A stretch of 63,419 nt of DNA, filler included, from Reticulomyxa filosa (Eukaryota > Protista > Foraminifera): NCBI GenBank assembly GCA_000512085.1. It is 19 parts of 19 records of this genome, joined end to end, with 100 filler letters (N's around TTAATTAATTAA, not from the genome) between each part and the next. Parts side by side here need not be neighbours in the genome. Positions count along the whole stretch, not along the records: positions 36,036 to 48,433 come from ASPP01022870.1; 18 more parts are not named here. One strand, given 5' to 3'. The notes below the pieces were generated by a model. It had not been told where the DNA came from and did no database searches. It saw nothing but the letters and a program-made list of their open reading frames with translations. Positions within the stretch are counted from its first letter, which is position 1. Each line of letters begins with the position of its first letter. Shown here piece after piece: positions 1 to 63,419 of the stretch. The translations under genes were made by a program, and so were the position numbers.

Positions 1-222
1 GAAAGCAAAGAGATGAATGATGATGGCCCACAGAAATACAACTATAGTTACAAAAATATTTGCACTTTTTGGATACACTCTCATTTTGTTCAAAACAAAG
101 AACAAATGGTTTTGCGCAAACGCGATTTGGACCTGCTCTGCAAAGATGAAAAACATCTCAAAGTTCCTTCTGATTTTTGTGTTACTCTTGGATATAATAT
201 TGTTAGAGAAAAACATATATAA
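1..222 (+). CDS. Possible 3' exon of an unknown gene (partial)
   Basis: Open frame from the window edge (ESKEMNDDGPQKY...REKHI*) followed by AT-rich non-coding DNA; no family recognised. Confidence 0.3.
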   Translation, partial: ESKEMNDDGPQKYNYSYKNICTFWIHSHFVQNKEQMVLRKRDLDLLCKDEKHLKVPSDFCVTLGYNIVREKHI

Positions 223-998
223 AGGAGAGCCCAAACAAATAAGCTAGGGACATACACAAGAGCTACTCCTACTGCCTTTTTTTTAACATCACATGATGTA
301 ATTTTTTTCTTTTTAAGACATAACTAGGAACTCATTTTGTTTAAAAATCGAACATTGAGGACGATTCTCTTATATAGATCAAATGTTGACTTGATCTGAT
401 TTACTTTTTTAAATACCTGATTCATGTTTAAAGTCTGTTCTAAAGTGTTATTTAATTTTTTCGCACTGTACTGTTATGAATACACTTATATTTTCCGAAC
501 GAAACATTAAAATATTTTTGCAAATAAATTCATTTGTGTCAATAATTTTTCAAAAAGTTAGATTATATATCTGAGAAAATTGCAAAAAATAGAAAAAAGA
601 AAAAAAAGGCAATTCTTTATGTGATATGTTTTTTACGTTTAATTGCATTGATATGTTGTGTTGGCGTGTTGGCGGTTGTGTTGGTAGGTTGCTCTGATAT
701 CTAACACGTTTTTCTAGCTATATTGTCGTAAAAATTACAAAGCTCATAAATAATCTTTGGAGATGAAACAAAATAGATGGATTTGATCAAAATTGTTATT
801 CACTGAGGTCCCTTGGCTTGAAACCCTTGTTTTCTCAAGTTTAAACCGAAAAAAAAAAAGTGATAAAAGCCGGAAAAAAAAACATTGCACAAACTCAAAA
901 AAGCAAAATTATCGATATCCTGTTCCTAGCGAGAAGAACAAACTCCCTCAACATTTTGTTGTTTTGTTTCTTTCCTATGAAGGGAGTTGAAATGCCGT

Positions 999-3660
999 TT
1001 AACATTGGTGGTCAATTCGCCAGCCCAAATAGAGTTTAATTGCAGCCATGCCACTAAAAACTGGGAGCACGATAAATAAATGCCAAAAATTGTGAGATGT
1101 CCCAATTTGGAAATACCATTTGTTCTCTTGACTAATCTCTGTAAACGTCTGTTCTGCCAATGATAGTGCTTGTTCTCGATATCCTTTTGTGATTGATTTT
1201 TTTGTTGTTGTGATCATTCTTACTGTTATTTGATAAGCTAAAATAATGACAACAAAACTAATACCTTGACGACTGAGCTGCAGCATATCTGTATATTTTT
1301 CTTCTCCCATTCTGGCTCGTAACTCTTTCAAGACAAAGTATCGTTCAGGAAACTGTGTGACTCGAAACACAGCAGCCAAGGTAAAACTACACAAGGTAAA
1401 TGTCCAAGCCAAAGTGAATCCGAAAGGATAGTCGTGTTTGAAAGAGATCAATTGTACGATATAATAGCCAAATACAAAATATTGTGTAAAAAATATGAAT
1501 AAGCCAAGCATATTTTCACGAATGCCGCGTGAGTCTTGGGCCGTTTGAGTAACTGTCACAGCAGTAGTAATCCCTGTTCATCCCCCCCCCATCCCCATCC
1601 CGACATTAATAGGCATTAATTTGCTTCCTCTTTCTTTTTGTTTGATAATTAAAAGCAAAAAGAAAAAGATATGGGCCATACCAAATGCAACCATCGATGA
1701 CATGAACATAATTTGCACATTAGGATCACAATAAAAAAGGAAATGCACCCATATGAACGAGGTTGACAAAGACTGTACGATAATGGATATGAAATCAATA
1801 TTCCACCACACTCGTGAGTATTCTGGAGAAACACAATGATACAAATGTGCTCCACCACTGCACAGTGAGCGAAAGAAGCAGCCAACACAACAAACTAGCA
1901 CCAAAGCTTTTGTGGACGAGTGTTGTGCTGTATAAAAGGCAGGATCAGTTTGTACCCAATACACAAACACGATTAACATTGCAATAAGTGGTCCCCATTC
2001 TGTCCAGACGTTCATTGTCTACAAAAAAAGGGGAAAAGAAAATATGTAGGGTTATTCACATTTATCATTATAAAAAAGAAAGAGCCAGTAACTTCATTGT
2101 GTATTTTAAACATAGACTTTGTCGCTTGCCAAACGCTGATTTCATTGCGATATCCATTTAAAACGTACTGATAAGCACTGACAAAAGACGGCAGTTCATC
2201 CATAGTTAGCAGCACGTTCGGATCAATTGGCAACGTAGGAGCACTTTGGGTTGTCTGGACAGCGGCAGTATCGCCTGGTCGAGGAGAGTTGGGCCGCGAC
2301 AAGCCTTCTTGTCGAATTTCTTTTTTGCCAATCCAACGCATTTCATGCTGGTCCATGTGTCCAGCAAAGGCACTAAAATACTTGACGCCAAAGATATCAT
2401 CCGAGGCCTTCTCTTGATCGCGGTTCAATTCTTCGATCCTCGAAGCCTCGCGCGTAGGACTAATGAAATCGGCCAACCCTCGTGCCGTTCGTTTTTGAGA
2501 AAAGGCACGAGTGCTGAGGGGCTTTATATTTAAAAAGCCAGAGCTCATACGAGCGTGTCCGCCCAGGGGCGAAATGGCGGAAGGGAGAATCACCGACGAA
2601 GGGACATTTAGAGTTTGCGTTAGATTTCTTTCGCGAGTGTTGTGAGCGGCTTTGTTTTTCGCAAACTGTGGCACCTGGTCCAATCGAATCGTCAGCTCTT
2701 GTTCCATCTTTGGGAACGCTCTGTTTACCGCTGTCCAAATGCTTGGATCCACTCCTTTTCAAACAATTGAATATATTCATATATGTTATAAAATGTATTT
2801 ATATATATATGTATATATGTATATGTATATATGAAATGATTGAACAGACCTCCTCCTCCTCCTCCACCAATACCCATGCCGACGGCGACAAAGTTGGGCG
2901 AACTCTCATGATTAGGCTCACTCGAGGACAGAGGACCCTGCGTCCCTCCAGTTCGGATGGTGAGGGCTTGCGCTTTGCCAATGCTCATTGGCTCCGCCAT
3001 GTTTTCTGTCAGCGCAGTGTCAAGCATCAGCGAATTCAAAAATGTAAAGCGCAATGAACGCTCCTTCCATTGCAGCTCCTTCATAATTATCGCAGACGCA
3101 AGCACGATCACCAGATTTGTGGTTGCAATCTCCGCCGAGCTCAACGTATTACCACTTTCTTTTTTTTGTTTGTTTTTTTGTTTTGTATTTGTTTCTGGAA
3201 TGGAAAGAGTAACAAAAAATCATTATGTCATATTCATGTTATATATGTACGTGTGTTAGTTGGGTTATATATTGTGCTTGTTTGCATACTTCAACATATA
3301 CAGCACATTTTTCTATATTATCATATATACGTATATTTATATACGTGTATACATGCATATGATTTTGTTTTAGTATCCCCCCCCCTCCTCCCTTCTCCTT
3401 GTTGTTTTTATGTGGTTGAAACGTAACCTGGGAATACGTCCGCTTTCCTCAAAATGATAAGAAAGTCCAACAACACAAGAGCGGCCAAAGACACAGCCAA
3501 GAAATAGACAGCGCGGATGAAAGCGAACAATCCAAACAAAAACAGCGCGCCGCAATAGTACAACAAAAAGTATGGTGTGTTCACGTTGCCAAGAGCTGCG
3601 AATTGAATGCTAAACGCGGTCAAGATAATGCAAATGCTGGTGACTTGGTTTATCACTATT
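999..3660 (-). CDS. PAQR/hemolysin-III (AdipoR/Izh-like) 7-TM protein with an additional N-terminal multi-TM region; multi-exon, 5' incomplete
   Basis: Frame-preserving GT-AG introns at 3159-3427, 2755-2849, 2019-2092, 1574-1681 (and a probable 81-nt intron at 1184-1264). Splicing reconstitutes PAQR motifs Y-VLNGYR...HNETMNVWT, SGGAHLYHC, NIDFISI, FPER and SHNFWHLF. Confidence 0.85.
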
Positions 3661-3700
3661 TTTTTTTTTTTTTCCCATCCCCCCCCCCCCACCCACAGTA

Positions 3701-3800
3701 NNNNNNNNNNNNNNNNNNNNNNNNNNNNNNNNNNNNNNNNNNNNTTAATTAATTAANNNNNNNNNNNNNNNNNNNNNNNNNNNNNNNNNNNNNNNNNNNN
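3701..3800. other. Artificial contig-joining spacer (N44-TTAATTAATTAA-N44); 18 copies in the window
   Basis: Identical 100-nt linker with stops in all frames at 3701-3800, 6001-6100, 7469-7568, 10979-11078, 13445-13544, 14843-14942, 16119-16218, 21436-21535, 27022-27121, 28710-28809, 30447-30546, 33910-34009, 35936-36035, 48434-48533, 53402-53501, 55254-55353, 57189-57288, 61868-61967. Confidence 0.99.
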
Positions 3801-4450
3801 CCCCTTCCTCACTCCAGATCCCTTTTCAAATTAAACTGAAATTTTTTTCTCCATATTAATGGTGAAGACAATATAATTCGATCATTCTCTGAGATAGCAT
3901 ATCAAAATTCTTTTCTATGTGACATCAGTAACCGACATTGTTTTGAGAAAAGTGTTGTTTTAGATTCAAAGTTCAGCACTGTCCTCACACAGCTCCAAAA
4001 TAGACAGAGATGGGTTTTAGAAATATAGAGCTATTGCAATGAGAACATGAGTGAAATAAAGATATTTTGAATTTGGTGACAGAAAACATGTTAAAAAAAC
4101 AAATGTCATCATGTTGACTTTGAATGTAAAAAAAAGATTTGCAGTTATTCAAAATGGTCATAAAGATTTGATAACAAAAAAAAAAATCAAAAAAAAGAGA
4201 AAAACAATAAAACAGCGTTTTACAAAGTTAGTCAAAGGATCAGATCCCTTTTGTATCATAAATAATATCATTTTGTACTGCTTCACTATTATGTTATGGG
4301 AAATATGTTTTTCTGGTGCAATCTATTTGGAAATAGTGTTTTTTCAATCTTCGATTATTGTCATTGTTATTATTGTATTTTTTTTTAAACTATCTTATTT
4401 CAACGTATCCCCTCACTCCATTTTTTTTAAAAAAACAAAGCCACTTCTTT

Positions 4451-5109
4451 TTAAATTACCTTTTCATTAACTCCCCAAGCCCCATCAAGAAATGGTATCG
4501 TTGTCAGTAGTCCAGTCGCTCCTATCAGACCTCCGGCACATCCTGCTGCACCTATACCAATGCCTCCTGTTGCCAATCCTGCGCCTACCACAGCAGCGGT
4601 TTGTACTAATGGATTGCTGGTGATAGATGGTAATCCTCCACCCGGCTTGTCAGAGTAATTTGTACTGGCGCTTGACGAGCGGTATGGAGCTATCACGATT
4701 CCTTTTATGTTACAATAAATATTTTAAAAACAATACAACAAAAACAACAATTATATATATGTATATACATGCCGTCATATTTATTCCATTTGATGCATAT
4801 GGTCACTGGGCCATATTGATCATCTTTTTCCAAATAACATTCTTTAAATCCATTTCTCTCAAAATAAGGATCAATCCAATCCATCACTAGAAAATCCACT
4901 TTCCACCAATCATAATCCGTCAATGCACCAAGACCAACTTTGTAGTTTACCCGAAAATTTGCTTGGGTAAGCTCATTATTCTCGACATTGTTCCAAGTAC
5001 GGCTCTCAACGTATCCGTCTCGTCGAAATTTGTGCGACACAGTAACGTAGTCCAAAGTATGGCCAAATTCGTTCTTCACTCTTACTGTTGTACTACAAGA
5101 TGTGCCCAT
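4451..5109 (-). CDS. PUD-1/PUD-2 (up-regulated in daf-2)-like domain protein with N-myristoylation-type start and C-terminal glycine-rich hydrophobic tail
   Basis: MGTSCS start; VRVKN...VTVSHKF...W...NYKVG...DWWKV...FKECYLEKDD pattern recalled for the PUD1_2 family; exons 5109-4773 and 4701-4451 join in frame via a GC-AG intron (4702-4772). Confidence 0.6.
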
Positions 5110-5879
5110 TGTTTTAATACTTTCACTGAAACCAGAATGAAACAACAAATGATACAAAAAAAACAAAAACACGTCCACACAAACGAGGAAACTTTTTTGG
5201 GGTACTTTTTATATTTGATAAATTCGAACTGTAAAAAATATTTGGTTTTCAAAAAAGTTTTCTTTCCTTTCTGAAAATAAAACAAATACTTTTGTCTCTT
5301 TTAATGAGAGTTAGCTTTTAAAAATCAATCATTGTTCCAAAACTGGAAGAGTTGGAATGAAAAAAACACAATAAAATAAACGTGTCTATTGAACATTTTA
5401 AACAATTTAAGGACAGCTTATTCGTATGCTTAAATTATTATCAATCCAGTTTTTTTAATAAAAATGATTTGCTTTTTTTATTTCTTTTGCTGAACTGAAT
5501 TTTCACAATGACTGAGTTATTCTATCTTTTGAATATGACACAATTCTTGAACAGTCTAATAATTACATTCTAAATATACCAAAGTTTTAAAATCAAAAAG
5601 CATCATAAGTCGAAGCAAATACTAAAAAAGCACTTAAGTAAGTTACTACAGTAGTTTGTAAAAAAAATGGCACACCGATTATGCTACTTTATAAATATTT
5701 TCAACATTTTTAAGAGGTGATTAATTATTTTGACGTATAAATTTGATTTTTAATGTTTTTTTATCTTTCACTGATTTTGTAAATTTTTGAAAGGAAAAAT
5801 TTGGACAGTTGTTTGTTTTAAATTATCAAAGTAAACTTTTGATTTTTTTAATTTGATTCCATTTGAATATATTTGATAA

Positions 5880-5950
5880 TAATTTAATAAAAATCATTGA
5901 TCCAACCTAATTTTATCTTTGAAATTCGAATCCAATGCTGAATAACAAAT
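5880..5950 (-). pseudogene. Remnant of the shared 'HWxRxLxIKLGWIxDF' module (Kelch-like family C-terminus)
   Basis: Minus strand reads VIQHWIRISKIKLGWINDFY*. Confidence 0.6.
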
Positions 5951-6195
5951 TTGGAATTTTGAGTGGTAAAACTTTTTGTTGCTTAACAAATCTATTTTTT
6001 NNNNNNNNNNNNNNNNNNNNNNNNNNNNNNNNNNNNNNNNNNNNTTAATTAATTAANNNNNNNNNNNNNNNNNNNNNNNNNNNNNNNNNNNNNNNNNNNN
6101 ATTTGCAAGGGCACAGGTCAGGAATATATTTTTGTATACATATAAAAGGAGGGGAGGGGGGGGGAGGATACTGAACCAAAAAAAAAAAAAAAAAG

Positions 6196-6597
6196 GAACA
6201 AGTAATGTCACCCGATGAACGACTGAGATACTTTCAAGATTTAACCTCTTCGAAAGAACAAGAATTAGTTGACCAAATATTTAACGACAGAACTGATTAC
6301 ACATACACACGTAACATCCATCTTTTGCGACAGTTACTGAAACAGTCGGTGGACTTGTTGCGGGAGAGTTTGCCTCATCAATTTGATTGTGCCATCTCCA
6401 AAAAAATGGCTGATGAATTGAACGACAGAATAAACATAATCAAAGTTTATTTGGAAAAGGCTGATACACCACAGGACGAAAGAGCAATCCGAGTTCATCA
6501 ACGAGATTATGACATTTTGGAAACTTTGGCTACTTGTTTGAGCGAACGCAAATATTTCATGCTTATTTGGTCTTTCATTGTTGGATCAAGTGGTTAG
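6196..6597 (+). CDS. 3' exon of an unknown helical protein (partial)
   Basis: About 130-codon open frame following an A-run/AG acceptor (6181-6195); no family recognised. Confidence 0.5.
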   Translation, partial: EQVMSPDERLRYFQDLTSSKEQELVDQIFNDRTDYTYTRNIHLLRQLLKQSVDLLRESLPHQFDCAISKKMADELNDRINIIKVYLEKADTPQDERAIRVHQRDYDILETLATCLSERKYFMLIWSFIVGSSG

Positions 6598-6689
6598 AGA
6601 TGCAATGCCCTTGCAAAATTGCAAGTGATCTTTGATATCATTTGTCTTTTTTGTCAATTTTTTATATTTCATCATTTTATCAATTGAAA

Positions 6690-7110
6690 TTATTGATATC
6701 AGTATCTTTGGCATTTTCAAGTGATTTCTTGTTGTAAAGTGTTTTGAAATATCATCCATTTATTTTCTTGAATTGAATACTTGTGCACTGGCTTTAGTAA
6801 ACGGATTTATTACCATTTCGACAATATCTATCAAAGAACGAGATGATACCATTGATACACATATGCATATCGAAACAATGATGCAATATCATCACAAACA
6901 GGTATTGAAAAGTGTTGTTATCTTCGTCATATTCTTGTATTCAGCTTAAACAGCAGCAGTTGATAATTTTGTTTATTTGTTTTCATCATTTCTTGTCCTT
7001 GTATATTTTCTGAATTTGATAGAAGTAATGATACGATATTAAATTATCAGTCGATAAAGTATCATGTTTAATAAATTGGAATGTATTTAAATCAATCACA
7101 TTAATATTGC
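6690..7110 (-). pseudogene. Degraded Kelch-like propeller fragment
   Basis: Minus strand contains DLNTFQFIKHDTLST, SENIQGQEMMKTN, EYDEDNNTF and HKYSIQENKWM, matching the intact paralog at 25583-26755, but with frameshifts. Confidence 0.75.
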
Positions 7111-7570
7111 CCCAACATTTACATATTTCATCATCAATATATGTCTTTTTGTATATTTAATATCCTTTTCCAAAAAACCTAACTTGTGTTGTAAATTTCA
7201 TAACCCTGTCTGTTATGTCCCTCTATGAAATAATAACATAAATTAGAAAGTATTATTTTGTGCTCAAGAATGAAATTGAAAAGTCCACAGTTCATAAGAT
7301 ATTTATTATGTTTTTTTGTGTTATGTAAATTACAAGCATTATATATTTATGGTAATGAAAAAGAAAAGGATAAAATTTAAACAAGAATGCTTTTATTAAA
7401 CTTCAAAAAATATCAAAGTATAATATATAAAATAAAAACAAAAAACAAGTCAATACGTAATGTTTTCGNNNNNNNNNNNNNNNNNNNNNNNNNNNNNNNN
7501 NNNNNNNNNNNNTTAATTAATTAANNNNNNNNNNNNNNNNNNNNNNNNNNNNNNNNNNNNNNNNNNNNTT

Positions 7571-7604
<34 letters not shown>

Positions 7605-7606
<2 letters not shown>

Positions 7607-8328
7607 TGTCTTCCCAAAATGACTTCTCTTCGTCGCAAAGAATCAGAAGTTTTAATAGCGGGCTCAAATTCAACAATGTAATGGTGAATCTCTTTTTTGA
7701 GCAAATCGCCAATGATAGGGAAACTATTGCTTTTCAAGTCCTCGATAATCCGAAAAGTTTCGTTTTTAGCCACTTTTTCCCAGTTGACTTTAGGCGGCGT
7801 CGGGAATTTGACACCTTGACGTTGTGCAGTTGTTTCGATAAGCTTGGCCTTGATAATTTCTTTGGGCTGTTCCGCGGCTTCTTTTGTCTCTTTGGTGAAC
7901 TCATTGTAATAGTAATAGCCTCCTTTGCTCAATGACTCGACTTTGATCCATTGACAGTTTTCATACTTCCATACACGCACAAACTGGGGACCTATGCTGT
8001 CGTTTGCATTCAGCTCTTCCACTTCTTTGATTAGTTCTCTGCTCGCTTTGCCATGATATCGACTCATTGCATTTTTGTTCCGGTCGCCCCCTCGGCCTCG
8101 GCCCCCTCTCCCCCCTCTTCCTCCTCCTCCACGTCCTCGGTAACCATGTTCTCCCCCACCACCACCACCACCGTATCGATCGTCCCCGTAACGTCGTCCT
8201 TCTCTTCCATAAGACCCCTCCCCTCCATATTGCTCGTCGTGGTAACCACCTCCTCTACTTTCTCTGTGGTATCCTTGTCTGGGACGGTGGCCGTGTCCAC
8301 TTCCATACTCTTCATCTCGTCGACTCAT
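7605..8328 (-). CDS. Argonaute/Piwi-family protein, 5' part (RGG-rich leader, WW-like domain, start of the Argonaute N domain); truncated by contig end
   Basis: Gly/Arg/Tyr-rich leader with RGRGGGGRGGRGGRGRGG, then LKSNSFPI...IHHYIVEFEPAI..RR.VI, resembling the L-x-N-x-F / Y-x-V-x-F-x-P start of Ago/Piwi N domains; PAZ and PIWI domains are not in the window. Confidence 0.6.
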
Positions 8329-9157
8329 TTGCTTGCACTTTTTATTCTCCCCCCTTTTTTTTTTTTTTTTAACAATCTTCCGTTTTTATACTAGTAATCC
8401 AAAGGGATGACGGACTGGGAAAACAGAGTCGTGTTAAAACAAAAAAAAAAGGTACGAAAGAAATAAAATAAAATATAGATAAAACAAAAAAAGGTGGCTT
8501 TTCTCTTCAACGTTTTGGACAAAAACACTAACTTGTGTTCTGAAACTAAATGACTATTTTTTCCAAGGATTTTTTCAAGAAAGGTACCCAACCAACTGAC
8601 AACACTGCATCGCTACAGAAAAATTATAAAGTACGCCTTGACCTTTTTTTATACAAGTACCTTGTATTAAAGGAAAAAAGAATTCTACTCTCTGGCTTAC
8701 TTGTGCTTTTGGTGATCAAATACTCAATTGTATGTTACTTGTGGCAGCCCACAACACATTCTACTTAAGTAATGCGCTGCAAGTTTATTTCGTCGCTATC
8801 ATGATATTTGCACTCACGGCATAATTGCAAGCTATCATGTCATTTGATTCGATGTTGATTGAATATTTAGAGTTACTAGGTTAGCATTATAGATGAGCAC
8901 GTACTTCATGTTAGTGTGCCTACAATTGATAATGTTTTTAATCGGAATTCGTAATTACGCTTGAGATAATCGCAGAACATTAAGTTTTATTGCGGAGAAG
9001 TCGAATCATTGAAAAAAATGAAAGGAAAAGCACGCTCGAGAAGTTAAGAAACTTTGAATCATCGAGCGGCAGAGATGGAAAGATAGTTTATATTTTCACT
9101 TGTTGTAAATCACATATCTTTATTCAAAATAACACAAAAAATGTTTGGAAAACAGCT

Positions 9158-10169
9158 TTAGTTGCTTGCACGTTGTTTAGTTTGTATTTTGTTTATGGCA
9201 ATATTGGAATCCCATTCACTGTGTTCAAGAGCTTGTTGAGCAATGTTTTCGTGTACCTTACAGTGACCGGCCACTTTTCGAATTAACTCATTTTTATCTG
9301 ATTCAGAGAGAGAGCTTTGAACTTTTACAGCTTTTTGATCGGCAGAGGAGCCTGGTGGAGGTTTAGCTTTCACTTGCAATTGATTCAAAGCCCTTCCAAT
9401 GTGAAATTGATCATTGATAATCAATGGTTTGCCTCCAGAGATCATAAGTAACAAAGTTCGTTGAAACTTGCGTGCCGACTTTTCACTCTCTCCATAGTAG
9501 CCATGAAACATAACCTGACAAAATGTTTGATTTTCTATCAATGAAATCATTTGCCCATCGACAGTAATAAGCGATGTGTCGTGGCGTGTTTCAGGAAACT
9601 TATCAGTAAAGAATTTCAAAATGGCCAATTTACCGAGCAAGACCATTTGATTTTGCCGAGAACGCGAAAGTTGCTGAAATCCTTGATCACATAAATTTCG
9701 ATTTAAAGTTTTCAATACGCCACTCAATCCATGTTGTGAGTCTATTGTATTTTGTGTTTGAAATAGTTGCTCTGAACATCAAAAAGACAGTGCACTAAAA
9801 AAAAAAAAAAAAAAATAAATTCTAACATAGATTGTACCTGATTTATAATTTAAATCGAAATTACGTTCTAGAAATGTAAGCGAAAAGGCAGCATCAGTAT
9901 GATACACATCCAGCAGCGATTGTCTATTTGCATCAAAGCGTCTCAAATATTGGCTGACGAAATTGAAGGCTTCGGACGAAGCAGAAGAAGGATGATGGGA
10001 AGACACAGGCAAGGAAGAATGTTTATCCAAAGTCCCCAGTATTTCATCCAATGTTTCTCCAAATGATACCAGTGGGTCGAAAAGCTCTCTGTTATCAAGT
10101 TTAATCAATCCGCGAAATCGCTTTGTCACTTCGTGTTGATACAGTCGGGCTGATTCTCCCGTTTCGTCT

Positions 10170-10208
<39 letters not shown>

Positions 10209-10978
10209 CAACACAAAAGACATAGCAAAAATTGATTACACTTTTTTATATATTTATTTTTGCGTACCATGTTTTATTTTTCAAAACCAATTCTCGAAGA
10301 GAATCCTCAAAGTCGGACAAATAATTTAATTCGGCAATGCTTCGAATTGGATTGTCAGCAAGAGACAAGTTCTTTAAAAATGGGGCCACTCTGCTTAGCT
10401 TTTGCAGCGTTTCCAAAGTGACAATGTCGTTTCTCGATAAGTCCAGACTCACTATCTACACTGACAATTCCCATCATTTTCCCAAAACAAGACATACATA
10501 TGATAACACATTGTGTTTCCTTTTTCAGGTTTTAACTTTGCTGCAAAATTTTTCGATAATGGCAAATACTTCATCAGTGAAGGCTTTGTTATGAAAACTT
10601 GCCCACGATCTATTTTCCTCTGAGACAAGGCCGCTCATGTTCAGTACTTTTGTTGTGTATGATTCGACACAACACAACACAACACGTTTAAGCATCAATT
10701 TCGTCCATTCAAAAAAAAAAAACAAAACACACATAGTCTTACATTTACTCTCCGGTTTGTATCGCTTACTCATCAAATTAGAAAGTATTTCTTTTTGGCT
10801 GGCTGTTCAAACATACACGCGCGTGCAAACACTTAGATCATTCCAAAAAAAAAAAAAAATAAAATCGAACAATTAAAAATCAAAAAGTCAACTTTGCAAA
10901 TCGTGTCGAAACACTTTGCCATCGCCTTGGTGACGAGGACGTGTGGTGGAGTATCCGTCTCTGCCTGTTTCAAATGCG
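9158..10978 (-). CDS. NXF1: Nuclear RNA export factor NXF1/TAP/Mex67 (LRR, NTF2-like, TAP-C/UBA); multi-exon, 5' incomplete
   Basis: SKRYKPESK-LLNMSGL; LRR (SLDLSRNDI, LKNLSLADNPI, LIKLD); NTF2-like (FVSQYLRRFDANRQSLLDVYHTDAAFSLT, FPETRHD, RKFQRT..IINDQFHI); C-terminal UBA-like (AQQALEHSEWDSNIAI). Confidence 0.88.
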
Positions 10979-11078
10979 NNNNNNNNNNNNNNNNNNNNNN
11001 NNNNNNNNNNNNNNNNNNNNNNTTAATTAATTAANNNNNNNNNNNNNNNNNNNNNNNNNNNNNNNNNNNNNNNNNNNN

Positions 11079-11396
11079 GCAAAATTTTCTCCAGATGATA
11101 AATTTATTGCATGTCCATACGATAATACAATTCGAATATGGAATATTGAAACAGGAATGGAATGTAATGTATTGAATGGACATTCACATAGTGTGAATGA
11201 TATAAAATATTTTCCAGGTGATCGAACAATTGTGTCATGCTCATATGATGCAACAATTCGATTTTGGAACGTAGAATCAGGAAAGGAAGTACAAAAGTTG
11301 GTAGGGTATAGTCATATGACTTGTATAGACGTTTCTCAAAATGGTGACACAATTGCAGTGTGTGCTTTTCGCAAAATTGACATTTGGGGCTTATAG
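11079..11396 (+). CDS. WD40-repeat protein, 3' fragment (possibly pseudogene)
   Basis: KFSPD, TIRIWN, LNGHSHSVNDIKYFP...SCSYDATIRFWN, ending IWGL*. Confidence 0.75.
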   Translation, partial: AKFSPDDKFIACPYDNTIRIWNIETGMECNVLNGHSHSVNDIKYFPGDRTIVSCSYDATIRFWNVESGKEVQKLVGYSHMTCIDVSQNGDTIAVCAFRKIDIWGL

Positions 11397-12118
11397 ATTT
11401 CGTACAAATAAATTAAATTTTGTTTAAAGATGCAAGAAGTAAATAGACTAACCCAAAGAAAAATATTTGACCAACATGTTTTGTTGAAACTTCAAATTTC
11501 AAACATGTAAATTATTTCTTTGAAATGATGTCTGTTTTTATTCAAGTGGATAATAAATTGGATTTTTACATTTGCAATGCCCTTCCTGAGATTGAATACA
11601 TCAATTTGATTCAAAGATATTGAGCAGTTTGCTTACTTTTTAAAAATACTTCATTGTTTTACTATTAAAACAGTTAAATGTATTTAAAGAAATCAAAATT
11701 AAACTGAATAAGAAATGTCCAGAAAAAATGTCGTCCTCAAAAAAAAGGGATATAGATTAAATAAAATTTTCTTTCATCTTTTTTTTTAAGATCATAGCAA
11801 TTAAAAGCCACTTTTAGAATGTAATCAGTTCCATTTTTTTATTCAATTCATTTATAGTTTTATTTCTGTTATCATATTTATTTAAAATAAAAAAATGATT
11901 GACAAAATAGAAAAGTATAATATCACAAAATCAGGTGGGATTATTTTAAAGTACCGTGTCGATACAATAATTGAACATTTTGTTGCTGTCTATATTTCAA
12001 AAATGCAACTGATTAGTTTTTTTTGTGTGTTATTTTTTCGTTTTTTAAAAAGGGTCATGTCACATCCCCTTTTTTAATAAAAACTTAAACTTAAAAAAAA
12101 TTCATCAAGATTAATCAC

Positions 12119-12215
12119 ATGGGTAATCGAACTACAACACAGAAACCTCCCAAAAGCAAAACTATCCACTTTCAAACTTTGAAGGAGTTACCTACTCCAT
12201 TTTATCAACCTCAAA
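12119..12215 (+). pseudogene. Truncated 5' stub of a Kelch-like family gene
   Basis: MGNRTTTQKPP...FQTLKELPTPFYQPQ matches the N-terminus of 25583-26755 and is preceded by the same upstream element; sequence then switches to unrelated DNA. Confidence 0.65.
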
Positions 12216-12349
12216 GTCACGGGTCAGTCTCAGCTTTTTTCTTTTCATCTAAATATTTTATCAGTTTTAGGCGTTCCAAATTTGGGTGTATCTAAAAAAA
12301 AAATAAAAATAAAAAGATTCACATTGGACAAACCAACGTGTAGATGTGC

Positions 12350-12700
12350 CAATTATAGGATTGGAGCAACTTGAGTCTATTGCAAATGGTGGCGATGGGA
12401 TATTCAGAGGACAAAGGTACAAACACTGAAAAGTTTTTGTTTTATTTTAAAAAGAAAAGAAGAGAAATGTTAATGTAGGATGTATATGATGTATATGATA
12501 AATTAACAAAATAATCTTATTTGATGACTGAATAAAAAAAAAAAAAAGATACTTTGAATGCAAACCGGGATATGGACTCAATAGTGAAAATGTACTTGCA
12601 CAGAAGTGTTAAGCTCGAAACAATCCCAGAAGACCTGGAAATGGACCCCTTCAAATTATCAATCGACGGATAGATTGAACGTGGTGACAAAATTGCGCAA
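12350..12700 (+). pseudogene. CAP-Gly domain fragment
   Basis: IIGLEQLESIANGGDGIFRGQR / intron / YFECKPGYG resembles the CAP-Gly G-x-E-L...DG...G-x-RYF-x-C-x-P-x-x-G motif; downstream frames are broken. Confidence 0.6.
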
Positions 12701-14702
12701 GATGATAAGTTTGAATTGAATCATCAGTTCATATTGCACGATATTTGACAACGTGTCTGTATACACTTCCAAACATATTACACTTTAATGCATCAAATGC
12801 AGAAATAAGTAGGAAGCTATCTAAAAAAAAACAAAAATCATTATTGTGCAAAGAAACAGTGATGTATCAATAAAATAGCAATACCTTATGTTCATTGAAG
12901 TAAAAACTAACAAATTTTGTTTTGTTGACTATTTATATACTTGAAATTAGATAAAATAAACGATATTCTTAATGAAATTGAAAGATGTGTTGCAATGATT
13001 TTACAAACAAAACATTTCCATTCAATAAGCTCATGTAGTGAAATAAAAATCATTTTGTTTACTGCATTTCCTTGTTCTCAGAAACATTTGAAATTTTTGT
13101 TGTAATACAGAATGTTTTGATGATTGTACATCAGCATTTTGGACAAAATATAATGACCATTTTTTGTAAAGAAAAATAAGAAGTTTTTTGTTAAGAAAAC
13201 TTGTGCTACATTTGAATTCAGTTGATAGTGTATAGCTATAAATAAGTTACATACTAGTATCATATCAACTCTTTTTCACGCGTTCGACTTGGTTCATTGA
13301 AATAATCATAATCATTTATTAAAATGCAAAAAAAAAACCCCAAAAATGAACTGACGCAAAAAATTACAATAAAATTTATGAAAAAAAAACTTTTCAAAAT
13401 TTTGCTTAAATGAAATATATACATCATTGTGAGTCCAAAAATGTNNNNNNNNNNNNNNNNNNNNNNNNNNNNNNNNNNNNNNNNNNNNTTAATTAATTAA
13501 NNNNNNNNNNNNNNNNNNNNNNNNNNNNNNNNNNNNNNNNNNNNTAGTCTACTCTCTTTAAAACTATATCTGTACGATGTAATATTCTGTAATTGTAGCT
13601 AAACAGAAACATTAATTTCCAAGAGAATGATTAAAGAGAAAAATTGTATAATTTTCATAGCACAGGAATGAACAGAAAAAAGAATGTAGAAGTTTGAGCA
13701 GTTTTTCTGATCAATCTGATAAATACACATTTAATCCCAATTGGGATTGTTTTTTTTTTTTTTGTTAAAATTCGGTCTTTCACGTATGAAGTTAGACAAA
13801 AAGACGTTTCTATAGAGTTTTTTTGGGTTATAATTACTTTCATCAATCCAATTTTTTATTACAAAAAAATCTGCACAAGTAAAACAGTGATCTCACAGCT
13901 TTTCTAGGTATTTTTTTTTTCATTCTGTTTAGTTTTCCAACATTTGTTTTAACTTTGGATTAATGAATTGTCGCTCTTTTGTTCAGACTTAGCGTATACA
14001 ACTCTTGTCTATCACTAAAGTTAGGTCAGACTAATCATTATCACTGTCACTGTCGTTTCTGAAAAAAATTCCAAATAATAAAAGTATATATGGACTGCTA
14101 TAGAAGAGAAACAATCGTATTCACAGAAACTGTGGCTATTTCATTTGAATCAATTATTGAAAAAGGTAACAGCCACAAAAAGTGCTTCTATTATATCTAC
14201 GAAGGGGGAGAGTGCCTTTTTTTTCCTATTTGAAACAAGAGACTATGTGTACACGAGGACTTTTTCTGTGATATCTTCCCCCTTTTTTTTAAGAAATTCT
14301 TTATGTACGTAAACAACAAAAAAAAAAAAATGTACACATAAAAATAATAAAGCAGATTGTAGTGACCCTCGAAGTAGTGTGACATTTATTAGAAACGGAG
14401 AACGTTAAATCACGCTCAAAACTTACCTTTTAAAAAAACATTACACATTCATATTCTCCTCTTCCCCCCTTCCCTCTCAAATCTGTTTTGCACATTCAAA
14501 TGTTTGCAAAATAAAATTAAAAAAACTCATATTTGTCCCTTTTTTGCTGTGTTTTCTTTCTCAGGATCGGTTGATTGTTCGGGCATGAATCTGACTCAAG
14601 CATGCGCTAGTATGTCTTATACGTTTGAGGAAAAAAAGGATTTGAACTTTTTTCTTTTCAAAGAACTTTGTTAAACTCTAAACACAACATTCAATATAAA
14701 TA

Positions 14703-14842
14703 ATGAAAGGTTTTGTGAAGGATGATGCTGCAACCCGAACCCAAGTATTTTTTCTTATTTTCCAAATTACAATTGATAATTGACATTTTGTTTGTTTGTC
14801 GCGATATAATTACAATTTTTAGGTGATGATGAGCAAAGATGG
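14703..14842 (+). CDS. Possible first two exons of an unknown gene
   Basis: ATG at 14703, GT at 14745, AG at 14821-14822, in frame (MKGFVKDDAATRTQ/VMMSKDG); runs off the contig. Confidence 0.3.
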
Positions 14843-15199
14843 NNNNNNNNNNNNNNNNNNNNNNNNNNNNNNNNNNNNNNNNNNNNTTAATTAATTAANN
14901 NNNNNNNNNNNNNNNNNNNNNNNNNNNNNNNNNNNNNNNNNNTTTTCTTTCTTTTTTGTCGTCTCTTTCCTTTGTGTCATATTCTTTAAAAAAATGACAC
15001 AAATTATAGTTTCTTGTTTTTTTTCTTAATTGTCCTTTTTTATTAGAATAAACCAACGAATTTTCATTTCACAGTCACAAAGAAATCCCCTTAAAGATAA
15101 TCATAATAAAAATGTAATGCCCATATATATCGATAACTTTTTTCTCTTCGCTTTGTTGTTTGTTTTTCTGTGTTTTCACTGTTTTGTTCAGTTCATTTT

Positions 15200-16118
15200 C
15201 CTTCTCCTCTTCTGCTTCCATTTTCAATCAATTTCTTCTTCAGTCAACCATTCACTCATTTTCGTTTTCATATGCGTTGAAAACTTTTCATTTTTGTTAT
15301 TCGATCCTCCAATGATATGCATATATGTTGTCTTCATTCAATATTGCAACACGACTATCTAATGGGCTGAAGTGTTATTCATTTGTTTTCTCGAATTGAA
15401 TATTTGTACACTGATTTCAAAACGACAGTCTTACGTAAACACTACCATTCCATCCACCAAAGAACCAGATGGCATCATTGATACACACATAAGCATACTG
15501 AAATAAGTCTGCAATTGTATACCCAAAAAATAGCTTATGAAATTGAAGAGTATTATTATCTTCACCATATTTAATTGATAATCCTGTGTATCTACAAAAC
15601 AACAACATTTCATTCTTTTTTTTCATTGGTTTTTATCACTTGTGTTCCATTTTCTGGCTTTGATACAAAGCAATGCAAAGGAATCCATTGATTGTAATTG
15701 TTTAATTTCTTTGGTTTCTTTAATTTATTTACTTCATTGTCATTAATATTATCATTGTTATTAATGTCATTACCCCAAACGCTTACATATTTCATCACCA
15801 ATGCGTGTTTCTTTTTCCACTAAAAGACAACAAAGTGATTTCATTGCTATCTTTATTGTTGTTATTCACAAGTTTCACTACAGCGTCCTAATAATTCAAC
15901 GTCACTTGGATACGAACAAATAAACTTGTATTTATTTTAAGCATAAAAGTTACTTTGGCTAGAGCCATCACAAACAAAAATTTCATGTTTGTGTAGCAAA
16001 CATTGTGGAAAAGTGGAATGGGTAAGTCCTTCAAATTATGGATCAGAGTTGATTTTTGTGCTGTTTTTGGTTGCTCGTTTAAAACTGATTGCAGTCCAAC
16101 TCTGTGCCAAATCAATAT
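15200..16118 (-). pseudogene. Kelch-like propeller pseudogene
   Basis: LKDLPIPL, VMKYVSVW, LHCFVSKPENG, MLLFC, AYVCINDAIWFFGGWNG, KYSIRENK in several frames, with frameshifts and deletions. Confidence 0.8.
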
Positions 16119-16218
16119 NNNNNNNNNNNNNNNNNNNNNNNNNNNNNNNNNNNNNNNNNNNNTTAATTAATTAANNNNNNNNNNNNNNNNNNNNNNNNNN
16201 NNNNNNNNNNNNNNNNNN

Positions 16219-19200
16219 TTGTTGTTGTTGTGGCTCCTCTTGCTTCTGATATTTCATCCTGTGATATAAGTCCTTTTCGAGCCACTTCCGACTTTGGAGG
16301 TCGTACAGACAATCTCGAAGTCAGATTGTCTCGAACAGCGTATTGGTCTAATGACCAGTCTTGGACATCCTTTTGAATAATTCCTTTGCGAACCAAATAA
16401 TCCTCGGTTGGTCTCTCTTCCAAATTGCCTTGCAATTCATGGGCAACGCCGTGCAACCCTGGGGAAAGAGCACGTTCGTCGTTGACAGGGTAATACAAAT
16501 AGCCGGAGTCAACCATGTCTTCGGGGTCTCTTCGCGAAGCCAATTGGAATTTCAGATTGTGTTCAAGGGCATGTCGTTCCAACTCGGCTTTGGCTGAAGC
16601 ATTGGCCATTGCGTCCACTTTTGGATTGAATGATTTCTTTAAAATGTTTTTCTTTTGCAACTCAACATAGCTTGGTCTTCGTTCTCTGTCGAGTTTCTCT
16701 TCCAAAATTGACTTGGCAGCCTGTGTGGAGCCAGATATCTCGTCGGTCTGCTCAGCTGTCTCCACGTTATTATTCGAATCTTCCTCTTCATGTGGTTCCT
16801 ATTGTAGACATTTACCATTCAATGCATTTATGTGTATTTTTTTTTTTTCCAAAAAAAAAAAAAAAATCACATACACACCTGTCCTTCTTCAACAGGTCTG
16901 ATGTTGTCAATGTCAACACGTCCAAGCACATTTCGTACAAACTCTTCATTTTCCAACAATGATGGACGTCGTTCCAAGTGCGGTTGTAATATTCCCGCTA
17001 CATTCTGCAGCGCATTGTCCAAGTCTAACTTGGCTGGCAACACACCCTTCAACTTGAGATAGTGTTCCGTCACACGCTCTCGGAGTTTCTCTTCGAGGGT
17101 GAACGCTAGAGCGTGCAGCGTTGGCGCCACACGTTCACTGAAAGCGATGCCTTCATCGACCAGCTCCTGGTAGTCTCTTCTTCCTGTCAATGCCTGGTTC
17201 AACTTGAAGCTCATGCGCTTGCGACTTACAGCTCTGGCAGCGGCTGTGATGGACGGAGCCACTTCGTTTTTGAATGAAGCATTTCTTTGTCGCAACTGGC
17301 TCTCTGCAGGTGGATCCACTTGTCTCTTTTGAATCAGTGGTTCCAAAACTTCCACTCTTGGTTGAAGCGAGTCCGCCTTTTTTTAAAAAAAAAAAAAGAT
17401 GTTTCAATGTAAAAAAAAAAAGTAGCAATTGTTTTTATATGCCAACATTCCAAGAAATACACACAAAACATACATATATGTGTATATGTTTATATTTATT
17501 TATGTATTTAACTAAAGACGATCTTCGAACCAATCCCAACTGTTCCATTTGTTGTTTTGCCATCCTGTTTTCTATTCGATCTTCCAATTCTTTTGCTGCA
17601 GGTTGTAAGCGCCTGGAAATACGTTGGTTTTTCATTACTCCTCGTTGTTCGAGTTCATGAACGCTTTGTCTGCGCCTTAGTGCTTCTTCCACCACAAGCG
17701 ATTCTCTGCGACGTCTTTCCGTTCCAGTGCTCGTGTCGGGGGCTTCATCTTGCGGTTTTTGTTTGTACGTGATATTCTTCAATTGGTTGAAAATTTCGTC
17801 GCTTTGTTCTTCATCTCCTTCGGTAGGACTTGCTTTGAGTTGCCTTTTCATTCCCAAGTGGCCTTCCAAATTCGATTTTCTGTTTTGCAATCTTCGTTTT
17901 TTATTTTCTTCCACCTGCTCTTTGTCCTCAAAGAAATAGTCGGTGTCTGGCATAATGCCCCGATATACCACATCTTCAGGCTTTGTTCTTTGTGCCAAGA
18001 AACTGTTCAAATGTTCCTCGGTTTTTGCTGTCTGCGATTGCAGTTTCTTTTTTGCTTCCTCCTATTTGAACAAAAAGCAGATTACGTTTATTCGATTGTT
18101 GTGGTCAATTGTTTTTTTTTTTTTTTTTAAAAAAAAAAACAATAAAGATAAGTTCTTACCGGGTCGTCGTATTCCAAATAGACAGGATTTACGAACCCTC
18201 GTTGTTGAACTTCAGTGAGGGAAGGTCTCTGCTTTAAGTGCAGCAGCAACGATTGTCTGGCTTTTCTCTTGCCCTGCTTCTTTATTTCTTCGGTGTGTAT
18301 AGGTGAATCGCCGCCATACAGCTGTGTATATGTGTGTGATTGATATTTAAAAGGCATTGTCCAAGTTTGCAAACATCGAAAACACTGTGACGTACAAAAC
18401 CTCTCCCTTCAAGTCTTAAGACAAACCTGTTCCAAATAATTTTTGGGTAAGACTCCGCGTTGTTCCAATTCGTCTATGCTGCGACGAGTAGTTACACGAG
18501 TCATCATTGCCGCCGTACGTTTGGCGTACTCTTCTTGGCCGAGGTGCTCCGCCACTGGTCTTGGAGGCACGTATTCATCAAAATTTCCCTATGTTTTGAC
18601 AAACATTTGTATCAACTGTTTGGTATATTCCTCAGATTAGTTTGTCTAACATGTATACGGAGTTTTTTTTTCTGTCTTTCAGATTAACTTACCATTCGAT
18701 TTCTGAACTGTTGTTCCACTTCTTGCGCTGCTCCTTGAATTGCAGGGGCCTATTATATAATCATACATAAAAGCAAAATTGAATAACACAGAAAAAGCGG
18801 AACAACAAAAATTAAAAAGCAAACAAAAGATTCTTACCAAAGTTGTCGAATAAACAATACCCTGTTTTTCCAATTGTTCAATTTCCGGTTGAGCGTCCAG
18901 ACTTCGTCGGACCATGTCTTTTTTGACATTCATTTCCAAGCCCTTGGCGGGCATTTGAAGGGAAGGAGCCACTTTGGAGCCATCGGACATAACGCCTTTG
19001 GACACCAATTCTTGCGTGTCACTGCGATTTTCTATTTCTTGTCGTAATTGGTCTTTTGCCTGAGACTTTTGCAATTGTTCTTGAGCGGCTTGCATTGTCG
19101 TCTTATATATTCCCCCCTTTTCCAATTCGTTAATGTCATGTCTTGACTTCAATCCCTGTTCCAAAGCGGCTCTCGTTTCAGTGTTGGCATTGCCCGTTTC

Positions 19201-21435
19201 CTTTCAAAAGCACACACAAACAAACAAAACAATCACGTGAACAATAAGTTACGAAGCACAAGGAAACCAAAGTGAGGACAAAAACATACATTGGAAACAT
19301 TGTTATCATCGGTATTATTTACTCGCTCTTCCATTTCTAATTTTAATTGATCTTTGATCAGTGATCTTTGTAGTTGCTCTTTGGAAGCTTGCAATGGACT
19401 TTTTAAAATTCCTTAAAGATCGAAAAACAAACAAACAAACAAAAATCAAAGTGAATTATGATAATACATTTGAGTCAAGAGTTGCTTTGGCATTTATCTC
19501 AAAACAAAAATGGAGTGAAATTATACCGGCTTCTTCTAATTCAGAAGCGGGGGGTCTTGATTCCAGATCACGTTTAATTGCGTCCCTGTTTTGTGATTTG
19601 TCCAATTGCTCTTTGGTTGCCTGCAGTGGTGTCTTAAAAATTCTCTCTGCATCAGGCAATTCGCTTGGGTCAGTACGGTCAGAGATTTTTTGTTTCAACA
19701 TGTCTTTCACCAATGATTTTTGCAATTGTTCTGCGTTGACTTGTCGTGGAGACTTGAGGATTCCTTTTTTTTTTTTTTTAAATGTTCAGAGTAATAAAAT
19801 AGAAAGTACACAGTTGCAACAAACAGAGAAAAGAGAGATGTGATACCAGCTTCCTCCAGTTCAGATTGAGATGGTCGTGTTGTTAATTCATGATTCATCG
19901 CATCTTTAATTTGTGACTTTTCCAGCTGTTCTTTTGTCACTTGCAAAGGTGTCTTGTAAATGTTGTCCTTTTCTGCAATATCTTCAAGATTGGGTCTCTC
20001 TTCAATCTCTCGCTCTAGTGTATCTTTGACGAACGATTTTTGCAGTTGTTCTTTCGTCAATTGTCGTGGTGACTTTATTATCCCTGTTTACAAGCACCAC
20101 AGCGCATAATCCAAATTGACGAATACATAAAAAAAAAACAGACAAAATGTAATGTTATATGTGCGGACATCCGCAAAATAAATGAAAAAAAAAATATATA
20201 TATGTATGTATATACCCGCTTCTTCTAATGACGAAGGCGACGGACGCGCTGCCAAGTCATGTTTCATTGTGTCTTTAATTTGTGATTTTTGCAATTGCTC
20301 TTTTGTCACTTGCATCTGTGTCTTGTATATTGACTCTTTTTCTGCCAATTCCTCAGGATTAATTCGATCTTCAAATTCATATTTTAATTGGTCTTTAACC
20401 AATGATCTCTGCAATTGCTCTGTTGCCACTTGTCTTGGAGATTTTAATATTCCTGCATTAGTGTTTATCCATTACACAAAATATGCAGCCATTTACATAC
20501 GCAGATACATATACATATACATATGTGTATGTAAATATTTATTTGAATGAATTTTCCAAATAAGTTCTGACTTGCATCTTCCAATTCAGAAGGTTCAGCT
20601 CGGACATCCAATTCATGTTTTAAAGTATCTTTCGTTTGATTTTTTTCGAGTTGTTCCTTTGTCACTTGTCTGGGAGATTTCAATATTCCTAATTTTAAGA
20701 AGCCAACCAGATGTGTATGCAAAATTTTTTTTTTTTTACGCATATGTTATAAATCTTATTTTTTTAAAATGAGATAGAGAGACAGAGAGAGGAAAAAAAA
20801 AAAGTAAATTTGAAACTTGCTTCTTCGAGTTCTTTCGAATCAGGACGACTGTCTAATTCGTGTTTCATGGTATCTTTAATTTGAGATTTTTGCAACTGTT
20901 CTTTGGATACTTGTAATGATGTTTTGTAAATATTTTGGTTCATCAGTTCATCAGGATCTGCTCTATCTTCAATTTCATATTTCAACACATCCTTTGTTTG
21001 TGATTTTTGTAATTGTTCCTTCGTCGCTTGCATTTGTGTTTTTAAAATGCCTATTTGATTTGTTTGTTCAAACCAATTCTTTTTTTTTCCCCTCTCTCTC
21101 TTTCTACTCTCGCCACTAGTACTCAATATTACTTTTTCATTTTCTCAAAGACATTGAGTCCAATGTGTTTTTCAATTCAAAAATAATAATAATAACATAG
21201 TTATATACATATATATTCTACACACATATGTATATGTACGTGTATATATTCACTACAAACCGACTTCTGCCAGTTTCTCAGGATCTTCTCTATCTTCGAT
21301 TTCATATTTTAAGATATCTTTTGTCTGTGATTTCTGCAATTGCTCTTTTGTCACTTGCATTTGAGATTTCAAAATTCCTTTTTTTAATGTTTGGTTATGC
21401 ATTTGTCGATACCAAACAAGAGTTAAATTAAAAAG
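16219..21435 (-). CDS. Large multi-exon RPEL-repeat (G-actin-binding) protein, incomplete at both ends
   Basis: Roughly 25 L-xxx-L-xx-R-P/x-xxx-EL-xx-x-G/N-I units, e.g. RRPSYVELQKKNIL, QRPSLTEVQQRGFV, RRSIDELEQRGVL, SRPPASELEEAGI, spread over many exons. Confidence 0.85.
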
Positions 21436-21535
21436 NNNNNNNNNNNNNNNNNNNNNNNNNNNNNNNNNNNNNNNNNNNNTTAATTAATTAANNNNNNNNN
21501 NNNNNNNNNNNNNNNNNNNNNNNNNNNNNNNNNNN

Positions 21536-21620
21536 ATTAACAAAAAAAAATGAAGAATATGATTGTGGTGTTAATCTTTGCTATGGTTCAAAAAAAGGTA
21601 TTATTCGTGTTTGGGGATAA
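21536..21620 (+). CDS. Last codons of a WD40-family gene
   Basis: VNLCYGSKKGIIRVWG* is nearly identical to the C-terminus of 36969-38313 (INLCYGSKKGPIRIWG*). Confidence 0.7.
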
Positions 21621-22339
21621 AATTATAGTGTTATGTGCAATTATATAAGCAATTATCAAAGTTAATTAGAATATTGTTTGAATGGTAAAATTAATTATTT
21701 TTTGAAACTTGTTGCGAATCAAACAAATACTTGACAAAATCCAGTTTTTGAGACAAATTCTTCCACTTTTTTAACATCAGCTTTCTCCATATCCGATTCC
21801 GAGTAGTTTTATCTCAAAATCATTAATCCATTTAAATTGAATATGTAATACCTGAATTTAATGTTGAATAATGACAAACAAGATACAATAAAAACTTGCT
21901 TTCTAGTTTATCAATAGCTTTTATTGTATTGATTATTTATTATATATGTTTGCGATTCAAAAATTACTTAATATTGTATTTGAACATTAAAGATTAAGTT
22001 ATGATGGATTAATGACTTTGACAAACTCGTTGTCAATTATGTTGTACTTTTCATTGCTATTGTAATCCATAATCATTACACTTTGTTTATAATCCAAATT
22101 ATCTAAAAATTTCACTAAATATACAAGTGGTTTGCATAATATTGATTATTCAATATTTGACTGGGATTAAAAGATAATACAAGGAGAAAAAAAATTAAGA
22201 ATAATATCTCTAAATTTTTATTTTTAAAAATCGAGTTTTGTTTGAATAATTTATTACTACGTAACATAACTTTTTTGTTTTTCAAGAGGGTCATATCACA
22301 TTCCCCTTTTAAAAAAAATTAAAAACTCAGCAACATTAA

Positions 22340-22613
22340 ATACAAATTTATCTGTGAGTATCCAAGTGATGTCCAATTGTGGGGGCACAGTGTAGTGAAA
22401 CTGGTGGATAATAACAATAACAATAAACGCAACAATAAAATTATTTTGTTGTCTTTTGGTGGATATTTTAATCATACATTGGTGATGAAATATGTAAGTG
22501 TTTGGAGTAGAATTTCAAACAAATCAAAAAAATACAATAAATGGATTCCTTTCACAGATAATCACAATCACCCAATTCATTACATTTTTTTTAGTATAAA
22601 TAAGAAAATTTGA
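22340..22613 (+). pseudogene. Internally deleted Kelch-like fragment
   Basis: YKFICEYPSDVQLWGHSVVKLVD...LLSFGGY...MKYVSVW...WIPFTDNHNHP; no start region and no C-terminal half. Confidence 0.75.
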
Positions 22614-23349
22614 CAATCAAATCATTTACAAGATTTAATAAAAATGTTGACAAGATAAATACTGTCTTAGCTTGACTAAAACAAAACACATAACAAGAAA
22701 TTTTTTAATCTTTTTTTAACACAAAAATATCATCACCGATTTATTTTCTAAAAACAGAAGAATTCATTTTTGATTGATCTAAAATTTTTTTTTGGTAATA
22801 ATTTGTTTATTTATTATTTATTTTGATAAAACACAAATAAATTATATTGAATGAAATAATAAATAATAAACAGTCAAAAATTGATTTGATTTTTTATTTT
22901 ATATGTACCTGTTTCATAATTAAGAAATTTACTAACATTTTTTTCTTTTTTGTTAAATTGAAAATTCTTTCGTATTTGTGAATCACATATTGACTAAGTT
23001 AAAATATTTCAAGTTTTGATGTTATTTATAAACGCTATTTTAGTTTCATTATTTTCTTTTTCGTCTTTAAATATTTATTACAAAAGTGCAATTCTGAAAA
23101 AAAATAGCAAACATATTCAATTTTCTAACAATAAAATTTGATGTGTTTGTTTGTATTCAGTAGTTTTTTTGTAGAGAAAATCAATAAAAAAAATTCGCTG
23201 CATATTTATTATTTGCTTTGATTGTCAACCTTTTTTTTATATATTTGAAAATACCTTGATAAATTTTGCAATTATGAAATAAAACCAAAATTAAGACCAT
23301 ATTCAAAAATAGCATATTTTAATTGTGGTTCTTCGAAATTTATTTATCT

Positions 23350-24528
23350 ACTGTATTTGAAAATAATTCTATCAAAATCATCGATCCACCCTAATTTTAT
23401 CTCTACAGTTCGAGTCAAATATCCAATAATCAACTTTATTTCATTTTTTGACTGTTATTGTTTATTATTAATTTAATATAATTTATTTGCGCTTCATCAA
23501 AATAAACAAATCATTACCAACTGTGAGTGGCCCCACAAACGCACTTTAGTCTTCAAATGACTTGATATTTCTGTATCTTTATCATCTCTTCTTCCAATAA
23601 TGTGTATATAATTGTCTTCTTGCTAAATATTGCAACACAATCATATAATGGACTGGGTAAAGTGTTTTCAAACATCATCCATTTGTTTTCTCGAATTGAA
23701 TACTTGTACACTGATTTTGAACAAGTGAGATTACCATATCCACCAAAGAAAAAAATAGTACAATTGATACAAACATATGCATATTCATAAAATGGTGCAA
23801 TATTATCACAAACATATAGTTAATGAAATTGAAAAGTGTTGTTATCTTCATCATATTCAATTGGTAATCCTGTCTTTTCACAAAACAATAGCATTTGATA
23901 ATTTTGTTGATCTGTTTTGATTATTTCTTGTCCTTGCCCATTTTTTGGATTTGCTACAAAACAATGAAGTAATATTGAATTACCAGTTAGTAAATAGCCA
24001 TGTTTAATAAATTGAAATGTATTTAAATCGAATACACTAATATACTTTGAATAAGTGATAAATAACAAATGATTATTGTTTCCACCAATTACTGCACGCG
24101 CTCCTTCATAACTATCATCATCTTTTCCAATAATAACTGTATGATTGTGATTGTCTGTGAAAGGAACCCATTTATTGTAATTGTTGAATTCATTTGATTT
24201 ATTTGATATTTTATTCCAAACACTTAACATATTCCATCATTAATGTATGATTATAATATCCACCAAAAGACAACAAAGTGATTTGATTTTTATCTTCGTT
24301 GTTGTTATTGTTGTTATCTACCAGTTTCACTACACTGTGTCCCCATAATGTAACATTACTTGGATAGTTACAGATAAACTTGTATTCGTTTTTGAGTATA
24401 TCATAAGAATAACAAGCCCTTTGAAGACGACCTCCACAAATGACGAGTTCGTGTTTGTGTAGTACACATTGGGCTTGATGAAGTGGAATGGGCAACTCCT
24501 TCAAAGTTTGAAAGGCTTGGTCGCTCAT
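23350..24528 (-). pseudogene. Full-length Kelch-like propeller gene, disrupted
   Basis: Colinear with 25583-26755, but with a frameshift near 24228, an in-frame TAA at 23820-23822 and another frameshift near 23620; ends with LTRTVEIKLGWIDDFDRII. Confidence 0.85.
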
Positions 24529-24799
24529 GTTGTTAATGTTGAGAAAGTATGAAGTAGTTCAGATTTTTTTGAAAAGGAGAAGGACATGAAGAAAGTACTT
24601 TCAAAAGTAAGAAGTGAGATTATATTCCTGTTATTACATCTAAAGATCCTTCTATTAAATGAATTTTTCTTTCTACAGCTACATTCCATAAAAATGATAA
24701 AATTTTTGAAAAATCTTACATCAAATGATTCGTGTGAGCGGCTTGTATAGTGATGCCTTGGACACTTGCGAAGCAGAGTGAGCCCATGTCAGTATACGT

Positions 24800-25403
24800 T
24801 ATTAGAATGGTACCATTTTGAAGACAATGGACAAAAGTGTTATGCATTTAGTTGATTGTTTAGCTGGACAATCAAAGAAGGAGAAAAAAAAATTGAATTT
24901 TGGGACTAGATTACAACGAATACAATACAAAACGAGATTTGTATGTAAAAAAATTGGAATGATATATGTATCAACTTGTGCCAATTCACGATTGTCCAGC
25001 TGGACGTTTATGCATAATCCCGAGGGACGTTCATGGACAGCAATAAATTTTATCCTACCGCAAAGATTGCTGTTGTGCAGGAGATATCCTAACTGGTGAT
25101 ATTAAAGTATTTGGTATTTGTGGAATATTGGAGAGACTAGGAAAATTTGGATATTTGGATGCCCACCCAGATGGAATGGCCAATGTACTTGTTGGCGTTA
25201 CCAAAGGGGTGCAATATATACACGAAATTAAAGACAATGTTATTGGTGCTTTCATGCCTGTCACCAGTTTTGGAGTTTTGTGTAAGAATCCTCTTCGTAG
25301 TGTTCGTTTCAATTTGGAAAATGTCATAATTTATTCCAATGTCATCTATCGTAGTGTAGGACAAATGAATCCTTGTACCAAACGTGTGTGCTATGTCTGC
25401 TAA
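24800..25403 (+). pseudogene. Unidentified decayed coding fragment between two divergent Kelch-like genes
   Basis: Less AT-rich, coding-like stretch (…VPIHDCPAGRLC…RKDCCCAGDILTG…KFGYLDAHPDGMANV…) interrupted by stops. Confidence 0.35.
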
Positions 25404-25582
25404 TTGATCATCAAAAATAAAGAGATTCGATTTTTTTAATCTAAAAAAAATATCTTTAATGACAATCAAATCAAATTTATTATATTTTGATACGTAAAAT
25501 ACTTTTTAGTTTTTTTGTTTTCAAGGTCATGCCACGTCTCCCTTTTTTTTTTTTTTTAAAAAAAAATTACAACATTAGCAAC

Positions 25583-26755
25583 ATGGGTAATCAAACCACA
25601 ATACAAAAACCTCCTGAACATCTTATTACCAACTTTCAAGCTTTGAAGGAGTTGCCTTCTTCACTTGACCAAACTCAATGTGTGATACACAAACACGAGA
25701 TCCTCATTTGTGGAGGTCAATTTAAAAGAGCTTGTTATTCTTATCATATACTCAAAGACGAATACAAGTTTATCTGCGAGTATTCACCCAATATCGAATT
25801 AAAAGGGCACTGCGTAGTGAAATTAACAGGTAGTAACGGCAAATACAGCAATCAAATCACTTTATTGTCTTTTGGTGGATGGGATAAACATTCATTGATG
25901 ATGAATTATGTAAGTGTTTGGAGTAAAATATCAACATTAAGGAAACCAAAAAATAGCAATGAATGGATTCCCCTCGTAGGCAGTTGCATTTTTTCACAGA
26001 TCATTGGAATAGGTAATGATTATGGAGGAGTCCGTGCAGTGATTGGTGGAAGAAGCAATCATTTGTTATTTATCACTCATTATCCAAATAATATTAGTGT
26101 GTTTGATTTGAATACATTTCAATTTATTAAAAATGATACTTTACCAACTAATAATTTTATTACTTATCATTGCTTTGTATCAAATTCAGAAAATGGGCAA
26201 GGACAAGAAATAATGAAAACAAATGAAGAAAAAAATAAACAAAATTATCAAATGCTGTTGTTTTGTTTCAACACAGGATTATCAATTGAATATGATGAAG
26301 ATAATAACATTTTTCAATTTTATAAACTATCTGTTTGTGATGATATTGCACCATTCTATAAATATGCATATGTATGTATCAATGATGTAATCTTTTTCTT
26401 TGGTGGATGGAATGGTAAATTCAATGATAAGCGCATTATTTCAAAATCAGTGTATAAGTATTCAATTCGAGAAAACAAATGGATGATATTTCAAGACGTT
26501 TTGCCCAGTCTATTATATAATTGTACTGCAATATTGAATGAAGAAGACAATGATATACACATCATTGGAGGAGTAGATAGTAGAACTGAACCAATATCAA
26601 CTCACATAAAGACTAAAGTGAGTCAATGGAATCCATCATGGTTGATGATTGTTATTCATTATTGGACTCGAATTTTAAAGATAAAATTAGGATGGATTGA
26701 TGAATTGGATAAACTTGTTATCAATTACATTATAAATGCTAGTTTTTTCACCTAA
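25583..26755 (+). CDS. Kelch-like beta-propeller protein (lineage-expanded family), intronless
   Basis: MGNQTT start; GG-bearing blades (ILICGG, LLSFGG, AVIGG, FFFGG, HIIGG) with Y..W motifs; C-terminal HYWTRILKIKLGWIDELDK module. Confidence 0.85.
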   Translation: MGNQTTIQKPPEHLITNFQALKELPSSLDQTQCVIHKHEILICGGQFKRACYSYHILKDEYKFICEYSPNIELKGHCVVKLTGSNGKYSNQITLLSFGGWDKHSLMMNYVSVWSKISTLRKPKNSNEWIPLVGSCIFSQIIGIGNDYGGVRAVIGGRSNHLLFITHYPNNISVFDLNTFQFIKNDTLPTNNFITYHCFVSNSENGQGQEIMKTNEEKNKQNYQMLLFCFNTGLSIEYDEDNNIFQFYKLSVCDDIAPFYKYAYVCINDVIFFFGGWNGKFNDKRIISKSVYKYSIRENKWMIFQDVLPSLLYNCTAILNEEDNDIHIIGGVDSRTEPISTHIKTKVSQWNPSWLMIVIHYWTRILKIKLGWIDELDKLVINYIINASFFT

Positions 26756-27289
26756 CGAATTAACATAACTTATTTTATCATTTTTTTTTTGTTCGTAGAA
26801 CATTTTGTAAATTTGCTACATTTAAATATGTTCATTTTAAATATCTCAGAATTTTGCATGATATACTTTGCTTTCTTTTATGTCAATTCAACCAAAAATT
26901 GTTTGCTAAAAGTTTTAAAGCAAAGTTTGCATGATATTAAAATCAAATTTTTTTTAAAGGCAATTCTACAAGATCATTATACAGTAGGTTACAAAGAAAA
27001 CTGAACGCCTAAAACGATATCNNNNNNNNNNNNNNNNNNNNNNNNNNNNNNNNNNNNNNNNNNNNTTAATTAATTAANNNNNNNNNNNNNNNNNNNNNNN
27101 NNNNNNNNNNNNNNNNNNNNNATTTCTGCAATCATATCACGGTTTTTCAAGTCGTAATGGATTTTGTTTTTCCACACATCGCAAACAAATAAATCATCCA
27201 TTTGTCACATTAAATTGATTTATGATGACTTTCTTTAACATTGTCACATCTGCAACTTTGAGCATCTTTTACAAACACAGAAGGAAATG

Positions 27290-28709
27290 TATTCATATTG
27301 TATTTACACAATAACTGATATCGTAAACAGTGGATAGAGCATTATGACCATTTCAAATCCAAGTGAACTCAAAGAAGCGCACAAGAACATGTACGGATCA
27401 AATGTAATGGACATGTGATTTATGTTGACAAGTTCATAATGATCGACACATTTCTTTTTAAATAAGTGCGCCATGCTTCTTCAGCGGCAACCACTTTGTC
27501 AGGACGAACCATTTGATTCTACTGATTCTGTTCCTGAATTCTGTTGGATCTGATTTAAATCTTCATGTAATCCATCTAATAAAAAACGACAGGGAAAATA
27601 TATATGCATATATTAAAAATTTCTTTCAAGTATTTTTTTAAAAATACATATATACACGTTACACACATGCACATGTACACACATATCGGTGCAACTTCTC
27701 CAATAACAGCTTTAAAATCCCTTGGAGCTAAGACTTTATATTCATTGCTGAATATATCTTTCAAGAGCTGAGACCATGCTTGGTCAACTTTTCCTTTCCA
27801 TCCAATGGATTGTTTTTGTTGATATAATGGACAAAATCACCATTTAGAAAATAATTGGTCAAATAAGGGGATTGAATGGTGGAGTTCATAAAATAAGTAT
27901 TCCCCAAAATTACAAAGTCCGATGACTCCTTTTTATTTCAGTTTTCCTTTTTCATATCATTCTCGAAACCAAGATGATTCTCCCGAATAGTCATTCCCCG
28001 TTGCCGCCGATACGATTTCCTTTTCGGATGAGTATGTCTAAATGTGGATCCATTCATCCCAACGCTCCGTCCATCCAATAAAATGCACCGCCGCTTTCCT
28101 TGCATTTGGACTCCCTTCAGGAGCGACCACACGAATGTATGCCTTTGTTACAACACATAAACATGCACTATGATTCAAAAAAAAAAAAATTGAATAATAT
28201 ATAAATATCATAAATGTATGTATATATAACTTGAGCGTCCAGAATATCTCCAGGTTGAAAATTTTTTCAATTGATCTGGTCCTTTGATCAATGGCCATGG
28301 AAAAGATGATTGTGCTTTCTTGTCTCTTTCGACGAGGATTATGAGGTCTTTGGGTAAGGAGACATCGATTAAGCTAGTCTTCAAATGGTCATCAGGAATC
28401 TCCACGTACTTTTAAGGATCTTGCGTCTTCAAATTGTCGGCTGTTACTTGGACACCTCGCCCGATCGATACGGGATAAATCACTTTCACATGCTCAAAGA
28501 GCAACCACAAGTGAACCACAGGCTCTTTCTTTTCTTTATTTTCCTTACTTTCATTCAATTTGCTCACCACCTTCAACCATGTCGCTTGTTCCGGAAATGT
28601 CTCAATTTTCACCTTCATACTACGTACGCAGTAGATTCCATTGGTCAGCATGCAGCCATTCATGCGTCAACTCTTTCTTCAATTGCAAAGAGGTCTTCTG
28701 CGTCAACGA
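27290..28709 (-). pseudogene. Ubiquitin-specific protease (USP4/15-like, peptidase C19) pseudogene with upstream chromo-barrel/Tudor-like module
   Basis: Cys box reads GL-C-N-[frameshift]-LGNTYFMNSTIQ (catalytic Cys replaced by Tyr); APRDFKAVIGEVAP, DGLHEDLN and SITFDPYMFL are present; VHFIGWTERWDEWI lies upstream; many indels. Confidence 0.8.
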
Positions 28710-28809
28710 NNNNNNNNNNNNNNNNNNNNNNNNNNNNNNNNNNNNNNNNNNNNTTAATTAATTAANNNNNNNNNNNNNNNNNNNNNNNNNNNNNNNNNNN
28801 NNNNNNNNN

Positions 28810-29658
28810 GGTACGCGGGGCAATGTGATCGCGGTGCGGGAAGCAGATATAGATGGAACGCTCCATCGACACGTAGTCGGTCAGCACTGCCTGCAGGCGA
28901 CCGGCGCGAACGTCGGCCAGCACTTCGTGGCCCGGCAATTGCGCCACGCCCAGGCCCAGGCGGGCCATTTCCACTACCGAATCCACGTCATTGACGGTGT
29001 AGGTACCGGTCACTTCCAGCGGAATGCGCTCGCCATTGCGTTCGAATTCCCACTTGTACAGCCGGCCGGAGGTGGGGAACTGGAAGTTGATACAGTCGTG
29101 CGCCGACAGCTCTTCCGGGCTACGCGGCTTGCCGTGTTCGGCCCAGTAGGCCGGCGATGCCACCACGTACTGCGGAATGTGCGCCAGGTGACGCGCCACC
29201 ATACGGCTGTCCGGCATCATGCCGACGCGCACGCCCACGTCGTAACCATCTTCGATCAGGTCGCTGAAATGATCGTCCATACCAAAGAACACTCGGATCT
29301 TCGGATAACGCTGGCAGAATTCTTCCATCAGCGGCAGGATGAAGCGTCGACCGAAAGCATTAGGCAAACTGATGCGCAGATGACCGGCAGGCTCGTCACG
29401 GCTGGCCTTCAGCTGATTGATGGCAGAGTCCAGGTTATTGACCGGGCCGCGGCACTGCGCGTAGAAGCGGCGGCCGTCTTCGGTCAGCGTCAGCTGGCGG
29501 GTGGTGCGGTTGAACAGGCGCACTTCCAGCTCCTGCTCCAATCGCGCAATGCTCTGGCTGACGGCAGCAGGCGAGACGCCCAGCTTGCGAGCGGCATCGG
29601 AAAAGCTGCCATTCTCGGCAGTGGTCATGAAGACCATAAGCGCTTTTAATGTATCCAT
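28810..29658 (-). CDS. Bacterial LysR-family transcriptional regulator (CrgA/DmlR-like), 3' truncated
   Basis: HTH motif GSFSDAARKLGVSPAAVSQSIARLEQELEVRLFNRTTRQLTLTEDG; PAGHLRIS, DLIEDGYDVGVR, VASPAY, GLGVAQLP; high GC, no introns. Confidence 0.97.
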
Positions 29659-30065
29659 CGGGCTATCTCGCAAATGACATATTCAGGGCGGCAAATGCCA
29701 CCCGATTTGAAAATGTTGCCAGTATAAAGTTCGGCAAAATTGACACTATCGCTGACAAATAATAGGACAAAATCAGATTCACTTAAAGATATTTTCGACT
29801 TTCCTGTCAAATGACGGTTTACCACGCCGCATCGCAACAAACTACCCGCCGTTCAGCCAGTTGGCACCGTCCTATCAGCCAGTTTGCAACCTGATGCAGA
29901 TTTGCAACAGCCAGGCACAGCGCAAAGCCTGATTTCGTGTTACCGCAATACCGCACCAGATAGCAGCCATGCATTTTACTCATGCCAAAAGCAAGAAATG
30001 TTGGGTTGCCCTGCCCCCTTGGTTAAGATAGCCCCTCAACACAAAAAACATACAAGGGGAACAGT
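29659..30065. promoter_or_regulatory. Divergent bacterial promoter region between the LysR gene and its likely target
   Basis: AT-richer intergenic region between divergent ORFs; Shine-Dalgarno-like AGGGGA at about 30055-30060 before ATG 30066. Confidence 0.55.
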
Positions 30066-30446
30066 ATGTCGAAAGGTATTCCTTTTGCGTCTGGCTCAAT
30101 CTCCGCGGGTCTGTCACACGCTCAACTCAGCCAGTTGCTGGAATGGATCCACGGCCTGCCGCAAATGGCAGACGAGAGAGAAATGCACACTTTCCTGCAG
30201 GCGCTTGGCAAGGAAGCCGAGGTATCAGCCCTGTGGATTATTCATGGTCAGGCCACACCGCAAGGCTGGCATGCCAGCCCGCGCAGCTTCGGTCAGCCGG
30301 CAGCCTGCCACAGCCACGACTGGCAGCGCCTGCCGGACGATATCGGCCAGCAGGTGCAATTCAGCTGGTTGCCCCACACCAGCCCGGCAACCGCCTGCTT
30401 TGCGCTGCAACGCGACGGCTTTGCCACGCTGCTGTACGTACAACCG
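30066..30446 (+). CDS. Bacterial protein, N-terminal fragment (unknown; possibly a sensory/regulatory N-terminus)
   Basis: ATG with RBS, GC-rich codon usage, open to the contig end. Confidence 0.7.
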
Positions 30447-30789
30447 NNNNNNNNNNNNNNNNNNNNNNNNNNNNNNNNNNNNNNNNNNNNTTAATTAATT
30501 AANNNNNNNNNNNNNNNNNNNNNNNNNNNNNNNNNNNNNNNNNNNNTTTGATTTACGACAATGTTCGATGGATCTGCAAATGTGAATATATGATTATTTT
30601 TTTTTGGTTCATTACGACACATTGCAATTCTTTGTATTCGTTCCAATCGTTTCTTATGATGTCTGCTGCACCATTCCAAAATGCTTTTTTTTTTAGATGG
30701 GTCAAGCGTCTGACTACTCTTGCTTCTCTCTATCTGCACAAACTCAGGTCTTTCTAGATAAGAAATAGAACACAGTACTCAAAAAAGAA

Positions 30790-33600
30790 CATAAAACAAA
30801 AGAAAGACAACACCTTACAACGACCAAAAGGTCAATGCAAAAATAATTAAAAGAAAAACAATAAAGTTATTCCCTGCCTTGACAGCTTTAATTCTAATGT
30901 CTGGTTTCCATGCTCGGTCTCCAACAATGAAATATTTCATCGATAGGAACAATATATTAATATTTGGAAGAAATATCTAGACATTTGTCCACCAACTGCG
31001 ACGTAATTCTTGACACCGCAAACAATCCATCAGGAAATGCTCGACAGTCTCTTCTTCTTCACACCAAAACAATCAGGAGAATCTGATCTTTCGATGTTGT
31101 ATAAATAATCATTCAGTCCAACTTTGCCAGTAATCAACCGACAAATGATTCTGCGTTCACTAAATGTCAATGAACGCATAACAATCTTCTCAAAAGATTG
31201 AGCTTAGATAAAAAATATCGTGGCATTACATGTCTTGGATTACCCACTCCTTTGCATATCCAATGTCTGTGAAATAGGGATTTAATCCATGATTATTCAG
31301 TAATGCCGCTGGTCTATGTTGTGGGATCAGACCAGGAATTCCAGAATGATTAAATAAAGGATTGCAATGTGCCGCATTACTTATGACACAGTCAATGTTA
31401 TTTCTCAACTTCCTCCGCTTGTAATTCAAGATCCAAGTATCCAATCAATGGAATTACGAAGCAATGAGACTTGCATTGAAGTATGTCGGTGATCATTACA
31501 GATTCCATAGTGGACTGATTGCAAGTTCGTGATCAATGCATTATTCAACAAATGTGATTCCGACGTCTATAAAGTGCCAATTATGGATTGGTATCCGCTG
31601 TACCATTCCAAAATGCCGAAGCATGCTCAGGACTTGGACGAATGATGGTCTTGTATAATAAATTATATTTGGATAGACATAATTGACATGCTTGGAATAA
31701 GTCATATGAGAATCAAGATACTTCACATGGTCACATTCCCTCAAATTGGAATGCTGCAATGTCAATTGCATCTTTGGGAATATCTTCTTGTTCTGGTGTC
31801 TGAATGTCCAAGATTCGACAGCTTTATCCAATGCTCTGTATTGTCCAATACAATAGATTGCATCCAATTGTCAATATTTTTCAATCTCAATCTAAATTGT
31901 TCCCATTTGTTGCTTCTCAGTCTCAATCTTTTGTTGTTCAATTCGTGGTGATGACCACGTGGTTTTGATATTGAACGTCTGCATAAACGGTCAATATCTG
32001 CAATGCACATCCAATTCAACATCATCTGTTCTCCAATTGCTAACAAATGGAAGAATATATGATGTGCATAATGTAATATCAATGCTTGGTGTTGCGTACA
32101 ATTAAATGGTAATGTGTTAATAATATTTAATCCATTGGACACAATGAAATCGAGAATACAATCACCAACGTCGTCGGTATTATGATCCAACCATGCAGGA
32201 TGATGCGCATTCCAATCTCCTCCAATGATTATGTGTTCACTTATTTTCATAGCATGATGTAATTTCTTGCTCAAATGCTTGAATGTTAGACTGCTTGCAT
32301 TGCAAATTTCGATCAAATACATTAAATGTATCAGGCATAATATTAAATGATCGTGAAATGGAATGTAAATTTCTTCGACATAACACTCCAGATCTTCCTG
32401 TCTCACTCCAATGACGAACATAAAGATGCTGGAAATTATAATCAATGTCCTTCTTCTTCGATCGAAAACCTTCTTAACTTCATCTCTTGATCTGTTTCCA
32501 ACTCCCATGATTGCACGAGTGTCGTGATTTCACGTTTCAATGACGAGATTTCATCAATTTCATATTGCACAGAATCACTTGGATGACCTTTCTTGCACAA
32601 TACACATCGATGTCGACTTGGATCATTCTTGTGTCGATATTTCGATGCTTCGTGGTTTTTCAGACCACAATGCTTGCAAATCTTTCTCTTCTGTGGGCAT
32701 TCTTTAGCAATGTGGTTCAATTTATAACAATTTCGACATTGCTTGAAGTGATGCTGGGTCTTGATCTATTTTTATCAAATATAACTGCTTGTGCCATTGA
32801 GTTGGCATTTTGTTGAACCTTTTCACTGTTCAACTGAATATCCATATTCTTCCAACGTCTCTTTGATCTCCTGCTCACTTTCTTGCACGGGAACATTCTT
32901 CAATAACACAATCTTATTCAATTCAGGATTGTATATCTCTTGTTGCTTACGTTTTTTAATTTCATCAACGTAATTTCGTCGATATATTTGACATCTGATC
33001 TGTCGCTTGGTTTTCTTGACTTGCTCTTCGGACTTTTCATCCCCATTGAAAGCGATTGTCTGTTATTGAACGTTTTGCATAATTGCCGCAATTATTGAGC
33101 ATTTACATTGACAGCAAAATGGACGTACATTGTTTTGAGATTTACAGAGAATGTATGTGCAATAACATTTCTTGACAATTGATTATTGTTCTTCAAGCCA
33201 AGAAACTTAAGTACCGATGTCGCTGACTTAAGATCTTTGGCTTGAATTGGTGTGATCACCAATGTTGGTGATGATGAATATCATCATTTTCTGGCAATTT
33301 CCGTTTCTTTGCCCTGTTTGGATGCCATCAATATCCATTGCTGATTGTCGTTGTTGCGATAATGGAATACCTGAATTGCCAATACCAGAATGTCCAAATA
33401 ACTGATTCAACATATCCGATTTCATCCAAATTTCCCATTTGGAATCTTGAAATCTTTTTTTTTTTAGCCAGAATGAGATCTTATCCTAGTTAAAAAAAAA
33501 TGAGCACCTCGTCCCAAAAGGACGCAGTATTCTAAGAAAAACAAAATAAAGGAAAAGATCCACAAAAAATTTTCAGACTCACACACAATCGACAACAATA
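30790..33600 (-). mobile_element. Decayed non-LTR retrotransposon (gag-like ORF1 + APE endonuclease/RT ORF2)
   Basis: ORF1 zinc knuckles (C-xx-C...NHIAKEC, CKHCGLKNH, CVLCKKGHPSDS); APE motif IIIGGDWNAHHPAW and GDCILDFIVSNGLNIIN; RT thumb remnant VKYL-DSHMTYSKHVNYV; C-terminal RLITGKVGLN...SPDC...ETVEHFLMDC; many frameshifts and deletions. Confidence 0.88.
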
Positions 33601-34491
33601 AGTGAAAAAAAATTAAATTTCAAGTTTTAATTAAACTTCAAAATATCAAAAAAAACAAATTAAATCTCAAAGGTTGAATGTCGAGATCAATCAACAGTTG
33701 TGAAAACAATTTTGGCTCTTCATGTGAAGTGTCAGGGGGAATTACATGAGCAAAGTTAATGCTCAACCGAATCCTCTGAGCCTTTGTTTTCGAAGCGTTG
33801 AAGTCTCATAAAATATTGAGATTCAATCCACTTCTTTTAACAAATTAAAGCACCAAAACAAAAATAATAAATTAAAACACTTATAGCAATCAAAAAGTAT
33901 GTGAATATTNNNNNNNNNNNNNNNNNNNNNNNNNNNNNNNNNNNNNNNNNNNNTTAATTAATTAANNNNNNNNNNNNNNNNNNNNNNNNNNNNNNNNNNN
34001 NNNNNNNNNTTTTTTTTTTTTTGATGGTTCAAACGATTCCAAGACAACATAAAATTTTTGTGTAATACTACCGGTTCTTTTGGAATTGCCTTGACAGTGT
34101 TTTTTTCTTCTCCCAATTTGTTGTTTTCTGCTTTTTTTTTTTTAAATGATTAGTTTTTTGATTGGCTTCTTTTTTTTCTCAATTTATTTGTTCGTTTGTT
34201 CATTTTTGGATCTTTGGGACTGAAAAATGGGACAATTGTTTTGTCTGTGCGAGTTTTGTCATTTGTGGTTTGATATATCCATTATTTTCTTCAAAAACAA
34301 CTTGGTGTTGTTTTCTGCCGACATCATTCCTGAAACTTATTTCATTTATTATTTTTTTGCATACAGAAATGGATTCAAAAACAACATAATTGAGCATAAC
34401 GTGCTATCATCTTCCAACACAAAGTGAACTTAGAGTTGTTTAATGTAGGCTTCCCCTCTTCAAAAAAAAAAAACATAATCAATCCCGAAGA

Positions 34492-35447
34492 ATGCTGCAA
34501 AAATTTCTCGATTCCAAATTGTTTGACCATAACTGGCGTCGTTTATCGACTATTGTTAAGCCGGAAGAACTGGGAAAGCGGCTTTTGAACTACTGGTCAG
34601 AGAGTTTGCGTTGCATTTTTATTTTTTTTTCTTCCTCTGTGGTAGTCCTTATTATTGTAAATTTTCCAAAAAGATACCTTCCAATGTAAACAGTGGTGTA
34701 ATCTTACAAAAAAAAAAGTTGTAAAAGTAAGTGACATTGAGGACAAACCTCTCCACTGGAGAGAGGGGGCAAAAACAAAAGGTCTCTTGTGGCGTCTGTC
34801 GGTGGGATGATCTCTGGATTTACGTACGTGGTGAGCAATTCTGAAGTTCAAATACCAGCCAGTAGTAAACTGGGTGGTGTGAAACGTCAAGACATATTTG
34901 CAATATTGGTATCTCTGGGATTTTTGAGTGCATTGTCCAGCACCATTGCAAGGTAATTTTTTTTTTTTTTTTGGAATAGTAATAATAATAATAATAACAA
35001 TATAATAAAAAGAAAAGTGCTATATTTACGATACAACACAAAACAAAACAACAAAATATGCTTGTACATATATGAAGTGCAATATTGTGGGGTAATTTAA
35101 ATATGGTCGGAAAAGAACACTCAAAGTGGTTTTTGGAAAGATATCCTACATTCTTTATCCGATTGCCTTTAAACTTTTTGATATTTAGTTTGATGGTTAT
35201 GTTGGGATCATTGTTAACCACGATCGATGCATTGTATTCGCGGAAGGTATTTTGGATCATATTGGTTGCTGGATTGATTACTATCATATCTGTTTACGTG
35301 TTGTATTACTCGTTGTACATAAAAGTTACGAAAAGGGTCCAAGATTTGTGCAGTCAGGCAGCAACACAAAATGAGTTGGTCACAATCCCCACCAAAACTA
35401 GTGGCAATTACAAAGAACAAGTCCCACAAACTGAGCAAGAAGACTGA
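34492..35447 (+). CDS. Four-TM membrane protein (PGG/Orai-like topology), 3 exons
   Basis: Exons 34492-34595, 34782-34952 and 35078-35447 splice in frame; four hydrophobic segments, TM1 = SLVASVGGMISGFTYVV. Confidence 0.65.
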
Positions 35448-36035
35448 TCTTTTTGTTTTATTTTGTTTTGTTTTCAACAATTTTTGTTCCGGCTTACTTG
35501 TATATCCTTCTATCTGTTCTTTTTGCCACTCTGTTGCTCTGTGGCAGTCGATACGTAATAGACCCGAATCGTTTCTGTTTTTTGTTTTTTTTTGTTTCCC
35601 TTTTGTTCAAAACATTATTAGAAGGTATCTTTTGTCAAAAAAGCGCGGCTAAAATTTCCGTTTTGTAAACTAAATTTTTTTTAACATCGAGCAAGAAAAA
35701 AGAGCAATCTCGATTGGCGTTTGTAGTGTGACAGGATCGGAGCATGTTGGACGCATACCCTTTTTTTTTTTTAAAAAAGCCACTTCCATAAAAAAGATGA
35801 AAAAACCGCAAAAAAAAAAAAAAAGGCACTCGTTTGATTTTTAATGTCAAAGACACCACACACACACCCAAATCACATGTTGTAAATTTTACAAGTCAAA
35901 AAGGTGGACATATTGCAGTAGGAAAAAAAAAAAAANNNNNNNNNNNNNNNNNNNNNNNNNNNNNNNNNNNNNNNNNNNNTTAATTAATTAANNNNNNNNN
36001 NNNNNNNNNNNNNNNNNNNNNNNNNNNNNNNNNNN

Positions 36036-36388
36036 AACAACAACAACAACAATATAATAAATTAATTCCTAATTCAATGTTATTTAAAATCGTATATCAA
36101 ATGAGATTTGATTTATCAACTCCTATTTGGTGTGTTTTGATACAACACTTATTGGCCAATGCACATTCTTCCAATGATCCTTTTCTTCTTCCTTCAATTG
36201 CAACATATCAAGAAATTATTATTTCTCATTTAAAATCATTTGCACATTCGACTCATCTGGCTCCTGTTATACACACTATTTCCTCTTTGTTTGATCGTCT
36301 TGCACATACTCCGACTCAAACTTCATCATCTCCTAATAAAAAAAGAAAATTAAATGATGGAACCTCGATTACAATTTCTTTTACATAA
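36036..36388 (+). CDS. 3' fragment of an unknown protein with NLS-like PNKKRKL
   Basis: Open frame from the contig edge to a stop at 36388. Confidence 0.4.
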
Positions 36389-36968
36389 ACTTCTTTTCTT
36401 ATTAACAGTATTATCTTGAAATTCATTTCTTTGAGAAAAGTATGATTTTAATTTTTTATTGAATCCTTACTAATTGTTTGAAAAATTTAAATCTTTTTTG
36501 ACAAGAATTTTCATTTTATAAAAAATTGCTTAACTTTTGAAAATTTTTGATTTATTGATTTTTAAGCAGTATTTCTCGTTTATTATTGATAGTAGCGCTT
36601 GAGCAAAGATAGATTTAAAAATAAGTAATTTTTAAATTACAAGCCGAAAAATTGACACAATGGCAAAAAAAAATTAGATTAAAAAATTTTCATTTAAATT
36701 ATGTCATTCTTAACATAAAAATTACTTTGCAGTCATTTATTTTTGTTTTTTTTAGCTCTATTAATGATTTTATTTTTACAGAATTGTTATCGATAATATT
36801 TTTATAATATCTCTTCGGTTTCATTATAAATAACATTGCTAAAGGACGATCACTTAAAGCAGCCATGTATGACTTTTCTCGTTGTAAAAAAAAATTTCAA
36901 TTTTCGTCAAAAAGTTTGGCTAGTTTTCATCTTCATTGATCTCAAGAGACAATAAAAGGAGTTAAAGA

Positions 36969-38313
36969 ATGACCACTCTTTGTAGTGAAAAGCGAACTTC
37001 AACACAACCAACATTGGTAATCTTCATTTCACTCTTTCAAAACGCAAACCGCTTTTTTGTAACTTTGTGATTGAATCAGACAGAAGAAGAAGAGATTCAA
37101 TTAATTATTGGACATTGGGTCCGGACACTAAATATTAAATTGGGGTGGATCCAAGATTTTGACACACTTGTTGTCAACTATGTTATGTTTTTTCATTCAA
37201 TTACAAATACGTATATATTCATAATACTATTTAACATAGGCATCTACTATCTTTATGCTTGATACGTTTCGTTCGTCATCTAAATTACTCAAAACTTTCT
37301 TTGGACATACCAAGCAAGTGTGGAGTATAGATTATTCAACATTTAATGACAGTAAATTCATTTGCTCTGGATCAGGTGATAAAACAGTTCGGGTATGGGA
37401 TTTAGAGACTAATAAACAAATTCAATCATTCCATGAATACGTAAATGATGTGTATTGTGTAAAATTTTCACCATATCATATCCATAATCATCGTCGTAAT
37501 GTCATTTGCTCTTCATCAAATAATAATACTGTTCGTTTTTTGGATGTCAAAGATAGTCAACAATTACAAGTATTCAATGGACACACTGCCTGGGTTTGTG
37601 GAATTGAATTCTCACCTTTTAATGGTAATCGATATGTGTGTTCTGGATCCGGTGACAAAACTATTCGTTTATGGGATATTGAAACATCAAAATCATTGCA
37701 TATTTTTAATAGACATACAAATGTTGTTTGGTGTGTTGACTTTTCACCATTACAAAGCAACAATAGTGATAATAATAAAAATAATAGTATTGGTGTAGTT
37801 GGTGGTAATGGGTATACAATTTGTTCTGGATCAAATGATAAAACCATTCGCATATGGGATATCGAAACAACCAAACAATTGATTACATTCATAGGACATG
37901 AACTTTTGGTAATGAGTATAAAATATGGATCAAATGAATTATTAAATACAATATTATCTGGATCTTCAGATAAAAGTGTTCGTTTATGGGATATTCGATC
38001 TGGTAAACAAATTCAAGTGTTTAATGGACATACAAATTGGGTGAATGCTGTTGAATTTTCACCATTTTTGGTAAATAATGATAATGAAGTTGGTGGTAGT
38101 TCAAATGTGATATGTTCTGGATCAAAGGACAATACAATTCGTTTCTGGGACATTCGGTCGAATAATAAAGAATTACATTTGATCAAAGAAGATGACAAGG
38201 AAGATAATGGAATATTTTGTCTTAAATTTCTACAATTAAAAAATAATAGTCGCAGTTGTTATATCAATTTGTGTTATGGCTCAAAAAAGGGTCCAATTCG
38301 TATTTGGGGATAG
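36969..38313 (+). CDS. WD40-repeat protein (lineage-expanded family), 3 exons
   Basis: Exons 36969-37016, 37080-37181 and 37240-38313 in frame; repeated GH...CSGSxDKTIRxWD units; exon 2 encodes HWVRTLNIKLGWIQDFDTLV. Confidence 0.92.
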
Positions 38314-38677
38314 TACTTTCTTATAAAAGGGCAAAATGTTGAAAAACCACACTAATATTATTCAAGTTTGGCCAAAAAGTTCATCTCATCATCCAAAACA
38401 GTTCTTTATTGAGTTTTCCATCTGCACAAGGATCTTTAAAAAAACCAGATGTGTTAGGTCTCCTTTTCCATAGGCATTATCCCATCTATCAGCTGATGTC
38501 GATAAAAGAATGCAAGTGTTTAACTCTTTTACCATTTACTTTTTCAATTAAATAGTAATAGCAGACTTATCCTTTCCTCAGAAAATTGATTGATGCGGAC
38601 AAATAATCTCTTTTCTTCTTTTCAAAGTTCAAAAGGTTATTTTGACAACACTCAATTATATTTTTAAAGTTTATGAA

Positions 38678-41600
38678 CTATCGCCCAAAGTGACTCTCAC
38701 CCAAAGTGACTCTCACCAATGGCTCAATTGTCCTTTTTGAGTCTAATTTAACAACACCATTTTCAATAGCAAAGATTATTTTGTCACAATCATATTTTGC
38801 TTTCCTAAAAATAACAGTATTGCAATCACTTCCAACTACAATCGTCTTGATATCTTCATGGCCTTTTTTAAGTGCTTGCAGGCGATCTAACAAACGAGCT
38901 GGTAATGAAATCAAATTATGTCGTTGACCAATTGTCAGACGACGTGCCAATGTCTCAATCAATGAACGCTGCTCCATTAGATTTTCAAAAAATGTTACCA
39001 ACACATTGATTGCACATGCATTTGAAAATACATTATTCAATGTTGCAATCACCGTGTCGTGGTACTCTTTCAATGTTGGGTTTTCTTCTATCATTTTGGT
39101 GTATTCTTCTTCCATTGTTCTATTGTCAATCTTTTTTTCATCATTGTTAAACAATGTGTCTTCCAGACAACGGTTTGGAGATTCTTCAACATAATTAGTT
39201 GGTGATAAATTATATTCATCTGATTCTATCTCCATAACTTTTTCTTCACACGATAATAATTCTTGTAATTCCACTTTTTTTTCTTCATTTTTGTCAGATG
39301 CGTATTTCGTGTATGATGTCTTCATTTTGATGTTTTCATAATACGTGTTTGCGATTCTACTAAGAGTAATAATCTCATGGCATTTCCAAATATCGTCTTT
39401 TGCCTCTGTGTTCCAAATTTCAGATTTTTTAAAAACTATTTCACCATGTAAACAATTTAATGCTTTTTTTGCATTGGCGTTTTTATCATTTAAAGCAATG
39501 GTTAATTTATTTAACACACTTTCTGTAACTGATCCCATTGAACTTAATACCCCTAAGAAATTTTCACGAAAAGAAATGTTAACCTTTAATTTAAAAGATA
39601 ATTGATCCACTACATTTTCTGTTCCTATAGCAGGCTCAAAACTATCAAAGATTTTGATCACTTTTCTGCAAACTCTGATATCGTCGCTGAGAATAACCAA
39701 ATAATGTAGTATATGTTCGACAACTACATCCCAGCCCATGAAATCCAATATCATTTCGGCATTTGCACAAACTTTACTATCCTTGTCAATCAAAGCGAAA
39801 ACTAAGTAATTGATCACATTTTGTATAACTTTAGATGGCTCCGTCAAACACAGCATATTGACTACAGTTAATGCCTTCAACACATCTTCTGTTGCTTCAA
39901 TTTCCCTGAATTCTCTCAACGTGCGTGTTACACTCTTACAAATCCGATTTTCTATATCCTTTAATGAAGTCGTCAATACTTCCAACACATTCGTTGTGAC
40001 GGCTTCTTTTCCCAGAACAATCAATGAAATTAAAGCATTCACACGAGTATTACAGTCCTTATTTTTCAAATCAATGATTAATGAATTCAATACAAATTCT
40101 AGTCCAGATTGTACCAGTTTTCTCAATAACTTTACCACATTTCGATAAACATACCAGTCTCTACTCTTCAAAGCATGTATTAATGACTCTAATGTATGTT
40201 GTCCTATCCTTGCTGCACTATATCGACCATTGTGATCATTACCCTCCAAAATACTTATCAATGTATCTAATACACTCCACGATCCGTTTTCTACAATAAA
40301 AATCAATATCTTTGCATATGTTCTACTATGCCAATCATCCTCCAACCTACTAATCAATGAAGTTAATACAATCTCTGGTCTTTTTTGTCCAATCAAAGTC
40401 AATATCTCTTCTGCATATTGTCTAATACACACATCATCATCCCTCAAAACAGCGATCAGTCCATTTACCACGCTCTTTCTTGCCGTAGCAGATCCAAGAA
40501 CACCTAATATCGCAACTGCATTTCGACAAAACTTTGAATTTTCGTGTTTCAAAGCAATAAGAAAATTATCGAGTATATTTTCTGTATCCACAATTGATCC
40601 CATTGAACCTATTATTTTTGCTACGTTTTTACAAATATCTTTATTCTCATCTTCCAAAGTACTGGCCAATTGACGTAATAATTTTTCGGCATCTGTAGTT
40701 GGTCTCGGCTCCTTTTCTTCTTCTTCTTCTTTACGGCCACACAGCTCTTTGGTCTTGAAAGCAATAAGTAATGCGCTCAGTACGTCCTTTGCAGATGCAA
40801 CTGTTGCCATTGAGCACAATGTCTTTGCTGCTTCTTCACGAACACTTTGATCTTCATTCCTCAATGCAAAAACCGATCGATCTAATATATCCTCTGTGAT
40901 TACTGTATGCTCTACCAAATTCATAGCTTGCACTGCATGCATGAAAACTATGATATTTTCATCTTTCAAAGCAACTTTCAATTGATTAAAAATTATACAT
41001 TTTTCATCTTCTTTGATATTATTTATCCGAATTAAGTGTTTCATAATGTCTTCTGGCTTTTCTTCTTCTTTAACAATATTTGCAATTTGTCTGTCAAATT
41101 TCTCTAAAAATCTGAACAAGTCATCTTTGCATTGTTGGGTTTGAATATTCTCAAATTGATTATGAAAGGTAATCTCAATTTGTTTAAGTAAATCGTTTTG
41201 TGGTGGATGATAACGAAGGAACAATGCCCGTGGACAGCATTGAATAATTGTCGGGAATGTTGTGTCCAAGAGTGTCACTTGTTTGAGTTGGGATTGTCCT
41301 TCTGGTAACATTAATTTTGTCAATCCTGTTGAATCAATCAATTTACATCCCTGAATATCTAATACAGACAAGCTCTTACTTTTTGTTGATATATTTTCAA
41401 TGATGGAACATCCACTAAGTTGTAATACTTCCAAAATAGGTGCATTCAATTTCAAACTAAATAAATTAATTGCACCACTGGTTTTCCATTTTTTCAAATG
41501 TGGCATTTCAATGGATATATTCACTTCTGTTAATTCTTTACAGTTGTCTGCTTCAAAGATGACCAAGCTTGTTGCCTGAAACTTGTTTAACATCGTTATA

Positions 41601-44600
41601 CCTGACTCACTTAAAGTTAATTCACATATAGATGGTAAAATCAATGATGAGGCTCCTCGTAACTGGGAACAACGTTTTGCTATTAATGTTTGTAATGTTT
41701 GGCATTGATTTGCAATCATATTTAAACCATTATCATCCATCGTTGTATCACTCATATCCAACCAACGCAAATTCTCCATCACAGAAAAGAAGTTCTTTAT
41801 TTTCATACTCAAAGTAACTCTGTCAATATTCCAAAGTTTGAAATTGAAACCGCGAAGTGATAATTCTTCAAAGGGTTTAGATTCTACAATTCGCAGTAAC
41901 GATTGTTGTCGTTTATCAGGCAATTTATTCCAATTAAAAGGAAGAAAACCACGTTCTGAATCGCCTTTCAGTATCAATGTCTGATATTCAAGTGAGAGTA
42001 GTCTTTTAAATGTTTTAAAATATCCTGATGCTACTTCGTCACAAATTTTTTCCAATTGATGATATTGATAACTCAATTGATCAAGTTCTGCCAATGCCTC
42101 AGCTGGTGTTAAATCCTTTAAATCCCAATAACTTGTTTCCAGAGTATCTTTCACTCGCATAGTGATTTTAGCACTAGATAATGTATACAATGCACGAGTA
42201 TTGGATGACAATACGCCATGTTGATTCAATTGATATCTCCCTAATCGAGCAAATCTTTCAATTGGATCTTTGTATTTCTTCAAGGTATCACTGTATGTAA
42301 AACCTGCTTTCGGGTGAAGTTGAATAAGACATTGTAATCCTGTCACATCCGGATGGCCTTGTAATAATGTTCGAAGTTTCAACCATCGACTATATACAGC
42401 AACTGCATCCCCCTTTTTTAGAGGAATTGGAACTGTGCAACTTTTGTTTGAATCACTGCGATGCCAAAGACGAATATCATCAGGTGGAAACATTTTTGCA
42501 TATATTTCATTTTGTGATTGAGTGTCTCGAAATATTGACTCCATTGTTTGTCTTACATCCAATGCCAAAAATCTTTCTCTTGCAGTTGAATTAATTTGTT
42601 GATGCATATGATCCAGACAAAACAAGATTGTTTTGATTTGCAATTGAATATTTTTTGTGTTTTTATCTGGAAGCCAATCAGGGAATAAAGCATGATCATG
42701 ATCAATACTCACTAATGTGGTCTTTTCATTATTCAAATGTTTAACGATGTAATTAGTTGGCAGACCATCTTCTGGATTGATTAATAATGCAACAAATAAC
42801 AATTCCGTGTAGTGTTGGTGATCCAATTTGTTCAATCTCTCTGGTTCTTTTTCAAACACTTCTTGCAAAGTAGGTCCATGAATGGCTTCTGAACAAAGTA
42901 CTGGAATTGTGCTACCATCAACACATTTCAAACATACCAATTCACTATGATATGTTCCATGACCTATAATTCGATGATGAAATTGTTCTATCAAATAACT
43001 CATTCCTGGCATTTCAGGCCATGCTTTAGCATAAATTGTTGGTAAATTATCAGATTGTAATTTTATTGGAATCACATTCCTTTGCCCACTACTTATTTTA
43101 TTATCTTTGAATTTTCCATTTTCATTCAATAATTGAGCAGCTACTTTATTTTTCAATGGTTTACATCCACCAATCAATGGACTGTTAAATGTGGGTTCAC
43201 CTTGTTTTGGAACTCGATCTTCCACTAATTGTTCAAGTATTGATTTCCATCTCTTTTTTTCTTCTTTCCAAAGAGTCGTTTCTCCACATCTGTCCGGAAT
43301 ACAATGTAATGCAGTCAAGACACCACTTAGAAACTTTTGAACACCTTCTTCTTCATTTTCATGATAAAACATTAAAATTTGACGGAATGCAACTCGGACA
43401 TTCATTCCATCCAATGATTGATAAATACTTTGATATACTTTTAATTCTCGATGTTTCATCACTAGTAAATCAATGAGCCGTGATAGACTTGATTTTTTAT
43501 TTGTGACATCAATACCAAGTTCTCTTTCAGCTTTTTTTAGTAGATCCATCCGTTGATTACGTACTCGCTCAAATGCAGGTCGTAATAATACAAATAATTG
43601 ACATCGACGAATTGAACATTCGGCTGCAAATGCACCTCGACTTTGTTCTCCTCGATACCATTCAACAACTGACTCATCTGCATATTTATTTTGTTGCTTT
43701 TTTTCATCTTTCCATTGTTGTATCCTTTTGTTCCATTCAAAATGGTAAGCTTCCATCTCTTGTTGACATTTTATTAACCATGCTTCACGCAATTGAGAAC
43801 GATCAATAATATTACTCAAATTTGTTCTGCCATGTGCCTCAAGTTCTGCTAGAAATGTGGCCTTTTCTTCAGGAATAACAAGTAAACCTCTACATATTCC
43901 TAATACTTCCAAACTCAAATCTGCTTGAATACAATTGACGGCCCAATTACGAACTAATGATTGATTCCAAATATTCCATTGATTCATTTTACCCATTGTA
44001 AGAATGTATCGTTGATTTTGAGCATGAACTTCAAAAATTAAACCTTCTATGTCATGAGGATCCAGGCAATAACGAGTTCTATAACACCCAATTGCTTCAT
44101 CCATTTCATTAAATCTGGCATGAACTAGCGCTTGTCCAAATAATTCGTTTCGATTAATCGTTGTGCTCTTTAAAAATAATGGATTTCCTTCCTGTTCACT
44201 CCATTGTTTTGCACTTTGATACAACGACCATACAGTTGAATACATTTGTTTCAATTGTTGTTGTTCATTGGAATTAAGACGATAAGGTTGTATTTCTGAA
44301 GAAGGAACATGTGTATTTGGTTGATATAGCCATTCGTGTGACGATTTATAATGCATTTGGGTCTGTATACGCCATTGCAATACTTGATGAATCAATTCAC
44401 GCAAGAATGACACTGTATTGTCACAAACTGCTCTCATTCTCTTCAATTCATTCAATTGTTCAATAATATGACTAATCTTAATTCTATGATATAAACTTAA
44501 TGCCAATATAATTTGCTGAGGCAATCGATACAATTGGTCCTTCACAGAAATTCCAATACGCTCTTTTTCAAATGTATCTGCTGCTTGTGACATTGGATTT

Positions 44601-45268
44601 AAAGACTCTGAAATTTGTTTGACAATTCCCAATGAAATATCTTCTCGTAAGTGATGAGGTTTTGACCAACTTCCTAAATTTAAGTTCAAATATTGATACA
44701 AAACCTCTTGATACCAACTTCCTAAATTTGTGTTTAAATATTGATTCAAAGACTCTTGATAAATGCGAAATAGTTCATCTGATCCAACTATCTTTCGATA
44801 ACTCAATAAAATTTGACGATCAAATAATTTTGAAGTACTTCTTTGAATATTAACCAAGTCAATTGGTGTGTGAAGCAAAAGATCTGAAGTACGATGTGGC
44901 ATATAAAAATGATCTGCATGTAATCCGCTGCAAATAATTTGTGGTGATTCGTTGCAATTGTCAAATAAATGCAATAACTCTTCAGGAGTCTCTCCTAATC
45001 CAATTAATGCGATTTCAAACATTGCACTTGCATTTATAAAGTATTTGCGAATTTCAAGATTATCTTCTGCAATCAAACAAGCACACTCAACATCTGAATA
45101 AGGTGTTGCTTCTTCACGTCCCAATGATCCCAATGCTAACAGTGTACATTCACAAGGAGGTTGAGGCAATCGATGGAAAACAAATTCCCAAACCATGTTC
45201 AATATTCTACACAATCCTTTTGTCATCCGTTTTGTGGATGTAATTGGAGAAGTATCTTCACTTATCAT
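38678..45268 (-). CDS. 2196-aa intronless multidomain protein: DUF294/GlnD-like nucleotidyltransferase, HEPN-like helical domain, PI3/4K/HipA-like kinase, LRRs, HEAT repeats, unknown C-terminal domain
   Basis: PPC...LGSLGREEATPYSDVE (NTase GS/DxE, about 45160-45080); WRIQTQMHY (about 44375-44350); YAKAWPEMPG, INPEDGLPTNYIV and LVSIDHDHAL (about 43040-42690); LRRs at about 41880-41260 (LRWLDMSDT, LEVLQLSGC, LSVLDIQGC); HEAT repeats at about 41000-39450 (LRNEDQSVREEAAKTL). Confidence 0.85.
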   Translation of the reverse strand: MISEDTSPITSTKRMTKGLCRILNMVWEFVFHRLPQPPCECTLLALGSLGREEATPYSDVECACLIAEDNLEIRKYFINASAMFEIALIGLGETPEELLHLFDNCNESPQIICSGLHADHFYMPHRTSDLLLHTPIDLVNIQRSTSKLFDRQILLSYRKIVGSDELFRIYQESLNQYLNTNLGSWYQEVLYQYLNLNLGSWSKPHHLREDISLGIVKQISESLNPMSQAADTFEKERIGISVKDQLYRLPQQIILALSLYHRIKISHIIEQLNELKRMRAVCDNTVSFLRELIHQVLQWRIQTQMHYKSSHEWLYQPNTHVPSSEIQPYRLNSNEQQQLKQMYSTVWSLYQSAKQWSEQEGNPLFLKSTTINRNELFGQALVHARFNEMDEAIGCYRTRYCLDPHDIEGLIFEVHAQNQRYILTMGKMNQWNIWNQSLVRNWAVNCIQADLSLEVLGICRGLLVIPEEKATFLAELEAHGRTNLSNIIDRSQLREAWLIKCQQEMEAYHFEWNKRIQQWKDEKKQQNKYADESVVEWYRGEQSRGAFAAECSIRRCQLFVLLRPAFERVRNQRMDLLKKAERELGIDVTNKKSSLSRLIDLLVMKHRELKVYQSIYQSLDGMNVRVAFRQILMFYHENEEEGVQKFLSGVLTALHCIPDRCGETTLWKEEKKRWKSILEQLVEDRVPKQGEPTFNSPLIGGCKPLKNKVAAQLLNENGKFKDNKISSGQRNVIPIKLQSDNLPTIYAKAWPEMPGMSYLIEQFHHRIIGHGTYHSELVCLKCVDGSTIPVLCSEAIHGPTLQEVFEKEPERLNKLDHQHYTELLFVALLINPEDGLPTNYIVKHLNNEKTTLVSIDHDHALFPDWLPDKNTKNIQLQIKTILFCLDHMHQQINSTARERFLALDVRQTMESIFRDTQSQNEIYAKMFPPDDIRLWHRSDSNKSCTVPIPLKKGDAVAVYSRWLKLRTLLQGHPDVTGLQCLIQLHPKAGFTYSDTLKKYKDPIERFARLGRYQLNQHGVLSSNTRALYTLSSAKITMRVKDTLETSYWDLKDLTPAEALAELDQLSYQYHQLEKICDEVASGYFKTFKRLLSLEYQTLILKGDSERGFLPFNWNKLPDKRQQSLLRIVESKPFEELSLRGFNFKLWNIDRVTLSMKIKNFFSVMENLRWLDMSDTTMDDNGLNMIANQCQTLQTLIAKRCSQLRGASSLILPSICELTLSESGITMLNKFQATSLVIFEADNCKELTEVNISIEMPHLKKWKTSGAINLFSLKLNAPILEVLQLSGCSIIENISTKSKSLSVLDIQGCKLIDSTGLTKLMLPEGQSQLKQVTLLDTTFPTIIQCCPRALFLRYHPPQNDLLKQIEITFHNQFENIQTQQCKDDLFRFLEKFDRQIANIVKEEEKPEDIMKHLIRINNIKEDEKCIIFNQLKVALKDENIIVFMHAVQAMNLVEHTVITEDILDRSVFALRNEDQSVREEAAKTLCSMATVASAKDVLSALLIAFKTKELCGRKEEEEEKEPRPTTDAEKLLRQLASTLEDENKDICKNVAKIIGSMGSIVDTENILDNFLIALKHENSKFCRNAVAILGVLGSATARKSVVNGLIAVLRDDDVCIRQYAEEILTLIGQKRPEIVLTSLISRLEDDWHSRTYAKILIFIVENGSWSVLDTLISILEGNDHNGRYSAARIGQHTLESLIHALKSRDWYVYRNVVKLLRKLVQSGLEFVLNSLIIDLKNKDCNTRVNALISLIVLGKEAVTTNVLEVLTTSLKDIENRICKSVTRTLREFREIEATEDVLKALTVVNMLCLTEPSKVIQNVINYLVFALIDKDSKVCANAEMILDFMGWDVVVEHILHYLVILSDDIRVCRKVIKIFDSFEPAIGTENVVDQLSFKLKVNISFRENFLGVLSSMGSVTESVLNKLTIALNDKNANAKKALNCLHGEIVFKKSEIWNTEAKDDIWKCHEIITLSRIANTYYENIKMKTSYTKYASDKNEEKKVELQELLSCEEKVMEIESDEYNLSPTNYVEESPNRCLEDTLFNNDEKKIDNRTMEEEYTKMIEENPTLKEYHDTVIATLNNVFSNACAINVLVTFFENLMEQRSLIETLARRLTIGQRHNLISLPARLLDRLQALKKGHEDIKTIVVGSDCNTVIFRKAKYDCDKIIFAIENGVVKLDSKRTIEPLVRVTLGESHFGR
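44665..44760. repeat. 48-bp in-frame tandem duplication inside the giant ORF
   Basis: Units 44665-44712 and 44713-44760 encode YQESLNQYLNTNLGSW / YQEVLYQYLNLNLGSW. Confidence 0.9.
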
Positions 45269-46386
45269 GCATTTTGACGTAATTTCGTCAGTAGTTTACT
45301 CCACGTTTTACACAATTCGGATGGAATTGCTTCTGAACTTGGTAATACTTGTGCCAATACTCGTATTTGTTGACTTGATGATTGCTTTTGCCAGGACAAT
45401 GCATTGACCAAATTGAAATGTTTGACTGCCATCGTACAAGCAGCTGCGGCATAACCCATTGATTGACGATAAATAGCCCTTCTTACATCTATGTTATTCA
45501 TCCAAGACGAGTGTGATAACATTGCATCACTAAGTGCTAATAAACATGCAATTGCAAGTTGGGGAACAGAATGCATAGATTGAATCACCAATGTTTCATA
45601 TTCTACACAACATAATGATAATTTTTTTGAATGATATTCAATTGCTTCGTTTTCAGATAATCGTTTGTTTGGAAAAGATAATCTAATTGTTTGAGCACGG
45701 TCGTATTTGGCTTGGAATGAAATTTTAGTATCTGAATTAAGATTATCAGGCCAATAAATTGGAGGTTGTAAATAAGGGATCAATTCAATAGATCCATGCT
45801 TTAATACTTCGTGTTCAGCACGATCACCATTAACAGTAATTGCTGATATATCTGCTTGATGTTCCAAAAGCCATACAATTGAATTCTTTTGTCCATTGCG
45901 AGATGCTTTATGCAACGCAGTGTAACCATAATTATTTCCTTTATTTATATCTAATTCTGGACATTTGTCCAATATCCATTGAAGCAATTCACATTGTCCA
46001 GTTAAGGCCACTGCATGGAAAATTGTACTTCCTTCTTCATTGGCTTCATTTATCATTCGTTTGATTGCTTCTAAACATACGTGTTCACTCAACCATTTTG
46101 TTGCTTCTTTAACATTTTTATTCCGCTGCATTCCATCTGCCCAATAAAACAATATATTTTGTTTCATTCCATCATGTGTTTGCAATAGAGATTCATCACT
46201 CTTTAATAATTCTGTGGCACAATTCCATTTTCCATAGCGCAACGAATACAAAAATAATTTCTGTAAACATGTCTTTGGATTGTTTTGCATCTTAATCCAA
46301 GCCAAAAGTTCTTTTGGCTTGTCTTGTTGCACGTATTCTTCTCCTGTTAGGGAGAGAGACGTCGGTAAGCTTGTCTCAGCCGCCAT
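45265..46386 (-). CDS. Ankyrin-repeat protein; probably the N-terminal part of the adjacent giant ORF
   Basis: GSTIFHAVALTGQ, GYTALHKASRNGQ...LLEHQADI; its TGA overlaps the next ATG (ATGA, 45268-45265). Confidence 0.85.
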   Translation of the reverse strand: MAAETSLPTSLSLTGEEYVQQDKPKELLAWIKMQNNPKTCLQKLFLYSLRYGKWNCATELLKSDESLLQTHDGMKQNILFYWADGMQRNKNVKEATKWLSEHVCLEAIKRMINEANEEGSTIFHAVALTGQCELLQWILDKCPELDINKGNNYGYTALHKASRNGQKNSIVWLLEHQADISAITVNGDRAEHEVLKHGSIELIPYLQPPIYWPDNLNSDTKISFQAKYDRAQTIRLSFPNKRLSENEAIEYHSKKLSLCCVEYETLVIQSMHSVPQLAIACLLALSDAMLSHSSWMNNIDVRRAIYRQSMGYAAAACTMAVKHFNLVNALSWQKQSSSQQIRVLAQVLPSSEAIPSELCKTWSKLLTKLRQNA

Positions 46387-46914
46387 TTTACAAACGCGCT
46401 AAAAAAGATAATAAGGAGAAATAATGATTAGCAAAAACATTCTATTTTTGATTTGATGATATCCTTTTTTTTTGGGGTGCCCAAAAACTCTTTTGTAACA
46501 TGAAAACGCGGAAATCAAATGTTATTTATTTTTTTGTTATTTCAACATTAAAACAACACGAATTGAAGTTTTTTTAGGATATTTAGAGCAGAATCTTAAA
46601 AGTTTTTTTTACACATTTTAAAATGTAATTTCTTCTCTTAATCACTTTGACGATAAATTCAACAGCAACTAATGCAGTGTTATGAAATCAGCCAACGCGG
46701 CCATATTTCAGTGGCTAATCTTGATTGTTAAATTCAATTGAGTTTTCAGCTCATTATGTGCATTATCAATGATTTTGCAATGAATGTAGTATTATTTTAT
46801 TCAAATAAGTTTTATTCAAAATGAAAAAATAGACAATGCATAACAATACAGCAGTTTTATTTGATATCAAATTTTTTTGAATTTTTATTTTTTCGAAAAG
46901 TCAAAATTTTAAAT

Positions 46915-47065
46915 GACTGTCATGTTCAAGAAATAATACCATTCGATTGTATAATGTAAAGTCAGTATATGAAACAAAGATTAGAAGGACATTACAGTGA
47001 TGTGAATGGAATGGATGTTTCACCAAATAGTAACACAATTGTGTCGTGATAATACAATAGGATAC
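46915..47065 (+). pseudogene. WD40 remnant
   Basis: SCSRNNTIRLYNV and LEGHYSDVNGMDVSPNSNTIVS with frameshift/stop. Confidence 0.6.
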
Positions 47066-50000
47066 TATTGTACAGTTAAACAAAACATTTAAAATGTTTT
47101 TAAAAAGATAGTTACAATCAATCACAAACAAGTTTTTGCATTATTTACTTAAATAATCTTTTTTTAATTCAATCGAGCAATCTAAATATCTGTTTCCTCT
47201 TTTAAATTCAGAGAAATATCCTGACGTCTTTGGAGAGAACACATATCCATTTTGTAAATTAATAGTTAATCGAGCGAAAGGAATGACAAATTTGAGATAG
47301 CAAGTAAAATGTGTGTACATATGTTATGGAATATCTTAAACTATTTCTAAAGAAATCAGATACAAATACTATATAAGTTGCATTTGATTGAAATGACATA
47401 CATTCGCATTATTTTCTTTTACTATGAGGTCAATGCTAATATCAAAAACTTGTGAAATAAAATAGATTTGATAACTTTGTTCATTACAACTTTTGCACAT
47501 ATTTATTTTTTTTAAGTAAAATGAATTTTTTTCACATTTTCGACATTACTTTAAAACTAACAAATTAATTCCGAGCCAACTCAACATCAAACAAGTTTAA
47601 TCAAAATGCCAAATAATAGTCATAACAATTATGACAACTACATCATAAGATGAGAAAGGTGTTGACTTTTTTTTAACAATGAAAAAATTTAAACTTTCAT
47701 TACTTTTCTTAGAAACATGTTTTCGTTCTATCATTATAATGACGCAAAAACTACAAGTTAAATATGTTTGTATTTACTTGTTTGAATGTCTTAACTAAAA
47801 AAAACTGTGGAAATGCATAGTCTTGATTTGGAGTGTTATTGCACGAGTATGTATGTAAAAATGATATAAGTGTCAATGCGGACATATACAAAAAAATTCT
47901 ATGATGAAATGCTCAAAATTATTGTTTTTATAAGATAATGAAAATTGTATATTTCAGCGAGATAATGTCAACAGTTACAAATCAATTACAGTAAAAGAAT
48001 AGTTTGAGCAAAACGATATCAAAGTATTTAATTTTACTCTAAATTCTCCAGACATAAATCCAATCAAATTGTTTTGGACAGTGAAAACAAAAATATACAA
48101 AACGAACCAGTCAGAACAAGAGAATGGCTTTTTTTTTTTTTTTTTAACAGAGTGTTTCCAAGTTCAAAACAAAGTACCTCGTCCAAAAAGAACCTTAGCA
48201 CTACAAAAACAAAAAATAACAAGGAAACCACAAATTTACAATGTTATACGTATTTAATGCCAAAAAATAAAAAGAAAGTTCTTTGAGTTGCAAAAATTGT
48301 ATTCAAATTTTTCTATTAGTTTGAATGATAAACGCAGCTGTTGATTTCACCACTGCTACTCTGATTTCTGATTGCCATTCCTTCTTTCACACCAAGTCTT
48401 TCAAACTCAGTGATGATATTGAAAGATGGGGAANNNNNNNNNNNNNNNNNNNNNNNNNNNNNNNNNNNNNNNNNNNNTTAATTAATTAANNNNNNNNNNN
48501 NNNNNNNNNNNNNNNNNNNNNNNNNNNNNNNNNTTTTTTTTTTGTTGGATGAAATCACCATTCTTTCAAATGATTTTTGAAAATTTCTTAATTTTAATAA
48601 AAGTGTAAATGATACGCATTCTCGCAGAATTTTCAAAAATCATTTGAAAGAATGGTGATTTCATCCAACAAAAAAAAAAGTTAGCACACGATATCACAAC
48701 ATCATGGTGTTTGATTATATTGTGTTTTGAACGACGAACTGGCGTCATTGTGTGTCGACTCTTGTATTAGTGAGTAAAATATTTGATATAAATATAAGCC
48801 AAGATGATATTTTATTTTCGTTTCGCTCAACATTTGAAGAACGTTATTGATTGCGCACATAAATACTACATTATTTCTTTCTAAGCCGTACCACAATTAT
48901 TAAATGGTTAAAATTATTTACTAACAATCCAACAAAAAAAAAGTGATCACTTTCCGCTCCAACAAACATTTGGCAACGTGACGTTTTTGTGACAAGTTTT
49001 ACATTGTTTTTGTTTAAAACTAGCATAGACGATATTTTTTTCACCAAAATAATAACAACAATTCTAAAAAATTGTTTTCTTTTACTTTTTTGCTCTGGTA
49101 GTTTTTAAAGATGTTTCGCTATGTTGGATTGTAAAGATTGATAGTACGTGAACAATATTATATGTAGTCATGTTCGTGCTTCTTGTTGTAAAGCGCTAAT
49201 TGCCATTTTCCAAGCTTCTTAAACTCTCCAATGGCTAGACATAACTTAAAAGCATATCGTTGGAGTTATGTGATGAAACGATTGTGGTGAAAATGTATGA
49301 TCATTGTTAAGATTGTTATTCGTTCGCTTAAATATCGCCACATATTTTCTCTTTTGTTTGAGGACGTCTTGAGCTAATTTGAAAAAATCGTATCATTGAG
49401 AAAAATAAAGATTATATCACATCATCAATATATTGTACCACTGCTTTAATCAGCAACTCAAATGCTTAAATATACTTAGGCGTCTGTCAAATATATTTAG
49501 CACAGAGATTCGTTATTGCTCATATGCTTGCACAATTCTTCAACGCGACTGTGTTACTTTGAAAACGAAATTGTTTATTTTTGCCACATTATCGTTTATC
49601 AAAAAGACAGTGAAATTTCTGTTGTTTTTTTTTTTGTGTTAGCTTTTGCAATTTCAAACTCCTTGTCAAGTAAAAAAAATTCGACAGTGATAAGGGGGTC
49701 TTTTTTTTCTTTCGTAAAGATTTATTTTCTTGATCTTTGTCTGAACCTTTCGTTAAGGATGCTCATTGGCAAGCAGTATTTCCTTTCGTTTCTACCGCAC
49801 GAGCATCCATAATATTTTCTCCGTTCCAGTGAAGAACACGTCTTTGCTTAAACCAAAAGCTTTTTGATTCTGTTATAAGTTCGTTGTGATTATTGTCGTG
49901 TTCAAAGCATTCTCATTGTTTTTTGTTTAAATTTCTTTATTTCTTTTTTTTAAACAAGAAAGAGCGGTTGAAGTGGAAAAATGTTTATACCGATTTTTTT

Positions 50001-50806
50001 TTCAGTTACTTTCATAATTTCCCTTCTAATCACTGACTGTATCCTTAATAAAATAGAATTTTTTTTTTGAACAAGTCACAGACAAATTAAAAATAATTTT
50101 CGTAAATAAAATTAAATTGTAATTCTTTTATTAAAAAAAATTCAATTTTAAATTTTTTCGAAATTTTTTTTAGACTGTAATTTATTGTGTTTTGAAAGAA
50201 TATTTTTAAAAATCGATTTAGAACAGAATAAAAAAAAGAATGAAATTTCAATGTTTTCGTTGTTAAAAATTTTAATTTGAATTAAACTTTCAAACAATAT
50301 TTTCTCCACCAAAATCAAGATTAGCTAATGAACAAAAGTGACAAACAAAGAAGAACAATTACATATTTCAAAATCGTCCCCCATTAAATGTCACATCAAT
50401 TTATTTTATTTTATTTTCGTCAACAGCAAAACAAAAAATATGATTTTGCAATTTCTGTCGGTACTGCACACGAACAATAAAATTGCACCATGTTCTCAAA
50501 AGAGGGCAAATTAGTCGATTAACACACCAAACAAAAGAAACAAAAAAATAAAATAAGAAGTTAAAAGTTTTGGGAAAACAAGCAGACACAACAGTATCAA
50601 AGTAAAAAAAAGAACAATCAGTGGCAAAAAAAATCCAAGCTCTGTCTTGATCTTGCTTGAAAGTAAGAACAACGAAAAAACTATTTTTTGATTAGTTTCA
50701 TTTTAATAAGGTTTGACTTGATAGAGAGTGGGGGGAAGGGGGAAAAAAAAACACACAGTTTAGTAGGAATGTTAGTAATGTAATTTTTTTTATTTGTAAA
50801 AAATTT

Positions 50807-51385
50807 TTAAGTATTTGGATTGAGTTGAATTTTACAAATGATATAATCGTCTTTATTTTTATCGTAAAAAAATTTCTCTAGCAGTTGATAAATATCGTTG
50901 GCATAAAAATGCGACGTTGTAAATCCGGCTTCGTTGATGTCATTTATAACAACGCTGCTCTTTCCATCGTAAGAGTCACTATTACTGCTGTTGGTCTTCT
51001 CACTTGCTTTGTCACTGCTGGCGTCTGCCTCCCGAAAGTTTTGAGAAGTTCGCTTTACTTTTGTGGTCAAGGCACTTTCCTTCATTTTCCATGTTACACT
51101 GTAACACTTTTCTTCGTCACGAACACGATCTTTTACATATTGCAACATATCTGTTAATGCGTTATATCTTGTTTGGCATTCGAGTTCATGCACCAGAAAA
51201 GTGCTTCGATGCTTCGGATTAAAGGTTACCAGTTGGACCCTAACTTTGTGGCCTTGATAAGAATATCGAAAATGGGCGCTGCATCCGTTATCTTTTCGTA
51301 TTAGCTCTGTTATTTCATTCTCCATCACCAGAATGTCCTCCTCAATTACTGATTTGTTTTGTATGTTTGGGGAGGGGGCACACAT
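50807..51385 (-). CDS. 192-aa intronless hypothetical protein, reminiscent of Mimiviridae-type conserved hypothetical proteins
   Basis: Clean ATG-to-stop ORF in AT-rich surroundings; viral resemblance (TFNPKH..FL.H, YSVTW, SHFYA, KFFY, LNP at the C-terminus) is from recall only. Confidence 0.6.
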   Translation of the reverse strand: MCAPSPNIQNKSVIEEDILVMENEITELIRKDNGCSAHFRYSYQGHKVRVQLVTFNPKHRSTFLVHELECQTRYNALTDMLQYVKDRVRDEEKCYSVTWKMKESALTTKVKRTSQNFREADASSDKASEKTNSSNSDSYDGKSSVVINDINEAGFTTSHFYANDIYQLLEKFFYDKNKDDYIICKIQLNPNT

Positions 51386-52799
51386 GTTCGGTTGCTGCTT
51401 TTTATTTAACGAGAAAGTTCCAGGAAGATTTTGTCGATTTTACAAGCCTACCGTCATCGTCAAGATCTCCAGCATTGGTCATAGCGTTCTTCGATACGAT
51501 GAAATGAATACAAAATTGTTACAATGACATAAAATTTAAAAAACTCACTAAAACAATCCCAGTTTTTTGTGACGCGATTTTTTAATAATTGGCTACGTAC
51601 AGTAATTTTGTTGTCTTTTTTTTACTGCCGTTAATGAAAAGGTTTACGACAAATATATCGGTGTAATATCTCAAGATAGAAAATATTTATTGAACACTGA
51701 TTGTGAAAAAGCCGAAAAATAAGAAAGTGAAAAATCCACTTGAAAAAAATCACAATTCTGTACAATTTAAATAAACAATTAATTTACATTTCAACACTAG
51801 GCACAAACCGATGCCCATTGCTATAGCTTTGTCGTTGTATTTTAGCGGCCTTTGTAATGTAATTGTCACAAAAACAAATTTTAGTAATCGGTGCAAAAAA
51901 ACAAAAAACATACGGAATCTCGCACCTCATGGTAGTACCCCAATTTATGAATGTTTTTCCTTTTGAAAAAACCAAAATTTCAAAATGGAGTATCAGTTAG
52001 AAGTGCTTGGTATTTTTTAAAAATTTAACTTGGCAAAGATGGTAAACAAGCACGATATGCCAACAAATAAAATAACATGGAAATCATTTTTTAAACAAGT
52101 CATAACGGAACCTGGAAATTCACGTCATAAACTGAAAAGTGTTCCTATTGTTTTTCATTCATAATTTTTGTTCCAGGTTAAAAAAGATGAAAAATGGGAT
52201 GTTGCCTGACGGCGAGGTCTTTTTTCTATTAATAACACGTTTTTACCCGGAAATTTCAGTCTTACAGCGAGATAATGCGCAAATACCTCAGCGTCAACAA
52301 ACCTGGTCAATACATACTATATTTCTTAAGAAAAATTTTGCAATGGGAAAAAAGTGACGCAGGCCAACGAAAGCAAGTTAAGGTCCACTCTGCATTCAAA
52401 TTTAACAAAAATTGTAAACATAAATGATAAAAGTAAAAAATAAACTGTATTTATCACTTTGTTGAAGCTTGACTTGAGAATCATGTTCTTCATGATTAGA
52501 GATCCATGAATAAAATATTATTTCGCAATTATTATGATAAAGTGTAAACTCTTTCAGAGAATAATATAAAACATTCACTGTAACACTTTAAATGACTATT
52601 TGAATGATGATCAAAAATTTCGTTTTACAGTCGCAGGTGAAGGGGAAAAAATAAAGTAAAGCCAAGTGTAAACTACACAGCAGACTGAGCAGCTGTAAAA
52701 ACAGTGTCGAACAAGTAAAAAAAAGGTTTTAATGTTCTAAGAACTTGTATTCGGATTTTCCGAATAAATTCAATTTGTCGCGGCTTTTCCTCTTTAAAA

Positions 52800-53365
52800 A
52801 TGGATATCATGGTGCATCCCACTGCTAGTCAAGCATCTTTTTTCATGCACCAACTTCAGGAAGAAATGAAAGTAGGAACTTTGCATCCACCAAAAAAAAT
52901 GAGGGTAGGAACAGAATGGGGGAAAAAAAAAAATAGAAAAAAGAAATACAAAACGTGGAAATAAGATGCCGAGTTGCCAGTAAATTAGTTCAACAAGTAA
53001 ATAATTGAACGTTCATTTATGTGGTTTAATATTTTGGAAAAAAAGAAAATAATATCTCATTGAAAAAAAAAAAAAAATTGTATAAACTTCACGAATTTAT
53101 GTGAAATGAAAAAAAAAAATAGAGTGTTTACTCATTGCTTCAAGCATTGAACATTAATAATGTAGAACCGATCTCCTTTCAAATTCGCATCCCTGTTGCA
53201 GCGTATACTCAACACATAGAAGCGTGGAAGGGCGTTTCACTGATAGTGAAAAATGAGCAAGATTCATTGGAATACCGGAAAACAGCTTACAATTGGTCCA
53301 ACGGGCGAAGAGCATCCATTTTGGCAACCCAAGTCTTTCCTCATTTTGTTCGACAAAGTACTCAG
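52800..53365 (+). CDS. 5' exons of an unknown gene
   Basis: Exon 52800-52871 (ATG...GT) joins in frame to exon 53123-about 53365; contig ends in the next intron. Confidence 0.55.
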
Positions 53366-53501
53366 GTCAGTTATTTTTTTTGGAGAGGGGGAGACCTAAA
53401 ANNNNNNNNNNNNNNNNNNNNNNNNNNNNNNNNNNNNNNNNNNNNTTAATTAATTAANNNNNNNNNNNNNNNNNNNNNNNNNNNNNNNNNNNNNNNNNNN
53501 N

Positions 53502-53786
53502 AAGAAGAAGAAGAAGAAGAAGAAAAACATGGAGATGATGAAGAAAAAGAAATGCCTATGACGACTGAAGGAAAAGGGACAGGGTTAATCGGCATATGCT
53601 TGGGCACCAAAGATGGCTACATTCACGTTTTGCCTTTTCAAGAATTTATCGAAAACATGAAAATGTCTCATGATGATACTCATCTCTATCACGACCTTAA
53701 TGACAAGCAAGCCCAACTGCAACCGCCACCACCACAACCACAACTACAAAATGATGTTATTATCTTCTCTATTCAAAACAATTATA

Positions 53787-53829
<43 letters not shown>

Positions 53830-54811
53830 GACATTGCTAGAATCGAAATGGCAAGGATTTGGAGTAAATGAAATTCATCACTCTTGGAGCTCCGTCCGCT
53901 GTCAGGAATTTATCGACGCTTCGCTGAAACAAAACACCAACACTCGTTGGAAACGCCAAAGCAGCATAGCTTCGTTCCGTCTTGCCAACAGCAACAAGCC
54001 ATCCCCTTGTCATTCCATCACCACCTTGCTTTGGACCGAAAACGGGGAATTGATCATCAATGGCGACAGCAAAGGTTACATCTATCTGTGGAAATGGATC
54101 ATCCATCCCGATATGGGCAATCTTGCTTTCATTGACGATATCGACGAATTTGGTTGGCTTTATATTTTTTGCACTTTACATACATACGCACATACATACA
54201 AACATACATACATACATACATGTACAAATAATAATACAAACTAAATATAATTTATTATTATCTTTTTTTTAAAAAAAAGGAATATTCGACTTAAAGATTG
54301 TGTCGGTGATCAAACCAGCACTGCCGGAAGTGAATGTACCAATATCGACAGTTTACACTCACACCCAAATATTGTCCCGCTATGAGAGCATTGATTTGGG
54401 GACGATAAAGTTGGATGAGGGTAACGAGAACGAGGACGAGGACGAGGACGAGGACGAAAAAGATGATGGCGATGAAAAGGCGACGGATAACAAAAAACCG
54501 AAAAAAATTCGAAAGATGATGATAATAATGACAATGATGAAGATAATGAAAAGGAAACAGAGAAAGAAAAAACGGATGGGACATTGCACTCGTTGATTCA
54601 CAAAGCAATGAAACTGACGAACCGGCTGTCCATGTCTCACGCGTACAATTACAAGATCACAGGACTGAGTGTGTGCGGCAGTATTTTGGCAAGTGTGTCA
54701 GAAGATGGAAGTTTGATTTTGCATGACATTATGGACTTGCTTTGGGATCGTCATTTTCATTCTCATTCTCATGATCTTATTTCTGAACAGAATCAAGTCC
54801 ATGCGAATGAC

Positions 54812-54852
<41 letters not shown>

Positions 54853-55216
54853 GAATAGTAAAAATGACCTTCTCACGGTCCCTTTGAATGACAAAGAAAA
54901 CGAAGCTCGACACGATGACACATCGCGCCAATCATCTCCGAAGAAAAGTCACAATGAGAAGAAAAGCATGGAATTTGAGAGTCGATTCACCAGCACGGTC
55001 AGCTTTGGCAACGCCGAAGACTTGATCAACAGCTCCAAGCATGGCAATGGCGGTCGCACTGAAGTCAACTCCATCGTCGCTGCCAATGCCTACTTTTACG
55101 CTGTCAAAGAGCCGAGTGACGACATGAGTGAAAATAGTGACAACAGCATTGCCGAGGATGTGAATGACGAAGAAATCGAAGAAGAAAAGGAATATAACGA
55201 CAATGATCAGAATAAC

Positions 55217-55253
<37 letters not shown>
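53502..55253 (+). CDS. Internal fragment of a divergent WD40-like protein with acidic and poly-Asn low-complexity tracts
   Basis: CLGTKDGYIHVL, ITTLLW...INGDSKGYIYLWK, ITGLSVCGSILASVSEDGSLILHD; short introns and at least one frame change. Confidence 0.6.
54812..54848. repeat. (AAT)n microsatellite encoding poly-Asn; second tract at 55211-55253
   Basis: Directly visible in the sequence. Confidence 0.9.
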
Positions 55254-56426
55254 NNNNNNNNNNNNNNNNNNNNNNNNNNNNNNNNNNNNNNNNNNNNTTA
55301 ATTAATTAANNNNNNNNNNNNNNNNNNNNNNNNNNNNNNNNNNNNNNNNNNNNAAAAAGAACTCAAAAACTCCCCTCCTTTTCAAACACTAAAGGGGGGG
55401 GTTCTTCCAGACCGATACTAAACAGCACTGTTGTTTTTTTCGTATAACTCACAAACAAAACTTTTTCAAATACCTAATAATTAACTATCAAAAAGGATCA
55501 ACTTTCAAGAAAAGCCAACATTACATTTGCAAGACAAGATCACACGTGTACGTTGAATAAAAAACTAATTTAAAAAGGAAAATTAATATTTAAAGATGAA
55601 TTGACCAGTAAATATCTGGTTTTCGAATGTCGCCATGTTATGAAGCAATGCAATCATTGCGCGATCGCACAACGAACAGAATAAAGTACATTAAAAGATA
55701 CTAGTAAAAACACCGCAAGGATGAAAAAGACATTCAATGCACCAAGGTTTGTGGTGTATGCACTTGTCATGTCAATACCAACTGCACTCATTAATACACA
55801 CAGCCACAATCCAAACACTATTTCAAACTTCAGCCCATACAGCTTTTTTTTTTTGCTTGAAATCTCCTTATTTTTTTTCTCGCGAGTACTAGCACAGCAA
55901 CTAGTGACAGAAAATTAATTTGTTGTTGAAGTTTGACAAAGAAAAAAAAAAACGCGAAAAAGAAAGAACATGTTCCAAAAATTACAAAAAACAGTACACT
56001 CATCAAAAAAAAACCAAAAAAAATCGAAAAAATAATAAAAAAAAAAACAAAAGAAATTGTCAAAGATAAACTGAAAATTTCAAAGCGATAGTCTTCACAA
56101 AAAAAGTAATGAAAAAGCAAACAAACGAGCGATGCAAAAACATGCGTCCAAAAAATGCTAATAAAGGAAAAAGTTTTTTTGCCACTGTTTGTTTTTTGTT
56201 TTACGCAAAAAAGAGCAACAAAACTCGAAATACAATACAAAAAAAAAAAAAAAAAAAAACAAAACCCAGTTGATACCCAAAGTTTAAAAAAAAAAATGCA
56301 ATATGCATATCAAGCAATATACCCATATTTTTTCAGATACGGAGAAAAAAACTGGAGTAGTTAAAAACTAAATTATTGACAACAATTGCATTTTTTTTTT
56401 TTTTTTTGGAAGAATTATTTACACAC

Positions 56427-57188
56427 TCAACGATTACCTTTCGTGAGTGGCGCATAAGTGGTGAGATCCTTTTTCCAGCAATGAATGCTATGGAAAAGCT
56501 CTGCTGTATCATCGATGATTCGAGTACAACACGACAGCCAAGGATGCTTTAGCGCGTGAGCAGCAGAGGCACGTTGGCTTGGATCAAGCACGAGCAAATG
56601 GCGGATAAAGTGCTTAGCGGCAATAAAGAAACAGTCGTCCTGTGCATGGTCGGGTCTCGGAGATACATCAGGTTGTCTGGCTGCAGTGGACGTGGTCGGA
56701 AAACACCACTCACCTTGAATGATTTGTTTTTTCAATGCTTCAATGTCTTTATGATCATCAAACAATGGTCGTTGGAATAACAGCTCGTAGGTCACTACAC
56801 CAACACTCCAGACATCACCACTCCACGCATGCCATGGATAACGCGGCGCGTACCTCTCTGGGGACATGTAGTTTGGTGTTCCTATAAAGTCTTCGTAGAT
56901 TTCATCCTCTTCTTCATTTTCCTCATAGTTTTGATCTACGTATACCGCGTTTCCAAAATCGATTAATTTTACTGCAAAGTACTTTCGGTTTTTGGCACTG
57001 TCATCGCTATTTCCGCTATCTGTTTCTTCTCCTTCCTCCTCCTCTTTTTCTTCTTCTTCTTCTTCAACAATCACCACGTTTTCTGGTTTAATATCACAAT
57101 GTGCAATCCCCCTTTCATGCAAACTTTTCACTGTCGTTAACAATGACCAGATTATCCATGAAGCATTGTACATGCTTGCTTGTGTACC
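56427..57188 (-). CDS. Ser/Thr protein kinase (CAMK-like), C-terminal half
   Basis: HCDIKPEN, KLIDFG, GTPNYMSPE, DVWSVGV, LLVLDPSQRASAAHALKHPW. Confidence 0.93.
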   Translation of the reverse strand, partial: GTQASMYNASWIIWSLLTTVKSLHERGIAHCDIKPENVVIVEEEEEEKEEEEGEETDSGNSDDSAKNRKYFAVKLIDFGNAVYVDQNYEENEEEDEIYEDFIGTPNYMSPERYAPRYPWHAWSGDVWSVGVVTYELLFQRPLFDDHKDIEALKKQIIQGEWCFPTTSTAARQPDVSPRPDHAQDDCFFIAAKHFIRHLLVLDPSQRASAAHALKHPWLSCCTRIIDDTAELFHSIHCWKKDLTTYAPLTKGNR

Positions 57189-58858
57189 NNNNNNNNNNNN
57201 NNNNNNNNNNNNNNNNNNNNNNNNNNNNNNNNTTAATTAATTAANNNNNNNNNNNNNNNNNNNNNNNNNNNNNNNNNNNNNNNNNNNNCAAAGTAACTAC
57301 GTAACACTGTATCCTGTTGGATGGACTTGAATGTCTACATTTGTTTGGGTTGACAACACAGTGCATATCATTTGCAATAATTCGTCTTCGTTCGCTTGGG
57401 AAAAAAAGCTACTCAATTGATTGTAAGGAAATCGTAGGGTTGACATTGTAGTGGTGCGTCCTTTTGTTTTGTTTAATAGTTTTTTTTTCCTCTTCTCTCA
57501 CCGACTCTTCCCCCCCTTTTTCTCCTTTTTTCCTCTGTATCACAAATGTAAAATTATAAAAAAAAAGCAACTTTCGAAAGTTATGTCGTTGTGAACAGCT
57601 TGCATTTCACGTGCGAGTTGTTGAGACCTGGTACGAGTATCAACGGGTTTCTCTTCCATTGCTGAAGTTCTGGGTGCTTGAGATTGGGTCGCAGTTTGCC
57701 GCTGTTTTCATTTTTTACATTTTTCCCGTTGGCAAATGTGTGAGAATTTTCCTCAGAATTTTCTTGTAACCAAAGAAAAATCCAGGAAAAAAATTTTCTT
57801 GGTGATAGTAGTTAATAAAACAAAAACAGTTTTGAAAATTAACAGCTGAAGGACTGGTTTGGCTCAGACTGTTTCTTGATCCACTGCGTCGATTGGATTG
57901 ACTTGAATTTGACTATCAATTAAAATGAAACATGTTTTGACAAACAATCTTGTGCTTAAACAAAAACACAACATAGTTTCAAACTCTCTGGTTCATTGGT
58001 GCTGCAAAGGCGGTAGCTACTTGCTGTCTTCTTAAATTAGTGTTAATAAACTGCTGTGCAAATCACAAATGATAATTGACAAAAGGAGAGGCTTTTTGAA
58101 GGAAAAACAGAAACATTTGGCTTACTGTAATGTTGAAATTGAAAGGCTTTGATTCGTTTAGGAGGTATTTTTTCTAAAATCTCAAAAGAAAAAGTCACGC
58201 GCAGTTTCTTTGACCCAAAGCGTTTTCACAAGCGGTTTCAATTTGTATGCAAAAAATATTACAAAGTAATGATGATCTTCAATATTCAGAGCAACGTTTA
58301 ATCTTTCAAAGCAGCGTATACATCTGATGTTAGATTTGGTAATATTCGGGTTACCTTTCCTTAATTGTATTGAATTGTTTATTTCTTCAAGGGTTTACAA
58401 AATAGGGAATCTGAATAAAAATGTAATGCGTACATTACTTAAATTTGTCCATAAAGAAAAGAACTGAATTAGAAAAAAAATCAACAGAAAACGGAAACGA
58501 CATGCACACAACATTGTTCAAAATTTGTTTTCCCTTGTTGTGCTTCCCACTCTTTCCTTCTTTGACATTTCAAAGGAGAAAAAAAAGATTAAAACAAAAA
58601 CAAAAAAAAATTTAAAATAAAAATATATTGTTTTGAAAGAATATTTTATCGAAGTATGTGGAGGTTAATTTGAAAAAATAAAAACTCAACAACAATAGAA
58701 TTTTTTTTTCTCGGTGAGAATTGGCATTTTTGAAAACAATGAACATATTTAAAAAGAAGGACATTGTTTTCGAGGTTATTGTTGTGTTATTCGAGAATAA
58801 TTTCTTTACTGTTATTGGAAAAAAAAACTCGCGGATGATTTTGTTTTGTGATGTATTT

Positions 58859-60334
58859 TTACGAAGTATTTTGTTGTTGAGCAATGGAAGTTTGTGTTGG
58901 TGGTTTCCCCAAATCTTTCAACTTTTGAATGAGTATGATTTTTTCCTGTTTAAAATCAGAATCAGATTCTTCTCTTTGCGTTTGAAAATCTTCTAACAAT
59001 TTGACTAACTTATCACGATTTTTGAACAAAATGATGTGAACTTGATCGGTTTTATTTGGGTTGGCGACGAAAATTTTGAAAATTTGAAAGGCCTCAAAAC
59101 TAATTAACCGAGAGTTATTTTTCAATAATGTCATAATGATGCGAAGATTATTTCTGTCTTGGAGATACAACATCCGAATTTTGTGATTGGATCTTGCCAA
59201 CAAAATATCACCAAACAATTTTAAAAACTTTCCTTGGTTCACGTAGTTTTCACTCATGATCGACCCATTGAAATACTTGACCATTTCCACAAAGTGTTCT
59301 TCCATGTAACGTTTCCCATGATCCCGATGTTTCGTAAACAGAATGTTCAATACTTCAAACGCGTCGCTGGCAATGATTAGGTTGGGATTGTGCGAATAGA
59401 TTATCAAGCGCGTGACGACATCCCTTGCAGTTAGTTCAATCGATGGAATATCACAATCGTTTTGAGTGGACACTTCCAAACATTTCGTCAGACCATTGTC
59501 ACTCATTTTTCTTTCATTGAATGTTGTCACCTCATTTACACTATTTTTTTTTGTCTCTTCTTGGTTCACCACATTGTCTTTCGTTTCCATATTTAGTGAG
59601 GAGGTTACCTCTGCAACACTTTTTGCAAAACTTTCCCTTTTTTTTTTGTTATTTATTAATTTTTTTTTTTTTGAGGAGGTCGTTTCTTCTTTTTTTTTTC
59701 CTTCCCTTCTTCTCTGCTCCTCCCCCTTTGGCAAAAAAAAAAAAATTTTCATTTGTGCACACCTGTCCAAATACAGTGAAGATACCCTTCTCAACAATGA
59801 CGATTTAAAAATAATAGTGTTAGCAGTCTTTTCTGTGTTGCAACGTATATCGAATAACATAGGACCTATTTCACTTCGTTTTGCCATTTCTTGTAGCACG
59901 CTCCCGGCGTGTTGTGCCAATTGATGATCTTCAAATCCTTCGATTAAATATTGCACCATTTCACTGTGAGTTCGTAAATACTTTGGCAAGTCTGTCTTTG
60001 TGCATCTCCTCACCACAAAGCAAATTATTTGCGCAGCTCGTTTTTTTCCTTCAAATTCCAACTCTTTCAAGTGTTTACATAGTTTATATATCAGATTGTG
60101 ACCCTCATCATCTGTCTCTACCAACATTGGCATCAATTTTTGTATTTCTTTAATACTTGCTTCATGATCAGGGTCTCCGTAGAGCATAAACTGTAAACTT
60201 TTTAAGTCCTCTGTTAACTTTTCTATTGCGGAATTGCGCTTTCGCATATTGTCCAATTGGGATAAATGTTTTAATACACTGTGAACTACTCCAGTTGTCT
60301 TTGCTCGACTAAAAAGTTGTGATAATCTCTTCAT
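58859..60334 (-). CDS. CAB39: MO25/CAB39 family scaffold
   Basis: FMLYG, LEFEGKK, IASDAF, SENYV, LGDILL-like segment, NLRIIMTLL, FEAFQIFKIFVANPNK, KNRDKL, FKQEK; probable in-frame 126-nt intron at 59637-59762. Confidence 0.88.
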   Translation of the reverse strand: MKRLSQLFSRAKTTGVVHSVLKHLSQLDNMRKRNSAIEKLTEDLKSLQFMLYGDPDHEASIKEIQKLMPMLVETDDEGHNLIYKLCKHLKELEFEGKKRAAQIICFVVRRCTKTDLPKYLRTHSEMVQYLIEGFEDHQLAQHAGSVLQEMAKRSEIGPMLFDIRCNTEKTANTIIFKSSLLRRVSSLYLDRCAQMKIFFFLPKGEEQRRREGKKKEETTSSKKKKLINNKKKRESFAKSVAEVTSSLNMETKDNVVNQEETKKNSVNEVTTFNERKMSDNGLTKCLEVSTQNDCDIPSIELTARDVVTRLIIYSHNPNLIIASDAFEVLNILFTKHRDHGKRYMEEHFVEMVKYFNGSIMSENYVNQGKFLKLFGDILLARSNHKIRMLYLQDRNNLRIIMTLLKNNSRLISFEAFQIFKIFVANPNKTDQVHIILFKNRDKLVKLLEDFQTQREESDSDFKQEKIILIQKLKDLGKPPTQTSIAQQQNTS

Positions 60335-60973
60335 CGCATATACAAGTCTGCGAGGTTTAGGTTCTTGTCAGAGTTTGTTTGTTAACCAAAGGAAACTTAA
60401 TGTTTTAATATTTATGAATAATCTGTACATTACAGGAGAAGGCGTGACAGTTTCAATTAGAAGCTACTATGCAAAGTATTTAATGCGATTCGATGTCTTA
60501 AATAATTGTAACAAACAGAGCTGCAGCAAAAACGTGACGAAACAATAAAAAATGAACATACAATAGGTTAGAAACACAAACTAATTAGTGTTATTCATAT
60601 CCTCTTCAAGTTTTCTAATGATCAAAACAAATGTAAACTTTAGTTTATTTTGAGAAGACATATCATAGACACTTTCCATTTTAGAACAAGAACGAAGCCA
60701 TTTCAATTTGTGTGACAATCAAATAAATTGATACAATGGTGCCGTGGATCAAATAAAGAATCCGCCCCATTTGAAAGAAAACACAACAACGACACAAACT
60801 CAAAAAAGAAATATTCTTTGTGCATAGCAATTTTCATAACATAAAAAGTGTTTGACAAAACACGAGATCGTTTAAATTAAACAAAAAAAAAAATGTTGCT
60901 CCAACAAAACAATGGCAAGTAAAAAGCTCTTCTCTTTTTGCACAACAAAGCAGTATCGCTTTGAGTATTTTCC

Positions 60974-61730
60974 TTACTCGTTTCCAAAAGGATTCCATTC
61001 TTTGAGTTCATCAATAATCAGTGCATACTTGGTATTGTAATTGTCAATCATATATTTGTCCAAACACGGACTGCCGTACGTTTTGTGGTTTCCTCCTGGA
61101 TGATTTTTGAAATTCCAATGCCAATGGCATGGCCACGCGCTCCATTCTGACTCCTCCAAGCACTTGAGTAGTTTGCCACGATTCTTCCTGTCGTAAGGCC
61201 GCACAATGGTTTGTCGAAATGATTTGCCAAAGCAGCAATCCGGGAAGGGCAGCGTGATGCATCCACGGCGAGTACTCGCTAACGTGGTGTCGGGCTTTTC
61301 CAATGTCTGTTTGAACCAATAGCAACATTGGGCCCATAAATAATATGTGCCATAGCTCTTTGGTGCGGCCATTTTTTCTATTATCAAACGTATTTTATGT
61401 ATTTTTGGCATATATAAAAGATATTTGATCAAATAAAAAAAAACTTGGCAAATGAGAGTATCCCAAATCCTCCATCGTGAAAGGTTGGGAATTAACGCGA
61501 TGGAATTCATTGACAGTGAATAGCACTTTGGTGTGCGCCCACAAATGGATCAAATCAGCAGCGGCGTGATAATAGCTGTAGTTGTTGGGCTTTGTCTTGC
61601 GCAGCACATCACGAATTTTCAGCATTTGCACGTGCACCTGCTCCACACCTGCTTTGGTACAAGGCAGTTTGATCGACAGCATATTTTCTACTTCCACAAG
61701 GCAGTCAGGGTCATGAACCCGTGCTGCTTT
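60974..61730 (-). CDS. C-terminal exons of an ATXR3/SDG2-like SET-domain histone methyltransferase
   Basis: HAAADLIHLWAHTK, DLG, K.YG..Y..AQ..YW..Q..PD, RGCITLP, WP..W.F and YGSPCLD match the recalled ATXR3 C-terminal domain; intron at 61378-61444; the SET domain itself is not in the window. Confidence 0.75.
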
Positions 61731-61967
61731 CTGATCAGAGAGAAAAAGAAAAGGAGAGAAAAGAGAATGGGGGGGGGGGAATGAAGGAAAGGAGATAGAT
61801 GACATACGTTTCTTTAATCATCATCAATTAATTGAAGCAATTAAAGTAGTCAAACAAACCTAAAAAANNNNNNNNNNNNNNNNNNNNNNNNNNNNNNNNN
61901 NNNNNNNNNNNTTAATTAATTAANNNNNNNNNNNNNNNNNNNNNNNNNNNNNNNNNNNNNNNNNNNN

Positions 61968-62460
61968 GATTGTAATGAAATTGAATGAAACACAAATTGA
62001 TTCTCTTTTCACATGTTTGATTTGGACTCAAAGATAACGGTACACGGTATCGAGAATTCTATGCAACATCTATTGGATATCTTTCAACAAAATTAAATAA
62101 AAAGCAATTGAGTAACGTTTTTGAATGTTTAAATGGATTAAAAGATGAAAATGAATGTATTTGTGCATTAAAATTGAATGATAAACAATTGGATAGAGTT
62201 TTCAGTACTTTTATTCATGGATTAAAAGATAAATATAACTGGGTTTGTAAATCATGTGTAAAATCACTTGGTATAATTGCAACAAAAGAGTGAGAAATGG
62301 AAAGAGTGTTCAGCACTTTGATGAATGGATTAAGATAAAAATAATTATGTTTGTGTGTCATGTGCAAAATCACTTGGAGTAATTTCAACGAATTTGACCG
62401 ATAAACAACTGAAAAAAGTTTTCAATGCTTTGCCATATAAACGGAGACCCTCTTACTTTG
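61968..62460 (+). pseudogene. Degraded HEAT-like repeat array (lineage-expanded family)
   Basis: Repeats of KQLDRVFSTFIHGLKDKYNWVCKSCVKSLGIIA with stops and frameshifts. Confidence 0.7.
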
Positions 62461-63419
62461 ATTTCTTTCAGAGTTTTTTAAAACTAAAATTTTGTCAAGT
62501 TGGATATGCTTAATTTATTATTTTTGGATTGGTTGTTTTCACTTGATTCATATCGGACTAATATTACATCTTTCAAAGAACCGACTGTAGAAGAAAAAAT
62601 ATATTTGGAAATGTCGCAGTTATGTTTTTTTGTAGATTAGAGTGGTATCGGTGTATCCACTTAATTTTGAAATGATAACAAAATACTGCGACTTGTTAAA
62701 AGAAAGGAAAAAGCCCCTTTTGAATCGAAGTATAGTTTTATTTATCAAGGTCGTGCTTCTAGCTGAAAAGAATTACTTTTTATTGAATTTGAGATCTGCT
62801 ATTTACTTGAAATACATCAACATTGCAACAGGAGAAGTGAAAAATAGCAAATGATTATTGCTTCCACTTACTTATGTATTTCATTGTTAATTATATTTTT
62901 TTGACAAATCAAATTTAATTTGTTTAAGTCATTTTTCTTCAATTCCTTCATACCAATGTAATATCTGCAACATTTACTTCAAACAAATTTATTCTTTATC
63001 TCAAGTAATTGCATCGATCTTATGTTTGATAATGATACAATTTTTATTTTGAGCAAAAGATAATATTGTTATCTTGAAAAAATAAAATCAATTATTTTAA
63101 TTTTGTTTACTGATTTTTTGAGGGTACAGAACCGAGAGTAGTTGCTACTTTACTTTATCCATGTTTACCACGGTCAAGAAAGGATCTTTTTTTTTTGCAC
63201 GTCAAGGTTTATCGAATGCGCCTTATCTTTTGTTTTCCTCCAACGAGAAAAAAAATACAGTTTATCTGATAAATATGATACTTCGACCAGCAGCCCAATA
63301 CAATAAATTATTTTCAATTAATACCTTTTTTAATTGCTTCTGAATCATTCCCAATAAAAATGCTGCACCTTCTTCCAATAATGGTTTATAATTCTCTTCA
63401 TTAACGATTTTGATTACAC

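What the first reader, a model, noticed from the sequence alone, without database searches (positions are those of the whole stretch)
38678..46386. Giant intronless Ank-NTase-HEPN-like-kinase-LRR-HEAT unit: candidate domesticated effector or innate-immune sensor/effector
Seen: 7.7 kb of coding sequence with no introns, on a contig that also carries a 3-exon host-type WD40 gene and WD40 debris, so it sits in eukaryotic DNA. Domain order is ankyrin; Pol-beta-fold NTase (LGSLGREEATPYSDVE); helical domain with R-x5-H (RIQTQMH); atypical kinase (AK, EDGLPTN, IDHD); LRRs; HEAT repeats. Known: NTase plus HEPN is the core of MNT-HEPN toxin-antitoxin modules and of DUF294/GlnD-like enzymes. PI-kinase/HipA-like domains, ankyrins and LRRs are typical of effectors from amoeba-associated intracellular bacteria. 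Inference: two or three candidate enzymatic domains plus three ligand-binding repeat types in one chain suggest a sensor-effector (nucleotidylation, RNase, lipid or protein kinase), built from bacterial-derived enzymes and host-type HEAT repeats. I know of no characterised protein with this architecture.
Basis: partly seen in the sequence, partly recalled or inferred. Interest (0 to 1): 0.9.

Follow-up and report, generated by a model that had tools for sequence, protein, structure and literature searches.

The report
Captured bacterial AMPylase-kinase gene in foraminiferan
A giant six-domain gene, split here by a one-base frameshift, lies between host-type sequences in what is likely Reticulomyxa (foraminiferan) DNA as one of at least seven copies; it was likely captured ready-fused from a bacterium and is predicted to attach AMP to proteins and phosphorylate membrane lipids rather than cut RNA.

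Summary
The domain order is real, but the 7.7 kb is two minus-strand ORFs (373 and 2,196 aa) joined by a one-base frameshift; a contiguous 2,504-aa paralogue in Reticulomyxa filosa shows it is one gene. No intron was found. A three-exon WD40 gene lies downstream and a WD40 remnant upstream, so it is probably nuclear. At least seven loci exist, most of them split. AlphaFold models place the NTase plus helical unit with Legionella DrrA and GlnE (Z 25.9, 23.3) and the kinase with PI4KII-alpha (Z 16.4). The catalytic residues of both are conserved across the family and intact here. The HEPN RNase idea fails: the histidine is present in 15 of 49 outside relatives and absent from the intact paralogue. 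The chain was not assembled in the host: Ank-NTase-helical-kinase-LRR genes sit on clearly bacterial contigs, metagenomic proteins add HEAT repeats, and both enzyme trees nest Reticulomyxa among them. Best reading: a captured, amplified effector-type AMPylase/phosphoinositide kinase. No activity, expression or read support was tested, and this copy may be a young pseudogene.

The parts
45265..46386 (-). ORF1, 373 aa: N-terminal part of the gene (ankyrin repeats, then a helical linker)
   Evidence: 62% identical to P0001 residues 1-372
45826..46074 (-). Ankyrin repeats (ORF1 residues 105-187)
   Evidence: Pfam Ank_2 E 6e-12, Ank_4 E 1e-14
45272..45275 (-). One-base frameshift at a run of four A; gives the 4-nt stop/start overlap of the two ORFs
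   Evidence: tblastn of the contiguous paralogue P0001 changes frame here with no gap; no reads available
38678..45268 (-). ORF2, 2,196 aa: NTase, helical domain, middle helical region, kinase, LRR, HEAT, C-terminal domain
44744..45247 (-). Pol-beta-fold nucleotidyltransferase, DrrA/GlnE type; G47-S48, D59, E61, D119
   Evidence: DUF294 E 4e-8; model pLDDT 86; DrrA Z 25.9; conservation
44665..44760 (-). In-frame 48-nt tandem duplication, copies 88% alike, absent from P0001, P0002 and the P0020 model
44189..44656 (-). HEPN-fold helical domain (DUF294_C), second half of the AMPylase; K243 and R300 conserved, H306 not
   Evidence: DUF294_C E 9e-4
43199..44131 (-). Middle region of about 310 aa, no family assigned; weak matches in the nearest outside relatives
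   Evidence: no credible Pfam hit
42014..43201 (-). Atypical kinase of PI4KII/LepB type; K748, D834, N839, D856
   Evidence: model pLDDT 88; PI4KII-alpha Z 16.4; Atlas LepB_N 0.93; conservation
41249..41881 (-). Leucine-rich repeats
   Evidence: LRR_6 E 6e-5, LRR_4 E 6e-4
39449..41011 (-). HEAT repeats (PBS-lyase/HEAT_2 type), the most divergent part among paralogues
   Evidence: HEAT_2 E 3e-19; 33-36% identity to paralogues against 76-78% for the kinase
38681..39091 (-). C-terminal domain seen only in the Reticulomyxa copies; 47 aa shorter than in P0001
   Evidence: no Pfam hit, no usable Atlas hit
36969..38313 (+). Host three-exon WD40 gene, convergent, ending 364 nt from the giant gene
46911..47073 (+). 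Frameshifted WD40 remnant upstream of the giant gene

Best explanation
This is one copy, split by a one-base frameshift, of a likely nuclear Reticulomyxa gene family that was likely acquired once as a ready-fused bacterial effector-type gene and is predicted to encode a protein AMPylase and a phosphoinositide kinase in one chain. Shown: domain order, frameshift, host-type DNA on both sides, at least seven loci, intact catalytic motifs, same order in bacterial genes. Predicted from folds: the NTase and helical domains form one DrrA/GlnE-type enzyme that would use D59, E61 and D119 to bind Mg-ATP and transfer AMP to a protein hydroxyl; the kinase would use K748, D834, N839 and D856 to phosphorylate a phosphoinositide. 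Inferred by analogy with DrrA and LepB: ankyrin, LRR and HEAT repeats would bring the chain to a partner on a membrane, where it would change the lipid code and lock a trafficking protein such as a Rab GTPase, so resetting the identity of a vacuole; the host would use this on food or symbiont vacuoles. My odds by step: nuclear 0.85; bacterial, pre-fused origin 0.85; AMPylase 0.75; lipid rather than protein kinase 0.6; this copy intact in the living cell (frameshift is a sequencing error) 0.5; vacuole or Rab role 0.3.
For: Fold: DrrA Z 25.9, rmsd 3.6 A over 287 residues, GlnE Z 23.3 and 21.7, lone HEPN domains Z 8.5 or less; Foldseek DrrA E 1e-7; family profile against DrrA E 1.6e-12 across both halves. 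Kinase: PI4KII-alpha Z 16.4, rmsd 3.5 A over 248 residues, next family 12.2; Atlas LepB_N clusters 0.93. Conservation outside Reticulomyxa: G47 49 of 49, D59 47, E/D61 47, D119 46; K748 136 of 138, D834 137, N839 133, D856 137. Within Reticulomyxa the kinase set is intact in 6 of 7 rows and the acidic triad in 4 of 6 rows that cover it; enzymes diverge least (70-78% identity) and HEAT most (33-36%). Origin: Reticulomyxa is one clade in both trees (99/97 and 100) inside a 100/100 clade that holds genes from bacterial contigs; L002 lies beside mraY-murF-murE-rsmH, L003 near traD, L001 is a gammaproteobacterial MAG contig. Nuclear: spliced WD40 gene on one side, WD40 remnant and 2 kb without a long ORF at 27% GC on the other, codon usage r 0.92 with six window genes against 0.15-0.59 with three bacterial relatives. 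No stop in 2,569 codons where 2.4-7.7 would be expected without selection (rough estimate).
Against: Nothing was assayed; a shared fold shows no function. This copy is frameshifted and carries in-frame indels, among them a 47-aa loss in the last domain that the near-identical P0172 appears to share. Five of seven long loci are split in the gene models, at different places; 3 of 5 tails tested read as one-base frameshifts; P0004 has lost the kinase residues and P0022 the NTase residues. No reads or RNA could be laid. The host carries a Rickettsiales symbiont (PMC10847448, passages), and an AT-rich bacterium could share the codon bias. The nearest tree neighbours, P0028 and P0032, and the HEAT-bearing P0026, P0005 and P0031, have no known source organism; the node that nests Reticulomyxa among bacterial genes has only 87/84 support. 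The three HEAT-bearing relatives do not form one clade, so HEAT repeats may have been added more than once. CotH, actin-fragmin kinase, CtkA and HipA (protein kinases) also score Z 9-12. No secretion system was shown for the donors (uninformative).
Confidence: 0.55

Rival explanations
1. Passenger DNA: a bacterial effector gene entered the nucleus, was multiplied by the host's general gene duplication and is now decaying; it has no role in the host, and this copy is a young pseudogene.
For: Frameshift here; 5 of 7 long loci split and 3 of 5 tails explained by one-base shifts; catalytic loss in P0004 and P0022; indels and worn HEAT repeats in this copy; no intron gained.
Against: Paralogues differ by 20-30% in the enzymes yet keep the catalytic residues, and divergence is ordered by domain; no stop in 2,569 codons; two of the three shifts read as T-rich runs (Phe-Phe, Val-Phe-Leu), where sequencing slips are common (general knowledge); P0001 is contiguous.
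Confidence: 0.22
2. One reading: an innate-immune sensor-effector assembled in the host from bacterial enzymes and host HEAT repeats, with a HEPN RNase as killing output.
For: Multi-copy family with fast-changing repeats; HEPN-like fold (Z 8.5); R-x5-H present in this copy and in 5 of 7 Reticulomyxa rows; HEAT-bearing relatives are not one clade, and the last domain is Reticulomyxa-only.
Against: His in 15 of 49 outside rows, Tyr in the intact P0001; the residue after Arg is hydrophobic, whereas active HEPN RNases have a polar one and NTase-fused DUF294_C domains lack the motif (PMC3710099, passages); DrrA has Arg and Lys at the matching places; the order pre-exists in bacteria; no host HEAT protein matched.
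Confidence: 0.1
3. The gene belongs to a bacterial symbiont or contaminant and the contig is chimeric; the stop/start overlap is bacterial translational coupling of two genes.
For: Intronless, bacterial relatives, 4-nt overlap; a bacterial contig (LysR, 57.5% GC) is in this window; a Rickettsiales symbiont was sequenced with the host.
Against: It would need two junctions, as host-type WD40 sequence lies on both sides; no bacterial neighbour gene on the contig; ten Reticulomyxa contigs carry family members; the overlap falls inside a stretch that is continuous in P0001.
Confidence: 0.08
4. Same origin and AMPylase, but the kinase phosphorylates proteins (CotH, CtkA or HipA type), so the chain writes two protein marks and has no lipid role.
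For: CotH Z 12.2, actin-fragmin kinase 11.8, CtkA 10.2, HipA 9.4.
Against: PI4KII-alpha stands 4 Z units above them and ranks first in Foldseek; the named Atlas look-alikes carry LepB_N; one close relative touches PI3_PI4_kinase at E 0.008.
Confidence: 0.05

Closest known systems
Legionella DrrA/SidM N-terminal AMPylase (PDB 6YX5; Pfam SidM_N) and the GlnE/GlnD adenylyltransferases
   Same: Two-part fold of Pol-beta NTase plus helical domain (Z 25.9); G-S-x10-D-x-D/E motif and third Asp align; DrrA uses D110, D112, D150 for Mg and needs its C-terminal half (PMC7815794, passages).
   Different: 15% identity; Glu in place of the second Asp; no Rab1-GEF or P4M domain was detected; fused to a kinase and three repeat types; substrate unknown; lies in eukaryotic DNA.
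Type II PI 4-kinases and bacterial effector PI kinases (LepB, MavQ, AnkK)
   Same: Kinase fold closest to PI4KII-alpha (Z 16.4; MavQ Z 8.9); Lys, D-x4-N and I-D motifs; Atlas LepB_N clusters at 0.93. LepB, MavQ and AnkK phosphorylate PI on the vacuole (PMC9758233, passages).
   Different: 9% identity to PI4KII-alpha; no Pfam hit for the window's domain; LepB itself was not among the listed structural matches; lipid or protein substrate untested.
Undescribed NTase-kinase-repeat giant proteins of Gammaproteobacteria MAGs, Neochlamydia and Parachlamydia
   Same: Same cassette and order; 1,383 representatives at E 0.001 or better; 50 held rows carry both enzymes; P0026 has all six modules.
   Different: Their C-termini vary (LRR, HEAT, TPR, Ank, TIR) and many carry two kinases; the Reticulomyxa copies are host-flanked, AT-adapted and end in a private domain.
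MNT-HEPN toxin-antitoxin modules
   Same: Pol-beta NTase next to a HEPN-fold helical bundle (MNT Z 6-7, HEPN Z 8.5 or less).
   Different: Long GlnE-type NTase, not minimal; RNase His not conserved; part of a 2,500-aa chain.

Membership tests
DrrA/GlnE-type (DUF294 + DUF294_C) nucleotidyltransferases | Pol-beta fold with G-S and three acidic Mg ligands | tested here: met
   G47-S48, D59, E61, D119; 46-49 of 49 outside rows; aligned to DrrA
DrrA/GlnE-type (DUF294 + DUF294_C) nucleotidyltransferases | C-terminal HEPN-like helical domain packed on the NTase | tested here: met
   Z 25.9 over model residues 1-364; DUF294_C E 9e-4, below Pfam's cut-off
DrrA/GlnE-type (DUF294 + DUF294_C) nucleotidyltransferases | Transfer of NMP to a protein | not testable with these tools
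   needs an assay
DrrA/SidM orthologues | Rab1-GEF and P4M domains behind the AMPylase | tested here: not met
   Pfam scans show none; a kinase, LRR and HEAT follow instead
HEPN RNases / MNT-HEPN modules | Family-wide R-x4-6-H with a polar residue after Arg | tested here: not met
   H306 in 15 of 49 outside rows and 5 of 7 Reticulomyxa rows; R+1 is L, I, F or V in 39 of 49; criterion from PMC3710099
HEPN RNases / MNT-HEPN modules | HEPN helical fold | tested here: met
   Z 7-8.5 to lone HEPN domains
HEPN RNases / MNT-HEPN modules | Dimer with composite RNase site | not tested
   no complex job was run
PI3/PI4-kinase-like (PI4KII, LepB) kinases | Atypical kinase fold closest to PI kinases | tested here: met
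   Z 16.4 to PI4KII-alpha, next family 12.2
PI3/PI4-kinase-like (PI4KII, LepB) kinases | Catalytic Lys, D-x4-N and Mg-binding Asp | tested here: met
   K748, D834, N839, D856 in 133-137 of 138 outside rows; their match to PI4KII residues is recalled, a paper search did not confirm it
PI3/PI4-kinase-like (PI4KII, LepB) kinases | Membership of LepB_N (PF18640) by profile or structure | tested here: inconclusive
   no Pfam hit; Atlas 0.93 at ranks 23 and 26; LepB not listed
PI3/PI4-kinase-like (PI4KII, LepB) kinases | Phosphoinositide substrate | not testable with these tools
   needs a lipid panel
Gene transferred from bacteria into a eukaryotic nucleus | Linked to host genes on one contig | tested here: met
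   spliced WD40 gene and WD40 remnant on either side; assembly only, no reads
Gene transferred from bacteria into a eukaryotic nucleus | Nested among bacterial homologues | tested here: met
   inner node 87/84, several neighbours of unknown source
Gene transferred from bacteria into a eukaryotic nucleus | Intron gain or expression | tested here: inconclusive
   no coding intron; a possible acceptor 12 nt before the ATG; no run listed
Secreted bacterial effectors (donor proteins) | Secretion system in the donor and translocation | tested here: inconclusive
   DotA search of G001 blank, controls blank too
NLR/STAND immune receptors | NACHT or NB-ARC NTPase | tested here: not met
   none in Pfam, NCBIfam or PADLOC scans of both ORFs

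The most novel reading that the evidence does not exclude
A bacterivorous protist has domesticated and amplified a whole vacuole-hijacking effector: one chain that joins a DrrA-type Rab AMPylase to a LepB/PI4KII-type lipid kinase, two activities that Legionella delivers as separate proteins, and uses it with fast-changing HEAT sensors to control or take back its own bacteria-containing vacuoles. It would also open a large undescribed family of AMPylase-kinase effectors in uncultured host-associated bacteria.
Probability: 0.25. Interest if true: 0.85.

Novelty: new variant of a known kind. Interest (0 to 1): 0.58.

Why it matters
Effector traffic is usually described from host to bacterium (eukaryote-like domains in Legionella). 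This looks like the reverse: a complete effector-type gene kept and multiplied by a protist, with both catalytic centres conserved. If active, it gives a eukaryote a DrrA/GlnE-type protein AMPylase and ties AMPylation and phosphoinositide editing into one polypeptide, a coupling that can be tested directly. The search also exposes a large family (1,383 representatives matched) that my nine paper searches did not find described.

Tried and rejected
Intron at the junction: 29 GT-AG candidates restore an open frame, but all would delete residues that P0001 has; rejected. Two coupled genes: rejected, the stretch is continuous in P0001. HEPN RNase: rejected on conservation. Host-type HEAT: only the near-identical P0172 and three outside proteins matched among 7,996 scored candidates of 427-1,360 aa; word-limited, so not proof of absence. 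A by-eye likeness of the last domain to the N-terminus of P0010 failed. Reads: no run was listed, so frameshift, linkage and expression stay open. No whole genome is held, so paralogues were counted from database entries. Single-sequence search of solved structures: nothing; the kinase profile was swamped by LRRs. Viral contigs: 0 of 49 pattern matches confirmed; plasmids: no match; GTDB genomes: 1 of 155, exact patterns only. DotA search uninformative; no kin of G001 could be searched. LepB was not among the listed structural matches, which excludes nothing; a second-look fold search never ran. Atlas for the last domain: no usable hit. A first codon comparison had a wrong exon start and frame and was redone. 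Earlier scan notes: none. No complex was predicted, as no partner is known.
Full report
Setting. The window is a string of contigs joined by N spacers; the finding lies on contig 36036-48433 (12,398 nt, 31.8% GC, no internal gap). No whole genome is held and no sequencing run was listed. Two database entries 95% and 98% identical to parts of the gene are named Reticulomyxa filosa (P0020, 36 differences in 697 residues; P0172, 10 in 429), so the window is very likely this foraminiferan. That is an inference from similarity.

Observation. The coding stretch is two minus-strand ORFs, 46386-45265 (373 aa) and 45268-38678 (2,196 aa), overlapping by four bases. The R. filosa protein P0001 (ETO29818, 2,504 aa) aligns with residues 1-372 to 46386-45271 and 373-2498 to 45271-38696 in the next frame. 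So this is one gene with a one-base frameshift at an A4 run (45272-45275), and there is no room for an intron there. Elsewhere the window's insertions against P0001 and P0002 are a 48-nt tandem duplication, repeat-number differences in the HEAT array and short patches; I found no coding intron. NCBIfam and PADLOC gave only weak repeat matches.

Surroundings. A convergent WD40 gene has three exons with GT-AG introns of 63 and 58 nt. On the other side lie 2 kb at 27% GC without a long ORF and a frameshifted WD40 remnant at 46911-47073 (Pfam E 6e-4; 0 of 200 shuffles as high; a single-frame HMM test gave 3 of 199). Codon usage correlates at 0.92 with six pooled window genes and at 0.15, 0.36 and 0.59 with three bacterial relatives; an AT-rich symbiont could mimic this. 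R. filosa was sequenced together with a Rickettsiales symbiont (PMC10847448, passages), and the window holds one bacterial contig (LysR), so contamination is a real concern; here it would need two false joins.

Family in the host. Ten R. filosa contigs carry members: this one, and those of P0001, P0002, P0168+P0003, P0036+P0004, P0029+P0021, P0022+P0023, P0020, P0172 and P0125. P0020 and P0172 may be a second allele, so at least seven loci. Five of the seven long loci are split in the gene models. For 3 of 5 truncated tails tested, the tail is the same gene read one base off (0 of 300 shuffles as good against P0001); 2 of 5 were not explained. Identity to P0001 and P0002 is 70-74% in the NTase, 76-78% in the kinase, 58-60% in the LRR and 33-36% in the HEAT array. 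Without selection since the split from P0020, 2.4-7.7 stops would be expected in 2,569 codons; none is seen (P 0.09-0.0005 over the nine settings, a rough estimate). Whether the frameshift is a sequencing slip or a recent lesion cannot be told without reads.

First enzyme. An AlphaFold model of ORF2 1-400 from 29 sequences (pLDDT 86) matches DrrA at Z 25.9 (rmsd 3.6 A, 287 residues) and the two GlnE domains at 23.3 and 21.7; lone HEPN domains score 8.5 or less among 48,161 chains. Foldseek agrees, and the family profile finds DrrA at E 1.6e-12 over both halves. In 49 outside rows (near-duplicates dropped, 14 ids named in the script) G47 is kept in 49, S48 in 48, D59 in 47, E/D61 in 47, D119 in 46, K243 in 47 and R300 in 46. 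DrrA uses three acidic residues for Mg and needs its C-terminal half for an ordered active site (PMC7815794, passages). The rows were found by similarity to the query, so absolute conservation is inflated; the contrast between positions is what counts.

The HEPN question. H306 is present in 15 of 49 outside rows and in 5 of 7 R. filosa rows; the intact P0001 has Tyr. The residue after Arg is L, I, F or V in 39 of 49. PMC3710099 (passages) lists the GlnD/GlnE/DUF294_C family, DrrA included, as not conserving R-x4-6-H, and says that active domains have a polar residue after Arg. DrrA has Lys and Arg at the places of K243 and R300. I read the domain as the nucleotide- and substrate-binding half of the AMPylase; that role of the two residues is inferred.

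Second enzyme. The model of ORF2 690-1085 from 30 sequences (pLDDT 88) matches PI4KII-alpha at Z 16.4 (rmsd 3.5 A, 248 residues), then CotH 12.2, actin-fragmin kinase 11.8, PI4KIII-beta 11.2, Vps34 11.1, CtkA 10.2, HipA 9.4, MavQ 8.9; PI4KII-alpha also leads in Foldseek. The Atlas gives 28 of 30 hits to unnamed bacterial clusters (up to 0.97) and two to LepB_N clusters (0.93). K748, D834, N839 and D856 are kept in 136, 137, 133 and 137 of 138 outside rows and in 6 of 7 R. filosa rows. LepB, MavQ and AnkK are described as PI kinases acting on the vacuole (PMC9758233, passages). A protein substrate is not excluded.

Origin. A search of 1.84 billion representatives with ORF2 1-1100 gave 1,383 hits at E 0.001, of which 150 were listed. 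Named relatives are Gammaproteobacteria MAGs, Neochlamydia and Parachlamydia; most have no name. Ank-DUF294-DUF294_C-kinase-LRR genes lie on a gammaproteobacterial MAG contig (L001), beside mraY, murF, murE and rsmH (L002), and near traD or a MerR-type regulator (L003, L004). P0026 (66-kb metagenome contig) has all six modules in order, P0005 has Ank, NTase, helical, kinase, an LRR-like stretch seen by eye and HEAT, and P0031 has helical, kinase, LRR and HEAT; their organisms are unknown, but P0026 groups with L001 and L002 in the NTase tree (99). R. filosa is one clade in the kinase trees (62 of 157 rows; 26 rows with a mixture model, 99/97) and in the NTase tree (57 of 62 rows, 100). It sits inside a 100/100 kinase clade with bacterial-contig genes at its base and within it; that inner node has 87/84, and the sisters P0028 and P0032 are of unknown source. 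The two enzymes thus arrived together, most likely from a bacterium. The three HEAT-bearing relatives are not one clade, so HEAT may have come with the gene or been added later; no stand-alone host HEAT protein matched.

Mechanism. Shown: anatomy, flanks, copy number, motifs, bacterial counterparts. Predicted: AMP transfer to a protein and phosphoinositide phosphorylation. Inferred by analogy: the repeats dock the chain on a membrane partner and the two enzymes reset vacuole identity, as DrrA and LepB do separately; a bacterivorous host would apply this to food or symbiont vacuoles. The last step is the weakest (about 0.3). The main rival is passenger DNA in decay.

Literature. Nine full-text searches (listings and abstract starts seen) found no description of this architecture; 'Reticulomyxa, effector, nucleotidyltransferase' gave 0 papers. 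Passages were read in PMC3710099, PMC10847448, PMC7815794, PMC9758233 and bioRxiv 10.1101/2023.01.27.525846 (69% of prokaryote-derived genes in R. filosa have an intron, young ones less often). The R. filosa genome paper is not held, and no supplements were read; gene lists there may already hold this family.

Verdict. Observation partly confirmed; interpretation partly supported. New variant of a known kind, interest 0.58; 0.85 if active domestication for vacuole control is shown.

Noticed in passing
window 46399-46430, minus strand: A branch-point-like CTAAT, pyrimidine tract and TTTTTTAG end 12 nt before the ATG, and the N-terminal extension of paralogue P0002 aligns to this upstream DNA. 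Possibly a 5' UTR intron shared by paralogues, which would be a mark of host integration.
   Followed up: partly
window 28810-30446: Contig of 57.5% GC with a LysR regulator: bacterial DNA in the assembly.
   Followed up: partly
window 38681-39091: C-terminal domain of about 130-170 aa found only in the Reticulomyxa copies; no Pfam or Atlas match.
   Followed up: partly
proteins (e.g. P0008 Neochlamydia, P0034, P0035): Over 40 of 167 held proteins carry two copies of this kinase, and some two copies of the NTase unit: a large, shuffled, undescribed family.
   Followed up: no
L003-L006: Four near-paralogous giant genes on bacterial contigs, one near traD, one (P0024) with the kinase-LRR block doubled: the family also expands and may be mobile in bacteria.
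   Followed up: partly
C-termini of P0005, P0011, P0028 and P0026: By eye these end in cysteine-protease-like motifs (OTU-like, Ulp1-like; labels recalled); no such family was in the Pfam rows shown.
   Followed up: no
window 5860-5952, 21537-22302, 23350-23442, 11094-11336, 25529-26755: Further WD40 or Kelch family genes and remnants with the same short helical motif as the WD40 gene's second exon.
   Followed up: no
window 31762-32508: Endonuclease of the retrotransposon type (Exo_endo_phos_2, E 5e-11).
   Followed up: no
L001 5703-11244: Operon beside the relative: decarboxylase (FslC-like), synthetase-like protein and N-monooxygenase, perhaps for a siderophore or small metabolite.
   Followed up: no
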